A DNA stretch of 64,000 nucleotides from Squalus acanthias (lineage: Eukaryota). The position numbers and the translations under genes were made by a program. Below are positions 1 to 64,000 of the stretch, piece by piece (within the stretch, counting starts at the first letter, position 1; each line of letters opens with the position of its first letter). The stretch covers positions 4,030,001 to 4,094,000 of the forward strand of contig CM059432.1 in assembly GCA_030390025.1 (NCBI GenBank). Direction: 5' to 3'. The notes under the pieces are model-generated. The model had not been told where the DNA came from and searched no databases. It saw only the letters and a list, made by a program, of their open reading frames with translations.

Positions 1-170
1 CTCTTGTTGATTTTTAAGTAAAGAAGTTTCACAGATTCATTGGGTTTTGTGTTGTCTGTTCCCCGGGTCTGAACTCTATGAACTGTCAGACAATCAGAAC
101 GTCTTACAAATCATTGAATATTCCATACAGATCTGTTCTGTCCCCTTCATTATCATGAATAAATAGTTAC

Positions 171-545
171 ACAACAACAACTTGCATTTATATAGCGCCT
201 TTAATGTAGTAAAACGTCCCAGGGTGCTTCACAGGAGCGATTTGACACCGAGCCACATAAGGAGATATTAGGACTTGTGACCAAAAGCTTGGTCGAAGAG
301 GTAGGTTTTAAGGAGCACCTTAATGGAGGAGAGAGAGGCGGAGAGGTTTAGGGAGGGAATTCCAGAGCTTGGGGCCCCAGGCAGCTGAAGGCACGGCCAC
401 CAATGGTGGAGCGATGGAAATCGGGGATGCGCAAGAGGCCAGAATCGGAGGAGCGCAGAGATCTCGGAGGTTTGTGGGGCTGGAGGAGGTTATGGAGAAG
501 GTGGGGGGTGGGGGAGGGGAGGCCATGGAGGGCTTTGAAAACAAG
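171..545 (-). mobile_element. L2-like LINE 3' end
   Basis: ...PKLWNSLP... with (GTT)n tail. Similar copies near 40417-40770, 41100-41330, 49185-49750, 50330-50730, 53184-53830 and 60510-60885. Confidence 0.65.
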
Positions 546-1461
546 GGAGCAGCAACTTTGACACTATCCGAGGTGTCTAAGATGATTAAAGGAGTTGATA
601 GGGTAGAGATAGAGAGAAACTATTTCCTCCGGTGGGGGGAGTCTAGAACAAGGGGGCATAGCCTTAAAATCCATATACAACGCATCTATTCCATTCTCTT
701 TATCAGTCCTTTCTTGAAAAACTCTATTAAATTTGTCAAATATGATTTGCCTTGGAACAAGTTCATGCTGACTGTCTTTTGATTATCTCTAAATACCCAC
801 CAAGTTGATCTTGAATTATAGATTCTGAGAATTTGCCCGCAACTGTCATTGGAGTCAATGATCCAATGATCCGTCGTTTGTTGGCCCAGCCTGTCCTGAA
901 CAAAGGTGTACACCAGCTACTCTCGAGTCCAACAGTACAAGTTGTGTCTCAAAGGAAGATTGGAAAAATATGTTCAGAGTCTCTGAATTCCGATCAATAG
1001 CCTACGGGGAATGTCAACAGGGTGAGTGATCTGCCTTGACCTCCGCTAATTATTCCACAATCAATTCCTTTCCTGCAGTCACCTTGCGCAACTGTTCCGC
1101 CCCCCCCCCCGCCCCCCTTTTAGTATGAATGCACTCTTATGTCCACTGTATAACCAGATGAAAAATATTTACTTTGTGTCTCCGCCACGCCTTCACCTCC
1201 GTGACTAAGATTCCTGGCTTCATTCCCAAGCGGATTATCTGGTCATTGTCACGTTTGCTCTTTGTGGGATCTTGCTGTGCGCATATCAGGCTGCCGCCTT
1301 TCCTACATTACAACAGCGACTACACGTCAAAAACGTACTTCATTGGCTGTAAAGCGCTTTGGGACGCCCTGAATTGGTGAAAGGCGCTATAGCAGTGCAA
1401 GTTTTTTCTTTGATGTCATGGGACCATCCAATGCTATTTTAAGACAGAACCGGAGGGAGCC

Positions 1462-1653
1462 GTGAGCCCTGCGTGTTCCACCCGGTATCTACTGTGCGCC
1501 TTGCGTGTTCCACCCGGTATCTACTGTGCGCCTTGCGTGTTCCACCCGGTATCTACTGTGAGCCCTGCGTGTTCCACCCGGTACCAGCTGTGTGCCTTGC
1601 GTGTTCCACCTGATATCTACTGTGAGCCCTGTGTGTTCCGTCCGGTACCAGCT
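1462..1653 (+). repeat. 32-bp minisatellite, 6 copies
   Basis: Unit GTG(A/C)GCC(C/T)TGCGTGTTCCACCCGGTATCTACT. Confidence 0.9.
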
Positions 1654-2017
1654 GTGCGCTCACATCAGGCAGCCGCCCAGGCCATCTATTAGGAGGTTCC
1701 CAGCAAGACGGCGCCGGCCACAGCGACAGCAGAAAAAGGGCGGAAAGTTCTTCCGTTGCATTTTCAGGGCCCCACTGTCCCAGTTCTGCCAGGCGGGGGG
1801 CCTCAATAATCGGCCCACTGAGTGAGGTGAGGGCTTCCACCATTTTGAGGTGTTGGGAAAGAATAAGTTAGAGTAAACGATGCTGTGAAGAGGCTTTCAT
1901 TTTAATACAATTCCACTTGTTGACTATCGCCTAATCAGATTTCTACCAAAGGAGACTTGTTTCTGGAGGTAAAATACTCATAAGTATCTCATTTACCAGA
2001 GTGTAGCAAATGATTAT

Positions 2018-2754
2018 GGGCTGAAAATTGGGTACCTTAGCACCTCCCGTTAGCACCTCCGGGGGGCGCTAACGACTTATCGCCCGGGCGCGGCTCTCGC
2101 TAAATTCAGCAGGAGTTTAGTGGCGGCGGTAACCGGCAGTGACCGCTCCGCTGCACAGGCGGTGACGACGTCATCACCGTGCGTAGCACCCCGTTTTTGC
2201 CCCGCCTGCAAAATTGGCCCGCACCCCCTGAATCTGCACCGGGCGATGACAGCGACCGATTCAGGGGGGCGGGAACGGAGCGCCAGGAGGCTCGCGGGGC
2301 GATAAGTAAAGGGGAGGTGGCGGGCGGGGAAAAAAAAATCGTTCGACTTACTTGTCGCGGCCCGTTGCGTCTTTGAACGTGGGGTCCGTGCCACGAAATG
2401 GCAGCCCGGCGCTCCTCTTGAGTGGCAGGCTGTTGGCACTGCACCCCGCTCCCCGGTGGTCCAGGTAGGGCCCCCCGCAGCGTTATGGGCTTGGGCCCTC
2501 CCCTTTAATGAGGGGAGGAGCCCTTACAAGCCGCAGTGCTACGCGGCCCAGTGCGTAGCGCTGCAGAACGCACCGCCCCGATATTCGGGGTTAGCGCTCT
2601 AAGAAGGAAGTGGAGCGCTTGAATTAGCGTTCACCTCCCTCTTGGGGCACTAAAACTGAATCTGGAGTCACCGGTGCTAATTAGTGCCAGGCGCTAAAGT
2701 TTGAGCCCAGACAATGTTAGCGCCCCAAAATGGTCGATGCCGAATTTTTCCCCC
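2018..2754. mobile_element. GC-rich Harbinger-type MITE
   Basis: Imperfect TIR GGGCTGAAAATT/AATTTTTCCCCC; TSD TAT; subterminal sequence shared with 55727-56615. Confidence 0.7.
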
Positions 2755-3000
2755 TATGAATCCGGGAGATTATACAAGGGATTTCTTAGACGAAGCCAAA
2801 TATTATTGGTTCACCGATTATAGAAGGCTTATAATAGTATGATATACTATATTTATGACTAATCGTCAAAGACCAGTAAATCACACTCGACAGAATTGGA
2901 AACTCCAAAGGTGTTCTATGAACACAGGATAAGGAGCAGGCCATTCAGCCCCTCGAGCCTGTTCCGCCAGGTTCTGGTTACTCAAACCACACTGAAGAGT

Positions 3001-5420
3001 TAGAATCATAGAACGGTTAAAGCACGGAAGGAGGCCATTCGGCCTGTTGAGCCCGTGCCGGCTCTCTGCAAGAGCACTTCAGCTAGTCCCACTCCCCCCG
3101 CCCTTTCCCCGTAGACCTGCAAATTCTTTTCTTTCAGGTATTTATCCAACTTCCTTTTGAAAGCCACGATTGAATCAGCCTCCACCACCCTCTCGGGCAG
3201 TGCATTCCAGATCCTAACCATTCGCTGCGTAAAAAAGTATTTTCTTATGTCGCCTTTGGTTCTTCTGCCAATCACCTTAAATCTGTATCCTTTGGTTTTC
3301 GACCTTTCTGCCAATGGGAACAGTTTCTCTCTATCTACTCTGTCCAGACCCCTCATGATTTTGAACACCTCGATCAAATCTCCTCTCAATGATTTGTGCA
3401 CATATACCCCTAGGTCTCTCTGTTCATGCACCCCCTTTAGGATTGTACCCTTTAGTTTATATTCCCTCTCCTCATTCTTTCTACCAAAATGTATCACTTC
3501 ACACTTTTCTGCGTTAAATTTCATCTGCCACGTGTCCACCCATTCCACCAGCCTGTCTATGTCTTCCTGAAGTCTATCATTCACTCCTCACTGTTCACTA
3601 TACTTTCAAGTTTTGTGTCATCTGCAAATTTTGAAATTGTGCTCTGTACTCCCAAGTCCAAGTCATTTATATATCAAGAAAAGCAGTGGTCCTAGAACCG
3701 ACCCCTGGGGAACACCACTGTATACCTTCCTCCAGTCCGAAAAACAACCGTTCACCACTACTCTCTGTTTCCCGTCACTTAGCCAATTTCGTATCCATGC
3801 TGCCACTGTCCCATTTATTCCACGGGCTTCAACTTTGCTGGCAAGCCTATTATGTGGCACTTTGTTGAAAGACTTTTGGAAGTCCATGTACACCACATCA
3901 ACTACACTGCCCTCATCAACACTCTCTGTTACCTCATCAAAAAACTCAATCAACTTAGTGAAACACAATTTGCCTTTTACAAATCCGTGTTGGTTTTCCT
4001 TAATTAATCCACACTTGTCCAAGTGACTGTTAATTTTGTCCTGATTATTGTTTCTAAAAGCTTCTCCACTACTGAGGTTAAACTGACCGGCCTATAGTTG
4101 CTGGGTTTATCTTTACACCCTTTTTTGGACAATGGTGTAACATTTGCAATTCTCCAATCCTCTGGCACCACCCCTGTTTCTAAGGAGGATAGGAAGATTA
4201 TGGCCAGTACCTCCACGATTTCTTCCTTCGCTTCCCTCAGCGTCCTAGGATGCATCCCATCTGGTCCTGGTGACTTACAGCCAGCCTTTCTAGTACCTCC
4301 TCTTTATCAATTTTTATCCCATCCAATATCTCCTCTACCTCCTCCTTCAGAAGTGGGGATGTTCACTGATGACTGCACAGTGTTCAGCGCCATTCACAAC
4401 TCCTCAGATAATGAAGCAGTCCATGCCCGCATACAGCAAGACCTGGACGACATTCAGGCTTGGGATGATAAGTGGCAGGTAACTTTCGCGCCACACAAGT
4501 GCCAGGCAATGACTATCTCCAACATGCGAGCGTCTAACCATCGCCCCTTGACATTCAGCGGCATTACCATCACTGAATCCCCCACCATCAATATCCTGGG
4601 GGTCACCATTGACCAGAAACTTAACTGGACCAGCCACATAAATGCTGTGGCTTCAAGAGCAGGTCAGAGGCTGCGTATTCTGCAGCGAGTGTCTCACCTT
4701 CTGACTCCCCAAAGCCTTTCCACCATCTACAAGGCACAAGTCAGGAGTGTGATGGAATTCTCTCCACTTGCCTGGATGAGTGCAGCTCCAACAACACTCA
4801 AGAAGCTCGACACCATCCAGGACAAAGCAGCCCGTTTGATTGACACCCCATCCACCATCTTAAACATTCACTCCCTCCACCACCAGCGCACCGTGGCTGC
4901 AGTGTGTACCATCTACAAGATGCACTGCAGCAACTCGCCAAGGCTTCTTCGGCAGCACCTCCCAAACCCGCGACCTCTACCAGCTAGAAGGACAAGGGCA
5001 GCAGGCACATGGGAACACCACCACCTCCAAGTTTCCCTCCAAGTCGCACACCATCCTGACTTGGAAATATATCGGCGTTCCTTCATTGTCGCTGGGTCAA
5101 AATCCTGGAACTCCCTCCCTAACAGCACTGTGGGAGCACCTTCACCACACAGACTGCAGCGGTTCAAGAAGGCGGCTCACCACCACCTTCGCAAGGGCAA
5201 CTAGGGATGGGCAATAAATGCTGGCCTTGCCAGCGACGCCTACCTCCCATGGACGAATGGAAAAAAAACTATGTCTATGGCAGCATCTTCTTCCTTGAAG
5301 ACAGATGCAAAGTACTCATTTAGCAGCTCAGCCATACCCTCTGCCTCCATGCGTAGGTCTCCTTTTTAGCCCCTAATCGGCCCCACCCCTCCTCTTACTA
5401 CCCGTTTACTATTTATATTT
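3001..5420 (-). mobile_element. CR1 LINE ORF2 fragment (deleted, interrupted)
   Basis: RT motifs in ORFs 3006-3584, 3663-4022 and 4004-4255; (ATTCTATG)-type tail at about 3001. Confidence 0.88.
4347..5268 (+). mobile_element. Family B LINE 3' fragment inserted in a CR1
   Basis: RT C-terminal part (FTDDCTVF...WMSAAP), family 3' tail and A-run. Confidence 0.85.
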
Positions 5421-6091
5421 GCAATTTTATTTTTCTCTTGCTAAGTAAGGATCTTTTGCGAGTCACGTAACTATGTTTATTTATCGCTATCTCGCATCAA
5501 AGCTGACTTTTTAAGTCGTTAATATGTAGTCTACATTCCTCTCTCTTTCTGCATTGATGTTTCTGATCATGATTGCTTCGTCTTTCTGGTGGTCCTTTGT
5601 TGTAATCAATGTTGTTTTGCTTCCTAAGAAAACACAGCTAAATTTTAAGTATTGCTTCAGTAAAATAAGCAGTTTGTTTCCACTGAAATGTGGCCTCCTT
5701 TGTACCTTTCTTGTCACCATCTTCTGCACTTTACCACCCAAGTATTATAAGTAATGTTCATTTGCCTGAGTCCAGTAGTTCATTCCACTTGTTAGAACAG
5801 TAAATCACTTTAACTAACATTTCATTGTTAGTATAGAAGATTAAGGGTCGAGGTGTTTAAGATGATTAAAGGAGTTGATGGGGTAGATAGAGAGAAACTA
5901 TTTCCTCTGGTGGGAGAGTCCAGAACAAGGGGGCACAACCTTGAAATTAGAGCCAGGTCATTCAGGGGTGATGTCAGGAAGCACTTCTTCACACAAAGGG
6001 TAGTAGAAATCTGGAACTCTCAAGAGAGTTGAGGCTGGGGGTCAATTGAAAATTTCAAAACTGAGATTGATAGACTTTTGTTGGGTAAGAG

Positions 6092-6320
6092 TGACATAAA
6101 AAAACTACTAGGCACTTGGTCTAAGCGTTAAACAAAGCTTTAATCAACTGTTTTTCAACATGGAGATCTAGTTGTGTCCTTCACTAGTTCCTGTTAAAGA
6201 ATGTCCTGAGCAAGCTGGGCCCATGCCCGAGTATTTATACTCTCCCTGGACAGCACCACCAGCAGGCCGCCCAGTATTATTTCATAAGTAATTTCCACAT
6301 GAATGCCAAGATTCATGTCA
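6092..6320 (-). mobile_element. Possible short solo LTR
   Basis: TGACAT...ATGTCA termini interrupting a CR1 tail; TATAAATA and ATTAAA on the minus strand; TSD imperfect. Confidence 0.4.
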
Positions 6321-6829
6321 TTGAGTATTAAGGGTTACGGAACCAAAGCGGGTAGATGGAGTTAAGGTACAGATCAGACATCATCTAATTAAATGGTGGA
6401 GTAGGCTGGAAGGGCTGAATGGCCTCCTCCTGTTCCTATCACTGTTCAGTTGCAGCTGTCTCCATCTCCGTCTCAGTCTCCGTCCTCTGAGTGACCTGGC
6501 GTGCTTCTGATCATTTCAACTGCAGCAGCCCTTTAACTGCTGCACCCAGCCCTGATCCAGTCAGGAGCAGGATTCTCACTGAAAACCCACCCTGCATATT
6601 AAACGCGGCCCCAGCAAAAACGTAATGTGGTCGGGGTGCTGGAGGGATCACATGGCAGGCCGAAGAACCACCCCAGAGGCTTTCTGGCGATCTCAGTAAA
6701 AAATCCCGACCTAAATCTGACTTCTCCGTATTCCCCCTGAACTCGTGTTTGCTCCTCCCTTGCTCTTGGGCACCAATCCGGCAGGGTGTAACCAAAGTAC
6801 TCTCTGCCTGGCTTGACCTAAGAATGTAA

Positions 6830-7115
6830 CACGGTGGCATAGTGGTTAGCACTGTTGCCTCACAGCGCCAGGGACCCGGGTGACTGTCTGTGTGGAGTTT
6901 GCACATTCTCCCCATGTCTGCGTGGGTTTCCTCCGGGTGCTCCGGTTTCCTCCCACAGTCCAAAGATGTGCGGGTTAGGTTGTTTTGGCTATGATAAACT
7001 GACCCTTAGTGTTAGGGGGATTAAATATGTGGGGTTACGGGGATAGGGTGGGATATGTGTCGGTGCAGGCTCGATGGGCCGAAATGGCCTCTATCTGCAC
7101 TGTGGTGATTCTGTG
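6830..7115 (+). mobile_element. V-SINE (HE1-like)
   Basis: Same head and V-domain as 55136-55565. Confidence 0.75.
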
Positions 7116-8424
7116 ATAAGAAACAGGAGCAGGAGTTGGCCATTTGGCCCCTCGAGCCTGCTCCGCCATTCAGTAAGATCATGGCTGATCTTCCACCTCA
7201 ACTCCACTTTCTCGGGCGATCTCCATAGCCCTTGATTCCTTTAATATTGAAAAATCTATCGATCTCTGTCTTGAATATACTCAACGACTGAGCCTCCACA
7301 GCCCTCTGGGGTAGAGAATTCCAAAGATTCACCACCCTCCGAGTGAAGAAATTCCTCCTCATCTCAGTCCCCTTATTCTGAGACCCGAATCCGCCTTTAT
7401 GTCAGGTGTCAAGTTATTGGCTTGCCAAGGTCAGATGGTCCTCTGAAGCAGGCCCACTGCGCCAGCAGAGCCTGGTGCCCGGAATTCAGGGCAGAATTCC
7501 AACACTGCTTGTGGCCTGAGCTGCTTGCAGCAACAGCGATGGTCACCGTGGCTCTTTGTGGCCTTCTAGCTAGTGTCCAAGACTATCAACCGAGTGCCCT
7601 GCAGGCAGCATCCAGTACCTGTAAAGAATAGATAATACCGAGGAAGGCAACGACAAAATAACAGGAAGACAAATCACTGGTTAGGCCTCAGCTGGAGTAT
7701 TGTGTCCAATTCTGGGCACCGCACTCCAGGGAGGATGTCAAGGCCTTGGTGAGGGTCCAGAGGAGGTTTACCAGAATGATACCAGGGATGAGGGACTTCA
7801 GTTGTGTGGAGAGGTTGGAGAAGCTGGAATTGTTCTCCTTAGAGCAGAGAAGGTTAAGGGGAGATTTAATACAGGTGTTCAAAACCATGTAGGGTTTTGA
7901 CAGAGTAAATAAGGAGAAACTGTATCCTCCGACAGGAGGGCTGATAACCAGAGGTCAGAGATTTAAAATAATTGGCATTGGAACCAGAGGAGAAATGAGG
8001 AGAAATTTCTTCACACAGAGGGTTGTGATGATCTGGAACGCACGACCTGAAAGGGCGGTGGAATCAGATTCCGTAGGAACTTTCAAAAAGGCAATTGAAC
8101 ATGTACATGAAGAGGACTAATTTGCAGGGCTGTGGGGAAAGAGCAGGGGGAGTGGGACTAATTGGAGAGCTCGTTCAAAGAGCCGGCACAGGCATGCTGG
8201 GCCGAATGGCCTCCTGCTGTGCCGTATTGTTCTACGATTCTATTAACAAACTTGCACAATGGGGGTGTAATTGGCCAATTAATTTCAATACAGATAACTC
8301 GAAGTTGGGGCATTTTGGTAGGAGGAATAAGAAGGCCGCACACTCCTTGGAAAATAAGGGGCTAAATGTGGTTGAGGTGCAAAAAGATCTCGGGGTACAG
8401 ATACACAAATCATTAAAAGTAGCG

Positions 8425-8655
8425 AAATAAAAAACAGAAAATGCTGGAGACACTCAGCAGGTCAGGCAGCATCTGTGAAGAGAGAGAAACAGAGTTAACG
8501 TTTCAGGTCGATGACCCTCCGTCAGAACGAAAGGTCACAGACCTGAAATGTTGACTCTGTTTCTCTCTCCACAGATGCTGCCTGACCTGCTGAGTGTCTC
8601 CAGCATTTTCTGTTTTTATTTCAGATTTCCAGCATCTGCAGTATTTTCTTTTTGT
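8425..8655. mobile_element. Palindromic Penelope-like terminal fragment
   Basis: About 100-bp inverted arms; 12-bp TSD TTAAAAGTAGCG (8413-8424, 8656-8667). Confidence 0.75.
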
Positions 8656-8836
8656 TTAAAAGTAGCGACGCAGGTTAACAAAGCCGTAAAAAGTGCAAAC
8701 GAAGCACTGGGGTTCATTTCTGGAGGAATAGAATTGAAAAGCAGAGAAGTTATGAAAGAGGGGTGGGTACGGTAGCATAGTGGTTTTGTTACTCGACTAG
8801 TCTTCCAGAGGCCTGGACTAATGATCCGGAGACTAT

Positions 8837-10627
8837 CGCCGGAATTTTACCGACGCTGAGAGGACGGGATTGGAGACGGGTCAGCCGTGAAATTTGAAAT
8901 GATTGACAACGGGTCGGGACCCCGCAGTCAAACCGCCTCCACGCTAGTCTCCCAGGTGTCGGGTCTGTCAGCGCTGAACAGACCCGACACCAAGCGGCGG
9001 GGGAGACAATTTAAATCATTAGCTGGATTGTTAAGAGACAATTAAGTCTTATTTTAAGCTTACCTTTAGATTTTGAGAGTTGGCCAATGGCTTCCCCGCT
9101 GCTCGGGGACCACGTCAGGTAAGGAGGTCGGGTGTTGTGTCAGCATGTGATGATTTACTAACTTGATAGCTGCAAATGGTCTATAAAAGCTCCCATTTCT
9201 TAGGTCTTCACTTTCCACGCTCAGAAGTTGTTGCTTACTGCATTTGGAAGACAGATTGAGCTTTATGCAGCTTGCAAGTGTTTGGAGCAAACTCTCTATC
9301 CAGTGTCACCTCCTTGGAACAACCTCTCTCACCATTGACAGATCGCTTCTGTCATCTCAACCTCACCTGCCATCTATTCCATCAGCATCGGTGCCCTTGA
9401 AAAAAATCTCACCTTGGTCCTCAGAATCCGACCACCATCAGCCCCAACACCAGCATCAACGGGCAAACCAGCAGCACCAACATCAACACCAACCTTCTCC
9501 GCAATCACCTGATGCTGCACAGGACACAGGGCATCAGCACCCGACTACATTTTTGCCCGGGAGGCCAGGGATGGCCTCACCATGGCCAGATTTACTTCAC
9601 TTGACGCTGTACACCCTGGCTGCCACATGATGCGTCAGGTTGGCACCACCCCACACCAACACCATAAAGCATCCCTACAATGCCCAAGCCATTCCTTTCA
9701 CACTCAAAACCATTGTGGGGCATACCATTATGTCTCACCATGCACTTGCAACTCACTAAGCCTCTTCCAAAGGTGCACACAGATCTGTCCAAGAACGCAA
9801 AGTGTTGAAAATAAAGGTTTCAATGTTTGATAGCACATTACCAGAAACTTCACATGAACATTGCATAAAACACACAAGTGCCTACCTTGTGACTTGTTAG
9901 TTGGTATGCTTGTAGCAGGAAGAGGGTGAGTGTGAGGGCTGGCTAGTGAGATGGGGAAGTGATAATGTAGATAGAGAGGGATGGGTGGAGGTGCAAGGTA
10001 AGTTGGTGTGAGTAAGGATGTGCAGGAGTAGGGTAGGGAAGGCAGAGTGATGGGGATGTGATGAGAGGCACAGCAGGATGAGGTTGAGTGTGGCTTTGTA
10101 CTGACGTTTCGTGGTCTACTGAGGTCATTGAAAGGTTTGTGCCACTGCAACCTGGTTCTCCTGACAACATCCCTGCTTGTGTCCTCCTGTGCAATGTGCA
10201 ACCAGGCTGTATTGGTGTCCTGGGGAGGTGTCTTCCGCCCATTGGAAGGGAAGAGAACCTCCCTGCGTGCTGTGACTCCCTCCATAAGCATATGGAGGGA
10301 GTCATGGGAGAACCTGGGTACAGCCCTGAACCTCTGTGCAGTCATTGTCAGTGTTTGCAGCACCTCAATGCTGCAGAACACTGACAGCACAAATGTCAAA
10401 GTAAATTTGGACATGGCCCCTTTAAGGAAACCGGCTGATGACGCGTCATCAAATGACGTCATCAGACCCGCTTCCTTTTAATTGGCTGGGAACCTCGCTG
10501 GGTGGGCTTTACAAGCCCAATCATCGTAAAATCACTTCAATAGAATGGGCTGGAGCAGGCAGCGGGCTGGGACCGCGCTATCGACCCCGGCCGCCCTGGA
10601 CTCACCTCGGTAGGTGAAATCGCAGCC
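8837..10627 (-). mobile_element. PIF/Harbinger-type DNA transposon derivative with Myb/SANT-like ORF
   Basis: ORF 9728-10462 contains PRFSHDSLHMLMEGV..RREVLFP...AWLHIA...RT..QW.K.FNDL (Harbinger Myb/SANT-like pattern); imperfect TIRs; TAT on both flanks. Confidence 0.7.
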
Positions 10628-10630
10628 TAT

Positions 10631-11919
10631 GGGCTGGATTTTGTCTTGGGGTCGGGTTGGGGTCGTGTAATCCGCATTTCGTGTTTCCCCCCCTACTCCA
10701 GATTAATGTGGATGCCTGATGCAATTTTCACTTAATTGGGCAATTGAGTTGGAGCATGTGGGAACCCATGAACTAATTAGCGTTTTCAGTCTGAAAGTCG
10801 CCTCTGATGATGTCATGAAATAGCCGAGCACTTAGCAAATGGGGACAGGATAGGACAGAGTCAACATGGATTTACAAAGGGTAAATCGTGCTTGACTAAT
10901 CTATTGGAATTTTTTGAGGGAGTAACTGGTAAAATAGATGGGGGAGAGCCAGTAGATGTGGTGTACCTGGACTTCCAAAAGGCCTTCGATAAGGTCCCAC
11001 ATAAAAGATTAGCATGGAAAATTGAAGCTCATGGGATAAAGGGGAAAGTATTGACGTGGATAGAGAACTGGCTGTCAGATAGAAAACAGAGAGTTGGAAT
11101 AAACGGCTCATTTTCTGAATGGCAGGCAGTAACAAGTGGGGTACCACAGGGATCTGTCCTGGGTCCCCAGCTGTTCACAATTTATATTAATGACCTGGAT
11201 CAGGGAGTCGAATGTAGCATTTCCAAATTTGCAGACGACACTAAACTAGGAGGGGGGGTGGGCTCAGAGGAGGAGACCAGGAAGCTCCAGAGCGATTTGG
11301 ACAGACTGGGTGATTGGGCGGATAAATGGCAGATGCACTATAATGTGGACAAGTGCGAAGTTATCCACCTTGGGTGCAGGAACGGGAGGGCAAATTATTA
11401 TTTAAATGGCAATAAATTGGGAGAGGGGGAAGTACAGAGAGACCTGGGTGTTCTTGTACACCAGTCACTGAAGGCGAGCATGCAGGTGCAACAGGCGGTC
11501 AAGAAGGCAAACGGTATGCTGGCCTTCATAGCAAAAGGGTTGGAATACAGGAACAGGGATACCTTGCTGCAGCTGTACAGGGCACTGGTGAGACCACACC
11601 TCGAGTACTGTGTACAGTTTTGGTCGCCTCATCTGAGGAAAGATGTTCTTGCCATGGAGGGGGTGCAGCGGCGATTCACCAGGCTGATACCAGGAATGGC
11701 GGGATTGACCTATGAGGAGAGACTATGTAGTTTAGGGATGTACACACTGGAGTTTAGAAGATTGAGAGGGGACCTCATAGAAGTGTATAAAATTCTGACA
11801 GGTCTAGACAGATTAGATGCAGAAGGATCATTGCTGACTGCCTAGTCTCAGAGACTGTTGGTGAGAGAGGACCTGCCTGGCTTTTGATGTGAGTGGACCT
11901 GGATGCAAAAATGGCGGGG

Positions 11920-11955
<36 letters not shown>

Positions 11956-12406
11956 TTTTTTGCCAAGCAAGTCCTCCCAGGCAGTCTCTGAAGACATTCA
12001 ATGCAGCAGCATCAGAGGCGACTTTCACACCTAATACTACTACTACTACCTTCATCACATCTCCGTTGTAATAGTGGACCTGCAGCCGATAGTCAGCTAT
12101 CCACTTGTGCTCCCACCAGGTTTCACTGGAGTGTTTCACATCAGGCGTGCTTCACGTCAGAAGAGGGTTAAACTAGCTACAGCGTTTCAAAATGGCATTA
12201 CAGAGCCAATTTAGAGCTTGTTAAGGGCTTTAATGGCCTCTCCCACCTCTTGAAGGCGGGACGGAGTTGGGAACCCCGCGACTGATTATGTCAAAATTGC
12301 GTGGAGTCGGGATGGAGTCGGGATGGGGTCAGAAACCCCGACCCCGCAAATTTAACCCCCCACACGCCTCCAAACCCGACTCCATGGGTCATTCAAAATC
12401 CAGCCC
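10631..12406. mobile_element. Harbinger-type non-autonomous element
   Basis: Perfect 12-bp TIR GGGCTGGATTTT/AAAATCCAGCCC; TSD TAT. Confidence 0.8.
10832..11827 (+). mobile_element. CR1 RT fragment nested in a Harbinger-type element
   Basis: ORF 10892-11845 with YLDFQKAFD, GVPQGS, FADD. Confidence 0.88.
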
Positions 12407-13396
12407 TATGAGTTCAAATCCCACCACGGAGCTGGGGAATTTAAATTCAATTATTCAAATAAATCTGGAAAAAAGCTAGTATCAGTAATGGTGACCATGA
12501 AACTATCGGATTGTCGTTAAAACCCATCTGGTTCACTAATGTGCCTTAGGGAAAGGAAATCTGCCGTCCTTACCCGGTCTGGCCGGTATGTGACTCCAGA
12601 CCCACAGCAATGTGATTGACTCTTAACTACCCTCTGAAATGACCCGGCAAGCCACTTATTCAAGAAGGCGGCTCACCACCACCAATTAGGGGATGGGCAA
12701 TAAATGCCGGCCTTGCCAGCGACGCCCACATTCCGCGAATGAATAAAAGGAACAGGAGGTTCGTGTGGAGCATAAGGACCACACGAATGGCCTGTTTCTG
12801 CGATGTAATTCCATGTAATATTTACAGCCGCTCGTGATCCTGATCCATGTCAATCTTACCATTTACTTTCCATTGGACCATAGTGATGTGGAGTAATGAT
12901 TTTATTATTAACGCCGTTATCTATGTTCAATGCAGTAGAATTTTGTAATTGTGATTAATCCAACGTCAAATGCCATCCTACAGATTTATACCGATCTAAA
13001 ATTTGAATTAATGGAATTTTAATGATCTCCTTTTAGGACTATGGAACAATCATAAATCATTTGCAGATAAGGATTTATGATCAGATCATCACAAATATTT
13101 GCAGATTCAACAGGAAATCAGTACAAACGTTCAACAGATGCTCCGAATCATTCCATCGTGATGTGGGGCCACAGAATTTTTTTCGTAGGTTTAGAAATAA
13201 CACAAATCCCTTCCACATCAAATCAAAAAAACCAAACGTGCCGACACAGAATTATCTATCACTTTGTGTTCAGTAGACCAGCGCTGTTACATTCACCGAG
13301 AAACTTGCTTTAAATGTTTGGGAAAAAGTTGTGTACTCGAGATAGTTAACTTTGATAAGCTGGCACAATGAAAGAGGCGACATTAAAAAATATGTG

Positions 13397-13398
13397 GA

Positions 13399-13438
<40 letters not shown>

Positions 13439-13440
13439 AA
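13397..13440 (+). repeat. (GAAA)n microsatellite
   Basis: Direct reading. Confidence 0.9.
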
Positions 13441-13660
13441 CTGTTTCCAATGCCTGAAGGGTCGATAACCAGAGGGCACAGATTTAAGGTGATTGGCTAA
13501 AGATCTGGAGGAAAAACTTTTTTACGCAACGAATGGTTAGGATTTGGAATGTACTGCCTGATATAATGGACATGATGCGGAGATGCCGGCGTTGGACTGG
13601 GGTGGACAAAAATGAGAAGTCGCACAACACCAGGTTATAGTCCAACAGATTTATTTAAAA

Positions 13661-13702
13661 TTACAAGCTTTCGGAGCTATCGATCGCCCCTTCTTCAGGT
13701 AA
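13661..13702 (-). ncRNA. Minimal type I hammerhead ribozyme (second family)
   Basis: TTAC-CTGAAGA-A-GGGGC gatcgata GCTCC-GAAAG-CTT-GTAA; palindromic helix III AAGCTT. Confidence 0.6.
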
Positions 13703-14659
13703 AGTTACTATGGAGGCAGATTCAATAGTAGCCTTCAAAAGGGAATTGGATAAATACTTGAAGGAGAAGAAACTGCAGGGATATGGGGAAAGAGCGGGGG
13801 GGAGTGGGACTAACTGGATCGCTCTTCGAAAGAGCCGGCGCAGACTCGATGGGCTGAAAGGCCTCCTTCTGTGCTGTACTATTCTAGGATTTTATGAAAG
13901 AACTTGCATTTCTATAGCACCTTTCAAAACCTCAGGATATCCAAAAGCACTTTACAGCCAATTAATTACTTTTGAAGTGTAGTCACTGATGTAGGGAAAA
14001 CAGCAATGAGATAAATGAGCAGTTTTTTTTTCCAATTTTCAATGTACAAAGGGATTGATTAAATGGTTTGTTGAAATCCTTTCTAAATAAAAACCAAAAA
14101 CATTACAATACTCCACTCCCCACTGCTGAAACCAGTTTTTATGCAGCTCTTATTGGAGTATGTGCATAATTATTCCCCATTGTTCCACAGCAGAGTGGAT
14201 TGAGAAACCAGCTTGTCAAAAGCACTTGTTATAAGCAGCCTTCACTCTGCATATATCTGTGTATTGAAATTAAAATTCAGCTGATTTCCAATTGAAGCCT
14301 AACAAAAGACTGTTAAATGACACCGGAATCTTTTGAAAGCTACAGCAGTGGTGGATTGAAAATCATTTTGTAACATCTTAACAGAGGCTATTTGACAATT
14401 CTTATTGGGCATCTTTTGATTTCTCTTCTGTGTCTATCCCCCATTCACCACTCTTCAAATTTCATAGCAATTCTTAGCAACCTCGGTCAGCCGTGGCTCA
14501 GTCTCCATGTGTGGCTCGGTGTCAAATTTTGTTTGATAATCGCTCCTGTGAAGCACCTTGGGAAGTTTTACTACGTTAATGGTGCTATAGAAATACAAGT
14601 TGTTGTTTCATCTGAAATCTCTGGTGCAGTTTTCTTTCAACGACATTAATTTATAATCT

Positions 14660-15800
14660 TTTTTTTATTCGTTCCTGGGATGTGGGCATTGCTGACAAGG
14701 CCGGCATTTATTGTCCATCCCTAATTGCCCCTTAAGAAGGTGGTGGCGAGCCGCCTTCTGGAACCGCTGCAGTCCGTTAGGGAGGGAGTTCCAGGATTTT
14801 GACCCAGCAACGATGAAGGAACAACCGATATATTTCCAAGTCAGGATGGTGTGTGACTTGGAGTGGAACTTGGAGGTGGTGGTGTTCCCATGCGCCTGCT
14901 GCCCTTGTCCTTCTAGGTGGTAGAGATCGCGGGTTTGCAGAGTGCTGTTGAAGAGGCCTTGGCGAGTTGCTGCAGTGCATTTTGTAGATGGTACACACTG
15001 GAGCAATGTTGCACCAGTGGTGGAGGGAGTGAATGTTTAAGATGGTGGATCAAGTGGGCTGCTTTGTCCTGGATGGTGTCGAGCTTTGTGGTTGCAGCTG
15101 CATTAATTCAGGTAAGTGGAAAATATTCGATCCCATGACTGAGTTGTACCTTGTAGATGGTGGAAAGGCTTTGGGGAGTCAGGAGGTGAGACACTCGCCA
15201 CAGAATACCCAACCTCTGATCTGCTCTTGTAGCTACAGTATTTATGTGGCTGGTCCAGTTAAGTTTCTGGTCAATGGTAACCCCCAGGATATTGATGGTG
15301 GGGGATTCAGCGATGGTAATGACATTGAATGTCAAGGGGCGGTGGTTAGACTCTCGCTTGTTGGAGATGGTAATTGCCTGGCACTTGTGTGGCGCGAATG
15401 TTACTTGCCACTTATCAGCCCAAGTCTGGTTGTTGTACAAGTCTTGCTGCATGCGGGCATGGACTGCTTCATTATCTGAGGAGTTGTGAATGGCACTGAA
15501 CACTGTGCAATCATCAGCGAACAACCCCACTTCTGACCTTATGATGGAGGGAAGGTCATTGATGAAGCAGCTGAAGATGGTTGGGCCGAGGACACTGCCT
15601 TGAGGAACTGCTGCAGCGATATCCTGGGGCTGAGATGATTGACCTCCAGCCATCAGAACCATCTTCCTTTGTGCTAGGTATGACTCCAGCCAGTGGAGAG
15701 TTTTCCCCCTGACCTACATAAACTTCAGTTTTACCAGAGCTCCTTGATGCCACACTTGGTCAAATGCTGCCTTGATTTCAAGGGCAGTCGCTCTCACCTC
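14660..15800 (-). mobile_element. Family B LINE 3' fragment
   Basis: ORF 15108-15662 (VPQGSVLGP, FADD); family tail at about 14660. Confidence 0.85.
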
Positions 15801-16207
15801 ACCTATTTGGTAGCACTTTCACCTCTGAGTCAGAAGGTTGTGGGTTCAAGTCCCACTCCAGAGAATTGAACACAAAATCCAGGCTGGACCAGCCACATAA
15901 ATACTGTGGCAACAAGAGCAGGTCAGAGGCTAGGTATTCTGCGGCGAGTGTCTCACCTCCTGATTCCCCAAAGCCTTTCCACCATCTACAAGGCACAAGC
16001 AAGGAGTGTGATGGAATACTCTCCACTTGCCTGGATGAGTGCAACTCCAATAACACTCAAGAAGCTCGACACTATCCAGGACAAAGCAGCCCGCTTGATT
16101 GGCACCCCATCCACCACCTTAAACATTCACTCCCTCCACCTCCGGCGCACCGTGGCTGTAGTGTGTACCATCTACAAGATGCACTGCAGCAACTCGCCAA
16201 GGCTTCT

Positions 16208-17899
16208 TGTAAGGGTTTTTGTCTCTCAGCCTGTGAGATTCGTGTGGCTCTGTGCAGCCCGGATGCTAGTGCGGGTTTAGGCCTTGTTGCCTGTTCTGGT
16301 CTCCAGCCAGTCTGGGAGCACTAGACACACCTGTGAGTGGTTCGACCCACTCGCCCTTACGGTTCTAGACACTGGACTTAGATGCGAGAGCAGTAATGGA
16401 GATGAAACTCAGGTAGACTCGGTTGAATGGTCCGAAATGGAAAATCTTTATTGCATATTATTTAAGATTACGAAATACATGTCATAAGCACAGATTAATG
16501 ACAGTACAATCTTACACGCAGTTATGTAATTAATTTCAGGAAAACGAGGAACGAACGACACATCGTAAATGGGGGCACACATTACAATTATCCTTAATAC
16601 TTAAAACCCTCCCCTATCAATATCTGTCCTAAGCTAGATTCGTAGGATTCGAGACTCATGCTCACCACTCGTGATAACTCGGAGAATTCCGAAAACTCTG
16701 ATCGGATGTTTTTCACCGCAGCGCCCACGTGTCGATCAGGGGGTCTCCTGGCCCCACTTGTTTACTCGTTTCTGCTCCGGCTAGCAGGCTGGAACGTCTG
16801 CTGTCATGAAGATCTGTGTTGTCCTTGGAGTTCCGACTATACTCAAAAAAGAGTCTTCCTGTGCCCTCACACCGGTTCGATAAAATTCGAAAAATAGTCT
16901 TCCTGTGTCAGTTCTGTAGAACTCAAAGAAGTCTTCCTGGCAAGGAAAATGTCTATTCGACCTACAGGCGCGGTCGGAGCTTACTGACCGTGGCGATAAG
17001 TATGGTCTTCTTCTCTTCTCATCTCATCTCATCTCATCTCATCTCATCTCGGGCCTTCGGTTCCAACACCGTTTACCGACTTATCGGGATGGTGTGCCCG
17101 CTTCAAGGCTTCAGAGCCCAGTTCTACACAGGTCTTCGCGACACGACACGAAGTAGATCCGAGCGGATCATAAAGTTCAACAGTCTTTTGAAAAAAGACA
17201 CGAGGCAAGCAGGAACAAGACGGTGAGTCAAGAGCAGCCACGAGGATAAACACCAGCAAGATAAGAGAAAGATGGACGGTTGGAGCTTGTAATTATAGTG
17301 CAAAATCTTCTGTTTCCCGCCCAACCTTAATGTCTTTCCTTTTGTTAGGGTTTGGCGCTCAAATGTCTTGTATAGGGTGATCTTCGTTTTAATGGGTTTC
17401 GGGGCTACTCGTAAATGTCTGAGTACCTGTTAATATTTCTCCCATTGTTTAATCGGTCGGTGTTCTCCCTGGAGGGGTTTTGGGGCTTCCAAATGTTTTC
17501 TGTAACTACCCGCTAACGGCTCTCTCATCGTAGAGTCGTTGGGATTTTACATATTAATGTCTTTGGATGGGTTCTTGATTACTTGGTACAACAGCCCTCA
17601 TTCGCACCTGGGAGACCGATTTCAGTATTTATGTGTATACTGTGAACCCATGATGTCTCGTGTATTATCTTCAATGTGCTGAGCCTTAATCGATCTTGCA
17701 CAAATGTTTATTGGAACGCCATCTTGTCTGCCTGTCGAAAAGTCTAGAATGTTCCGCCACGAGGCGTGGCGGCCATTTTACAAGCTGCTTGTGTCCACTT
17801 TGAAAACCTGACAGCATTCTGCTGAAATAAAAGCTGTTTGAATGAAACTATGTGTTTTTCTCCTTATTAATAAAATCACGATATATTGCGAATTCTACA
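16208..17899 (-). repeat. 3' LTR (1692 bp)
   Basis: Direct repeat of the 5' LTR with about 10 substitutions seen by eye and one fewer ATCTC unit (17021-17050); preceded by the PPT. Confidence 0.96.
16447..16452 (-). terminator. Polyadenylation signal in the 3' LTR
   Basis: AATAAA about 240 nt from the LTR end; also at 27601-27606 and in the solo LTR at 37982-37987. Confidence 0.6.
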
Positions 17900-17911
17900 G
17901 TCCCTCCTGTT
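17900..17911 (-). promoter_or_regulatory. Polypurine tract
   Basis: AACAGGAGGGAC immediately precedes the TGTAG start of the 3' LTR on the minus strand. Confidence 0.8.
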
Positions 17912-18352
17912 GATGCGAATAACTCCGCTTATCGTATCAAAAATATTGTGGCGAGCAATATTATCTCGATTTTCTCCGAATCCAGAAAATTTAATCCCAT
18001 AACTTAAACTATCTAGGGTCTTTGCGTCGTCCTTATTTCCCAAGAAAATTACATTTTATATCACCGTAGGCATCATTTGCCTTTAAACTTACACCACTTG
18101 TTTTCCTTCCAGGCGCAACCAGGCCGATGCCTCTCGTATCACCTGTATATTCACATTTTTATTTAGGGAAAGGAAAAACAAAACAAAACCAAACAATCAT
18201 TTTTTTTTTTAACTACAACACCATCACCAAAATAATCAACACCAACTCTTAAGACATGTCGAGTTCCAAACGTATTTACAGTCTTTGAAAATCATGAGCG
18301 AGTACAAACTTCCGCGGCGCACGTGGCGAGCGGGAGTGACGCCATTTTCCGA

Positions 18353-20704
18353 TTACACGGTGCTTTCATCGTGCACGCGCACGTAACGTTCTCGCCACTC
18401 TCCCGTGTTTTCGTGTTTGGTGAGGCGTTTGCCTCTCTTACAATGTACGATCAATAGGTACACTACAATAAAAACTTGGCATACGACTAAAATGTGGGAG
18501 GCTATTCTGATCCATGAAGGCACTTCAATATTGGTGAACAGATTCCACCACGGTGGAATTACTATATCCAGAATGTCTGTCCCTATTTCGACAGTTTTCT
18601 GTTCGAGTGCGTAAAAATGTTTCTGTGACACCGCGACGGCTTTGAAAAGCTTGGTGAGGTGTTCAGGGAGAGGGGGAATGAGGTATCCGAAATGCGCGAC
18701 GAATCGCTGCAAGTCGGTGAAATTCTCTTTTACTGTTAGATGAACAGTGGATGGTTCAGGGATTGGGACAATTCGCTGTTGTGCTACTTGAACTTCCGCC
18801 CTGGGTTTGAAACAGAAACTGCTGTCACTCACTGGACACCGGCTACGGTTTCCATGCTGGTAGTGTTGCGCTGCAGTGGTAACACAATATGTTCCACCCC
18901 CGATGTATGCTACCTGCGGAGGCACATGATCTTGTGCCATTGCCTCCATGGTGCAATTCATGGACTTGGCGCCAGCCGTTCTGAACCCGCACTGAGGTGT
19001 TAAAAAGGCATTCAAGTGCTGGGGACACAGTATTATGTGTGCTCCCCTGCCACGACAACCAGAGAGATCTGTACCTGTCATCGTTTGCTCCCAGCGGATG
19101 ACGTAAGGTGGAACCGCTGCATAGCGAATGTGGGCTCCCCCCTGAATGACACCAATGTTCTCTACCCGATACACCGGGGCGGGCTTTGCTGTGTCGCCCA
19201 AAACCGGCATACGTAGTACTATACCCATGATAGTATGGTTTGATCGTCCGCAGTCCACGGGGACTGGGTATGCTTCTGAAGCTAGCCTGAGCTGGCACGG
19301 GCTTAATGCGTTCTGAAAAGGGTGGAGCGCCCGCAGGTGTTTGTTACTTATCCAGGACGGGACCAAACCTTGTTTTAAATCCTCCAAATTACTGCGGCCC
19401 TCGCCCAGTAATCACGCCCCGTAAAGCACGCACACCTCATTCTGCGCAGCTTGATCGGATGCATTCCGATCTTCCCTAATCAGGGCATTTACCGTCTTTG
19501 CATGTTTCTCTAACTCTGCGATAATTTCCTTTAAATGGAGAGTCATGGCTTGGTCCTCGTGTAAACCCGACCCAACCACTTTATTTTCATCTGTTAGAAT
19601 GTCTTTTAATTGTGTCTTTAAACCATTAATCTGGGTCTGTAGCTCCACACTGTCTAGAGCGTTGACCACAGATGTACCCGTGTTAAACGCAGTGAACGCG
19701 TCGTTTACTACACCCCTTCTTTGCCTCTCTACTTGATCCAAAACTTCATGTGGTGCGGTGTACAAACTTGTTTTATCAATTTCCGCGAAATCGAATTCGT
19801 AAAATTGTCTGAACATCTTGGTCAACAGGACCTGATATAACTGTTCCGTCTTTTTGGGGCACCACTCTGGTAACCGCACCTCGGTGAGATTTAAAATCAC
19901 CGAGGCCACCGCGTAATGTACCCCCTGAAATAGTATCTGGTCTGTGGGGACCAGTACCAAACCATTCCCGAGTCCCTTACTAGTTTTAGGGCACCCTTCC
20001 TCTTCAGCTAGAACCACCGGAATCGTGGGCGGGGCTTTGCGTGGGCGCGTAATGAGCTCAGTGGCATTTACCGGGATCGAAGAGTATGGGGCTCCGCACC
20101 CCCTGGTGCTTGCATCCCACCTCATCCCCTGTCCGTTATCCTGCCATTGATTAATGAAAAATATGGAGATGCCTTTGGGGCAAGCGTACTTTGACCCCCA
20201 CATGCATACATAAATTCCCTCATCCGGTTCCCACCATTTGTCCCAACAGACTCTCACTTGTCCGTTTGTCCCCGTAATTGTCCGATGGGTATTATTACCC
20301 AGTCGTTCCCACTCGACCGAAGAGTTCCTCATGTTTTTGCTCAGCTTTCGCAGCCACCACCATCGGCTCAATGGGACATTCCCATTACAAGTCAAACAAA
20401 TCCGTTTGCCGACGGTGACGCTGATCCTGGGTGCGATGATCCTTACTTTGGGGCACATTAAAGAAGTCTCTTGGTAGGCAAACCCCGATGTGCTAGAATA
20501 CTCCGTTGAGTTCGTTCCCAGCCATCCTGGCCACCTTCCCTTGTGGAAATAGGTGGTGGTCTCCTCAGCCTCCCGCCTTCCGGTCCCATCCACCGCGATG
20601 GGGGCCGTGTCCCCGGAGCATCCAAACACCACGACATCCTTGGTGCGGCCTCGATAGGCCAATCCACATCCGATTGCCGCGAGCAATACTAGAATTCGTT
20701 CCAT
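18353..20704 (-). pseudogene. env: Env class I fusion glycoprotein (F-protein-like), 783 codons with one internal TGA at 19412-19414
   Basis: ORFs 19412-20821 and 18353-19387 share a frame. Signal peptide MERILVLLAAIGCGLA; furin site RQRR (19715-19726); then GVVNDAFTAFNTGTSVVNAL, a heptad repeat, a Cys-rich beta region, TM segment ILVVCQVFIVVYLLIV and a basic stop-transfer KRGKR. Confidence 0.88.
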
Positions 20705-20717
20705 CCTTCCTTGGTTC

Positions 20718-20740
20718 CTGTGATCAGATAGAATGAGGTA
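20718..20740 (-). promoter_or_regulatory. Candidate env splice acceptor
   Basis: TACCTCATTCTATCTGATCACAG|G lies 13 nt upstream of the env ATG (AGGATGG). Confidence 0.55.
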
Positions 20741-21021
20741 GCCAGCCTCGCAAGAGTCTCTGGCTTTTGTGAAGGGTGAGCGGATCCCCTGACCTCGCCT
20801 CACGTAAACTTCAATGTTCACTAAATAAACTTTAACTAGACCTATCTCTAACTCCCATCATTTTACCATTTTTTGTTAAAATTAAACTACAAACTTAACC
20901 TTATTTAAAACTATAAACTTATAACCTTAAACTTAGAAACTTAGAAACTTATAAACTTAGAAACTTATCCTAAACTTAAACTTATTACTGTACAGCACCG
21001 CCCGTTCCCAGGGCGGCCCCT

Positions 21022-24000
21022 TTAAATTCTGAGAAGGCTGCTGCGAGCTCTTCCCGACGGTGGGAGGGCACTGACCCCGTCCTTTGATCTGCCGCAGCCT
21101 GTGGCTGCACTGACCCCTTCCTTTGATCTGCCGCAGCCTGTTGCTGCTGCGATGGGACTGGGCCCTACTTGGGCTGCCTTAACCTTGAGTCTACGCCTTG
21201 GGGCAGTCTGGGGCCATGACCACATCTTCCTGGGCTGGGGTGCTCTACTTGACCTACGAGGAGTTGTCGGGGGCAGGAATCCCAGGACCGACGGACCGGG
21301 TTTCGAGACTTTCACCGGGACGACCTGTGGTCCCACCACAGTCGCTGGCTCCGCCTCCCCTGACTCCGCCTCCCTGACCTCGGGACTTGCAGCTTGTGGC
21401 ACCGCCCTGCTCGGCCCAGCAGGCGGCCCTTCCCTCGCAATCCCTACCTCCCCCGAGGGCAGGACGTTCAAGGCGGGCGGCTCGGGCTCTGAGGTTTCCG
21501 CCGTCACGCCCTGTGGTCTCACAGCGGCTGGCTCCGCCTCCCCTAGCTCCTCCCTCCTGTGTTCGGGACCTGCAGCCTCGGTGTCCACCCTGTGTGGATC
21601 TCTATCTGCAGCCCCTGTCCTCCCTATACCTGAATCGGGGGCGACCCTTGCGTTCCCCGATTCCCACTCGTCCTCATCACTATCCTCATCTGACTCGAGT
21701 TCCGGGAACTCTCCCTCATCTGACTCCCAACCCCACAAAAATGTTTCACAATTCACCAGGATGTCTCCTCCCCTGATGCAAGCTGCTTTGCCTGCCTGTG
21801 TGCCTTGTGGTCCTACCTGGGGCTGCGAGTCCCCACTCGCAGGTTTTGCCCCTGTGGTTTTCCCTTGTGCACCTGGCTTGTACAATTTGCACTGGTTTAC
21901 GTGGAACCACTTAGTGCGCCAAGGTATCTTTACGGCGTATACCATGGGACTCGCCTTATCTACAATGTTGTAGGGTCCCATATACAGTGGTTCCAGACTC
22001 CCTACTCTGGCGTAGTTTCTGACCATAACCTGGTCTCCTACTTCCCACTCCCGCGTTTTGCGGGGTTCCAGCAACAGGCGATTGCCCTGATGCTGCCTTC
22101 CCATGTTCCCAGCCGCCTGCTCATAAACCTGCTTCAGGCGCTCCAAGAGGGTCTGGGCGAACTTGTCCCTGCTTATCTCTTGGAGCTGACCCTCAGTGAG
22201 CACCGGCGCTAGCACATGGGTGGGGGTTCGCATGAGCCTCCCAGTCATCACCTCGTGCGGGGAGTACCCCGTACTTTTTGACTGACTGGCCCGGACCCCC
22301 ATGAGGACTAAAGGCAGAACTTCCGCCCATTTTTGGGGCGAGTTCCTAGTCTCTTTCCTCAGTTTCTCCTTCAGGGTCCGGTTCATGCGTTCAACAATCC
22401 CGGATGACTGGGGATTGTGTGCTACGTGCCACTTCCCTTCAATGCCCAAAAGCATGAGGGTGTTCTGCATCACCTGGCCGGTGAAATGACTCCCCTGGTC
22501 CGACTCCACAAAACAGGGGAGTCCCCACCGCGAGAACACTTCCCTGACCAAGATTTTTGCAGTACCCAGTGCCGTAGCTGTTCGACAGGGGAAGGCTTCC
22601 ACCCATTTGGAAAACACATCCACCAAGACGAGGCAGTATTTATAGCCTCCCTGGGTGGTGGGCAGGGGCCCTATATAGTCGATCTGTATCGACTGCCATG
22701 GTCCCTCTACCCTTCTTACGTGCCCCATGGGCACTTTCCTTTTCTGGGGGTCTGGGTTGTTTGCAGCGCACACGAGACAGTTTGCACAGAACTCGCGGAC
22801 CTGTTCCCTGAGCCCTGGCCACCATCCCGCTTGCTCTACCCGTTGCCAGGTAACCTCGGGCCCGGGGTGCCCTGCCCCTGGTCCCTCGTGAGCCAACTGG
22901 AGGAATTCCCTCCTGTGCTGCTGCGGCACAACCCACTGCTCCTCGCGGAACAGCATGCCTTCCCTAACGGAGAGGGTTGCCGTACTGTACGGACCCTCTA
23001 CTTGCTTCCCCTCAGCAATGGTTTTTAGGACTGCTTTTAGGGCGGGATCCTGGGTTTGGACGGTCTTAAGGTCTAGGGGCAATGCTACCCTGGAGTTCCC
23101 GGGATTCCCGTCCCTGCCTTGGATCGCTGCCATGGGTCTGGTCCCATAGGGGTCCCAGAAAATGCCGTTGCGGGCACCTTCCCTGGCTAGCGCATCCGCC
23201 TGCTGGTTGCCCTCCCCACGGGGCTCTGTGGAGGAGTGAGCCTTCACCTTATGGATGAAAATCTCCCCTTCCTCCCCTACTGCTGCTAGGATCTTTTCCA
23301 GCAAGGGCTTCACCGTTAAAGGTCGCCCGTCCGCGGAGGTGTATCCACGGCGGGACCAAATGGCCAGGTATTCCGTACACGAATTACATGTGAACATACT
23401 GTCCGAGCAAATCGTGTATGGGGTTGGGAAAATGTCTGGGTGGGTAACAACGTACACCACTGCAGACAGCTCAGCCTGCTGCGCGCTCATGGTGCTTGGG
23501 AGCTTGATCGCCAGGGCAAGGTTTGCCGCAGGGTCATAAACTCCACACCCTGTGAGTCGTTCGCCAGCAGATACTGTGCTAGAACCATCAACATAAATCT
23601 CGCGCCCAGTGGGATGTATCCCGGCCCGCAAACCTATGTTGACGTCCCACACCCCTTCCACCGAACATCGGTGGGCTGTACCGGGGTATACCAAATTGGC
23701 CGCAAGCCTGGGCTCGCAAAGACCTTTTACTCTAAGATCCAGCTGGGAAAGAAGAAGGGTCCAGCGCGCAATACGCACGCTGCTTACGGTCCCATCTTTA
23801 ATCCTCCCATCTAAAAGCATCTTAGTTGGTGTGTGCTGGGTGAGGAGAGTGATGGGAGAGAGCCCTGTGAAGATCGCTGATCTTTTCACAGCCCAATGCG
23901 TGGCTAAAAGGTGCCTTTCGCAATTGGAGAAACTCCTCTCCACATCCGTTAACACCCTGGACGAATAGACAACCGGCCTCAGCTTGCCGTGACGCTCTTG

Positions 24001-25548
24001 GAGCAGCACAGCGCTCAAGCTGTCCCCGCTGGCAGCTACCTCCAGGAAAAACTCCTTCCCCCCATCTATGGCCCCTAAAGCTGGCGCGGTCTGCAGATCC
24101 CTTTTTAACTTCTCGAAGGCTGCTTGGCAGCCCTCGTCCCAAGACCGCTCCACTCCCTTATGGAGGAGTCGGAGGAGCGGCGCCGCTGTGGCCGCATAGT
24201 CTTCGATAAAATCCCTGCAGTAACCGGTCAGTCCCAAGAAGGACCTCACACCCCTTATGGTGTTGGGAATCGGTAACTCTTGCACCGACTCCCTCCTAGC
24301 CTTATCTATGGCTCTTTCCCCAGCGCGAATGGTCAGCCCCAGGAATTTTACTTCCTGCTGACCGATACGTGCTTTCTTAGGATTTACTTTAAAACCCTTT
24401 CTCGCTAGCAGCTCCAATAACTCGGCCAGCAGTGGTCCATGCTCCTCCCTTGAGTCCGTAAATAGGAGCAAATCATCCACGTACTGCACTATCTGATTGG
24501 GCTGACTAAACTCCTTTAAACTTCCTGCCATACACTGATGGAAAATACTGGGGCTGTTGTGGAAACCCTGTGGCAGACAGTTCCATGTGTACTGTTGTCC
24601 TTTGAAAGTAAAGGCAAACTTGTACTGGTCCTCTCGCCGCAGCGGGATGGACCAAAAACCGTTCGAGATATCCAGCACCGTGAACGTGGTCGCGGACGCT
24701 GGGATACTCCCTATTAGGTCAGCAACTGCTGCTACCGTGGGCGCGCAGGCGGGAATGTTACTGTTAAGGACTCTGTAGTCCACCGTGGCCCTCCACGAAT
24801 TATCCGGCTTCCTAACCGGCCATAATGGGGAGTTCACGTGTGTGGCTATTGGCCTCAACACGCCCTGCTGCACCAAGGAGGACATTGCTGTCTCCATATC
24901 GGGTTCTGCTTCTTTGGGGAAGTTATACTGTTTTTGGGGCCGGGTCATGGGGTCCCCATCTACGCTGACCTCAAACCCGGTAACCCTCCCACAATCGTGC
25001 TTGTGGGTTGCAAACGCGTGCATATTATCTGACACGTACGCTTGCATGTCCGTTGGGACATCTGCGACCATGAGCCCAAGGTCGTAGCCTCCGGATGGCT
25101 GCATGGTACACAGGACCCCTGTTTCTTCCTCCCCCGGAATTACCACTACCTCGCCTTCTTCAATCTTAGCCCCCCAGAGACAGTGATTTCTGAGGTCCAC
25201 GAGGATCCCGTGTCCTGATAGGAGATCGGACCCGAGGATACCTCTTCCACCCCCCTCCTGCCATTCCATCAGTATGCACTTCCACTTGATGTGAAGTGCT
25301 CCCAAACGAATGGATAGCGGAAGGGAGAACGCGCCAGCCTGTTCTTTTCCCGTGAACCCCGCTAATGTGAATGGGACCTTGGTAGATAGCGGCGAGTCAA
25401 AAGGGCTATCTGTATGAATCACGGTGCAAGAAGCTCCCGTGTCCAACAAATAACTGCCCTTCTGTTTCTCTACCTCCATTTCCACCAGGGGTCGCTTCCA
25501 CGCATCATAGCTGAGCGGACACAGGTAGACGGGCTGCGCGGGCTCTAG
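21022..25548 (-). CDS. pol: Pol (protease, RT, RNase H-like tether, RNase H, integrase, C-terminal extension), 1508 codons in frame with gag
   Basis: Protease RPLV...LLDTGA (DTG 25435-25443). RT LDISNGF/LPQGF/YVDD (24472-24483). RNase H YVDGSS/AELSA/SDS/HKVKAH/QADALA. IN HHCC, IDYIG/SDQG/VERMN and GPY. No stop between the gag TGA and the listed GTG start at 25485. Confidence 0.95.
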   Translation of the reverse strand, partial: LEPAQPVYLCPLSYDAWKRPLVEMEVEKQKGSYLLDTGASCTVIHTDSPFDSPLSTKVPFTLAGFTGKEQAGAFSLPLSIRLGALHIKWKCILMEWQEGGGRGILGSDLLSGHGILVDLRNHCLWGAKIEEGEVVVIPGEEETGVLCTMQPSGGYDLGLMVADVPTDMQAYVSDNMHAFATHKHDCGRVTGFEVSVDGDPMTRPQKQYNFPKEAEPDMETAMSSLVQQGVLRPIATHVNSPLWPVRKPDNSWRATVDYRVLNSNIPACAPTVAAVADLIGSIPASATTFTVLDISNGFWSIPLRREDQYKFAFTFKGQQYTWNCLPQGFHNSPSIFHQCMAGSLKEFSQPNQIVQYVDDLLLFTDSREEHGPLLAELLELLARKGFKVNPKKARIGQQEVKFLGLTIRAGERAIDKARRESVQELPIPNTIRGVRSFLGLTGYCRDFIEDYAATAAPLLRLLHKGVERSWDEGCQAAFEKLKRDLQTAPALGAIDGGKEFFLEVAASGDSLSAVLLQERHGKLRPVVYSSRVLTDVERSFSNCERHLLATHWAVKRSAIFTGLSPITLLTQHTPTKMLLDGRIKDGTVSSVRIARWTLLLSQLDLRVKGLCEPRLAANLVYPGTAHRCSVEGVWDVNIGLRAGIHPTGREIYVDGSSTVSAGERLTGCGVYDPAANLALAIKLPSTMSAQQAELSAVVYVVTHPDIFPTPYTICSDSMFTCNSCTEYLAIWSRRGYTSADGRPLTVKPLLEKILAAVGEEGEIFIHKVKAHSSTEPRGEGNQQADALAREGARNGIFWDPYGTRPMAAIQGRDGNPGNSRVALPLDLKTVQTQDPALKAVLKTIAEGKQVEGPYSTATLSVREGMLFREEQWVVPQQHRREFLQLAHEGPGAGHPGPEVTWQRVEQAGWWPGLREQVREFCANCLVCAANNPDPQKRKVPMGHVRRVEGPWQSIQIDYIGPLPTTQGGYKYCLVLVDVFSKWVEAFPCRTATALGTAKILVREVFSRWGLPCFVESDQGSHFTGQVMQNTLMLLGIEGKWHVAHNPQSSGIVERMNRTLKEKLRKETRNSPQKWAEVLPLVLMGVRASQSKSTGYSPHEVMTGRLMRTPTHVLAPVLTEGQLQEISRDKFAQTLLERLKQVYEQAAGNMGRQHQGNRLLLEPRKTREWEVGDQVMVRNYARVGSLEPLYMGPYNIVDKASPMVYAVKIPWRTKWFHVNQCKLYKPGAQGKTTGAKPASGDSQPQVGPQGTQAGKAACIRGGDILVNCETFLWGWESDEGEFPELESDEDSDEDEWESGNARVAPDSGIGRTGAADRDPHRVDTEAAGPEHRREELGEAEPAAVRPQGVTAETSEPEPPALNVLPSGEVGIAREGPPAGPSRAVPQAASPEVREAESGEAEPATVVGPQVVPVKVSKPGPSVLGFLPPTTPRRSSRAPQPRKMWSWPQTAPRRRLKVKAAQVGPSPIAAATGCGRSKEGVSAATGCGRSKDGVSALPPSGRARSSLLRI

Positions 25549-27357
25549 TCATTGGGTATGGTTAGACGGGCCTGCGGCACCTACGGGGCCGGTCGCAACC
25601 GCCACCTTTCCATGTGCACTCATAAAGTTGCGCATGGCTCCCAACACTGTTTCGAGGTCGTCGGGAGGGGTGGGTGCACTAGCTTCCCTAACAGAGACAG
25701 GCATCTGGGCTCGGGCTGCGGGATTTTTATCCCTGGAATCCTTCCAAGGGTTCCTGCAGTTCTTGCGCCAGTGCCCTGTCCTCCCACACCCGTAACAAGC
25801 ATTACTTGCCTGCGGGGCGCGGTTACCCTCCTGATGCCACTCCTTTTGAGCCGGGGCTGCGGGTTGTACCTCATGTACTTTTCCCTTAAGGGGACGTGTT
25901 CCCATACCCCTTATATTGCGGTATCCTACCGTGAGTCGATTTAAGACCGACTCTTCCGTAATGTTGGGGTCAGTGGGATCAAACCACGCTTTTGCCTGCT
26001 CTCTGACGGCTGGCAAACTGTTGGCTACTATACACCTGAGCCAATGAGTTAAACCGACGCCGTCCACAGCGTCGCGCTCCGGCGCACCTGGACAGCTGCG
26101 CTGATATACTGGCCACAGCCTGTTGGCAAAAACCTTCGGGGGTTCTCCCTCCATCTGCACTGTCTGTCCCACTCTAACAAACGGACCTTCATCGTCCGTC
26201 CCCAACACTTCTAGGACCTCATTTTTTAATGCCTCATAGGTCTTGGTTCCCCTCTTGCTCTCGTCCGAGAGACACTGAAGGATTGAACTGCCTAACGAAA
26301 ATAACAGCATTTTTGCTGTTTCCCCATCGTCGCAGCCGTTAATGGCTGCGGTTTGCTCAACTTCTCTAAAATGTACGGAAGGGTCGTCTGACTCGGTCAG
26401 CTTCCGTACGTGATTTATCATAACTCTCAGCTGGTGTGAGCTGTGAGGCAACACAAGCTGGTTGAGGAGAACCCCTGGTTCCTCCCCACCGTTTCTGTTT
26501 GGGCCCCTTTTTATACCCGTAACTGGACACAACGGTCCCTTTTCCACTTCTTCCTCAGTGGGCTCTTTCGTTTCTTCTACTACTTCCTCCCTTACCCAGG
26601 TTTCCGAATAGCTGGGTGGCGCGGAGGGCGTAGTGGCTAATACTTCCTTTGCTTTACTTGGTGGGAATTTCTGAGACTCCTCATCTACTAGCGGCTGGTG
26701 TGCTGACGGACTGATAAGGCACACCATGCCGTGCGCTTTGTTCACGGCCCTTTTAAGGTGTTCTATCTCCTTTTGGCAGACGCTATGATCGGCCCCCTGA
26801 AATTTATCCTCAAGGGCCATCTTATATGCCGCCCTAACCCCCGTTAAGCTCTCTTCCTGGGCTCTTATTTGGGCAGCTTGGCGGGCACATCGTTCCTTTA
26901 GTCTGCCCTCACTTAACTTTGCCTCAGTGACCTGACACTCGAGGTCATCTATTTTTGCTTTATGGTGACTGGTGATTTCCTGGCGTTCTCGGTGCAGCGC
27001 ACTTAAATTCCTAATGAGCAACTCCCCTCCAGAGACCTTCTCATCCATTTCCTCCTCTAAATGCCTGATCCGAGCAGTTTGCGCTGTAATGACCTGGTTT
27101 GAAATCTGGACCTGCCTTTTGTAACACATTAACCAGACTGCTTTCTTGACTGTATTTTTATGTTCCTTACTATCTATCCACCTCTCGGCTGCCTCTAGTG
27201 GACACTTATCCGCTAACAGGTCACTTATCCATTTCTTAGTTAGATTTACCTTTCCGAACACATAATCTGCTATCTTTTCCTGCATAACATTTCGTACATT
27301 CACACCAAAGTCTAACACACTACCCTCTCGCTGCCAGTGTCCTGCCGCGGTCGCCAT
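25549..27357 (-). CDS. gag: Gag polyprotein, 602 aa
   Basis: Intact ORF with ATG in AAAATGG context; coiled-coil-like N-terminal half; PSAPPSY late-domain motif (26608-26628); CCHC knuckle CYGCGRTGHWRKNC (25756-25797); ends TGA. Confidence 0.92.
   Translation of the reverse strand: MATAAGHWQREGSVLDFGVNVRNVMQEKIADYVFGKVNLTKKWISDLLADKCPLEAAERWIDSKEHKNTVKKAVWLMCYKRQVQISNQVITAQTARIRHLEEEMDEKVSGGELLIRNLSALHRERQEITSHHKAKIDDLECQVTEAKLSEGRLKERCARQAAQIRAQEESLTGVRAAYKMALEDKFQGADHSVCQKEIEHLKRAVNKAHGMVCLISPSAHQPLVDEESQKFPPSKAKEVLATTPSAPPSYSETWVREEVVEETKEPTEEEVEKGPLCPVTGIKRGPNRNGGEEPGVLLNQLVLPHSSHQLRVMINHVRKLTESDDPSVHFREVEQTAAINGCDDGETAKMLLFSLGSSILQCLSDESKRGTKTYEALKNEVLEVLGTDDEGPFVRVGQTVQMEGEPPKVFANRLWPVYQRSCPGAPERDAVDGVGLTHWLRCIVANSLPAVREQAKAWFDPTDPNITEESVLNRLTVGYRNIRGMGTRPLKGKVHEVQPAAPAQKEWHQEGNRAPQASNACYGCGRTGHWRKNCRNPWKDSRDKNPAARAQMPVSVREASAPTPPDDLETVLGAMRNFMSAHGKVAVATGPVGAAGPSNHTQ
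27339..27356 (-). promoter_or_regulatory. Primer-binding site, tRNA-Arg(UCG)
   Basis: TGGCGACCGCGGCAGGAC is the 18-nt complement of the vertebrate tRNA-Arg(UCG) 3' end ...GTCCTGCCGCGGTCG-CCA (tRNA sequence recalled, not searched); it lies 5 nt downstream of the 5' LTR. Confidence 0.85.
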
Positions 27358-27361
27358 TTTC

Positions 27362-29058
27362 TGTAAGGGTTTTTGTCTCTCAGCCTGTGAGATTCGTGTG
27401 GCTCTGTGCAGCCCGGATGCTAGTGCGGGTTTAGGCCTTGTTGCCTGTTCTGGTCTCCAGCCAGTCTGGGAGCACTAGACACACCTGTGAGTGGTTCGAC
27501 CCACTCGCCCTTACGGTTCTAGACACTGGACTTAGATGCGAGAGCAGTAATGGAGATGAAACTCAGGTAGACTCGGTTGAATGGTCCGAAATGGAAAATC
27601 TTTATTGCATATTATTTAAGATTACGAAATACATGTCATAAGCACAGATTAATGACAGTACAATCTTACACGCAGTTATGTAATTAATTTCAGGGAAACG
27701 AGGAACGAACGACACATCGTAAATGGGGGCACACATTACAATTATCCTTAATACTTAAAACCCTCCCCTATCAATATCTGTCCTAAGCTAGATTCGTAGG
27801 ATTCGAGACTCATGCTCACCACTCGTGATAACTCGGAGAATTCCGAAAACTCTGATCGGATGTTTTTCACCGCAGCGCCCACGTGTCGATCAGGGGGTCT
27901 CCTGGCCCCACTTGTTTACTCGTTTCTGCTCCGGCTAGCAGGCTGGAACGTCTGCTGTCATGAAGATCTGTGTTGTCCTCGGAGTTCCGACTATACTCAA
28001 AAAAGAGTCTTCCTGTGCCCTCACACCGGTTCGATAAAATTCGAAAAATAGTCTTCCTGTGTCAGTTTTGTAGAACTCAAAGAAGTCTTCCTGGCAAGGA
28101 AAATGTCTATTCGACCTACAGGCGCGGTCGGAGCTTACTGACCGTGGCGATAAGTATGGTCTTCTTCTCTTCTCATCTCATCTCATCTCATCTCATCTCA
28201 TCTCATCTCGGGCCTTCGGTTCCAACACCGTTTACCGACTTATCGGGATGGTGTGCCCGCTTCAAGGCTTCAGAGCCCAGTTCTACACAGGTCTTCGCGA
28301 CACGACACGAAGTAGATCCGAGCGGATCATAAAGTTCAACAGTCTTTTGAAAAAAGACACGAGGCAAGCAGGAACAAGACGGCGAGTCAAGAGCAGCCAC
28401 GAGGATAAACACCAGCAAGATAAGAGAAAGATGGACGGTTGGAGCTTGTAATTATAGTGCAAAATCTTCTGTTTCCCGCCCAACCTTAATGTCTTTCCTT
28501 TTGTTAGGGTTTGGCGCTCAAATGTCTTGTATAGGGTGATCTTCGTTTTAATGGGTTTCGGGGCTACTCGTAAATGTCTGAGTACCTGTTAATATTTCTC
28601 CCATTGTTTAATCGGTCGGTGTTCTCCCTGGAGGGGTTTTGGGGCTTCCAAATGTTTTCTGTAACTACCCGCTAACGGCTCTCTCATCGTAGAGTCGTTG
28701 GGATTTTACATATTAATGTCTTTGGATGGGTTCTTGATTACTTGGTACAACAGCCCTCATTCGCACCTGGGAGACCGATTTCAGTATTTATGTGTATACT
28801 GTGAACCCATGATGTCTCGTGTATTATCTTCAATGTGCTGAGTCTTAATCGATCTTGCACAAATGTTTATTGGAACGCCATCTTGTCTGCCTGTCGAAAA
28901 GTCTAGAATGTTCTGCCACGAGGCGTGGCGGCCATTTTACAAGCTGCTTGTGTCCACTTTGAAAACCTGACAGCATTCTGCTGAAATAAAAGCTGTTTGA
29001 ACGAAACTATTTCTTTTTCTCCTTATTAATAAAATCGCGATATATTGCGAATTCTACA
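27362..29058 (-). repeat. 5' LTR (1697 bp)
   Basis: Minus-strand termini TGTAGAATT...CCCTTACA; direct repeat of 16208-17899; followed by the PBS; (ATCTC)7 at 28175-28209. Confidence 0.96.
28449..28481 (-). promoter_or_regulatory. Candidate LTR core promoter (GC box plus TATA-like)
   Basis: GGGCGG (28476-28481) then TATAATTA (28449-28456); same arrangement conserved in the diverged solo LTR (34222-34227, 34248-34252). Confidence 0.5.
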
Positions 29059-29769
29059 TTCTTCGGCAGCATGTCCCAAACCTGCGACCTCTTCCACCTA
29101 GAAGGACAAGGGCAGCAGGCGCATGGGAACACCACCACCTCCAAGTTCCCCTCCAAGTCACACACCATCCTGACTTGGAAATATATCGGCCGATCCTTCA
29201 TCATCACTGGGTCAAAATCCTGGAACTCCCTCCCTAACAGCACTGTGGGAGTACCTTCACCACACGGACTGCAGCGGTTCAAGAAGGTGGCTCACCACCA
29301 CCTTCGCAAGGGCAATTAGGGACGGGCAGTAAATGCTGGCCTTGCTAGCAATGCCCACATCCCATAAACGAATAAAAAAAACACTCCAGTGCCGTACTGA
29401 GGGAGTGCTGCACTGTCGGAGGTGCCGTCTTTCAGATGAGACGTTAAACCGAGGCCCCGTCCGCTCTCCCAGGTGGACGCAAACAATCCCAGGGCCACTA
29501 TTTCAAAGAAGAGCAGCGATTCTGGGCCAATGTTTGTCCCTCAACCAGCACCACTAAAACAGATTATCGGTGCATTATCTCATTGCTGTCTGTGGGAGCT
29601 TACTGGCTGCTGCGGTTCTTGCATTACAACGGTGACCGCACTTCAAAACGTACTTCATTGGCTGTAAAGAGCTTGGGGACGTCCTGAGGTTGTGAAAGGT
29701 GCTGTGTGGGTGCAAGTTTTTCTCTTTTGTTTTCTTTTACCAAACAGCTGTTAGCCAGAGCAGTACAAT

Positions 29770-30390
29770 GAGTACAGGAGTAAAGAAGTCTTACTGCAAT
29801 TATACAGGGCCTTGGTGAGACCACACCTGGAGTACTGTGTACAATTTTGGTCTCCTTACCTAAGGAAGGATATACTTGCCATAGAGGGAGTGCAACGAAG
29901 GTTCACGAGATTGATTCTTGGGATGGCGGGACTGTCGTACGAGCAGAGATTAAGTAAACTAGGCCTGTATTCTCTTGAATTCAGAAGAATGAGAGGGGAT
30001 CTCATTGAAGCATACAAAATTATTACAGGGCTTGATAGGATGGATGCTGGGAGAATGTTTCCCTTGGCTGGGGAGTCTAGAACCAGGGGCCACAGCCTCA
30101 GGATAAAGGGTAGGCCATTCAGGACTGAGATGAGAAGAAATTTCTTCACACAGAGGGTGGTGAATTTTTGGAGTTCTCTACCCCAGAGGGCTGTGGAGGC
30201 TCAGTCATTGGGTATATTCAAAACAGAAGTCGATAGATTTCTGACTAGTGAGGGCATCAAGGGATATGGCGATAGGGCCGGTGAATGGAGTTGAGGCAGA
30301 AGATCAGCCATGATCTCATTGAATGGCGGAGCAGGCTCGAAGGGCTGAATGCTCGACTCCTGCTCCTATTTCTTATGTTCTTATGTTGTA
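29770..30390 (+). mobile_element. CR1 3' fragment
   Basis: [14 protein letters not shown]...; (TTCTTATG)n tail. Confidence 0.85.
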
Positions 30391-31239
30391 ATAATATAAG
30401 AACTAGCTGCAATATGGCAGCTTGGTAGCTGCATTGCGCACGGAACGATACCTTGATACCGTCATCCCGAGCTTGTAATTTAGTTCAAATTCTGCTACAA
30501 AAGAGGAGCTGAGTGGCAGAACATCGCTCTTCCAGCTTTGGGATCTGGAAACATAGAAACACAGAAAAATAGGAGCAGGAGTCGGCCATTCGGCCCTTCA
30601 CGCCTGCTCCGCCATTCAATATGATCATGGCTGATCCTCTATCTCAATACCATATTCCCGCTCTCTCCCATACCCCTTGGCGCCTTTTGCGTCTAGAAAT
30701 TAATCTATCTGGGTTAATCCAGCTGGGACACACAAGATAAACATTGCTTTGTACTTTTTTTTTTATCACTGTTGTTACACCTCACGCACGAACTAAGTTG
30801 GTATCTCAATTTTATCCACACTGACTTTTTTTAAATGTATCGCACTTTACTGTTCTTTATTATCACCGTGTCACAACCATGAGGTATAGTGGCTCTCGGG
30901 TGCTTACCGAACCGAGGATACTTTGTGAGATCTGTGGAAAGTCAAGGAGAGATCTGTGATGCGATGTGGCAACATTCTACCTTTTGATACAGCTGCACTA
31001 ATGTGCGGGATAGTGAGAGGAAAAAAACAACCATCGCTGTAAGATTAAAACAAAAATAAGGATGTATGTGTGCTGAAGATTTCTATTCTCTGAAATTTTC
31101 GTAGTGAGTATTGATTACTATGTCAGCAAATGAGTTGGAGGTGGGGCAGGATTTACGGCAGAACTCACGGCAAACAGAGTCTATTTACTCAGCAAACAGC
31201 AAATAGAATCTATGTAAACAGCGCACTACAGCAAATAGT

Positions 31240-32030
31240 CTTTTTTTTTCATTCGTTCACGGGATGTGGGCGTCACTGGCAAGGCCAGCATTTATTGCCC
31301 ATCCCTAATTGCCCTCGAAAAGGTGGTGGTGAGCCACCTTCTTGAACCGCTCCAGTCCGTGTGGTGAAGATACTCCCACAGTGCTGTTAGGGAGGGAGTT
31401 CCAGGATTTTGACCCAGCGACGATGAAGGATCGGCCGATATATTTCCAAGTCAGGATGGTGTGTGACTTGGAGGGGAACTTGGAGGTGGTGGTGTTCCCA
31501 TGCGCCTGCTGCCCTTGTCCTTCTAGGTGGAAGAGGTCGCGGGTTTGGGAGGTGCTGCCGAAGAAGCCTTGGCGAGTTGTTACAGCTCATCTTGTAGATG
31601 GTACACACTGCAGCCACGGTGCACCGGTGGTGGAGGGAGTGAATGTTTAAGGTGGTGGATGGGGTGCCAATTAAGCGGGCTGCTTTGTTCTGGATGGTGT
31701 CGAGTTTCTTGAGTGTTGTTGGAGCTGCACTCATCCAGGCAAGTGGAGAGTATTCCATCACACTCCTGACTTGTGCCTTGTAGATGGTGGAAAGGCTTTG
31801 GGGAGTCAGGAGGTGAGAAACTCGCCACAGAATACCCAGCCTCTGACCTGCTCTTGTGGATACAGTATTTATGTGGCTGGTCCAGTTAAGTTTCTGGTCA
31901 ATGGTGACCCCCAGGATGTTGATGGTGGGGGATTCAGCGATGGTAATGCCGTTGAATGTCAAGGGGCAGTGGTTAGACTCTCCCTTGTTGGAGATAGTCA
32001 TTGCCTGGCACTCGTGTGGCGTGAATGTTA
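31240..32030 (-). mobile_element. Family B LINE 3' fragment
   Basis: ORF 31387-32001 matches other copies; T-run tail at about 31241. Confidence 0.85.
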
Positions 32031-33645
32031 CAGAGCCTAGTTAAACAGAAAACAGAACTCATGACCTAAACTACAGCAAAGTCTCCTGATAAAAGCAAGA
32101 GTATTTGTCAGCAAAATACAGTGAGTGGAGGATAGTTACACATTACAAATGACAAAGGAGGAACGGTAGCGTAGTGGTAATGTCACTGGACTAGTAATCC
32201 AGTAGGCCTGGACTCATGATCCATGATCCATGAGACGTGTGTTCGAATTCCCCCACAGCAGCTGGGGAATTTCCATTCAATTAATTAAATAAATCTGGAA
32301 TAAAAAAGCTGGCATCAGTAATGGTAACCATGAAACTATCGGATTGTTGTAAAAACCCAACCCACCCACTAATGTCCTTTAGTGGAAGGAAATCTGCTAT
32401 GTGACTCCAGACCTTCTTCTCACAGCAATGTGGTTGACTCTTAACTGCCCTCTGAAATGGCATGGCAAGTCACTCAGTTGTAACTAACCGCTACGAAACA
32501 TAATGAGAATGAAACCGGACGGACGACCCAGCATCGACCTCGGACACGGCAACGGCAAACCCTGCCCAGTCGACCCTGCAAAGTCCTCCTCACCAAGATC
32601 TGGGGATTTGTGCCAAAATTGGGAGAGCTGTCCCACAGACTAGTCAAGCAACAGCCTGACATAGTCATACTCACAGAATCATACCTTTCAGCCAATGTCC
32701 CGAACTCCTCCATCACCATCCCTAGGTATGTCCTGTCCCACCGGCAGGACAGACCCACCAGGGTGGTGGCACAGTGATAGACAGTCAGGGAGTCCTCAAC
32801 ATTGTCTCTGGACCCCATGAAGCATGGGCAAGGAAACCTCCTACTGATTACCACCTACCGCCCTCCCTCAGCTGATGAATCAGTACTCCTCCATGTTGAA
32901 CACCACTTGGAATGAGCACTGAGAGTAGCAAGGGCATATCATGTACTCTGGGTGGAGGACTTCAATGTCCATCACCAAGAGCGGCTCGGTAGCACCACTA
33001 CTGACCGAGCTGACAAAGTCTTGAAGGACATAACTGTTAGTCTAGGCCTGCGACAGGTGGTAAGAGAACCAACATGAGGGAAAAACCTACTTGACCTTGT
33101 CCTCACCAATCTACCTTTCGCAGATGCATCTGTCCATGACAGCATTGGTAGCAGTGACCACCGCACAGTCATTGTGGAGACGAAGTCCCGTCTTCACACT
33201 GAGGACACCCTCCATCGTGTTGTGTGACACTACCACCGTGCTCAATGGGATAGATTCAGAACAGATCTCGCAGCTCAAAACGGGCCATCCATGAGGCAAT
33301 GTGGGCCATCAGCAGCAGCAGAATTGTATTCTACCACAATCTGTAACCTCATGGCCTGGCATATCCCTCACTCTACCATTACCACCAAGCCAGGGGAACA
33401 ACCCTGGTTCAATAAGGAGTGTAGAAGAGCATGCCAGGAGCAGCACCAGGCATACCTAAAAATGAGGTGCCAACCTGGGGAAGCTGCAACACAGGACTAC
33501 ATGCATGTTAAAAAGTGGAAGCAGCATGCTATAGACAGGGCTAAGCGATCCCACAATCAACGGATCAGATCAAAGCTCTGCAGTCCTGCCACATCCAGTC
33601 GAGAATGGTGGTGGACCATTAAACAACTAACGGGAGGAGGAGTCT

Positions 33646-36600
33646 TGTAGAATTCGCAAAATTATCGCGATTTTATAAAAATAAGAAGGAGACATAAAGT
33701 TTCGTATAAACAGCTTTATTTCAGCAGAATGCTGTCAGGTTTCAAAACGGACACAAACAGCCTGTAAAATGGCCGCCACGCCTCGTGGCAGAAAGTTCTA
33801 GACTTTCAGCAGGCAGACAAGATGGCGCTTCAATAAACATTTCAGCAAGATCGAACAGGACTCAGCACATTTGAGATAATGACAAGACATGATGGGTTTG
33901 CATTTTAAACATAAATACTGAAATCGGTCTCCCAGGTGCAAACAAGGGCTATTGTACTGAGCGATCAAGGACCCATCCAAAGACATTAATATGCAAAATC
34001 CCCACGACTCTACGATGAGAGAGCCGTTTGCGGGTACTTACAGCAAGCATTTGGAAGCCCCAAAACCCCTCCAGGGAGACTACTAGCCGGTTCCACAATG
34101 GGAGAAATATTAACGGGTACTCAGACAGTTACATGTATCACCGAAACCCATTAAAGACGGAGATCACCCCATACAAGAAGTTTGAGCGCCAAAACCCTGA
34201 CAAAAGATAGACATTAAGATTGGGCGGGAAAAGAGGAACTACAGCACTATAACTGTAAAGTACAACCGTCCATCCTTCTCTTGCTGCTTTGACTCGCTGG
34301 AAGGCTGCTGAACTTTTATTCTCTTGCCTACCGGCTCTGGACTCTGATCCGCTAGGATCAACCTCGTGGCTTGCCACGAAGATCTGTGGAGAACTGGGCT
34401 GTGAGGCCTGGAAGCGGGCGCACCATCCCGAGAAGTCGGTAAACGGTGTTGGAACCGAAGGCCCAAGAGGAGATGAGATGAGATGAGATGAGAAGAGAAG
34501 AAGACGACATACTAAATCATAAGTCTAAAAGGACAAAGGATGTTAATAAAACAAGCCTAAAGGCTCTGTGTCTTAATGCAAGGAGTATCCGTAATAAGGT
34601 GGATGAATTGACTGTGCAAATAGATGTTAACGGATACGATGTGATTGGGATTACAGAGACGTGGCTCCAGAACAATCAAGGCTGGGAACTGAACATCCAG
34701 GGGTATTCAACATTCAGAAAGGATAGAATAAAAGGAAAAGGGGGTGGGGTAGCATTGCTGGTTAAAGAGGAGATTAATGCAATAGCTAGGAAGGACATCA
34801 GCTTGGAGTATGTGGAATCAATATGGGTTGAGCTGCAGAACACCAAAGGGCAGAAAACGTTAGTGGGAGTTGTGTACAGACCTCCAAACAGCAGTAGTGA
34901 GGTGGGGGAGGGTATGAAACAGGAAATCAGAGGTGCGTGCAAAAAAGGCACGGCAGTTATCATGGGTGACTTTAATATGCATATAGATTGGGCTACTCAA
35001 ACTGGAAGCAATACGGTGGAGGAGGATTTCCTGGAGTGTTTAAGGGATGGTTTCCTAAACCAATATGTTGAGGAACCAACTCGAGGGGAGGCCATCCTGG
35101 ACTGGGTGTTGTGTAATGAGGAGGGACTAATCAGCAATCTTGTGGTACGAGGCCCCCTGGGGAAGAGTGACCATAGTATGGTGGAGTTCTACATTAGGAT
35201 GGAGAAGGAAACAGTTAAGTCAGAGACCATGGTCCAGAACTTAAATAAGGGCAACTTTGAGGGTATGAGGCGTGAATTGGCGAGGTTAAATTGGCAAGCG
35301 ATATTTAAGGGGCTATCAGTGGAAGGGCAATGGCAGACATTTAGAGATCGCATGGATGAACTACAACAATTGTACATCCCGGTCTGGCGTAAAAATAAAA
35401 AAGGGAAGGTGACTCAACCATGGCTAACAAGGGAAATCAGGGATAGTATTAAAACCAAGGAAGTTGCATACAAATTGGCCAGAAGTAGCAGCAAACCCGG
35501 GGACTGGGAGAACTTCAAAACTCAGCAGAGGAGGACGAAGGGTTTGATTAGGGCAGGGAAAATAAAATATGAAGGAAGCTTGCAGAGAACATTAAAATGG
35601 ACTGCAAAAGCTTCTATAAATATGTAAAAAGAAAGAGGTTAGTAAAAACAAACGTAGGTCCCCTGCAGTCGGAAACAGGGGAAGTCGTAATGGGGAACAA
35701 GGAAATGGCAGATCAATTGAACAAGTACTTTGGTTCGGTGTTTACTGTGGATGACACACACAACCTGCCGGAAATAAAAGGGGTCAGAGGATCTGGTAAG
35801 AGGGAGGAGCTGAGGGAAATCCTTATTAGTCGGGAAAAGGTATTGGGGAAATTGATGGGACTGAAGGCTGAAAAATCCCCGGGGCCTGATGGTCTACATC
35901 CCAGAGTACTTAAGGAGGTGGCCTTGGAAATAGTGGATGCATTGACGATCATTTTCCAACATTCCTTAGACTCTGGATCAGTTCCGATGGAGTGGAGGGT
36001 GGCCAATGTAACCCCTCTTTTTAAAAAAGGAGGGAGGGAGAAAGCAGGGAATTATAGACCGGTCAGCCTGACATCGGTCGTGGGTAAAATGATGGAAGCA
36101 ATTATTAAAGATGTCATAACAGACCATTTGGAAAGTGGCGACATGATAGGTCCAAGTCAGCATGGATTTGTGAAAGGGAAATCATGCTTGACAAATCTTC
36201 TGGAATTTTTTGAGGATGTTTCCAATAGGGTGGACAGGGGGGAACCAGTAGATGTGGTGTATTTGGACTTTCAGAAGGCCTTCGACAAGGTCCCACACAA
36301 GAGATTGGTGAGCAAAGTTAAAGCACATGGGATTGGGGGTAATGTGTTGACGTGGATTGAGAACTGGTTGGCACACAGGAAACAAAGAGTAGGAGTAAAT
36401 GGGTACTTTTCAGAATGGCAGGCAGTGACCAGCGGGGTACCGCAGGGTTCGGTGCTGGGACCCCAGCTGTTTACATTATATATTAATGATTTGGACGAAG
36501 GGATTAAATGTAATATCTCCAAATTTGCGGATGACACTAAATTGGGAGGCAGTGTGAACAATGAGGAGGATGCTAGGATTCTACAGAGTGACTTGGACAG

Positions 36601-38204
36601 GTTGGGTGAATGGGCAAATGTATGGCAGATGAAGTACAATGTGGATAAATGTGAGGTTATCCACTTTGGTGGTAAAAATAGAGAGGCGGACTATTACCTG
36701 AATGGTGGCAGATTAGGGAAAGGGGACGTGCAACGAGACCTGGGCGTCATGGTACATCAGTCACTGAAGGTGGGAATGCAAGTGCAGCAGGCAGTCAAGA
36801 AAGCAAACGGAATGATGGCCTTCATAGCAAGGGGATTTGAGTACAGGAGTAGGGAGGTGATGCTACAGTTGTACAGGGCCTTGGTGAGGCCACACCTGGA
36901 GTATTGTGCGCAGTTTTGGTCTCCTAACTTAAGGAAGGACATTCTTGCTATTGAGGGAGTGCAGCGAAGGTTCACTAGATTGATTCCTGGGATGGCCGGA
37001 CTGACATATCAAGAAAGATTGGGTCAACTGAACTTGTATCCTCTGGAGTTCAGAAGAATGAGGGGGGATCTTATAGAGACATTTAAAATCCTGACTGGTT
37101 TAGACAAATTAGATGCGGGCAGAATGTTCCCAATGGTAGGATTAAGGGGAAGCCATTTAGGACTGAGCTGAGGAGGAACTTCTTCACCCAGAGAGTGGTG
37201 AATCTATGGAATTCTCTTCCACAGAAGGTTGTTGAGGCCAGTTCGCTAAATATATTCAAAAGGGAGTTAGATATAACACTCACAACTAAGGGGATCAAGG
37301 GGTATGGCGAGAAAGCAGGAATGGGGTACTGAGGTAGCATGTTCAGCCATGAACGCATTGAATGGCGGTGCAGGCTCGAAGGACCGAATGGTCTACTCCT
37401 GTACCTATTTTCTATGTTTCTATGTTTCTATGACAATACGTATCGCCACGGTCAGTAAGCCCCGACCGCGCCTGTAAGTCGAATAAACACTTCTTCGAAT
37501 TTTATCGGCTACTCCACAACTGGCCTAGGAAGACCCTTCTTCGAGTTCTATCGAACCGGTGTAGGGCACAGGAAGACTCTTTTTTTGAGTAGTATCAGAA
37601 CTCCGAGGGCAACACAGATCTTCATGACAGCAGACGGTCCAGCCTGCTAGCCGGAGCAGAAACGAGTAAACAAGTGGGGTACAGAGACCCCTGATCAACA
37701 CGTGGATAGTCAGGCGCTGCGGTAAAAACATCCGAGCAGAGTTTCGGAATTCTCCGAGTTATCACGAGTGGTGAGCATGAGTCTCGATCCTACAAATCTA
37801 GATTAGGACAGGTATTGATAGGGGAGGGTTTAAGTTTTAAGGATAATTATAATGTGTGTCCCCTTTTACGATGTGTCGTGCGCTCCTCGTTTCCCTAAAA
37901 TTAGTTTCATAACTGTGTGTAAGATTGTACTGTCGTTAATCTGTGCTTATGACATGTATCTCGTAATCTTGAATAATATGCAATAAAGATTTTCCATTTC
38001 GCACTATTCAACCGGGTCTACCTGAGTCTTCTCTGCATTATTGCTCTCGCACCTAAGTCCAGTGTCAGAACTGTAAGGGCGAGTGGGTCGAACCACTCAC
38101 AGGTGTCTAGTATTACCAGGCTGGCTGGAGACCAGAACAGGCAACAAGGCCTAACCCCGCACTAGCACCCAGGCTAAGCACAGAGCCGCAGGTCACCCCT
38201 TACA
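33646..38204 (+). mobile_element. Solo LTR of a related, diverged ERV subfamily, interrupted by a CR1
   Basis: TGTAGAATTCGC...CCCCTTACA termini; TSD GTCT (33642-33645, 38205-38208); colinear with the reverse complement of the provirus LTR. Confidence 0.92.
34513..37431 (+). mobile_element. 5'-truncated CR1 LINE (ORF2 endonuclease and RT, frameshifted) nested in the solo LTR
   Basis: APE motifs (CLNARS, ITETWL, VYRPP, GDFN, SDH); RT (YLDFQKAFD, FADD); 3' (TTTCTATG)n tail; imperfect duplication GACATAC/GACAATAC. Confidence 0.93.
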
Positions 38205-41200
38205 GTCTCCATGAATATCCCCATCCTCAATGATGGTGGAGCCCAACACGGAAGTGCAAAAGACAAGGCTGAAGCGTTTGCAACCATCTTCAACCAGAAG
38301 TGCCAAGTGGATGATCCATATCAGCCCCCACCATCACAGAAGCCAGTCTTCAGCCAATTTGATTCACTCCACGTGATATCAAGAAACGGCTGAGCGCACT
38401 GGATACAGCAAAGGCTATGGGCCCCGACAACATCCCGGCTGTCGTGCTGAAGACATGTGCTCCAGAACTAGCCGCACCTCTAGCCAAGCTGTTCCAGTAC
38501 AGCTACAACACTGACATCGATCCGACAATGTGGAAAACTGCCCAGGTATGTCCTGTCCACAAAAAGCAGGACAAATCCAACCCGGCCAATTACCGCCCCA
38601 TCAGTCTGCTCTTAATCATTAGCAAAGTGATGGAAGGTGTCATCCAGAGTGCTGTCAAGCGGCACTTACTCACCAATAACCTGCTCACTGATGCCCAGTT
38701 TGGGTTCCGTCAGGACCACTCGGCTTCTGACCTCATTACAGCCTTGGTCCAAACATGGACAAAGGAGCTGAATTCCAGAGGTGAGGTGAGAGTGACTGCC
38801 CTTGACATCAAGGCAGCATTTGACCGAGTGTGGCATCAAGGAGCCCTAGTAAAACTGAAGTCAATGGGAATCAGGGGGAAAATGCTCCACTGGCTGGAGT
38901 CATACCTAGCACAAAGAAAGATGGTTGTGGTGGATGAAGGTCAATCATCACAGCCCCAGGATATCGCTGCAGGAGTTCCTCAGGGAAGTGTCCTAGGCCC
39001 AACAATCTTCAGCTGCTTCATCAATGACCTTCCCTCCTACATAAGGTCAGAAATGGGAATGTTCGCTGATGACTGCACAGTGTTCAGCGCCATTCACAAC
39101 TCCTCAGATAATGAAGCAGTCCATGCCCGCATGCAACAAGTCCTGGACAACGTTCAGGCTTGGGCTGATAAGTGGCAGGTAACATTCGCGCCACACAAGT
39201 GCCAGGCAATGACTATCTCCAACAAGCGAGAGTCTTACCACCTCCCCTTGACATTCAACGGTATTACCATCGCCGAATCCCCCACCATCAACATCCTGGG
39301 GGTCACCATGGACCAGAAACTTAACTGGACCAGCCACATAAATACTGTGGCAACAAGAGCAGGTCAGAGGCTAGGTATTCTGCAGCGAGTGTCTCACCTC
39401 CTGACTCCCCAAAGCCTTTCCACCATCTACAAGGCACAAGTAAGGAGTGTGATGGAATACTCTCCACTTGCCTGGATGAGTGCAGCTCCAACAACACAAG
39501 AAGCTCGACACCATCCAGGACAAAGCAGTCCGCTTGATTGGCACCCCATCCACCACCTTAAACATTCACTCCCTCCACCACCGGCGTACCGTGGCTGCAG
39601 TGTGTACCATCTACAAGATGCACTGCAGCAACTCGCCAAGGCTTCTTCGGCAGCACCTCCCAAACTCGCGAACTCTTCCACCTAGAAGGACAAGGGCAGC
39701 AGGCGCATGGGAACACCACCACCTCCAACTTCCCCTCCAAGTCACACACCATCCTGACTTGGAAGTATATTGGCCGTTCCTTCATCGTCGCTGGGTCAAA
39801 ATCCTGGAACTCCCTCCCTAACAGCGCTGTGGGAGTACCTTCACTACACGGACTGCAGCGGTTCAAGAAGGCGGCTCACCACCACCTTCTCGAGGAGCAA
39901 CTAGGGATGGGCAATAAATGCTGGCCTTGCCAGCGACGCCCACATCCCATGAACGAATTTAAAAAATGTGCGTAAAGGTAATCCCAGTCACTTACAGCAG
40001 TGCGGTCTCCAGGTGTGATTGACGGGGGAATTACCCAATCATTTCCATTCTAGCCGGGCCTTATGGTGATACCATATGTAGCCTTTACAGATGCTGTGCG
40101 CCGCCGACGTAACTTTGCCGTAAGACTGGCGTAACTGGGGTTTTGCACCTTACTTCGAAGTAACACTGCGGTGCGTGGGCAATCTGCGGAATTTCCCGGC
40201 CTGTGTTCTTGCAATGTGTGCTCTTGCCCAGAGTGCAAAAACAATCTTCATGCCTCATGGCGCTCATTAGACTGTAGCAATACAGTCACTGTGCCACTGC
40301 CTACAACGCATTTTGCTACTCAATTTAAAGGAAAAAAAAACCCTTTAATTTATTAATGTAATGCATCTGTCAGAAATATTTTAAATCACTTCACGTGCAA
40401 TGAAATATTTTGAAGTACAACAGCTTGCAGCGCCTTTAATGTAGTAAAACGTCCCAAGGTGCTTCACAGGAGCGATTATCAATCAAAATTTGACACCGAG
40501 CCACATAATGAGATATTACGACAGGTGACCAATAGATTGGTCAAAGAGGTAGGTTTTAAGGAGCGTCTTAAAGAAGGAGATGTAGAGAGAACGCAAAAGG
40601 AATTCTAGCGTTTAGGGTCCCGGCAGCTGATGACACGGCCGCCAATGGTGGAGTGATGAAGATCGGGGATGCACAAGAGGCCAGAATTGCAGAGATCTCG
40701 GAGGGCTGTCGGACTGGAGGAGGTTACAGAGATAAGGAGGGGGGGGCGAGGCCACGGAGGGATTTGAAGCACTCTGACAGTCCTTTACATAGGCAAACAT
40801 GGCAGCCATTTTGTGCACGAGATCGTTGTCTGATACTCTGTGAACTCTCTTCTCTTTGAAGCGTGCCATGGATGCTTTAATGATTACCTGAACTGGCCGA
40901 GAACTTGGCTCAGCATCACAGATGAAGGTTGGCACCTCAAACAATGCAGCAGTCTTTCGAGACTGCAGTGGTCAGCCAAGATTATATCATCAAGTCTTGG
41001 AGCAAGGCTGGAGTCGCAACATTCTGACTGCTACCACTTGAGCCAAGATAACTCAATTTTAAAGATTAATGCTGAGTTGAAGGAGCGTACCTGCGTTATT
41101 TAGCTGCCAAGGCTCTAAGCTCTGGAATTTCCTGCCTAAACCTCTCCGCCTCTCTATCTCTCTCTCCACCTTTAAGACGCTCCTTAAAACCTACCTCTTT

Positions 41201-41423
41201 GACCAAGCCCCTGTCATAATATCTCCTTATGTGTCTCGGTGTCAAATTTTAGTTTGATAATCACTCCTGTGAAGCGCTTTGGGACTCTTTACTACATTAA
41301 AGGCGCTATATAAATACAAGTTGTTGTTGTAAAATAAATAAGTAAGTTGCATTTTATTGGCACCAATGTGACATTTTCCATTTCACACAACAGCCATCGT
41401 GCAGTCCCTGAATGTGAAGGGTA

Positions 41424-43300
41424 ATCATAGAATCATAGAATGGTTACAGCACAGTAGGAGGCCATTTGGCCCCTCGAGCCCGTGCCGGCTCTCTGCAAGA
41501 GCACCTCAGCTAGTCCCACTCCCCCGCTCTTTTCCCGTAGCCCTGCAAATTTTTTTCCTTCAGGTACTTATCCAACTCCCTTTTGAAAGCCGTGATTGAG
41601 TCTGCCTCCACCACCCTTTCAGGCAGTACATTCCAGATCATAACTACTCGCTGCCTAAAAAAGTTTTTCCTCATGTCGCCTTTGGTTCTTCTGCCAATCA
41701 CCTTAAATCTGTGTCCTCTGGTTCTCGACCCTTCTGCCAATGGGAACAGTTTCCCTCTATCTACTCTGTCCAGACCCCTCATGATTTTGAACACCTCTAT
41801 CAAATCTCCTCTCAACCTTCTCTGCTTTAAGGAGAACAACCCCAGCTTCTCCAGCCTATCCACGTAACTGAAGTCCCTCATCCCTGGAATCATTCTCGTA
41901 AACCTTTGCTGCACCCTCTCTAAGGCCTTCACATCCTTCCTAAAGTGCGGGGCCCAGAATTGGACACAATACTGCAGATGAGGCCGAACCGGGTTATTTA
42001 TAAAGATTCCTTTAGGAGCCTTGTTTACTGTTCAACAATTGAGTTAGCCACATTATTGCTTCTTTGCTTTTGTACTCTATGCCTCTATTTATGAAGCCCA
42101 GGACCCCATATGCTTTTGTAACCGCTTTCTCAACCTGCCCTGCCATCTTCAACGATTTGTGCACATATACCCCCAGGTCTCTCTGTTCATGCACCCCCTT
42201 TAGGATTGTACCCTTTACTTTATATTGCCTCTCCTTGCTCTTCCTACCAAAATGTATCACTTCACACTTTTCTGCATTAAATTTCAACTGCCACGTGTCC
42301 GCCCATTTCATCAGCCTGTCTATGTCTTCCTGAAGTCTATCACTATCCTCCTCACTGTTCACTATACTTCCAAGATTTGTGTCATCTGCAAATTTTGAAA
42401 TTGTGGCCTGTACACCCACGTCCAAGTCATTAATATATATCAAGAAAAGCAGTGGTCCTAGTACCGACCCCTGGGGAACACCACTGTATACCTTCCTCCA
42501 GTCCGAAAAACAAGCGTTCACCACTACTCTCTGTTTCCTGTCACTTAGCCAATTCCGTATCCTTGCTGCCACTGTCCCTTTTATTCCATGGGCTTCAACT
42601 TTGCTGGTAAGCCTATTATGTGGCACTTTATCAAACGCCTTTTGAAAGTCCATGTACACCATGTCAACCGCATTACCCTCATCAACCCACTCTGTTATCT
42701 CATCAAAAAACTCAATCAAGTTAGTTAAACACGATTTGCCTTTAACAAATCTGTGCTGGCTTTCCTTAATTAATCCACACTTGTCCAAGTGACTGTTAAT
42801 TTTGTCCCGGATTATCATTTCTAAAAGCTTGCCCACTACCGAGGTTAAACTGGCTGGCCTGTAGTTGCTGGGTTTATCCTTACACCCTTTTTTGAACAAA
42901 CGTGCAACATTTGCAATTCTCCAGTCCTCTGGCACCATCCCCGTATCTAAGGAGGATTGGAGATTATGGCCAGTACCTCCTCAATTTCCTCCTTAACTTC
43001 CCTCAGCATCCGAGGATGCATCCTATCTGGTCCTAGTGACTTATCTACTTTAAGTACAGCCAGCCTTTCTAGTACCGCCTCTTTATCAATTTTCATCTCA
43101 TCCAGTGTCTCCACTACCTCCTCTTTCACTATGATTTTGGCAGCATCTTCTTCCTTGGTGAAGACAGATGCAAAGTACTCATTTAGTACCTCAGCCATAC
43201 CCTCTGCCTCCATGTGTAGGTCTCGTTTTTGGTCCCCAATTGGTCCCACCCCTCCTCTTACTACCCGTTTACTATTTATTATTTATATGCCTATAGTAAT
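41424..43300 (-). mobile_element. CR1 ORF2 fragment
   Basis: ORFs 41510-41932, 42012-42938 and 42947-43249 with RT motifs; tail at about 41424. Confidence 0.88.
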
Positions 43301-43668
43301 TCATGCCTATTTTGAGGGACTTTTTGTACTGTAAGCCCCATAGCTATTAAGAACTAGACTCAGATAGCCCAATCTCACTTAATTTAAGACCACTGCAGCC
43401 AAGGGTTAGGCAAGACTTCAATTCTTATGTTTGAATCCAGGCCCCAGAGCTGAAAGGTCAGCATTTAAACCACTGCAGGACACAATGCCCAGGCTATACT
43501 TATTTTAACAAAAGACATATTTACACAGGAAATTTGGACAATGAAGGAAAATACTTATCGACAAAAGCAAAATACTGCGGATGCTGGAAATCTGAAATAA
43601 AAACAGAAAATGCTGGAAATACTCATCAGGTCAGGCAGCTTCTGTGGAGAGAGAGAGAGAGAGTTTTT

Positions 43669-44503
43669 GGGCTGGATTTTGTGAATGGAGACGAGTTGGA
43701 GGCGGGACTGCTGCTTGTCATGTCAGTGTCCCGCCTCCATCCTCGCCTGACCAACCAGAGGAATTTTCCCCTGATGGACCTTGTTAAGCCCGCCCAGTGG
43801 GCTCAGCAGGCCAATTAAGGAGGAAGTCACTGACAGAGCACGGCAACGTCTGACATGCTATCTGTCAAGACTTCTTGAAAGAAGAAATGTCAGCGTTTGA
43901 CAGCTCTGTGAAGCTGTCAAACACTGACATTCTGTGTAGTTTGATGCGTCCTTGTGTTCAGGACTCATCAAACCTTTCTACTTTGTAGATTTCAGATGAC
44001 TGTCAGTTAGGAGGATCCAACAGCCAGTCTGTGAAATCGACAAGGAAGATGTCGGGACTCCCGATCCAGAGCAGATGAAGGCTGTAGGCAGAAACCAAGG
44101 TAAGTGAACATTTTTTAACACATTACACTCACCTCACATACTTACCACTCCACACTTACACCCATCACTCAGCTCTACATCACACTTTCAGGCCCCTCTG
44201 ACCCCCGCAGACCTCCTACTTGACTCCTCCAATCCGACGGGGTTCTCCGAGGTCGGGAAGCCTTCACCTGAGAAGGTAAAATGGCACTAATCATTTTTTC
44301 TGACTGTTAACTACCTGTTAACAGGCAGTTAAAAGGATTTAATCCCTTTTCCGCCTCGAGGAGACTGGACCCAAAGCAGCACATCTTCCCGCCTCCTGGC
44401 AAAAGGGAACGAAGGCGGGTTTGCCATCCGCCCCCACTTTCTGCTACTTTACCGGCAGTCCCGCCTCCATACCCGCCTCCTCGGGCCTTGGAAAATCCAG
44501 CCC
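43669..44503. mobile_element. Harbinger-type MITE
   Basis: Same TIR GGGCTGGATTTT/AAAATCCAGCCC; interrupts a Penelope terminus. Confidence 0.75.
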
Positions 44504-44553
44504 AACGTTTCAGGTCGATGACCTTTCGTCAGAACTGGAAAATGTTAGAGATG

Positions 44554-45895
44554 TCATCAGCAAAGTGATGGAAGGTGTCTTCGACAGTGCCATCAAGCAG
44601 CACTTACTAACCTGCTCACTGATGCCCAGTTTGGGTTCCACTAGGACTACTTGGCTCCAGACCTCATTACAGCCTTGGTCCAAACACGGACAAAAAAGCT
44701 GAATTCCAGAGGTGAGGTGAGAGTGACTGCCTTTGACAACAAGGCAGCATTTGACCGAGTGTGGCATCAAGGAGCCCTAGTAAAACTGAAGTCAATGGGA
44801 ATTGGGGGGAAAACTCTCCACTGGCTGGAGTCATACCTAGCACAAAGGAAGATCATTGTGGTGGTGGGAGGTCAATCATCACAGCCTCAGGACATCACTG
44901 CAGGAGTTCCTCAGGGCAGTGTCCTAGGCCCAACCATCTTCAACTGCTTCATCAATGGCCTTCCCTCCACCATAAGGTCAGAAGTGGGGATGTTCGCTGA
45001 TGAATACACAGTGTTCAGTGCCATTCACATCTCCTCAGATAATGAAGCAGTTCATACCCGCATGCAACAAGACCTGGACGACATTCTGGCTTGGGCTGAT
45101 AAGTGGCAGGTAACATTCGCGCCACACAAGTGCCAGGCAATGACTATCTCCAAAAACCGAGTGTCTAACCATCGCCCCTTGACATTCAACAGCATTACCA
45201 ACTCCGAATTCCCCACCATCAATATCCTAGGGGTCACCATTGACCAGAAACTTAACTGGACCAGCCACATAAATACTTTGGCAACAAGAGCAGGTCAGAG
45301 GCTGGGTATTCTGTGGCGAGTGTCTCACCTCCTAACTCCCCAAAGCCTTTCCACCATCTACAAGGCACAAGTCAGGAGTGTGATGGAACACTCTCCACTT
45401 GCCTGGATGAGTGCAGCTCCAACAACACTCAAGAAGCTCGGCACCATCCAGGACAAAGCAGCCCGTTTGATTGGCACCCCATCCACCACCTTAAACATTC
45501 ATTCCCTCCACCACCGGTGTACCATGGCTGCAGTGTGTACCATCTACAAGATGCACTGCAGCAACTCGCCAAGGCTTCTTCGGCAGCACTTCCCAAACCC
45601 ACGACCTCTTCCACCTAGAAGGACAAGGGCAGCAGGCATGGGAACACCACCACATCCAAGTTCCCCTCCAAGTCACACATCATCCTGACTTGGAAGTATA
45701 TCGCCGATCCTTCATTGTCGCTGGGTCAAAATCCTGGAACTCCCTCCCTAACAGCACTGTGGGAGTACCTTCACCACACGGGACTGCAGCAGTTCAAGAA
45801 GGCGGCTCACCACCACCTTCTCAAGGACAACTAGGGATGGGCAATAAATGCTGGCCTTGCCAGCGACGCCCACATCCCATAAATGCTTAAGAAAA
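44554..45895 (+). mobile_element. Family B LINE RT fragment inserted in a Penelope-like element
   Basis: ORF 44651-45688 with RT motifs and the family tail. Confidence 0.85.
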
Positions 45896-48805
45896 ATGTA
45901 ATAGGCTTTAAGCAAGTGCAGAGGCAGGGAAAGGGGGGAGGGGAGGAAAGAACAAAAGGGAAGGTCCGTGATAGGATGGCAGGCGGGAGAGATTAAATGA
46001 CAAAAGGGATGATGGTGTGAGGTGAAAGGAGATGGTAATGGGACAAGTAAAGAAACAAAAGATGGGTCTAGAGGAGGTGTAAATGGGAATGGCAGAATCA
46101 TCAGCTACAGTGGGGGTCTGAAAAAATGGGGGCAGAGGTTATGGTCTGAAATTGTTGAACTCGATGTCGAGTCCAGAAGGCTGTAAAGTGCCTAATGGAA
46201 AATGAGGTGCTGTTCCTCGTGCTTACGTTGAGCTTCGTTGGAACAGTGTAAGAGGCTGAGGACAGAGAGACCAGAGTGGGAGTGGAGTGGAGAATTAAAG
46301 TGACAGGCGACCGGAAGCTCAGGGTCACCCTTACGGACTGAACGGAGGTGTTCCGCAATTTGAATGGCACCTTTTCTCGCTGCATATTTCTCAAATGTTA
46401 ACTTTGTTATTTCAAAGCTCATACTAAAAGAATGGAAAAAAACACACACACTGTAAAACGTGCACACATCTGTGCAGATGTAAAAGGGCAAAAAACAATT
46501 CTCAACAACAAACAGCGAGCAAAGCACAGGAATCGCTGGTAAAAGGTTGATGGAGAGGATTCTGAAAATCATTCAAATAGCAATTGAAATGTCACCAGAT
46601 GAAGGTTCACCAAAGATGCAAACCTCACTGTAAACATTAAACGAGTGATATTCATAACTGTGCTGGTCCAACCAATGTTCTTCAACATTTTTTTAAGCGC
46701 ACAATCTTTTTGAGCAAGAAAGAAATAACCTCAGGATGTCCCAAAGCACTTTACAGCCAATGAAGTACCTTTTGGCGTGTGGTCACTGTTGTAATGTAGG
46801 AAACGCGGCAGCCAATTTGCGCACAGCAAGCTCCCACAGACAGCAATGTGATAACGACCAGATAATCTGTTTTTTGTGATGTTGATTGAGGGATAAATAT
46901 TGGCCCCAGGACACCGGGGAGAACTCCCCTGCTCTTCTTCGAAATAGTGGCCTGGGATCCTTTACGTCCACCTGAGAGAGCAGACGGGGCCTCGGTTTAA
47001 CATCTCATCCGAAAGACGGCACCTCCGACAGTGCAGCACTCCCTCAGCACTGCGCTGGAGTGTCAGCCTAGATTTTTGTGCTCGAGTCTCTGGAGTGGGA
47101 CTCGAACCCACGACCTTCTGACTCGGAGGCGAGGGTGCTGCCCACTGAGCCACGGCTGACACAAAATTACACTGTAGGTGTTAATTTGGCCTTTAGCCGC
47201 TGCTGTAAAATGGGCGATATTGGTACAGCCGCCCATTATGCATCTCACTCAATTTTCATCTCACGAGCGCTGTATAACGGGAGGTGTTAGAATATCTTCA
47301 AATGGTTTAAATTGGTCAAAGTATCCCAGCATGCTTTTTAGCATTTTAGCCCGAGAGTGAATGTGGAGGAAAGGGCAAATGTATGAGCAAGGACAGTTTG
47401 GAAACTCAGTAGACGGAGAATGGTGAACACCCAGGCCAAGAGACGGCCCATACTGAGATAAGGGAGTGGTTGCTGAGACACCACATTCAAGGGCAATTGG
47501 CTTACGCCGTTAAAGGACCAGAAACAAAGCTTTGTAGAGCAGAGGTGAAGGCCGAAAGATTAGAAGCTGGGTAAACACCTCAATACGTGGCCTCAGCAAA
47601 CGTGTTTAAGACGGAGATGAGGAGGAATTTCTTCTCTCAGAGGGTCGTGAATCTTTGGAATTCTCTACCCCAGAGAGCTGTGGAGGCGGAGTCACTGAAT
47701 ATATTCAAGGCGGAGATTGACAGACATTTGAACTACAAGGGAGTCGAAGGGTATGGGGAGAGAGCGGGAAAGTGGTGTTGAGGACAAGATTGGATCAGCC
47801 ATGATCTTATTGAATGGCGGAGCAGGCTCGAGGGGCCGATTGGCCGACTCCTGCTCCTGTTTCTTATTTTCTTATAATACTGAAGAACAGTTATATAAAA
47901 GCCAATACTGTTATTCATCAATGTATATTAAAGCTTGTTGTTTTAAAAACCACTCGGGCCTGAATCTGAGCGGAGTTATTTCCACCGGACTAACAACACT
48001 TTGTTGCGACAGTGAACTCAGCTAACGGGAGGCAGATCCGATATCGCCCGTTTTACAAAGTCAAAATATGCCCGTACCGTGTTATTTTAGAGCTCGCACA
48101 TTTAAGAACATAAGAAATAGGAGCAGGAGTCGGCCATACGGCCCCTCGAGCCTGCTCCGCCATTCAATAAGATCATGGCTGATCTTCTACCTCAACTCCA
48201 CTTTCCCGCCCGATCCCCATATCCCTTGATTCCCCTAGAGTCCAAAAATCTATCGATCTCCATCATGGCTCTGTGGGTAGCGTAGCGGGCCCAGGGGCCG
48301 TGTAGCCTGATTTTGCTCCTATTTCGTGTGTCCAATTCTGTTAGGTTCAGGAGATGGTTCTGTGATAGTAGATTGACGGTTAGGATCAGATCAGCCATGA
48401 TCTTATTGAATGGCGGAGCAGGCTCGTGGGGCCAATTGGCCTACTCCTGCTCCTATTTCTTATGTTCTTATGTTCTTATGTTGAATATACTCAACGACTG
48501 AGCCTCCACAGCCCTCTGGGGCGGAGAATTCCAAAGATTCGCCACCCTCTGAGTGAAGAAATTTCTCCTCATCTCAGCCCTAAATGGCCGACCCCTTATT
48601 CTGAGACTGTGACTCCTGGTTCTAGACTCTCCAGCCAGGGGAAAACATCCTCCCTGCATCTACCCTGTCAAGCCCTCTAAGAATTTTGTATGTTTCAATG
48701 AGATCACCTCTCATTCTTCTAAACTTGAGAGAATATAGGCCTAGTCTACTCAATCTCTCCTCATCGGACAATCCCCCCATCCCAGGAATCAGTCTGGCGA
48801 ACCTT

Positions 48806-48844
48806 GAGTTCTGATGAAAGGTCATCGACCTGAAACGTTAACTC
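48806..48844 (+). ncRNA. Minimal type I hammerhead ribozyme (Penelope-associated)
   Basis: GAGTT-CTGATGA-A-AGGTC atc GACCT-GAAAC-GTT-AACTC: stem I, intact core, stem II and palindromic helix III AACGTT. Confidence 0.7.
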
Positions 48845-49769
48845 TCTCTCTCCACGGATGCTGCCTGGCCTGCTGAGTTTTTCCAGCGTTTTCTGTTGTT
48901 ATTCTGGCGAACCTTCGTTGCACTCCCTCGAAGGCAAGTATATCCTTCCTCAGGTAAGGAGACCAAAACTGTACACAATACTCCAGGTGTGGTCTCACCA
49001 GGGCCCTATATAATTGCAGTAAGACATCTTTACTCTTATACTCCAATCCTTTTGTAATTTTTACCTTTTAGTTTCAAATGTGAATTTTGTAGGGACTGCA
49101 TGATGAATACTTTCAAGGATCCAGTTTTGAATTCAGGATGACGATGATAAAAAGCCATCCTTTTCTGCTGGTTGTATGAAATGCATCCATGCCTTTGTTA
49201 TCTCCAGACTCGACTATGCCAGCGCTCCCCTGGCTGGCCTCCCACCTTGCACCCTCCGTAAACGTAACCGAATCCAAAGCTCTGCTGCCCCGTATCCTAA
49301 CTCACAGCAATTCCCGTTCACCCGTCACCCCCTGTGCTCGCTGACCTACATTGTCCGGCAACACCTCGATTTTAAAATCCTCATCCTTGTTTTCAAATCC
49401 CTCCGTGGCCTCGCCCCTCCCTATCTCTGTAATCTCCTCCAGCCCCACAACCCCCGAGATATCTGCGCTTCTCTAATTCTGCCCTCTTGACCATCCCTGA
49501 TTATAATCACTCCTCCATTGGCGGCCGTGCCTTTAGCTGCCTGGGCCCTAAGCTCTGGAATTCACTCCCTAAACCTCTCTCCCCCTTTAAGATGCTCCTT
49601 AAAACCTACCTCAGATCAAGCTTTTGGTCACCTGTCCTAATATCTCCTTATGTGTCTCGGTGTCAAATCTTGTCTGATAATCGCTCCTGTGAAGCGCCTT
49701 GGGACGTTTTACTACGATAAAAACGCTATATAAATACAAGTTGTTGTTGTTGTATGATACTAGAGCTAG

Positions 49770-50310
49770 CACAGCACTGCCTGTTGTAGTCAAGGTGACT
49801 GCAGCATTTAACATCTGTGCCTCTGGCTCCTTTCAGGGATATCAGTCAGTCTGCAGTCCATGCTTGTATTAAACGGATGACTGATGCTTTGTCTGAAACC
49901 TTTTCCCCAAAGGATATCTAGAGGCAGCAGAAAAGGGCTCTGGGGTTAGTACAGATTGCCGGATTCCCTCAAGTCCAGGGCTTCATTAATCTGCGCCCAC
50001 TGCACCCTGCGGGAGCTTTGCAATCATACGTAATTGCCTTCATGAATTGCAAAGGGTTCAGTTCTATTTATGTGCACCTGATGTGTGATAACCAGTAGAG
50101 GATCATGCCGGTCTGTGTCTGCTTTCCTGTCAGCTGACATGAAGCTTTTTATATTGCGTCAGTCATCCATCTGCCCCTTCACCGCCCCCCCCCCCCCCCC
50201 CCCCGCTGTTTACCCTGAACACAGCACATTAAAGGGTGGCTGCTTGGCAGGAAGGCCTATACACATGGCTTATGATGCTGCTTAGGACCCCATGCTTGAC
50301 AGCAGAACTT
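49770..50310 (+). pseudogene. Harbinger (HARBI1-like) DDE transposase remnant
   Basis: Broken frames read KVTAAFN..ASGSFQ, ISQSAVHACI, IAGFPQVQG, NCKGFSSIYVHLMCD, HEAFILRQS, TWLMMLLRTP. Confidence 0.75.
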
Positions 50311-52326
50311 GGCTACATGATTGATCCGTCACTCCTGTGCTCGCTGACCTACATCGGCTCCCCATCCGACAACGGCTTGATGTTAAAATTCTCATCCTTG
50401 TTTTCAAATCCCTATCTCTGTAGCCTCCTCCAGCCCCACAACCCTCCGAGATCTTGCGCACCCCCGCTTTTAATCGCTCCACCATTGCCGGCCGTGCCTT
50501 CAGCTGCCTGGGCCCCTAAGCTCTGCAATTCCCTCCCTAAACCTCTCCGCCTCTCCACCTCTCTCTCTCCTCCTTTAAGACGCTCCTTAAAACCTAACTC
50601 TTTGTCACCCATCCTTATATCTCCTTATGTGGCTCGGTGTCAAATTTTGTTTGCTAATCGCCCCTGCGGAACGCCATGGGACATTTTACTACGTTAAAGG
50701 TGCTATATAAATGCAACTTGTTGTTGTTACAATAAGGTCCATGGGTGAATTAGAGCCCTCATCAAGCAGGCCTAAGGAGTCCTCAAAGAGAGATTAAAAT
50801 GCCTGGGCAGCTTCCTGTAATACAGCCCAGAAAGATTGTTCCGATATATGTAGTTTGCTTTACGCTGCATAACTTTGCGCTGTTCTGAGGACAAGGCACC
50901 ATTAGATCAGTGTCTCCATTATAATGGGGAGAGGACACGGATGGCCTGGGAGATGGTGAGGAAACGAAGGAGGTCCAACATTTGCAGGCAGCCTGAGCTC
51001 TTCCGCGGCAACTTATTGAAGAGAATTTCAACCCAACAATCTGTGCTCCCATATCAACAGGAGGAGGCCATTCAGCCCCTCGAGCCTGTTGCACCATCCA
51101 ATTAATATCACGGCCGATCGGCAGCTCAACTCCATTTACCCGCCTTGGTTCCGTAACCCTTAATACCCTAACAAAAATCTACCAATCTCAGTTTTGAAAT
51201 TTGCAATTGACCCCCAGCCTCAACAGTTTTTTGGGGGAGAGAGTTCCAGATTTCCACCACCCTTTGTGTGAAGAAACCCACGACCTCTTCCACCTAGAAG
51301 GACAAGGGCAGCAGGCGCATGGGAACACCCCCACCTCCAAGTTCCCCTCCCAGTCACACACCATCCTGACTTGGAAATATATCGGCCGATCCTTCATCGT
51401 CGCTGGGTCAAAAACCTGGAACTCCCTCCCTAACAGCACTGTGGGAGTATCTTCACCACACGGACTGCAGCGGTTCAAGAAGGCGGCTCACCACCACCTT
51501 CTCAAGGGCAATTAGGGATGGGCAATAAATGCTGGCTAGGACATCAGGGATATCTCCTGTGCTCTTCGTCGAAATAATGGCCGTGGGATCTTTCACGTCC
51601 ACCTGAGAGAACAGACGGAGCCTCGGTTTAACATCTCATCCGAAAGACTGCACCTCCGACAGTGCAGCACTCCCTCAGTACTGCACTGGAGTGTCAGCCT
51701 AGATTAAAAAAAGTGCCTCCTGACATCGCCCCTGAACGGCCTGGCTCTAATTTTAAGGTTATGCTCCCTTGTTTCTGGACTCCACCCACCAGAGGAAATA
51801 GTTTCTCTCTATCTACCCTATCAAATCCCCTGTGTTAACAGTCATGCCCAATATCTTCCTTCCACCTTACCATCAACGGCATCTGCTCAAATAACAAACT
51901 TAATAGTCATGTCATCTCACGTTGAAAGGTCCTCAGCTACTACAGGAGCACGCTACAGGATTGTCGTCTTACTGCCTCACAGAAAGGTCTAAACGCTATG
52001 GGGGGTGGGGCGTAGGGAGGGGGGTGGGATTTTTCAGGATGTTCTCCTGCTTCTCAACTGTAAGTTATACCATTTTTGTCTTGGGTTCCTGGGCCTCTAT
52101 TTGTCACCTTGTGTGAGCTTCCAGTGTCTGTCTGAAGTGCTCTTTTACTGGCTGCAGTGCAACAGGGATTAAAATAACGAAAAACTTGCATTTATATAGC
52201 GCCTTTCACAACTTCAGATGTCTTGAAGTGCTAAAGACCTAACGTTTGAAGGTTAGTCACTGTTGTAAATGTAGGAAACGCAGCAGCCAATTTGCACACT
52301 GCAAGCTCCCACAAACAGCGATGAGT

Positions 52327-52805
52327 GTCAGCCGTGGCTCAGTGGGTAGCACCCTCGCCTCTGAGTCAGAAGGTCTGTGGGTTCAAAGTCCCACTCCAGG
52401 GACTTGCGCACAAAAATCTAGGCTGACACTCCAGTGCAGTACTGAGGGAGTGCTGCACTGTCGGAGGTGCAGTCTTTCGGATGAGATGTTAAACCGAGGC
52501 CCCCGTCTGTTCTCTTAGGTGGACATGAAAGATCCCATGGCCATTATTTCGACGAAGAGCACAGGAGTTATCCCTGATGTCCTAGGCCAATATTTATCCC
52601 TCAACCAACATCACTATAACAGATTATCGGGTCATTATCAAGTTGCTGTTTGTGGGAGCTTGCTGTGCGCATATTGGCTGCCGTGTTTCCTACATTACAA
52701 CAGTGACTACACTTCAAAAAGTACTTCATTGGCTGTGAAGCACTTTGGGATGTCCAGCGGCTGTGGAAGGCGCTATAGAAATGCAAGTCTTTCTTTCTTT
52801 TCTTT
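52327..52805 (+). mobile_element. tRNA-derived Deu-domain SINE
   Basis: Head TGGCTCAGTGG...GTTCAAAGTC; Deu-like core TGCTGCACTGTCGGAGGTGC..TCTTTCGGATGAGA.GTTAAACCGAGG. Further copies at about 46720-47160 (-), 29381-29740 (+) and 51545-51702 (-). Confidence 0.75.
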
Positions 52806-55135
52806 GTGAGATGATGAACTCCCCTGCTCCTCTTCGAAATAGTGGCCACTGCGGGATCTTTTATGTCCACCTAGGAGGGCAGGCGGGGCCTCGGTTTAAC
52901 GTCTCATCTGAAAGACGGCACCTCAAAAAGTATTCCATTGACTGCAAAGTGCATCTTGGGCTTCTTGTGTTTGTTTCTATGGAAGAATCAGTTAGATGGG
53001 CCGAATTGTCACTTGAATAAGGGGTGGTAGCATAGCATTGCAATCCAGATCATCCCAGATGCCATTTAAAAGGGCTATTTCCCTGTTACGCGTTACAAGT
53101 ACCATCACAGCAATAAAAAAAAATGCTCTTAGCAGATAAAGGACATGGTTTGCAATCAGTAAATAACTCTGACACTTCTGTTAACAACAACTTGTATTTA
53201 TATAGCGCCTCTAACATAGCAAAACTTCCCAACACGCTCCTGCTTTATCAAATAAAATTTGACACCGATCCACATTGGGAGATATTGGGACAGGTGAGCA
53301 AAAGCTTGGTCAAAGAGGTAGGTTTTAAGGAGCGTCTTAAAGGAGGAGCGAGAGAGAGGCGGAGAGGTTTAGGGAGGGAATTCCAGAGCTCAGGGCCCAG
53401 GCAGCTGAAGGCACGGCCACCAATGACAGAGCGATGGAAATCAGGGATGCTCAAGAAGCCGGAACTGGAGGCGCGCGGAGATCTCGGAGGGTCGCGGGCA
53501 ATGCTCCCGTGCGCGGTCCCTTTGAATTGGCTGCAGCAGCCGCACACGTGCGGTATCTCGTCCAGCGGCCTCCGGATTGATGCGCAGCCGCGAGCCCCTG
53601 CACACCTCAGGCGGAACGTTGGTTGTGGGGCTGGAGGAGGTTACAGAGATAGGGAGGGGTGGGGCCACAGAGGGATTTGAACAGGAGGATGAGAGTTTTT
53701 TAAATTCCGAGGCGTTGCCGGACCGGGAGCCGATGGAGGTCAGCGAGCACGGGGTGGGGGTGATGGGTGAACGGGACTCGGTGCGAGTTAGGACACGGGG
53801 ACAGCAGAGTTTTGGATGAGCTCAAGTTGATGGAGGTGAGAAGAGGTAACTTAGATAACATATGGGCATATCTCATTACATTCAAATTGCATCCATTCCT
53901 GATTTGGGGAATACAATGACTCCTCTTAGACTATAAGAACGAACAGATGGAGCCAAGGTCCCTTTACAGATCGATACATGGAAAACATCTGTGAGCTAAT
54001 AAGCTAGATCAGGCCTTGAGCTGAACAATAAGACAGTGAAGCCTGATAAGCTGGGATCATTCAAAGGTAGCAATGATGAAGCTGTGAAGAATGGGACTCA
54101 GTTTTTAACGAATCATTAACTTGCTTGAAATCCTGCTCCCTCCTGCGCACAGTGCAGATTAAATCGAATCATTTCCCGCCTCCCCGTCGCAGAGAATCCA
54201 CTTGAGGAAGAATCATACAAAACTGGAATGACTTCACTCCCTTAAAATGAGAATGAAAATTAGCCAGGTGCCCACTGAGGATATGGCTGGTGAATGGAGC
54301 TTGGCTGCAATGGAAAAGAGCAAAGAGAGTCAGTGTCAAGGGACGCACTAGTTAAATGAATGAGTCAACAGGCAAAGATTACTATTCCTTTTGAGCTATT
54401 TTGGATCATTAATTTTTTTTATATTCATACTGGAGCATTCGTGATGCTGAGGACATCGTAGATAGGATGTTTAATGAGTTGGTCACACCGCAGGTAAAGG
54501 CTGCACAGGCAGGAAGGGAATGGGTGACCACCAGGCAGAGTAGTAGGCGCAGGCAGGTAGTGCAGGGGTCCCCTGTGGCCATCCCCCTCTCAAACAGATA
54601 TACCACTTTGGATATTGTTGAGAGAGATGGCTTATCAGGGGGAAGGCAGCAGCAGCCAACTTCCTGGCACCATGGGTGGTTCTGCTGCACAGGACGGGAA
54701 GAAAAAGAGCGGGAGAGCTTGTAAGGGTAAACCGGGAGAGCTTCTTCTCCCCGAGACGGACCCTCTGATATAAAGGGTCAACGTCCGCCTTATTCCCAAT
54801 CAATCGCTCAGAGTCCGGAGGGTCGTTCAGTAAATTAACTCTAATACAAGCCAACAGGGGAGTCACTCATCCAGGGACGAATGCTCCCCGATCGTTAAAA
54901 CTCCTCTACCTTATATACAGTTTCTGTTCTAAGTCGTGGCTATTGTCCCACAATTATTTACATTACATACAGTTGGTTTCGGGTGCAAAATAGTTGGTTT
55001 CGGGTGCAAAATAGTTGGTCTCGGGTACAACTTCTTGCAGTTCGTGTGCGCATTAATCTGGCAACTCCACGGTTAAATTCAAGTAAATCCAATTAAAACT
55101 GCTTTGAAAGATTTCACCATAGCAACCGGGACTTT

Positions 55136-55565
55136 GGGCAGCACGGTGGCATAGTGGTTAGCACTGGTGCCTCACAGCGCCAGAGACCCGGGTTCGAATC
55201 TGACCTCGGGTGACTGTCTGCGTGGAGTTTGCACATTCTCCCCGTGTCTGCGTGGGTTTCCTCCGGGTGCTCCGGTTTCCTCCCACAGTCCAAAAATGTG
55301 CGGGTTAGGTTGATTTGGCTATGATAAATTGACCCTTAGTGTTAGGGGGGGATTAAATATGTGGGGTTATGGGGATAGGATGGGATATGTTAGGGGGAAT
55401 TAAATACGTGGGATTACGGGGGTAGGGTGGGATATGTGTACTGTGGGGATTAAAGCAGGGACAGGGTACTGGATTTGGATGATCAGCCATGATCGTATTG
55501 AATGGTGGAGCAGGCTCGACGGGCCGAATGGCCTACTCCTGCTCCTAGATTCTATGTTTCTATGT
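55136..55565 (+). mobile_element. tRNA-derived V-SINE (HE1-like) with CR1 tail
   Basis: A box TGGCATAGTGG, B box GTTCGAATC, V-domain GGGTTTCCTCCGGGTGCTCCGGTTTCCTCCCAC, (TTCTATGT) tail. Confidence 0.8.
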
Positions 55566-55726
55566 TACTTCTAATATTTTACTCAATTAGTGATTTGTAG
55601 TGTGTAGTCTTGACCACGTTACATCATATTTCCCTCTTTTAAACTTGTTCATAACCACTCTTTTTATATTTTAGCTCTTTTAACCTTTTCAGTCCCCCCT
55701 TTTAAACTTGTTCATAACCACTCTTT

Positions 55727-56615
55727 GGGGTAAAAATTCAGTTGGTTGCGCCTCCCGTTAGCGCCTTAAGAGGGCGCTAATGGGGCGCAAAGCCGCTAAC
55801 GCCCGGGCGCAGCGATGTTTGCGCCGCTCGGGAACTTAACTTGACATTGTGCGGCGGCGCTAAAACTTACCGCTGCGACCACCTGCGCGCGCAGATTGTG
55901 ACGTCATTCCATGGTGCAACGCCCTTGTGGCGCCCCGGAGCGGAAATTGAGTGGCGCCCCCTGCCTTACCGCCTGGCGCATCCAACGACCAGAAGACTGG
56001 AACGCTATCAATCGCTGTGGGGCTGGGGGGGGCGCTATTTAAAGGGGGCCTCTTCCTGTCTTTTATTGTTGGTGGCATTTTTGAACTATGCATTCTGAGA
56101 GAGGGAGAGACTTCTGGAGAGATTCAACGTTGTGTGAAGGAGTTTTGGGTACTGAGCAGCACTTTGCAGGTTCATTTTGATTTGCCATTCCTTGTATCGA
56201 TTTAGCAGAGACTGTGGGAGCTGCACTCTGAGCTCTTTGCCTGGTGCTCTCCATTGTTCTTTCCAGCACATTTGATGTGCAAGTCTCTCCAGGCCGAGAT
56301 TCAAGGCTGCAATGAACAGGATGTGGATGGAAAGCAAGATTAACCATCCCCTTTAAGAACTGGCCCGTGCCATTGTGTGTGTGTTCCATTGCTGACTGAC
56401 ATTACATGAGCTTCGCCAGCGCTCTGAGTTAGCGCCTCACTCCTTGGCCTTTGCGCCTTAAGACAGGTGTGCAGCGCCTGCTTTAGCGCTCCACTCACCT
56501 CCCGGGGCGGTAAAAGTGAAGTTTCCAGTCAGTGCCGATAATTAGCGCCAGGCGCTAATATTTGCGTCCAGACGATATTTGCGCCCCAAATGGGGCGCGA
56601 CCTAATTTCTACCCC
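55727..56615. mobile_element. GC-rich Harbinger-type MITE
   Basis: TIR GGGGTAAAAATT/AATTTCTACCCC; TTT flanks. Confidence 0.7.
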
Positions 56616-59600
56616 TTTATATTTTAGCTCTTTTAACCCTTTCAGAGCTGTAGTGATAGGGGATTCTATTGTAAGGGGAATAGATAGGCGTTTCTGCGGC
56701 CACAAACGAGACTCCAGGATGGTATGTTGCCTCCCTGGTGCAAGGGTCAAGGATGTCTCAGGGCGGCTGCAGGGCATTCTGGAGGGGGAGGGTAAACAGC
56801 CAGTTGTTTTGGTGCATACCAATGATATAAGTAAAAAATGGGATGAGGTCCTAAAAGCTGAATATAGGTTGTCAGGAGGTAAATTAAAAAATAGGACCTC
56901 AAAGGTAGTAATCTCAGGATTGCTACCAGTGCCATGTGCTAGTCAGAGTAGAAATAGAAGGATATTTCAGATGAATACATGGCTAGAGGAATGGTGCAAG
57001 GGGGAGGGATTCAAATTCCTGGGACATTGAAACCGGTTCTGGGGAGGTGGGACCAGTACAAACTGGACGGTTTGCACCTGGGCAGGACCGGGACCGATGT
57101 CCTAGGGGGAGTGTTTGCTAGTGCTGTTGGGGAGGGTTTAAACTAAAATGGCAGGGGGTTGGGAACCTGTGCAGGATGACAGAGGAAAGGGAAGCAAGGA
57201 TAGAAACAAAAGACAGGAAGGAGAAAAGCAAAAGTGGAAGGCAGAGAAATCAAGGGTGTAAATCAAACAGGGCTACAGTAAATAATAATTCTAAAAGGAA
57301 TAAGAGTGTTTAAAAAACAAGCCTGAAGGCTTTGTGTCTTAATGCGAGGAGCATTCGTAATAAGGTGAATGAATTAGCTGCGCAAATAGCTGTAAACGGA
57401 TATGATATAATTGGAATGATGGAGACATGGCTCCAGGGTGACCAAGGCTGGGAATTCAACATCCAGGGGTATTCAATATTCAGGAAGGACAGGCAAAAAG
57501 GAAAAGGAGGTGGGGTAGCATTGCTGGTTAAAGAGATTAACACAATAATAAGGAAGGATATTAGTTCTGATGATGTGGAATCTGTATGGGTAGAGCTGAA
57601 AAATACCAAGGGGCAGAAAAGGTTAGTGGGAGTTGTATACAGACCCCCAAACAGTCATGCTGAGGTTGGGGATGGCATTAAACGGGAAATTAGAGATGCA
57701 ATAAGGGCACAGCAGTTATCATGGGTGACTTTAATCTCCTTGGGGAGGAACGATCATAATATGATAGAATTCTTCATTAAGATGGAGAGTGAAGTAGTTG
57801 ACTCAGAGACTAGGGTCCTGAATTTAAATAAAGGAAACTACGATGGTATGAGGTGCGAGTTGGCTAGGATGGATTGGGGAGCATTATTTAAAGGGTTGAC
57901 GGTGGATTCGCAATGGCAAACATTTAAAGATCGCATGGATGAACTATAGAATTTGTTCATCCCTGTTTGGCATAAAAATAAATACAAAAAAGGTGACTCA
58001 ACCGTGGCTAACAAGGGAAATTAGAGATAGCATAAGATCCAAGGAGAGGACATATAAATTGGCCAGAAAAAGCAGCAAACCTGAGGATTGGGAGCAGTTT
58101 AGGATTCAGCAAAGGAGGACAAAGGGATTAATTAAGAGGGGGAAAATAGAATATGGGAGTAAGCTTGCAGGGAACATAAAAACTGACTGTAAAAGCTTCT
58201 ATAGATATGTGAAGAGAAAAAGATTGGTGAAGTCAAGCGTAGGTCCCTTGCAGTCAGAATCAGGGGAATTTATAATGGGGAACAAAGAAATGGCAGACCA
58301 ATTGAATACATACTTTGGTTTTGTCTTCACAAAGGAGGACACAAATAACCTCGCAGAGATGTTGGGGAACATAGGGTCTAATGAGAGGGAGGAATTGCAT
58401 GAAATCAGTATTTGTAGGGAAATGGTGTTCGGGAAATTGACGGGATTGAAGGCCGATAAATCCCCAGGGCCTGATAATCTATATCCTAGGGTACTTAAGG
58501 AAGTGGCCCCAGAAATAGTAGATGCATTGCTGGTCATCTTTTTAAATTCTATAGACTGGAATAGTTCCCATGGATTGGAGGGTAGCTAATGTAACCCCAC
58601 TATTTAAAAAAGGTGGTAGAGAGAAAACGGGGAATTATAGACCGGTAAGCCTGACATCGGTAGTGGGGAAAATGCTAGAGTCCATTATAAAAGATGTAAT
58701 AGCAGAGCACTTGGAAAACAGTGACAGGATCAGACAAAGTCAACATGGATTTACAAAAGGTAAATCATGCTTGACTAATCTACTGGAATTTTTTGAGGAT
58801 GTAACTGGGAGAACCAGTGGATGTGGTGTATTTGGACTTTCAGAAGGCTTTCGATAAGGTCCCGCATAAGAGATTAGCGTGCAAAGTTAAAGCACATGGG
58901 ATTGGGGGTAAGGTACTGACTTGGATAGAGAACTGGTTGGCAGGCAGGAAGCAAAGAGTTGGAATAAACGGGTCTTTTTCCGAGTGGCAGGCAGTGACTA
59001 GTGGGGTACCGCAGGGATCGGTGCTAGGACCCCAGCTATTCACAATATATATTAATGATCTAGACGAGGGAACTAGATGTAATATCTCCAAGTTTGCAGA
59101 CGACACAAAGCTGGGTGGGCGTGTGTGCTGCGAAGAGGATGCAGAGAAACTCCAGTATGATTTGGACAGGTTGGGTGATTGGGCAGATGCATGGCAGATG
59201 CAGTATAATGTGGATAAATGTGAGGTCATCCACTTTAGTGGCAAAAACAGGAAGACAGATTATTATCTGAACGGCAATAGTTTGGGAAAAGGGGAAGTGC
59301 AACAAGACCTGGGTGTCCTTATGCACCAGTCGCTGAAGGTAAGCATGCAGGTGCAACAGGCGGTTAAGAAGGCAAATGGTATGTTGGCCTTCATAGCGAG
59401 AGGATTCGAGTACAGGAGCAAGGATGTCTTGCTGCAGTTGTACAGGGCCTTGGTGAGACCACACCTTGAGTATTGTGTACAGTTTTGGTCACCTTATCTG
59501 AGGAAGGATGTTCTTGCCATGAAGGGAGTGCAGCGAAGATTCACCAGACTGATACCTGGGATGTCAGGAATGACGTATGAAGAGAGATTGGGTCGATTAG

Positions 59601-61261
59601 GCTTATATTCGCTAGAGTTTAGAAAAATGAGAGGGGATCTCATTGAAACTTATAAAATTCTAACAGGACTAGACAGACTAGATGCAGGAAGGATGTTCCC
59701 GATGGCGGGGGAGTCCAGAACCAGGAGTCTAAAGATAAGGGGTAAGCCATTTAGGACTGAGATGAGGAGGAATTTCTTCACCCAGAGAGTGGTGAAGCTG
59801 TGGAATTCTCTACTACAGAAGGCAGTAGAGGCCAATTCATTAAATATATTCAAGAAGGAGTTAGATATATTTCTTAAGGCTGAAGGGTTCAAGGTATATG
59901 GGCAGAAAGCAGGGACAGGGTACTGAATTTGGATGATCAGCCATGATCTCATTAAATGGTGGAACAGGCTCGAGGGGCCGAATGGCCTACTCCTGCTCCT
60001 ATCTTCTATGTTTCTATGTTTCTATTCCTGGAATGTGGACATTACTGTCAAGGCCAGCATTTATTGCCCATCCCTAATTGCCCTTGAGAAGGTGATGGTG
60101 AGCCGCCTTCTTGAACCGCTGCAGTCCGTGTGGTGAAGGTGCTCCCACAGTGCTGTTAGGGAGCGAGTTCCAGGATTTTGACCTAGCAACGATGAAGGAT
60201 CGGTGATATACTTCCAAGTCAGGATGGTGTGTGACTTGGAGGGGAACTTGGAGGTGGTGGTGTTCCCATGCGCCTGCTGCCCTTGTCCTTCTAGGTGGAA
60301 GAGGTCGCGGGTTTGTGAGGTGCTGCTGAAGAAGCCGTGGCGAGTTGCTGCATTGCATTTTGTAGATGGTACACACTGCAGCCACGGTACGCCAGTAGTG
60401 GAGGGAGTGAATGTTTAAGGTGGGGGATGGGGTGCCAATCAAATGGCCATGGCCACTGTTTTATCTTGGAGATTACAAAAGCAAAACTAACAAAATCGAC
60501 TACCCCCAATAAATCCCTCCAAAGCCTTGCACCTCCCTATTTCTGTAACCATCCCCCCCCCCCCCACACACCTCGAGATATCTGCGCTCCTCCAATTCTG
60601 ACCTCTTGCGCATCGCTGATTTTAATCGCTCCACCTTTGGCGGCCGTGCCTTCAGCTGCCTGAGCCCTAAGCCCTGGAATTCCCATCCTAAACCTCTCCG
60701 CCTCTCTACCTCCCTCTCCTCCTTTAAGGCGCTCATAAACCAACCTCTTTGACCAAGCTTTTGGTCGCCTCTCCTTATATCTCCTTATGTGGCTCGGTGT
60801 CAAATTGTGTTTGATAATCGCTCCTGTGAAGCACCTTGGGAGGCTTTAGTATATTAAAGGCGCTATATAAATACAAGTTGTTGTTCTGACCCAATATGTA
60901 AGGGAGGAAGCGCTGCTTGACCGAGTAATGGGAAATGAACTGGAGCAGATAAGAGAAGTAAGCAGGAGAGAACATCTAGGGAGCAGTGATCACAATATAA
61001 TATGGTTCAAGACAATGGTTGAGGGATATAAACAACAAAGTAATAGATTGGGGAAAAAAACCACGATGAGGAAATGAGGTTGGAACTAAAGAAGGTAAAC
61101 TGGAGCAAAGTATTTCCAGAAAGTTGAATAAGAGTGGCAATATTTAAAGTAGAGATCAATAGATATCAGCAGAAAAATATATTCCACTAAAGAATAAGAG
61201 CAAACTAGCCAAGAATGAGGCATCATGGATAAATAAAGAGGTGAGGATGAGATTCAATCTA

Positions 61262-61760
61262 AAGGGGAGTGCAACGAAGGTTCACCGGACTGATTCATGG
61301 GATGGGGAATTGTCCTATGAGAAGAGATTGAGTAGACTTGGCCTATATTCTCTAGAGTGTAGAAGAATGAGAGGTGATCTCATTGAAACATACAAAATTC
61401 TTAAGGGGCTTGACAGGGTAGATGCAGGGAGGATGTTTCCCCTGGCTGGGGAGTCTAGAACACGGTCAAAGTCTCAGAATAAGGGGTCGGCCATTTAGGA
61501 CGGAGAGGAGGAGAAATTTCTTCACTCAAAGGGTTGTGAATCTTTGGGATTCTCCACCCCAGAGGGCTGTGGAGACTCAGTCATTGAGTATATTCAAGTC
61601 AGAGATCGATAGATTTTTGGACTCTAGGGGAATCAAGGGGTATGGGGATAGTGCAGGAAAGTGGAGATGAGGTCGAAGATCAGTCATGATCACATTGAAT
61701 GGCGGAGCAGGCTCAAGGGGCCGTATGGCCGACTCCTGCTCCTAATTCTTATGTTCTTAA
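61262..61760 (+). mobile_element. CR1 3' fragment
   Basis: [14 protein letters not shown] motif and CR1 tail. Confidence 0.8.
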
Positions 61761-61914
61761 GTAAAAAAAACGGCATCTGCAAAGTACATAAACAATAAAG
61801 GAGAGGATCACAAAATGAAATGGTTGATTATGGCAAAGAGTTCTAACAGCAAGAGACACCAAGCAAAAAATCATGAAGTTAGGAGCAAAGTGGAAGTCAG
61901 GCGGAACTTTTTAG

Positions 61915-63505
61915 AAACATAGAAACATAGCAAAATAGGAGCAGGAGTAGGCCATTCAGCCCTTCAAGCCTGCTCCGCCATTCAATAAGATCATGGCTGA
62001 TCCTCTATCTCAATACCATATTCCCGCTCTCTCCCCATACCCCTTGATGCCTTTTGTGTCTAGAAATCTATCGATCTCCTTCTTAAATATATTCAGTGAC
62101 TTGGCCTCCACAGCCTTCTGTGGTAGAGAATTCCACAGGTTCACCACCCTCTGAGTGAAGAAATTTCTCCTCATCTCAGTCCTAAATGTCCTACCCCGTA
62201 TCCTGAGACTGTGACCCCTCGTTCTAGACCTCCCCAGCCAGGGGAAACATCCTCCCTGCATCCAGTCTGTCTAGCCATGTGAGAATGTTATACATTTCAA
62301 TGAGATCCCCTCTCATTCTTCTAAACTCTAGTGAATACAAGCCTAGTCGACCCAATCTCTTCTCATACGACAGTCCTGTCATCCCAGGAATCAGTCTGGT
62401 GAACCTTCGCTGCACTCCCTCTATGGCAAGTATATCCTTTCTTAGATAAGGAGACCAAACCTGTGCACAGTACTCCAGGTGTGGTCTCACCAAGGCCCTG
62501 TACAACTGTAGTAATGAAGGGATAATTACTAGTCCTAACCCCTTTAGGGCTACCCCAGATCAGACGTATTCCTCAGACGTTCAATTTCAACTAAAGTTTG
62601 AGGTAGCCAAATCCTAAAGATGCTTCATTGGGTCTAAAGGTCTGGACTATCTCTCCCTAAACGAAAGGAACAACCTGAAAATGTTACCGTCCTCTAGATA
62701 GCACTTTTAATAAGTTTAGCTAGACTGTAACGTTCCGGAGATTTCTGCTGATGTAAGCTAATTATCTCTAGTCATTTTTCTGCTGACCCCTGCAATTCTT
62801 ACAGTCACCTCAGCTGGTAGCATTAAGAATTATGTCTCTTCTCTAGGTGTTCTAAGTTTACCATAAAAAATGGTTTAACGGCGGGTGTGTTTTACTTGAT
62901 GTCATTTTTACGAAGGCTGATGTTTGTGCTTCTTTACGAGGTGTAAATTAGAACACCTCGTCCAGGGTGAACCATTGTTTTGTTCCCAAAGGTCAGCCTG
63001 TTGGGAGCCTTTAACCTTCTGTTTCAATAAGGTTATTGATTCAGTGTCAACAACTATCTTATCTCTATAGCCAGAATGGCTTTCACAGCTTTTTCATAGT
63101 TAGGTTTCTAGATTTCAAGACCCAGTTTGTCATATTTTAATAAGGCCAGAATCCTTTCATAGAATGGTGTATTTTTCTGAATAGGTTATATGGCTTATTC
63201 CTTCACAGTAAGACATCCTTACTCCTGTACTCAAATCCTCTTGCAATGAAGGCCAACATACAATGTGCCTTCTTAACTGCTTGCTGCACCTGCATGTTTG
63301 CTTTCAGTGACTGGTGTACAAGGACACCCAGGTCCCTTTGTACATCAGAATTTCCCAATCTATCACCATTTAAATAATACTCTGCCTTTCTGTTTTTCCT
63401 ACCGAAGTGGATAACTTCACATTTATCCACGTTATACTGCATCTGCCGTGTATTTGCCCACTCACTCAACTTGTCTAAATCGCCTTGAAGTCTTTTTGTA
63501 TCCTC
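61915..63505 (-). mobile_element. CR1 3' fragment interrupted by an LTR-like insertion
   Basis: ORFs 62010-62261, 62224-62505 and 63203-63547. Confidence 0.85.
62515..63205. mobile_element. LTR-like insertion, 691 bp
   Basis: TGAAGGGATAA...TTATTCCTTCA termini; 6-bp TSD TAGTAA/CAGTAA; interrupts a CR1. Confidence 0.7.
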
Positions 63506-64000
63506 CTTGAAGCCTCTTTTCACCCAAACCAATGATGATTTTATCAAAAATGATAAATATATTATTTAAAATCCTGTTCTCCTCTTCAAATCCCTCCAAT
63601 GGCCTCACTTCTCCCTATTTCTGTAGTACTCTTCAGCATAACATCCTCTCCCACAACCTTCAGTCCTTCATCTCCTGGACATCCCTCTCACCTTGCCCCA
63701 TCATGTGTGCACAAATCGGTTGCCACATTTGGCGGTATAACAGTGATTACACTTCAAAAATGATTCATTGGCTGTGAAGCACTTTGGAAAGGCGTTCTAT
63801 AGATTAAGTCCTTGCGATTGATGGCAGAACCTCCAGTCGTCTTGGCCCTTCTTTCTGGATCTCTCTCCCTAAACCCATTTCATAGAATCATAGAATGACA
63901 CAGCACAGAAGGAGGCCACTTGGCCCATCGTGCTTGTGCCGGCTCTTTGAAAGAGCTCTCCAATTAGTCCCACTCCCCCTGCCCTTCCCCATAGCCCTGC

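Follow-up and report, generated by a model that had tools for sequence, protein, structure and literature searches.

An endogenous retrovirus (ERV) of Squalus acanthias, found in a 64,000-nucleotide stretch of the genome (the window), encodes an envelope glycoprotein (Env) in which residues 85-189 very probably have an immunoglobulin (Ig)-type fold; every line of sequence and structure evidence is concordant, but each stays below threshold. We regard this domain as the Ig-type head of a class I Env, old and under selection, and as most likely the exposed receptor-binding part, a reading to which we assign a probability of roughly 0.6. Retroviral and F-type fusion proteins are textbook cases of the coupling of receptor binding to membrane fusion, and an Env headed by a canonical Ig-type module would add a new architecture to them; it might also be an instance of a retrovirus capturing a host domain. 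In a vertebrate group about whose viruses hardly anything is known, such a module would also offer a way into receptor usage and host range. The earlier note on this DNA had placed an Ig-superfamily (IgSF) domain in the Env surface subunit, and that proposal holds up: a beta-sandwich of Ig type is predicted in the part that precedes the cleavage site, and it is conserved in sister copies and in other species.

The provirus and its env gene

The provirus (Table 1) is flanked by a 4-bp target-site duplication, TTCT, at 16204-16207 and 29059-29062, its ends read TG...CA, and its two LTRs are 99.06% identical (10 mismatches and 2 gaps over 1701 aligned columns, blastn). The gag and pol genes share one frame with a single stop between them, which implies read-through. 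The true start of gag is uncertain because the first ATG (27357) overlaps the putative primer-binding site, and the zinc knuckle of its product matches Pfam zf-CCHC at E 0.0058, below the Pfam cut-off. Both the single gag-pol frame with its stop and the gag zinc knuckle set the element apart from foamy viruses. The Pfam domains of pol are RVP, RVT_1, RT_RNaseH_2, RNase_H, Integrase_H2C2 and rve, and against the PDB pol matched the reverse transcriptases of Ty3, MLV and foamy virus, the best ones about equally, as well as PFV integrase. The lineage is young, highly amplified and elasmobranch, with at least 150 near-identical copies in the S. acanthias genome, of which 140 have no stop within a 130-aa piece; hundreds of near-identical copies with many open env frames make it natural material for expression and structural work. 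Contigs of four runs cover the provirus, with no leader-env joint among them, and are uninformative on expression.

Table 1. Features of the provirus and of its env product, in window coordinates; residues are numbered along Env.
Feature	Position	Strand	Remarks and basis
Whole provirus, LTR-gag-pol-env-LTR	16208..29058	-	12,851 bp; direct repeats, blastn of the ends, reading of the ends
5' LTR (element orientation)	27362..29058	-	direct repeats, blastn, reading of the ends
gag open frame	25549..27474	-	stop-to-stop length 641 aa; zinc knuckle of CCHC type
pol	21022..25548	-	PR-RT-tether RNase H-RNase H-IN and a low-complexity tail of ~300 aa
env	18353..20704	-	783 codons, Met at 20704; one in-frame TGA in this copy
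Signal peptide, residues 1-17	20654..20704	-	hydrophobic MERILVLLAAIGCGLAY, read from the sequence
Pre-Ig segment, residues 18-84	20453..20653	-	conserved, 67 residues; alignments
Ig-like domain, residues 85-189	20138..20452	-	sequence, profile and structure-model searches
Pro-rich linker PRKAPPTIP, residues 221-229	20018..20044	-	sequence reading
Membrane-proximal part of the surface subunit, residues 230-326, then furin-type RQRR, 327-330	19715..20017	-	
Fusion-peptide-like segment and first heptad/helical region, residues 331-430	19415..19714	-	sequence reading only
In-frame TGA breaking env of this copy	19412..19414	-	codon 431
Transmembrane segment, residues 732-755	18440..18511	-	Kyte-Doolittle maximum at 732-738
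3' LTR	16208..17899	-	direct repeats, blastn, reading of the ends

A sister copy (L021:1061-3409) has a naturally open env, with W at the codon equivalent to the TGA, and the env start position is conserved in the sister subfamilies (alignment). As read from its letters, Env runs from the furin site through a fusion peptide, a heptad region, a Cys-rich stretch of ~220 residues and a second helical region to the transmembrane (TM) segment; the residues after RQRR are hydrophobic and rich in Gly, Ala and Thr, and 10 Cys lie between residues 425 and 631. The RQRR is kept in eight of nine aligned genome copies, the ninth (L037) having RQRS. The Ig-like domain lies before the Pro-rich linker, as had been claimed, but it does not directly follow the signal peptide: the conserved segment 18-84, modelled at low confidence by AlphaFold, intervenes.

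Evidence for an Ig-type fold

Read on the minus strand, 20156-20452 encodes Env residues 85-183 (numbered from the Met at 20704); the plus strand of the same interval yields nothing. All strings quoted in the earlier note, ISVTVGKRICLTC, WWW, VRVCWDKWW, DEGIYVC and PRKAPPTIP, occur in the minus-strand translation of env. The first of these carries the canonical B-strand Cys, C106, together with an extra Cys, C103. The proposed A'/B-strand pattern VxxGxxxxLxC is present and ends in C106, and the F-strand DxGxYxC corresponds to DEGIYVC, the Cys of which is C167, 61 residues further on as stated. The Trp cluster that was said to follow the first Cys at 9-11 residues is there, but WWW occupies 116-118 and thus stands 10-12 residues after C106. 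The extra Cys pair was correctly recognized as well and consists of C103 and C153 (in VRVCWDKWW), both conserved. The segment has the Cys(B)...Trp(C)...Cys(F) core of the IgSF with a spacing inside the usual 55-75 residues, and the F-strand D/E-x-G/A-x-Y-x-C and B-strand G-x-x-[VI]-x-L-x-C signatures are present, as DEGIYVC and VGKRICLTC in the window copy and in corresponding forms across all subfamilies. When all six frames of the window were searched for C-x(8-14)-W-x(30-65)-[DE]-x-[GA]-x-Y-x-C, the env Ig site alone was matched, in two overlapping forms, and 20 shuffled windows gave 0 matches.

Profile searches used an alignment, A4, of 33 Ig segments comprising the window copy, 26 genome copies (three other subfamilies) and six proteins from other sources. 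In the suggested Pfam check, Ig_3 (PF13927) was the sole recurrent family. At E<=1 it recognized 30 of the 33 members, all in one register and with a best E of 2.4e-4, but none rose above the curated cut-off, the window piece scoring 15.8 bits against 30 and no member reaching 30 bits. Ig_3 also matched seven of nine Envs. Against the PDB, the top match of the A4 profile was the Ig-V domain of CRTAM (E 0.019), in an alignment that spans the whole domain and keeps both Cys and DxGxYxC in register, and a smaller alignment, A2, likewise pointed to CRTAM Ig-V; PDB searches with the whole Env and with profile A3 gave no meaningful match. Aligned by hhalign to 29 bona fide host Ig_3 domains, A4 scored 20.4 (P 0.005, 73 columns, motifs in register) at an hhalign probability of only 7%, a score reached by none of 100 column shuffles (mean 12.0, sd 2.6, maximum 18.5). 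In the ESM Atlas, the named clusters listed for residues 84-190 were ig, V-set, I-set or Ig_3 (scores 0.89-0.91), the exception being the cluster at rank 3, which has no common family; the whole Env fell to one unnamed chordate cluster (0.83).

Structure prediction gave a similar picture. AlphaFold2 run on A4 produced an all-beta model with eight strands in the Ig order A'BCC'DEFG (A' 93-96, B 102-107, C 116-121, C' 133-135, D 141-146, E 149-154, F 163-169, G 177-182), but its confidence was middling (pLDDT 58.6 overall and 64-70 in the domain; pTM 0.52). A first model, of a 212-residue N-terminal piece, was all-beta too and, at pLDDT 41.5, too poor to be used alone. The 50 matches listed by Foldseek against the PDB were all Ig domains (best E 3.2e-3, probability 0.96-1.0), including antibody V, neuroplastin, basigin, embigin, sDscam, titin and Robo domains, and the poorer model again retrieved Ig domains; neither model gave a PDB match at E<=1e-3. 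The best Ig match by VIA had Z 5.6 and rmsd 3.3 A, with 95 of the 108 residues of a VL domain aligned. In the wide VIA search generic beta-sandwiches ranked equally (transglutaminase N-domain, Z 6.2; ZP-N, 5.9), and there was no Z>=8, the best values of 5.6-6.2 lying below the level that separates true relatives.

Conservation and origin of the domain

Within A4, C103, R114, W117, R119 and K120 are invariant and C106, C153, G163, Y165 and C167 are conserved at 90% or more, counts that are not independent since the rows are related copies. Every row covering the position has [DE] at -6 from C167. All four env subfamilies sampled in the genome retain the pattern, and the full motif set also occurs in ERV-derived proteins named from Rhinoraja longicauda (skate) and Pristiophorus japonicus (sawshark). 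Those from Rhincodon typus (whale shark) are fragmentary and stop short of the F strand, one (P0007) covering the Cys and Trp part only and another (P0010) ending before the domain. Loop positions differ between subfamilies and strands are fixed. The dN/dS of the Ig part, 0.10-0.32 at an unsaturated dS of 0.08-0.17 within one subfamily, indicates purifying selection. The Ig-like domain is old, selected and integral to this Env lineage, and is no one-copy accident.

Capture of the domain from the host, as put forward in the earlier note, found no backing: phmmer, run exhaustively against 1.84 billion representative proteins, returned ERV-env relatives and one bacterial protein only, and no host or viral IgSF relative. 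The bacterial match (P0009, a 5014-residue beta-helix repeat protein, to Env residues 22-88, E 1.6e-17) was judged spurious because its score is the sum of 16 weak repeats at 32% identity. Word-indexed protein searches yielded only 2, 2 and 8 relatives, all elasmobranch ERV fragments, and some ERV-fragment relatives are fused to host gene models (Niban-like, cadherin-related, zinc-finger). The accompanying label of an F-type fusogen was not confirmed either: Pfam PF00523 matched none of nine full or partial Envs at E<=10, and the linear layout alone, as read from the letters, may fit. Profile searching of the PDB with Env retrieved no F or foamy-virus Env chain; PF00523 had no match in the host genome either, under the stricter settings of a first look, which do not establish absence. 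The idea that the Ig segment is domain II of an F-like core was rejected, as both core Cys lie far upstream of the furin site; domain II is located mostly C-terminally in F and foamy-virus Env, according to PMC11468914. Rejected as well was a gamma-type Env: CX6CC and CWLC are absent, and CLTC, within the B strand of the Ig-like domain, is the sole CxxC.

It is possible, and we put it forward only tentatively, that an elasmobranch-wide, recently active retroviral lineage long ago acquired a host IgSF domain, from an adhesion molecule or an immune receptor, as an N-terminal addition to a class I fusogen of F/foamy type, with CDR-like Ig loops setting host range. If so, no earlier retroviral Env would be known to bind its receptor through a bona fide IgSF domain, and a receptor binder and an F-like fusion machine on one chain would show how F-type fusogens manage without a separate attachment protein.

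Alternative readings, proposed role and known relatives

An old viral beta-sandwich that converged on the Cys-Trp-Cys core, with no ancestry shared with host Ig and no capture, would be in keeping with homology scores that are all sub-threshold, with non-Ig sandwiches at equal Z in the wide structural search and with the lack of a donor among the 1.84 billion representatives. We nevertheless hold such a look-alike to be quite improbable, given that the signature set is complete, with its order and spacing correct (G-x-x-[VI]-x-L-x-C; Trp 10-12 on; [DE]-x-G-x-Y-x-C 61 after the first Cys) and that four independent detectors (Pfam, PDB profile search, hhalign against host domains and language-model features) point only to Ig families. 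That the residues form a chance constellation in a fast-evolving, unstructured part of Env is barely credible. The sub-threshold scores, and nothing more, speak for it; it is contradicted by the uniqueness of the motif in the window (and 0 in 20 shuffles), by conservation at 44-73% identity across lineages and by the dN/dS values, and the predicted model is all-beta.

Given the Ig fold, we infer a receptor-binding role with a slight preference over other functions; the conserved pre-Ig segment might just as well be what binds. The domain may instead serve as a structural cap, a glycan-bearing shield over the fusion machinery or an immune-modulating mimic of host IgSF proteins, the receptor being bound by the pre-Ig segment 18-84 or another part. 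In line with this, the pre-Ig segment is conserved like the Ig part in subfamily B (94% vs 94%), two N-glycan sequons (N127 and N137) lie within the domain, and its nearest neighbours among viral models in Foldseek are pox- and herpesvirus Ig-like immune modulators (best E 4.4e-3, not significant). Such a role is unlikely, however, for a domain that is anchored to a membrane fusogen and not secreted, showed no similarity to any particular host molecule in the phmmer search and combines variable loops with fixed strands, the pattern that host-range pressure on a contact surface would produce.

As a receptor-binding head, residues 85-189 would fold into a V/I-set-like beta-sandwich with strands A'BCC'DEFG, in which a buried Cys106-Cys167 pair packs on Trp117 and a second bridge, Cys103-Cys153, joins strands B and E; the disulfide pairing and the surface exposure are both presumed. 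Lying upstream of the furin site, in the surface portion of a class I Env, the domain would form the exposed head, or part of it, and contact a cell-surface receptor through the loops most variable between subfamilies (BC, C-C', D-E and F-G). After furin cleavage at RQRR, receptor binding may then release the C-terminal fusion subunit with its fusion peptide, two helical regions and TM segment.

Like the V/I-set domains of IgSF receptors (CRTAM Ig-V, PDB 4h5s/3rbg; basigin, embigin, neuroplastin; antibody VL), the domain is ~100 residues long, is built on a Cys(B)-Trp(C)-Cys(F) core and has D/E-x-G-x-Y-x-C in its F strand, and its predicted strand order agrees with theirs. It departs from them in its extra B-E Cys pair, its WWW and WDKWW tryptophan clusters, its place below every curated threshold and its setting in a viral fusogen rather than a host receptor, and identity is only 9-21% over the Foldseek alignments. 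The captured Ig-like proteins of pox- and herpesviruses (IL-1 and IFN receptor homologues, US3, RL11) are likewise virus-encoded and of IgSF-type fold, but in these large DNA viruses they act as immune modulators, either soluble or as membrane proteins in their own right, and none is in a fusion glycoprotein. A full-text literature search found no account of an Ig-type domain in a retroviral Env, the word 'immunoglobulin' having 0 occurrences in the lokiretrovirus, Odin, errantivirus and ERV-structure papers.

Among retroviral surface proteins, the gammaretroviral receptor-binding domain (RBD) offers a likeness: that of Friend MLV, reportedly described by Fass and colleagues in 1997, is said to be an antiparallel beta-sandwich, Ig-like and with variable loops, that lies N-terminally, ahead of a proline-rich region, and lacks the IgSF sequence signature. 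The shark Env differs from the gamma type in the absence of CWLC and CX6CC and in a fusion subunit of ~450 residues vs ~200, and from the F glycoprotein in an N-terminal subunit of 330 vs ~100 residues. Foamy-virus Env gp130 resembles it, according to PMC11468914, as a retroviral class I protein with a separate RBD in the surface part upstream of a furin site and a long fusion part, which there shares domains I-III with paramyxo- and pneumovirus F. In that paper, the foamy-virus RBD (residues 217-543) is non-Ig and inserted after the first domain III helix, and it is domain II, within the fusion core, that has the Ig fold; a PDB profile search gave no sequence similarity between the two Envs. 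Lokiretrovirus Env, as portrayed in Wang & Han 2020 (PMC7947760), likewise has a signal peptide, furin-type site, fusion peptide, coiled coil and TM segment, but it matches PF00523 (E 2.2e-7), unlike any of the nine Envs searched here. In the paper 'immunoglobulin', 'cartilaginous', 'shark' and 'Chondrichthyes' each have 0 occurrences. Lokiretroviruses as presented there also share with the shark ERV an aquatic vertebrate host and a pol with tether plus RNase H, recognized here as a dual RNase H by the Pfam pair RT_RNaseH_2 and RNase_H.

An immunoglobulin-like domain in the Env surface part

The earlier note had placed an immunoglobulin (Ig) superfamily domain at 20156-20452; the coordinates were correct, the coding strand being the minus strand, on which they correspond to Env residues 85-183. 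All strings quoted there were found in the minus-strand env translation, and the plus strand of the same stretch holds a frame broken by a stop and no recognisable feature. The canonical B-strand cysteine is C106, W116-118 follow 10-12 residues further on, and DEGIYVC terminates at C167, 61 residues past C106; C103 and C153 make up an extra cysteine pair. A six-frame search of the window with a regular expression for the Cys-Trp-[DE]xGxYxC constellation matched this site alone, and 20 shuffled windows gave no match.

An alignment of 33 Ig segments (A4) combined the window, six proteins from elsewhere and 26 of the 28 stop-free segments from env loci in the host genome, omitting L039 and L021 (the latter identical to the window's segment). 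C103, R114, W117, R119 and K120 are invariant, and C106, C153, G163, Y165 and C167 at least 90% conserved, across rows that are related copies and not independent events. The Pfam family Ig_3 (PF13927) scored 15.8 bits against the window piece (E 0.02; curated cut-off 30 bits) and was the sole recurring Pfam family, matching 7 of 9 Envs. Within A4 it aligned in one constant register and recovered 30 of the 33 sequences at E≤1 (the lowest E being 2.4e-4); no member of A4 or of the Envs reached 30 bits. Searched against all PDB sequences, the A4 profile ranked the CRTAM Ig-V domain first (E 0.019), in an end-to-end alignment that pairs both cysteines and the F-strand motif with their counterparts; ArfGAP1, ranked next (E 0.026), was rejected as CxxC noise. 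Of 30 genuine Ig_3 domains taken from the host genome, 29 were usable; aligned with these by hhalign, A4 scored 20.4 (P 0.005; hhalign's own probability 7%) across 73 correctly registered columns, compared with 12.0 ± 2.6 (maximum 18.5) for 100 column shuffles and 10.9 for the reversed alignment. Language-model features for residues 84-190 named ig, V-set, I-set or Ig_3 in 9 of the 10 named clusters listed (0.89-0.91); the cluster at rank 3 has no common family.

AlphaFold2 run on A4 gave an all-beta model (pLDDT 58.6 overall, 64-70 across the domain; pTM 0.52) with strands at Env residues 93-96, 102-107, 116-121, 133-135, 141-146, 149-154, 163-169 and 177-182, in the order A'BCC'DEFG. The best 50 Foldseek matches listed from the PDB were Ig domains only (best E 3.2e-3, with no match at E≤1e-3), and an earlier, poorer model gave the same picture. 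VIA-align superposed the model on antibody V domains with Z 5.6 (rmsd 3.3 Å, 95 residues) and, in a wide search, on generic sandwiches (the transglutaminase N-domain among them) with Z 6.2, both values below the tool's level for more than 'a common arrangement'. The Ig assignment of the earlier note is thus favoured by family matches, profiles, features, model and Foldseek alike, although none passes its formal threshold; with all lines concordant, we put the probability of an Ig-type fold at about 0.85.

Provirus and Env layout

The domain belongs to a complete, recently inserted provirus of ~12.9 kb, as seen from paired direct repeats of ~1.7 kb that differ by 10 mismatches and 2 gaps over 1701 columns (99.06% identity) and have TG...CA ends and TTCT flanks. 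Three long open frames, gag, pol and env, follow one another on the minus strand.

Features of the provirus and of the surrounding window
Feature	Position	Strand	Remarks
LTR repeat	16208-17899		starts TG, ends CA; TTCT on flank
LTR repeat	27362-29058		starts TG, ends CA; TTCT on flank
gag	25549-27474	minus	open frame
pol	21022-25548	minus	same frame as gag; one stop between them
env open frame	18353-20857	minus	Met used for numbering at 20704
TM segment	Env residues 732-755
RVT_1 reverse transcriptase frames (non-LTR remains)	4098-5204, 10811-11845, 34482-37171, 38363-39685, 42012-42980, 44645-45688, 58805-59926

Pol contains protease, reverse transcriptase (RT), a degenerate 'tether' RNase H, RNase H and integrase. 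Its RT matched solved structures of Ty3 (1e-70), MLV/XMRV (4e-69) and foamy-virus PR-RT (2e-63) about equally, and the best structural match of the integrase was PFV integrase (4e-33). The last ~300 residues of Pol (21022-21950, minus), beyond the integrase with its SH3-like portion, form a low-complexity tail in which Pro, Glu, Ser and Gly abound and GEAEPA-type units recur; an antisense open frame of 315 residues overlaps it. The first gag ATG (27357) lies inside a putative primer-binding site (27335-27361, minus) adjoining the 5' LTR and the frame remains open into the LTR, up to 27474, so a later Met is probably the true start. The remainder of the window is dense in non-LTR retrotransposon remains, one RVT_1 frame being accompanied by an Exo_endo_phos endonuclease.

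The env Met opens a signal-peptide-like MERILVLLAAIGCGLAY. The Ig-like domain had been described as lying between signal peptide and Pro-rich linker; the linker does follow it, but a conserved 67-residue segment (residues 18-84), unremarked at the time, intervenes on the other side. This segment (20453-20653, minus) gave 16 weak matches (32% identity; summed E 1.6e-17) to repeats of P0009, a bacterial protein of beta-helix type with 5014 residues; these matches are probably an artefact of composition or of the repeats. Downstream of a furin-type site, RQRR (residues 327-330), Env has in turn a hydrophobic stretch rich in Gly, Ala and Thr, a long region of helical appearance, ten cysteines within residues 425-631 and a second helical-looking region. 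The window's copy carries a single in-frame TGA (19412-19414), where a naturally open sister copy has Trp. A sequence scan of Env found neither CX6CC nor CWLC, and a gamma-type Env was therefore rejected.

Role and origin of the domain

The domain may bind a receptor, given its place in the N-terminal, pre-cleavage subunit, the Pro-rich linker after it, its variable loops and the analogy of other Envs. Foamy-virus Env, as described in PMC11468914, has a separate receptor-binding domain in the surface subunit and a fusion machine of domains I-III common to paramyxo- and pneumovirus F, domain II of this core being its Ig-fold element. We considered whether the Ig-like domain is this domain II and rejected the idea, because its two core cysteines are located well upstream of the furin site.

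Two further proposals of the earlier note are unproven. Capture from a host gene found no backing, as phmmer, run exhaustively over 1.84 billion representative proteins, returned no host IgSF protein. For an F-type fusogen, Fusion_gly (PF00523, the paramyxo-/pneumovirus F family) matched none of 9 Envs at E≤10 and nothing in the host genome in a stricter first look, and the PDB profile search gave no F or foamy-virus Env chain; lokiretrovirus Env, by contrast, matches PF00523 according to PMC7947760. Ig domains and cartilaginous fishes both go unmentioned in that paper, and 'immunoglobulin' does not occur in the main texts of the lokiretrovirus, Odin, errantivirus and ERV-structure papers. Full-text literature searches turned up no account of a retroviral Env with an IgSF domain, and we rate the feature as a class I ERV Env carrying a new head module.

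Copies, relatives and selection

A 130-residue piece around the domain occurs at 98-100% identity in at least 150 places of the 3.7-Gb host genome (from 5646 first-look candidates); among those listed, the piece is free of stops in 140, and ~37, counted by eye, lie in open frames of 847 residues. Searching with a 52%-identical relative gave another 150 places, 53-60% identical to that relative. Translation of 33 loci, five of them excluded for in-frame stops, revealed at least three further env subfamilies, which share about 60%, 51% and 50% identity with the window's own.

Comparisons inside a single subfamily, with dS unsaturated (0.08-0.17), gave dN/dS of 0.10-0.32 for the Ig part and a similar 0.12-0.24 for the rest of Env; between that subfamily and the window's family dS is saturated and the ratios are unusable. 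Substitutions between subfamilies, read from the alignment rows, are concentrated in the predicted BC, C-C', D-E and F-G loops, and the strands are fixed. The low ratios and this pattern argue that selection acted on the domain as the lineage spread, which would be expected if it was a functional component of an infectious or retrotransposing virus. Loci L034-L040, from one env subfamily, are 93-97% identical to one another over the pre-Ig and Ig parts and, in some pairs, 73-88% over the remaining surface part and the fusion subunit, a difference that hints at recombination between env lineages.

The phmmer search, made with Env residues 18-229, returned 10 proteins at E≤1e-3, nine of them ERV-env fragments and the tenth the bacterial repeat protein P0009, judged spurious; word-indexed searches added a few more. 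Named sources are Rhinoraja longicauda (skate), Pristiophorus japonicus (sawshark) and Rhincodon typus (whale shark), so that the Env lineage spans batoids and both shark superorders. The expectation that the motif set would recur across related Envs was borne out, for the whole set, in the skate, sawshark, JGI and Logan proteins; the whale-shark proteins are fragments, P0010 stopping short of the domain and P0007 short of its E and F strands. Three sawshark gene models (P0002, P0004 and P0011) join fragments of this Env to Niban-1-like, C2H2 zinc-finger and cadherin-related-5-like host genes, most likely annotation artefacts caused by ERVs inserted within or next to genes. Sequencing runs from several coded organisms (runs X1 and X5 versus X9 and X10) contain contigs that match the provirus at 99% or more, which suggests that more than one of the sampled organisms or individuals carries the same young ERV family.

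What the first reader, a model, noticed from the sequence alone, without database searches (positions are those of the whole stretch)
25486..25551. Gag-Pol joined by a UGA-CUAG stop-codon readthrough signal
Seen: gag ends ...ACC CAA TGA CTA GAG CCC... and the same frame continues without stops (LEPAQPVYLCPLSYDAWKRPLVEMEV) into the protease. The listed GTG start would cut off the protease N-terminal RPL. A 7-bp pairing CCGCGCA/UGCGUGG is possible just downstream. Known: UGA-CUAG is the efficient readthrough context of vertebrate genes such as AQP4 and OPRL1, and UGA-CUA is used by alphaviruses. Gamma- and epsilonretroviruses read through UAG, most other retroviruses frameshift, and foamy viruses splice pol. 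Inference: a 2111-aa Gag-Pol is made by UGA readthrough, an unusual retroviral strategy.
Basis: partly seen in the sequence, partly recalled or inferred. Interest (0 to 1): 0.75.

Follow-up and report, generated by a model that had tools for sequence, protein, structure and literature searches.

The report
Shark-type retrovirus with leaky-stop Gag-Pol switch
A fairly young endogenous retrovirus, probably of a shark or ray, separates its structural and enzyme genes with a stop codon set in a 'leaky' context known from vertebrate genes and alphaviruses, so it probably makes its enzymes by occasional read-through; other retroviruses use this strategy, but I did not find this signal reported for them.

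Summary
Gag (602 aa) ends CAA-TGA-CTA-GAG and the frame stays open for 1508 codons (protease, RT, tether, RNase H, integrase), inside a 12.9-kb provirus whose LTRs differ by 0.6%.

The stop is not decay. Five full-length Gag relatives (38-54% identity, three from a skate) end in the same alignment column. Contigs of divergent subfamilies match only about 36 nt starting at the stop. No fused Gag-Pol was found (a weak test).

The element is a basal, non-gamma/epsilon, non-foamy, non-loki retrovirus. Published sequences, read by eye, show the same junction in four lokiretrovirus consensus sequences and a bullfrog ERV-L-like provirus; the text I read does not remark on it.

- Readthrough, even of UGA, is already inferred for several fish and frog retroviruses (SSSV, ZFERV, RMERV, XtERV-S). 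Only the CUAG context is new.
- The 7-bp stem is unsupported.
- Readthrough itself is inferred, not measured.
- This copy's env has an in-frame stop.

Verdict: a real, lineage-conserved, probably programmed signal; a new variant of a known kind.

The parts
27362..29058 (-). 5' LTR (1697 nt, TGTAG...CTTACA)
   Evidence: 99.1% to the 3' LTR; 10 substitutions in 1692 aligned sites plus one 5-nt indel, K2P 0.0059
27339..27356 (-). Putative primer-binding site beginning TGG, overlapping the gag start codon; tRNA-Ser-like by recall, not tested
   Evidence: sequence just inside the 5' LTR
25549..27357 (-). gag, 602 aa plus stop: N-terminal coiled-coil-like part, capsid-like middle (inferred), one CCHC zinc knuckle
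   Evidence: zf-CCHC E 0.006, below the curated cut-off; 54% identity over 600 aa to skate protein P0125
25545..25551 (-). UGA-CUAG readthrough site (CAA UGA CUA GAG CCC)
   Evidence: relatives' Gag ends in the same column
25517..25552 (-). About 36-nt block from the base before the stop to codon 11 of the protease frame; the only part of this neighbourhood that some contigs of divergent subfamilies match
   Evidence: loose ends behind 25552-25558 in 3 of 4 laid runs and before 25517 in 3 of 4
25498..25541 (-).
   Evidence: pair probability 0.25 or less at 60 nt, about 0 at 100 nt or more; absent from the 152-nt MFE
21022..25548 (-). pro-pol frame, 1508 aa: protease (DTG at residue 36), RT (YVDD), tether, RNase H, integrase, then about 280 aa of low-complexity tail; no ATG before residue 24
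18353..20704 (-). env-like gene (signal-peptide-like start, weak Ig-like domain, RQRR furin-like site, C-terminal hydrophobic segment), interrupted in this copy by an in-frame TGA at 19414-19412 that is not followed by CUAG
17900..17911 (-). Purine-rich tract before the 3' LTR (putative PPT)
16208..17899 (-). 3' LTR (1692 nt)
16204..16207 (+). 4-bp target-site duplication TTCT, repeated at 29059-29062

Best explanation
The stop is the programmed Gag/Gag-Pol switch of an endogenous retrovirus family, probably of cartilaginous fishes. Ribosomes translating the unspliced RNA mostly end at the UGA and release Gag. A few percent insert a residue there, because CUAG after UGA weakens termination, and go on to make a 2111-aa Gag-Pro-Pol. 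The signal is probably mainly the primary sequence (A at -1, UGA, CUAG and the next few codons), not the proposed stem. Shown: the in-frame layout, the need for the codons just after the stop, and a conserved stop position. Inferred: that CUAG is retained in relatives, that readthrough happens, and its rate. Taken from the literature: leakiness of UGA-CUAG in mammalian cells.
For: Same frame with one stop at the nucleocapsid/protease boundary, 35 codons before the catalytic Asp; the six gammaretrovirus junctions show 26 and the snakehead-type one 31. No ATG before residue 24, while the protease match starts at 17. All 5 full-length Gag relatives aligned (P0125, P0127, P0128 from the skate Rhinoraja; P0153 46%; P0155 38%) end in the same column. 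In four runs from four organism labels, some contigs fit only about 25517-25552 and continue with unlike letters. None of the 40 best-supported variant rows shown falls in 25497-25559. No Gag hit among proteins of 1055-3010 aa (weak), and no full-length fused close relative among the 120 listed of 251 Pol hits. In this gag-pol, 0 of 210 codons one change from UGA are followed by CUAG, and CUA+G occurs at 10 of 2111 codons. UGACUAG gives at least about 1.3% readthrough in 23 human genes, and UGA-CUA-GAC is the ONNV site (PMC13517186). The same junction appears in lokiretrovirus consensus sequences Ofa, Cne, Pyo, Sau (Bsp has TGA-CTAA) and in a bullfrog ERV-L-like provirus.
Against: No protein, ribosome-profiling or reporter evidence. 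One search hid 150 of 190 variant rows and 44 of 68 loose ends and printed no letters for matched parts, so retention of TGACTAG in relatives is inferred from where the matches end. The conserved block also codes for the protease N-terminus, so protein constraint could explain part of it. Gag proteins show where the stop is, not which stop codon or context it has. A coelacanth gene model (P0008, 43% in the Pol part) carries a Gag-like part fused in frame to Pol, and the loki supplement has 10 'gag-pol gene' headers, so the stop is not universal among more distant kin. In Candida Tca2 a gag-UGA-pol junction alone did not direct readthrough in yeast (PMC2194720 abstract). Leakiness of CUAG in cartilaginous-fish cells is untested.
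Confidence: 0.84

Rival explanations
1. Pol is made separately, foamy-virus style, from a spliced mRNA or an internal start. TAG of TGACTAG, or the CAG ending at 25511, would be a splice acceptor, and Met24 (GAA ATG G, good Kozak context) the start.
For: YAG sites exist at 25545 and 25511, the latter with 70% pyrimidines upstream. A branch-point-like CTAAC lies about 20 nt upstream of the first (consensus recalled). P0005 has Met at the same place. TGACTAG-G in the loki sequences also fits YAG|G.
Against: The junction YAG is weak: 132 of 469 YAG sites in the provirus are as pyrimidine-rich. A start at Met24 loses the RPL strand that the snakehead-type, MLV-type and coelacanth proteases keep, with Val at the Met position in two of them. 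Loose ends break just 5' of the stop, not at an AG, and do so in DNA runs. Separate expression would not require gag and pol to stay in one frame.
Confidence: 0.08
2. The UGA is bypassed, but CUAG is not sufficient: a distant RNA structure or another element is needed, as in alphaviruses or Candida Tca2.
For: The 152 nt from the stop fold somewhat better than shuffles (z -2.06, 6 of 200), with a long hairpin from about +23 to +82. Structures are 'conditionally required' for UGACUA sites (PMC13517186).
Against: The 100 nt from +9 have z -0.47, and 43 of 63 windows of gag-pol fold better. Divergent subfamilies lose similarity beyond about +35. No Rfam match, SECIS families included, in 16000-29300.
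Confidence: 0.05
3. The stop is post-insertion damage in a single gag-pol frame, like the stop in env.
For: env of the same copy has an in-frame TGA. With LTR divergence 0.0059, roughly 0.7 nonsense changes are expected in gag-pol (my arithmetic, assuming 4% of substitutions are nonsense).
Against: Five of five full-length relatives at 38-54% identity stop in the same column, three of them at separate skate loci. The site is exactly the boundary where other retroviruses place their stop. No fused form was found.
Confidence: 0.03

Closest known systems
Gammaretrovirus (MoMLV) gag-pol readthrough
   Same: In-frame stop after the zinc knuckle and about 26-35 codons before the protease DTG; one Gag-Pro-Pol frame
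   Different: MoMLV uses UAG-G with an 8-nt spacer and an H-type pseudoknot; here UGA-CUAG with no supported structure. Separate clade in both trees.
Fish and frog retroviruses with a UGA gag stop: SSSV (UGAAGA), ZFERV (UGACGA), RMERV (UGAAGU), XtERV-S (UGA-CAG)
   Same: UGA between gag and pro-pol in one frame; readthrough inferred, not measured
   Different: None has CUAG. SSSV falls with gamma/epsilon viruses in my trees; the other three were not in my trees.
Snakehead retrovirus (SnRV) and other non-class I/II retroviruses (clade Huo grade)
   Same: Coiled-coil-rich Gag with one zinc knuckle (weak phmmer match); readthrough layout; grouped with this element in the FastTree RT tree at 0.80; env collinear over about 280 aa
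   Different: SnRV uses UAG-GGC. IQ-TREE did not keep SnRV with this lineage. The env similarity is not significant (z 0.6).
Lokiretroviruses (PMC7947760)
   Same: Dual RNase H; relatives annotated NYNRIN-like; four published consensus sequences have TGA-CTAG in frame before the protease and one has TGA-CTAA (read by eye)
   Different: The RT lies outside the loki-type sequence P0022 (UFBoot 100); the long protease-to-RT insert is missing. No readthrough statement in the main-text parts I read or in the stored supplement.
   Same: Same heptamer; 8 of 9 bases equal to the MDH1 and ONNV motif
   Different: Those extend host proteins or nsP3; alphaviruses add a long stem-loop. Here it would set a retroviral Gag:Pol ratio.

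Membership tests
Retroviridae (endogenous) | [quoted passage not shown] | tested here: met
Retroviridae (endogenous) | Tether plus second RNase H; RT inside the retroviral clade | tested here: met
   PF17917/PF17919 then PF00075; split from the loki-type and gypsy RTs at UFBoot 100
Gamma/epsilonretrovirus (class I) | RT clusters with MLV/SSSV-type viruses | tested here: not met
   class I clade 0.99 and UFBoot 100 excludes it
Gamma/epsilonretrovirus (class I) | UAG readthrough (with pseudoknot in gamma) | tested here: not met
   the stop is UGA-CUAG; no supported stem
Spumaretrovirinae | RT in foamy clade; no Gag zinc knuckle; Pol from its own start | tested here: not met
   foamy clade 100 excludes it; CCHC knuckle present; no ATG before the protease start
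Lokiretrovirus | RT sister to all other retroviruses, with loki clade | tested here: not met
   rests on one loki-type sequence, P0022, assigned by eye from its protease start and long insert
Lokiretrovirus | Env similar to paramyxo/pneumovirus F (PF00523) | tested here: inconclusive
   no PF00523 hit; Atlas leads to Baculo_F and Monjiviricetes-fusion clusters at 0.91 with low recognition; model pLDDT 33
SnRV-like (clade Huo) retroviruses | Monophyly with SnRV in RT | tested here: inconclusive
   0.80 in FastTree, not recovered by IQ-TREE
ERV3/ERV4 of Repbase | 5-bp TSD and no Gag zinc finger (PMC4299795 Table 1) | tested here: not met
   4-bp TSD and a CCHC knuckle; no ERV3/ERV4 RT was identified in my trees
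UGA-CUAG (type II) readthrough sites | UGA followed by CUAG with a conserved in-frame extension | tested here: met
UGA-CUAG (type II) readthrough sites | Measured readthrough above background | not testable with these tools
   needs a reporter, ribosome profiling or proteomics

The most novel reading that the evidence does not exclude
UGA-CUA(G) is an old, overlooked Gag-Pol switch spread over the deepest retroviral branches (this shark-type lineage, a lokiretrovirus subclade, frog ERV-L-like elements). It may be the ancestral way retroviruses set the Gag:Pol ratio, using the structure-independent leaky context of their vertebrate hosts, with UAG-pseudoknots, frameshifts and spliced pol arising later. 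Convergence is as plausible: many lokiretrovirus sequences are annotated as single frames and close frog relatives differ (UGA-CAG).
Probability: 0.2. Interest if true: 0.78.

Novelty: new variant of a known kind. Interest (0 to 1): 0.55.

Why it matters
A 2026 review of animal-virus readthrough lists retroviral contexts UAG-GGA, UAG-GAU, UAG-GGC, UGA-AGA, UGA-CGA and UGA-AGU. In the passages and section I read it cites UGACUAG only for host genes and alphavirus-type sites. A retroviral family that conserves UGA-CUAG links viral and host readthrough grammar and gives natural variant sets for reporter work. It also warns annotators: Pol in this group is called from a Met inside the protease and labelled NYNRIN-like. 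Its recurrence in lokiretroviruses and ERV-L-like elements makes the ancestral Gag-Pol mechanism testable by a simple survey of junctions.

Tried and rejected
- No whole genome is held, so other copies in the same assembly could not be counted. The window has no second copy of the internal region.
- DNA of close relatives was not found in viral contigs. One search returned only distant retroviruses (12 loci). One search kept 80 of 292 metagenome loci, none close; the best two have a TAG junction.
- The motif scan TGACTAG...DTG gave 120 viral-contig loci, 0 of 120 with a Pol match.
- No RNA holder was listed by the run search. X11 is only guessed to be RNA, so nothing is claimed about expression or splicing from it.
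- Rfam: 0 matches, so no support for selenocysteine.
- Env fold: the single-sequence model had pLDDT 33, so no fold search was run. PDB sequence search found nothing significant. Env against the last large ORFs of 7 reference viruses gave scattered scores that I do not interpret.
- My first guess, lokiretrovirus membership, was rejected by both trees.
- The 7-bp stem was rejected.
- Loki-Lch has TGACTAG at its pol start but out of the pol frame; not counted.
- The earlier-findings index returned nothing.
Full report
1. Observation. The finding lies on the minus strand. The frame from 27474 is open to TGA at 25551-25549, and the same frame is then open for 1508 codons to 21022. The junction reads ACC CAA TGA CTA GAG CCC. 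Gag from ATG 27357 has 602 aa, so readthrough gives 2111 aa as stated. The downstream frame has protease, RT, tether, RNase H and integrase domains. The protease match begins at residue 17; the first GTG is residue 22 and the first ATG residue 24. The heptamer alone is at chance level in the window (6 found, 7.2 expected).

2. The element. It is a provirus from 29058 to 16208 with 1.7-kb LTRs that differ by 10 substitutions in 1692 sites and one 5-nt indel (K2P 0.0059), a TTCT target-site duplication, a TGG primer-binding site overlapping the gag ATG, and a purine tract. With the two rates used in PMC4422223 that is about 1.3 to 13 million years. An env-like gene at 20704-18353 has an in-frame TGA at 19414-19412 followed by TTA, so this copy has some damage and the gag stop had to be tested against decay. 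A cartilaginous-fish host is inferred: the named Gag relatives are from a skate and a catshark, and the flanking repeats look shark-like (recalled).

3. Is the stop conserved? The only Gag hit, skate P0125, is 54% identical over 600 aa. The HMMER search gave 27 hits. I aligned the two full-length close ones (P0153, P0155) with the three full-length skate proteins; the frameshifted P0126 and the fragments and distant hits were left out. All 5 end in the same column as the window's Gag. A search among proteins of 1055-3010 aa found no Gag match among 6441 candidates, which the tool calls weak evidence. Of 22 runs listed, 20 hold part of the junction region, from 10 studies; I laid 4, one per organism label. 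All 30 bins are covered in 4 of 4 runs. Of 190 variant rows, 40 were shown, and none lies in 25497-25559. Of 68 loose ends, 24 were shown. Contigs break off behind 25552-25558 in X1, X11 and X8 and before 25517 in X11, X8 and X17. So divergent subfamilies share about 36 nt beginning at the stop while their Gag ends differ. That the matched part includes TGACTAG is inferred from where the matches end; the tool did not print those letters. One counter-example among distant kin: coelacanth model P0008 has a Gag-like part fused to Pol.

4. What virus is it? The best Pol relatives are an unnamed 82% hit and frog and coelacanth proteins labelled NYNRIN-like at 40-46%. A FastTree RT tree of 49 sequences grouped them with the snakehead-type locus L001 at 0.80. 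An IQ-TREE tree of 31 sequences and 384 columns separated all of these from the loki-type P0022 and gypsy elements at 100, kept foamy (100) and class I (100) apart, and left the base unresolved, with L001 outside this lineage (supports read from the raw tree). It is therefore a basal retrovirus outside classes I and II as sampled, not foamy and not loki; 'SnRV-like' is unproven. The type of env stayed open.

5. Mechanism. The stop sits where other readthrough retroviruses have it: 26 codons before the catalytic Asp in six gammaretrovirus loci, 31 in L001, 35 here. The review PMC13517186 gives at least about 1.3% readthrough for UGACUAG in 23 human genes, lists UGA-CUA-GAC for ONNV and MDH1, and calls downstream structure conditional for UGACUA. 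A 152-nt fold gave z -2.06, so a longer structure is not excluded. Splice acceptors at or near the stop are unremarkable (132 of 469 YAG sites as good), and a start at Met24 would drop a conserved protease strand. Rfam has no match. I put programmed readthrough at 0.84, separate Pol expression at 0.08, structure-dependent bypass at 0.05 and decay at 0.03.

6. Comparison with what is known. UGA at the gag stop is in print for SSSV, ZFERV and RMERV, none with CUAG, and for XtERV-S, whose junction reads TGA-CAG. In the supplement of the lokiretrovirus paper, 17 text matches to TGACTAG include 4 in frame just before the protease (Ofa, Cne, Pyo, Sau), 2 out of frame at the Lch pol start, and 11 elsewhere. 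The authors' gag genes of Ofa, Pyo and Sau end at those stops; Bsp has TGA-CTAA. The Dcl, Lro and Tfu junctions were not checked, Ape lacks the region, and 10 headers are single gag-pol genes. A bullfrog ERV-L-like provirus has TGA-CTA-GAG at the position matching the XtERV-S stop; this was one match in a file with at least two proviruses, and the copy is defective. All of this was read by eye.

7. Novelty and limits of the literature check. I found no report of a retroviral UGA-CUAG site in ten searches. The library lacks most subscription journals, including the original SnRV, SSSV and MuERV-L papers, and Repbase reports; mammalian ERV-L junctions were not checked. What I saw of each paper: PMC7947760 main text parts 1-3 of 4 and term searches of a supplement that was cut when stored; PMC13517186 abstract, passages and section 4.1 part 1 of 2; PMC8278194 passages and supplement passages; PMC4422223 part 1 of 2; PMC2194720 abstract; passages only of PMC3835772, PMC1224870, PMC5512871, PMC4977317, PMC12440569, PMC8922424, PMC4299795 and bioRxiv 10.1101/2023.10.26.564294 (its supplements are closed); PMC9040795 a term search with no hits. 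Unseen supplements could hold junction annotations.

8. Verdict. The signal is real, conserved in its lineage, and most likely a programmed readthrough site. The strategy is known; the context is new for retroviruses as far as I could search, and it recurs in distant branches. New variant of a known kind; interest 0.55.

Noticed in passing
window 18353-20704 (-): The env-like protein has a weak Ig-like N-terminal domain (Ig_3 E 0.31) before a fusion-protein-like half that aligns collinearly, but not significantly, with the snakehead-type env. A frog relative's gene model (P0006) also ends in an Ig-like segment.
   Followed up: partly
window 27339-27361 (-): The gag ATG overlaps the primer-binding site, 5 nt from the 5' LTR, so there is almost no leader between LTR and gag; a packaging signal would have to lie in the LTR or in gag. 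The skate Gag begins the same way (MAT).
   Followed up: no
window 21022-21900 (-): Integrase is followed in frame by about 280 aa of acidic, proline-rich, low-complexity sequence with an internal 126-nt duplication (21268-21393 and 21454-21576, 71%).
   Followed up: no
window 37432-38190 and 33646-34504: Older, inverted fragments of the same LTR family (87% and 81% identity), so the family inserted here more than once.
   Followed up: partly
PMC7947760 supplement, Loki-Ofa/Cne/Pyo/Sau/Bsp: Published lokiretrovirus sequences with separately annotated gag and pol carry an in-frame TGA-CTA(G/A). Their pol genes were annotated from downstream near-cognate starts; four of the five show a Val-Tyr-Leu/Phe motif soon after the stop, as here.
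   Followed up: partly
L014:1280-1282 (also L013): An unnamed metagenome retrovirus with gag-TAG-CGC-pol and an env with a CX6CC-type transmembrane part, in the same basal grade of the RT tree.
   Followed up: no
window 1430-1685: A 32-nt tandem repeat, about six copies or more, unrelated to the provirus.
   Followed up: no
P0006-P0009, P0129-P0142: Many near-identical frog and coelacanth proteins named 'NYNRIN-like' are retroviral Pol of related families, mostly called from a Met inside the protease.
   Followed up: partly

Follow-up and report, generated by a model that had tools for sequence, protein, structure and literature searches.

How retroviral RNA is divided between translation and packaging is a long-open question, and in the endogenous retrovirus described here the primer-binding site (PBS) shares bases with the gag start codon, so that shut-off of translation by the primer tRNA could be tested directly with a short reporter. 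The locus raises two questions: whether Gag starts on the PBS, and what has become of the interval which in RSV separates the PBS (nucleotides 102-119) from the gag AUG (380) and which holds the packaging signal in its approximately 260 nt (PMC5035971). We think it likely that the gag ATG on the PBS is the true start and that the approximately 70 nt behind it serve twice, as Gag codons and as one arm of a predicted stem.

The provirus and its classification

The window (the whole 64,000-nt stretch of Squalus acanthias DNA that was analysed) contains a minus-strand provirus at 16208-29058 (Table 1). It is a young copy, with LTRs of 1697 and 1692 nt that differ by 10 mismatches in 1692, and its insertion interrupted a LINE and left a flanking 4-bp target duplication, TTCT. 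The end of the 5' LTR is placed at 27362 because the comparison of the two LTRs and the TTCT duplication fix it. The layout is that of Retroviridae (LTR-gag-pro-pol-env-LTR with a target duplication, a tRNA PBS and a polypurine tract), and the Pfam domains of pol run in the order RVT_1, RT_RNaseH_2, RNase_H, Integrase_H2C2 and rve, that is, RT, tether, second RNase H and then integrase. Both LTRs hold a short (TCTCA)n microsatellite (28170-28210 of the window), which differs by one unit between them.

Table 1. Features of the provirus, in window coordinates.
Feature	Position	Strand	Basis or remark
5' LTR, TG...CA, 1697 nt	27362..29058	-	LTR pair comparison, target duplication
Donor-like motif GG/GTGAGC, 214 nt upstream of the poly(A) signal	27814..27822	-	candidate splice donor
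Predicted poly(A) signal AATAAA	27601..27606	-	
U5 arm of the long helix (27593-27568 and 27552-27528)	27528..27593	-	folding, covariation
Left arm of the U5 inverted-repeat stem, pairing with 27369-27363 at the LTR end	27508..27514	-	nearly invariant, without covariation support
TCGAACC, complement of the tRNA T-loop (PAS-like), in the loop and 3' side of a U5 hairpin	27493..27499	-	
LTR-to-PBS spacer of 5 nt (range across families 3-5 nt)	27357..27361	-	
gag ATG, sharing the first two PBS bases	27355..27357	-	
PBS, 18/18 complement of host tRNA-Arg(TCG), coding for Gag residues 2-6	27339..27356	-	
gag codons 6-24, 3' arm of the U5 helix (27342-27318 and 27314-27288)	27288..27342	-	
Met25, rival start, opening the conserved M-E-x-R-I-x-x-Y motif	27283..27285	-	
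gag (602 codons), coding for a coiled coil, capsid-like helices and a single zinc knuckle; stop TGA then CTAG	25549..27357	-	
pro-pol, same frame as gag: protease, RT, tether, RNase H, integrase	21022..25548	-	
env-like gene, own ATG, signal-peptide-like start, one in-frame stop (19414-19412)	18353..20704	-	
3' LTR, with a purine-rich tract ahead of it	16208..17899	-	LTR pair comparison

The pol gene continues the gag frame across a single TGA stop. At this stop (25551-25545, minus strand), the TGA is followed by CTAG, which we take to be a vertebrate readthrough context; gamma- and epsilonretroviruses have an amber stop at the end of gag. Behind the integrase, Pol extends for about 250 acidic, Pro/Gly-rich residues with short repeats (21022-21750, minus strand), a region in which relatives carry deletions. 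In the structural model of Gag, the long coiled coil is a helix at residues 68-185, and the first predicted helix spans residues 14-36, with Met25 at its middle and low confidence before residue 18. One zf-CCHC match was found in Gag, at an E-value of 0.005 that lies under Pfam's cut-off, and a search of the ESM Atlas with Gag gave only generic retrotransposon Gag clusters. The env product has an Ig-like stretch (a weak Ig_3 match at residues 88-167, E 0.31) and an RQRR cleavage-like site followed by a long ectodomain. With the single env and X at its stop as query, PF00523 (fusion protein F0, as in lokiretrovirus Env) gave no match at E-values up to 1, and one row of a lokiretrovirus supplement table gives a Chondrichthyes order 0/3 genomes.

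The element is likely an SnRV-like endogenous retrovirus of cartilaginous fish. Skate and catshark supply its Gag relatives, and amphibians and coelacanth its RT relatives, which are approximately 50% identical. Of the 50 fold matches listed for the RT, the one of highest identity is Q88285, which we take to be SnRV Gag-Pol; it is 45% identical over 215 columns, has an rmsd of 1.6 and stands at rank 32 when the matches are ordered by E-value. In skate, gag copies (XP_078265527.1 of Rhinoraja longicauda and three members of its cluster) carry host-gene annotations, and isoforms are given for some of them. SnRV reportedly uses an Arg primer, a point of likeness to the tRNA-Arg PBS here. It has an env leader AUG upstream of gag, unlike the present element, in which env has its own ATG. 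Further likenesses are the coiled-coil Gag, the single zinc knuckle or finger and the gag-pol frame that runs across one stop (PMC2717909), and SnRV-like elements with shark members are described, including CmiERV lineage I of elephant shark (PMC4422223). The accessible portions of the texts on SnRV and SnRV-like elements do not mention an overlap of gag start and PBS.

The gag AUG of prototype foamy virus (PFV) is clear of the PBS. The 5' end of the present element resembles that of PFV in its long LTR and in the motif at 27820, which is similar to the major donor that PFV carries in R, upstream of its poly(A) signal (PMC3694450). Unlike PFV, with its 445-nt leader read by shunting (PMC5902531), it has a gag ATG that overlaps the PBS and a tRNA-Arg primer; class III elements mostly use tRNA-Lys (PMC5210030). 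It also differs from Spumaretrovirinae, whose Gag has no zinc finger (PMC2717909) and whose Pol comes from a spliced mRNA, in having a zinc knuckle and a pol in frame behind the gag stop.

Overlap of the start codon and the PBS

On the minus strand the LTR ends in ...CCCTTACA (27362), followed by GAAAA and then TGGCGACCGCGGCAGGAC. The sequence-only reading had proposed that the gag ATG overlaps a tRNA-Arg PBS in a strong initiation context, and all of this is confirmed: the ATG at 27357-27355 shares two bases with the PBS, nucleotides 27356-27339 match the 3' end plus CCA of host tRNA-Arg(TCG) at 18/18 positions, and the ATG has A at -3 and G at +4. The spacer supplies the A of the ATG and most of the Kozak context. 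The 602-codon frame begins at this ATG, with no in-frame ATG upstream of 27357; seven ATGs sit 253-604 nt upstream, the closest in any frame being at 253 nt. The spacer between the LTR-terminal CA and the PBS is a variable 3-5 nt (loci L007-L126), as against 2 nt between the purine tract and the 3' LTR, so that integrase would need to trim an unusually long U5 overhang.

An A precedes 2706 of the 2835 exact genomic matches to the PBS 18-mer, which are mostly one young family and so not independent, and the overlap is therefore not a chance mutation of the window copy. Because most matches come from that one family, four non-random sets of 30 loci were drawn. One set held the 30 loci that best match the window. 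The other three were the first 30 from each of these groups: 129 loci that lack the A, 335 in which the A is present but another base follows the PBS, and 329 that carry a second PBS version. The families of the ATG loci are 70-98% alike in gag DNA. The conserved M/L-E-x-R-I-x-x-Y motif follows the ATG at a distance of exactly 24 codons (72 nt) in 84 of 90 ATG loci; four of the others are one base short and two have no motif. Where the A is missing, the distance from the PBS start to the motif is 67-74 nt and takes in each of the three frames (26/30 loci), and these sister families have variable spacing and a start of their own 19-26 nt behind the PBS. Skate and catshark proteins start with MATTKG or MATAAG and have Met at position 25, although these are protein records only, with starts chosen by gene callers. 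One non-ATG family (L041-L043, L055 and L057) has TTG in place of ATG, with the frame open into gag in four of five copies; the TTG is possibly a near-cognate start or a relic. Loci L040, L056 and L060 have the PBS in common with these families but come from a different element, whose leader is longer.

Quick, unrooted trees of 38 and 34 rows were drawn from 86 sequences, comprising 78 of 113 loci (those with the motif and at least 170 readable codons) and eight proteins. When the first 24 Gag residues are left out, the overlap falls in three deep lineages, and its state changes at least twice on the unrooted tree. A single clade of ATG families is rejected (p-AU 4e-7), yet the spacing is common to them. 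On this shared spacing we tentatively favour the overlap as the ancestral state. It is dispensable, because sister families have spread with the downstream start. The overlap is real and lineage-wide, and marks a sizeable group of endogenous retroviruses in sharks and skates.

The primer differs among these families. The second PBS version (329 copies) fits another host tRNA-Arg(TCG) at 18/18 positions, whereas either version matches the other's tRNA at 14/18. The two versions encode MATAAG and MATTKG, and they alternate on the unrooted tree with at least five switches. Retroviral plus-strand synthesis copies the PBS from the primer, so the host tRNA would set Gag residues 2-6. The same genome thus offers a natural experiment, with sister families that have or lack the overlap and two primer tRNAs that alter the N-terminus of the protein. 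The motif of the first tRNA-Arg(TCG) has 431 genome matches, mostly in tandem arrays among the first 100 matches listed; at 39.0-41.9 Mb, approximately, of G000:C26 (L002-L006) the tRNA is carried by tandem units of about 1.6 kb, and tRNA-Ser(GCT) sits beside it in the two loci scanned. The second isodecoder has a single genome match (L127), though 329 PBS copies fit it.

An overlap of PBS and start codon was not reported in the literature we searched, where coverage is thin for subscription papers, including the SnRV genome paper. Within that literature the overlap is apparently new for Retroviridae; its parts are known, and Ty1 of Saccharomyces cerevisiae (Pseudoviridae) is a precedent, with a PBS within the GAG ORF and one RNA pool that is both translated and packaged (PMC4974528). 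The Ty1 PBS is likewise inside gag coding sequence, but it is a 10-nt, bipartite site for initiator tRNA-Met; in the present case the PBS has its full 18 nt and begins inside the start codon, and the host element is an env-bearing vertebrate retrovirus.

A leader probably overprinted by gag

When folded, the U5-PBS-gag stretch is predicted to form a long helix that joins U5 to the codons following the PBS (z -2.16). Across 18 related loci this helix comprises 44 pairs, with 99.2% of cells paired compared to 34-45% in slid controls. Five pairs (18 cells) are changed on both sides; 6/500 and 0/500 shuffles reach as high, counts that are not probabilities because the structure was derived from the same alignment and its rows are kin. 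A separate alignment of nine more diverged loci gives a helix that joins the same regions, with 10 doubly changed pairs. When the post-PBS stretch is paired with the LTR tail (20 shuffles each), the duplex has z of -2.8 or below in 13 of 18 families, both ATG and non-ATG, compared to 0/18 for a control stretch of gag; the duplex z of the window copy itself is only -1.6. The complement of the tRNA T-loop in U5 is found in 78 of 90 ATG loci (control stretches 2/90 and 0/90) and in 7 of 30 non-ATG loci.

Synonymous divergence is 0.20 in codons 7-24 against 0.38 downstream, where 24 of 396 windows are as low; we attribute the low value to these codons doubling as an arm of the U5 helix. The helix may also mask the codon signal in codons 7-24, and by itself it could restrain insertions and deletions.

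These data indicate that the post-PBS leader is overprinted by gag and not lost, with codons 6-24 forming a predicted stem arm. The claim that no leader remains behind the PBS is correct insofar as the non-coding stretch between PBS and gag is gone, but incorrect insofar as a leader is absent, since these codons are predicted to pair with U5. The companion proposal that its signals lie in R/U5 or within gag is borne out for the stem, through its compensatory changes, and the conserved candidate donor motif in the LTR is in keeping with it. A retrovirus, it seems, can dispense with a non-coding stretch between PBS and gag. In avian sarcoma-leukosis virus and HIV-1, U5 pairs behind the PBS and also complements the T-arm of the tRNA (PMC1865047). 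The present element is similar in that U5 pairs 3' of the PBS and carries the T-loop complement, and unlike them in that gag codons make up the 3' arm of the stem, while its 5' arm starts 8 nt past the poly(A) signal.

This position of the U5 arm has a predicted consequence for the poly(A) site. As modelled, the region 8-34 nt behind AATAAA is covered in the 5' copy only: its predicted unpaired fraction is 0.16, compared to 0.58 when the LTR is folded alone and 0.37 when the 3' flank of this locus is included. This suggests that the stem would hide the 5' cleavage region and so be an additional means of silencing the 5' poly(A) site, one that would depend on where transcription starts.

Translation, packaging and the choice of start codon

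We suggest that scanning ribosomes start at the first AUG after U5 and that the approximately 70 nt behind it would have two roles, encoding the first 24 residues of Gag and, as RNA, supplying the predicted 3' arm of a stem of U5-leader type around the primer site. The N-terminal extension would matter mainly through its frame and its RNA shape and little through its amino acids, while the host tRNA would set residues 2-6 as the PBS is recopied. A bound tRNA and an initiating ribosome would be mutually exclusive at the site. The tRNA is probably loaded after packaging, as in other retroviruses, so that a special switch would be unneeded.

Such a switch, in which Gag-helped annealing of tRNA-Arg covers the AUG and shifts the RNA from translation to packaging, we regard as possible but on balance unlikely. 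It is physically plausible, because the 18-bp duplex, for which the predicted energy is -41.5 kcal/mol, would occlude two of the three AUG bases together with the 16 nt that follow; the arrangement recurs in three deep lineages, and a U5-AUG switch has been proposed for HIV-1 (PMC5035971). Against it, the sister families have managed to spread with a start 19-26 nt downstream of the PBS. Primer annealing, moreover, normally needs nucleocapsid and accompanies or follows assembly. Ty1 also works with its PBS inside GAG (PMC4974528). Somewhat more doubtful still is a joint reading in which the tRNA both writes residues 2-6 and blocks the start as an antisense, while the gag codons close the stem over the 5' poly(A) region. 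If this were true, one RNA element would couple suppression of the 5' poly(A) site, translational shut-off and priming.

Our preferred reading requires initiation on the PBS, and from the placement of stops and ATGs we infer that Gag probably does start there. In codons 7-24 the gag frame has stops in 6 of 81 copies, and the other two frames in 77/81 and 80/81. Out-of-frame ATGs precede codon 25 in 82 of 84 ATG loci. Non-ATG loci have their first post-PBS ATG in frame with gag in 27/27 cases, and at +37 to +44 in 23 of these. From these placements, a first-AUG rule holds in both states. In one family the ATG is kept in 13/13 copies while codon 25 is Leu in 10/10 readable copies, and 9 of its 13 copies have no other in-frame Met before codon 25.

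The alternative, that initiation is at Met25 (or, through leaky scanning, at both codons) and the upstream ATG a by-product, we consider improbable. It would have the A-rich spacer beside the obligatory TGG create the ATG and the RNA stem hold the spacing. Several observations are in keeping with it. The third-position excess of coding sequence is absent in codons 8-24 (0.41/0.41/0.42, p 0.42) but plain in codons 26-42 (0.15/0.11/0.50), and over nine families, for which 79 of 84 loci are in register, pN/pS of the extension codons is 0.63 versus 0.30 downstream; in a set of eleven more closely related families it is 0.48. Gag residues 1-17 are modelled at low confidence. Met25 has a good context, with a purine at -3 in 84/84 loci. 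Of ten copies of one small family, seven have the upstream ATG out of frame, two have it in frame and one is truncated, although none exceeds 220 open codons counted from the motif and the family may not have been autonomous. However, a ribosome bound for Met25 would meet the strong-context upstream AUG first and then, in 82 of 84 loci, ATGs in the wrong frame; one family lacks Met25 altogether; and the non-ATG families L037, L038 and L043 share the duplex signal yet vary in spacing, contrary to a stem that fixes it. Amino-acid conservation of the first codons, proposed as a check, gives a divided result: constraint on codons 8-24 is weak, but the frame is kept open and the spacing is fixed.

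Very unlikely is splicing from the donor-like LTR motif to the AG at the LTR end, with removal of upstream ATGs: the motif is conserved (GGTRAGY upstream of AATAAA in 16 of the 21 loci with AATAAA in range), six ATGs lie within the part to be removed, the junction AG is present in 80 of 89 readable ATG loci and the major donor of foamy viruses lies in R (PMC3694450), but the 27 nt before the AG hold 11 pyrimidines compared to 18 at the candidate env acceptor, and the AG is missing in 9 of the 89 readable ATG loci while present in 18 of 23 readable non-ATG loci, so that the weak acceptor once suspected at this junction, with its poor pyrimidine tract, is unsupported.

Contigs from six read runs in all gave no joint with canonical minus-strand intron ends, either on 17899-29060 (X1, X2, X5 and X7) or on 20450-21350 (X1, X3, X7 and X9); such contigs cannot show transcript starts or strand and are evidence neither way. 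No TATA box was found at a constant place among families. The last 224 nt of U5 here hold no ATG, but the Markov test of this depletion was weak and circular and was set aside. A gag-internal donor, AAG/GTAAAT at 27251, was rejected since it is not conserved, both of its codons varying synonymously among 11 families. A leader peptide spliced to env, as in SnRV, is not needed, as the ATG of env itself lies approximately 13 nt behind a good acceptor-like site.
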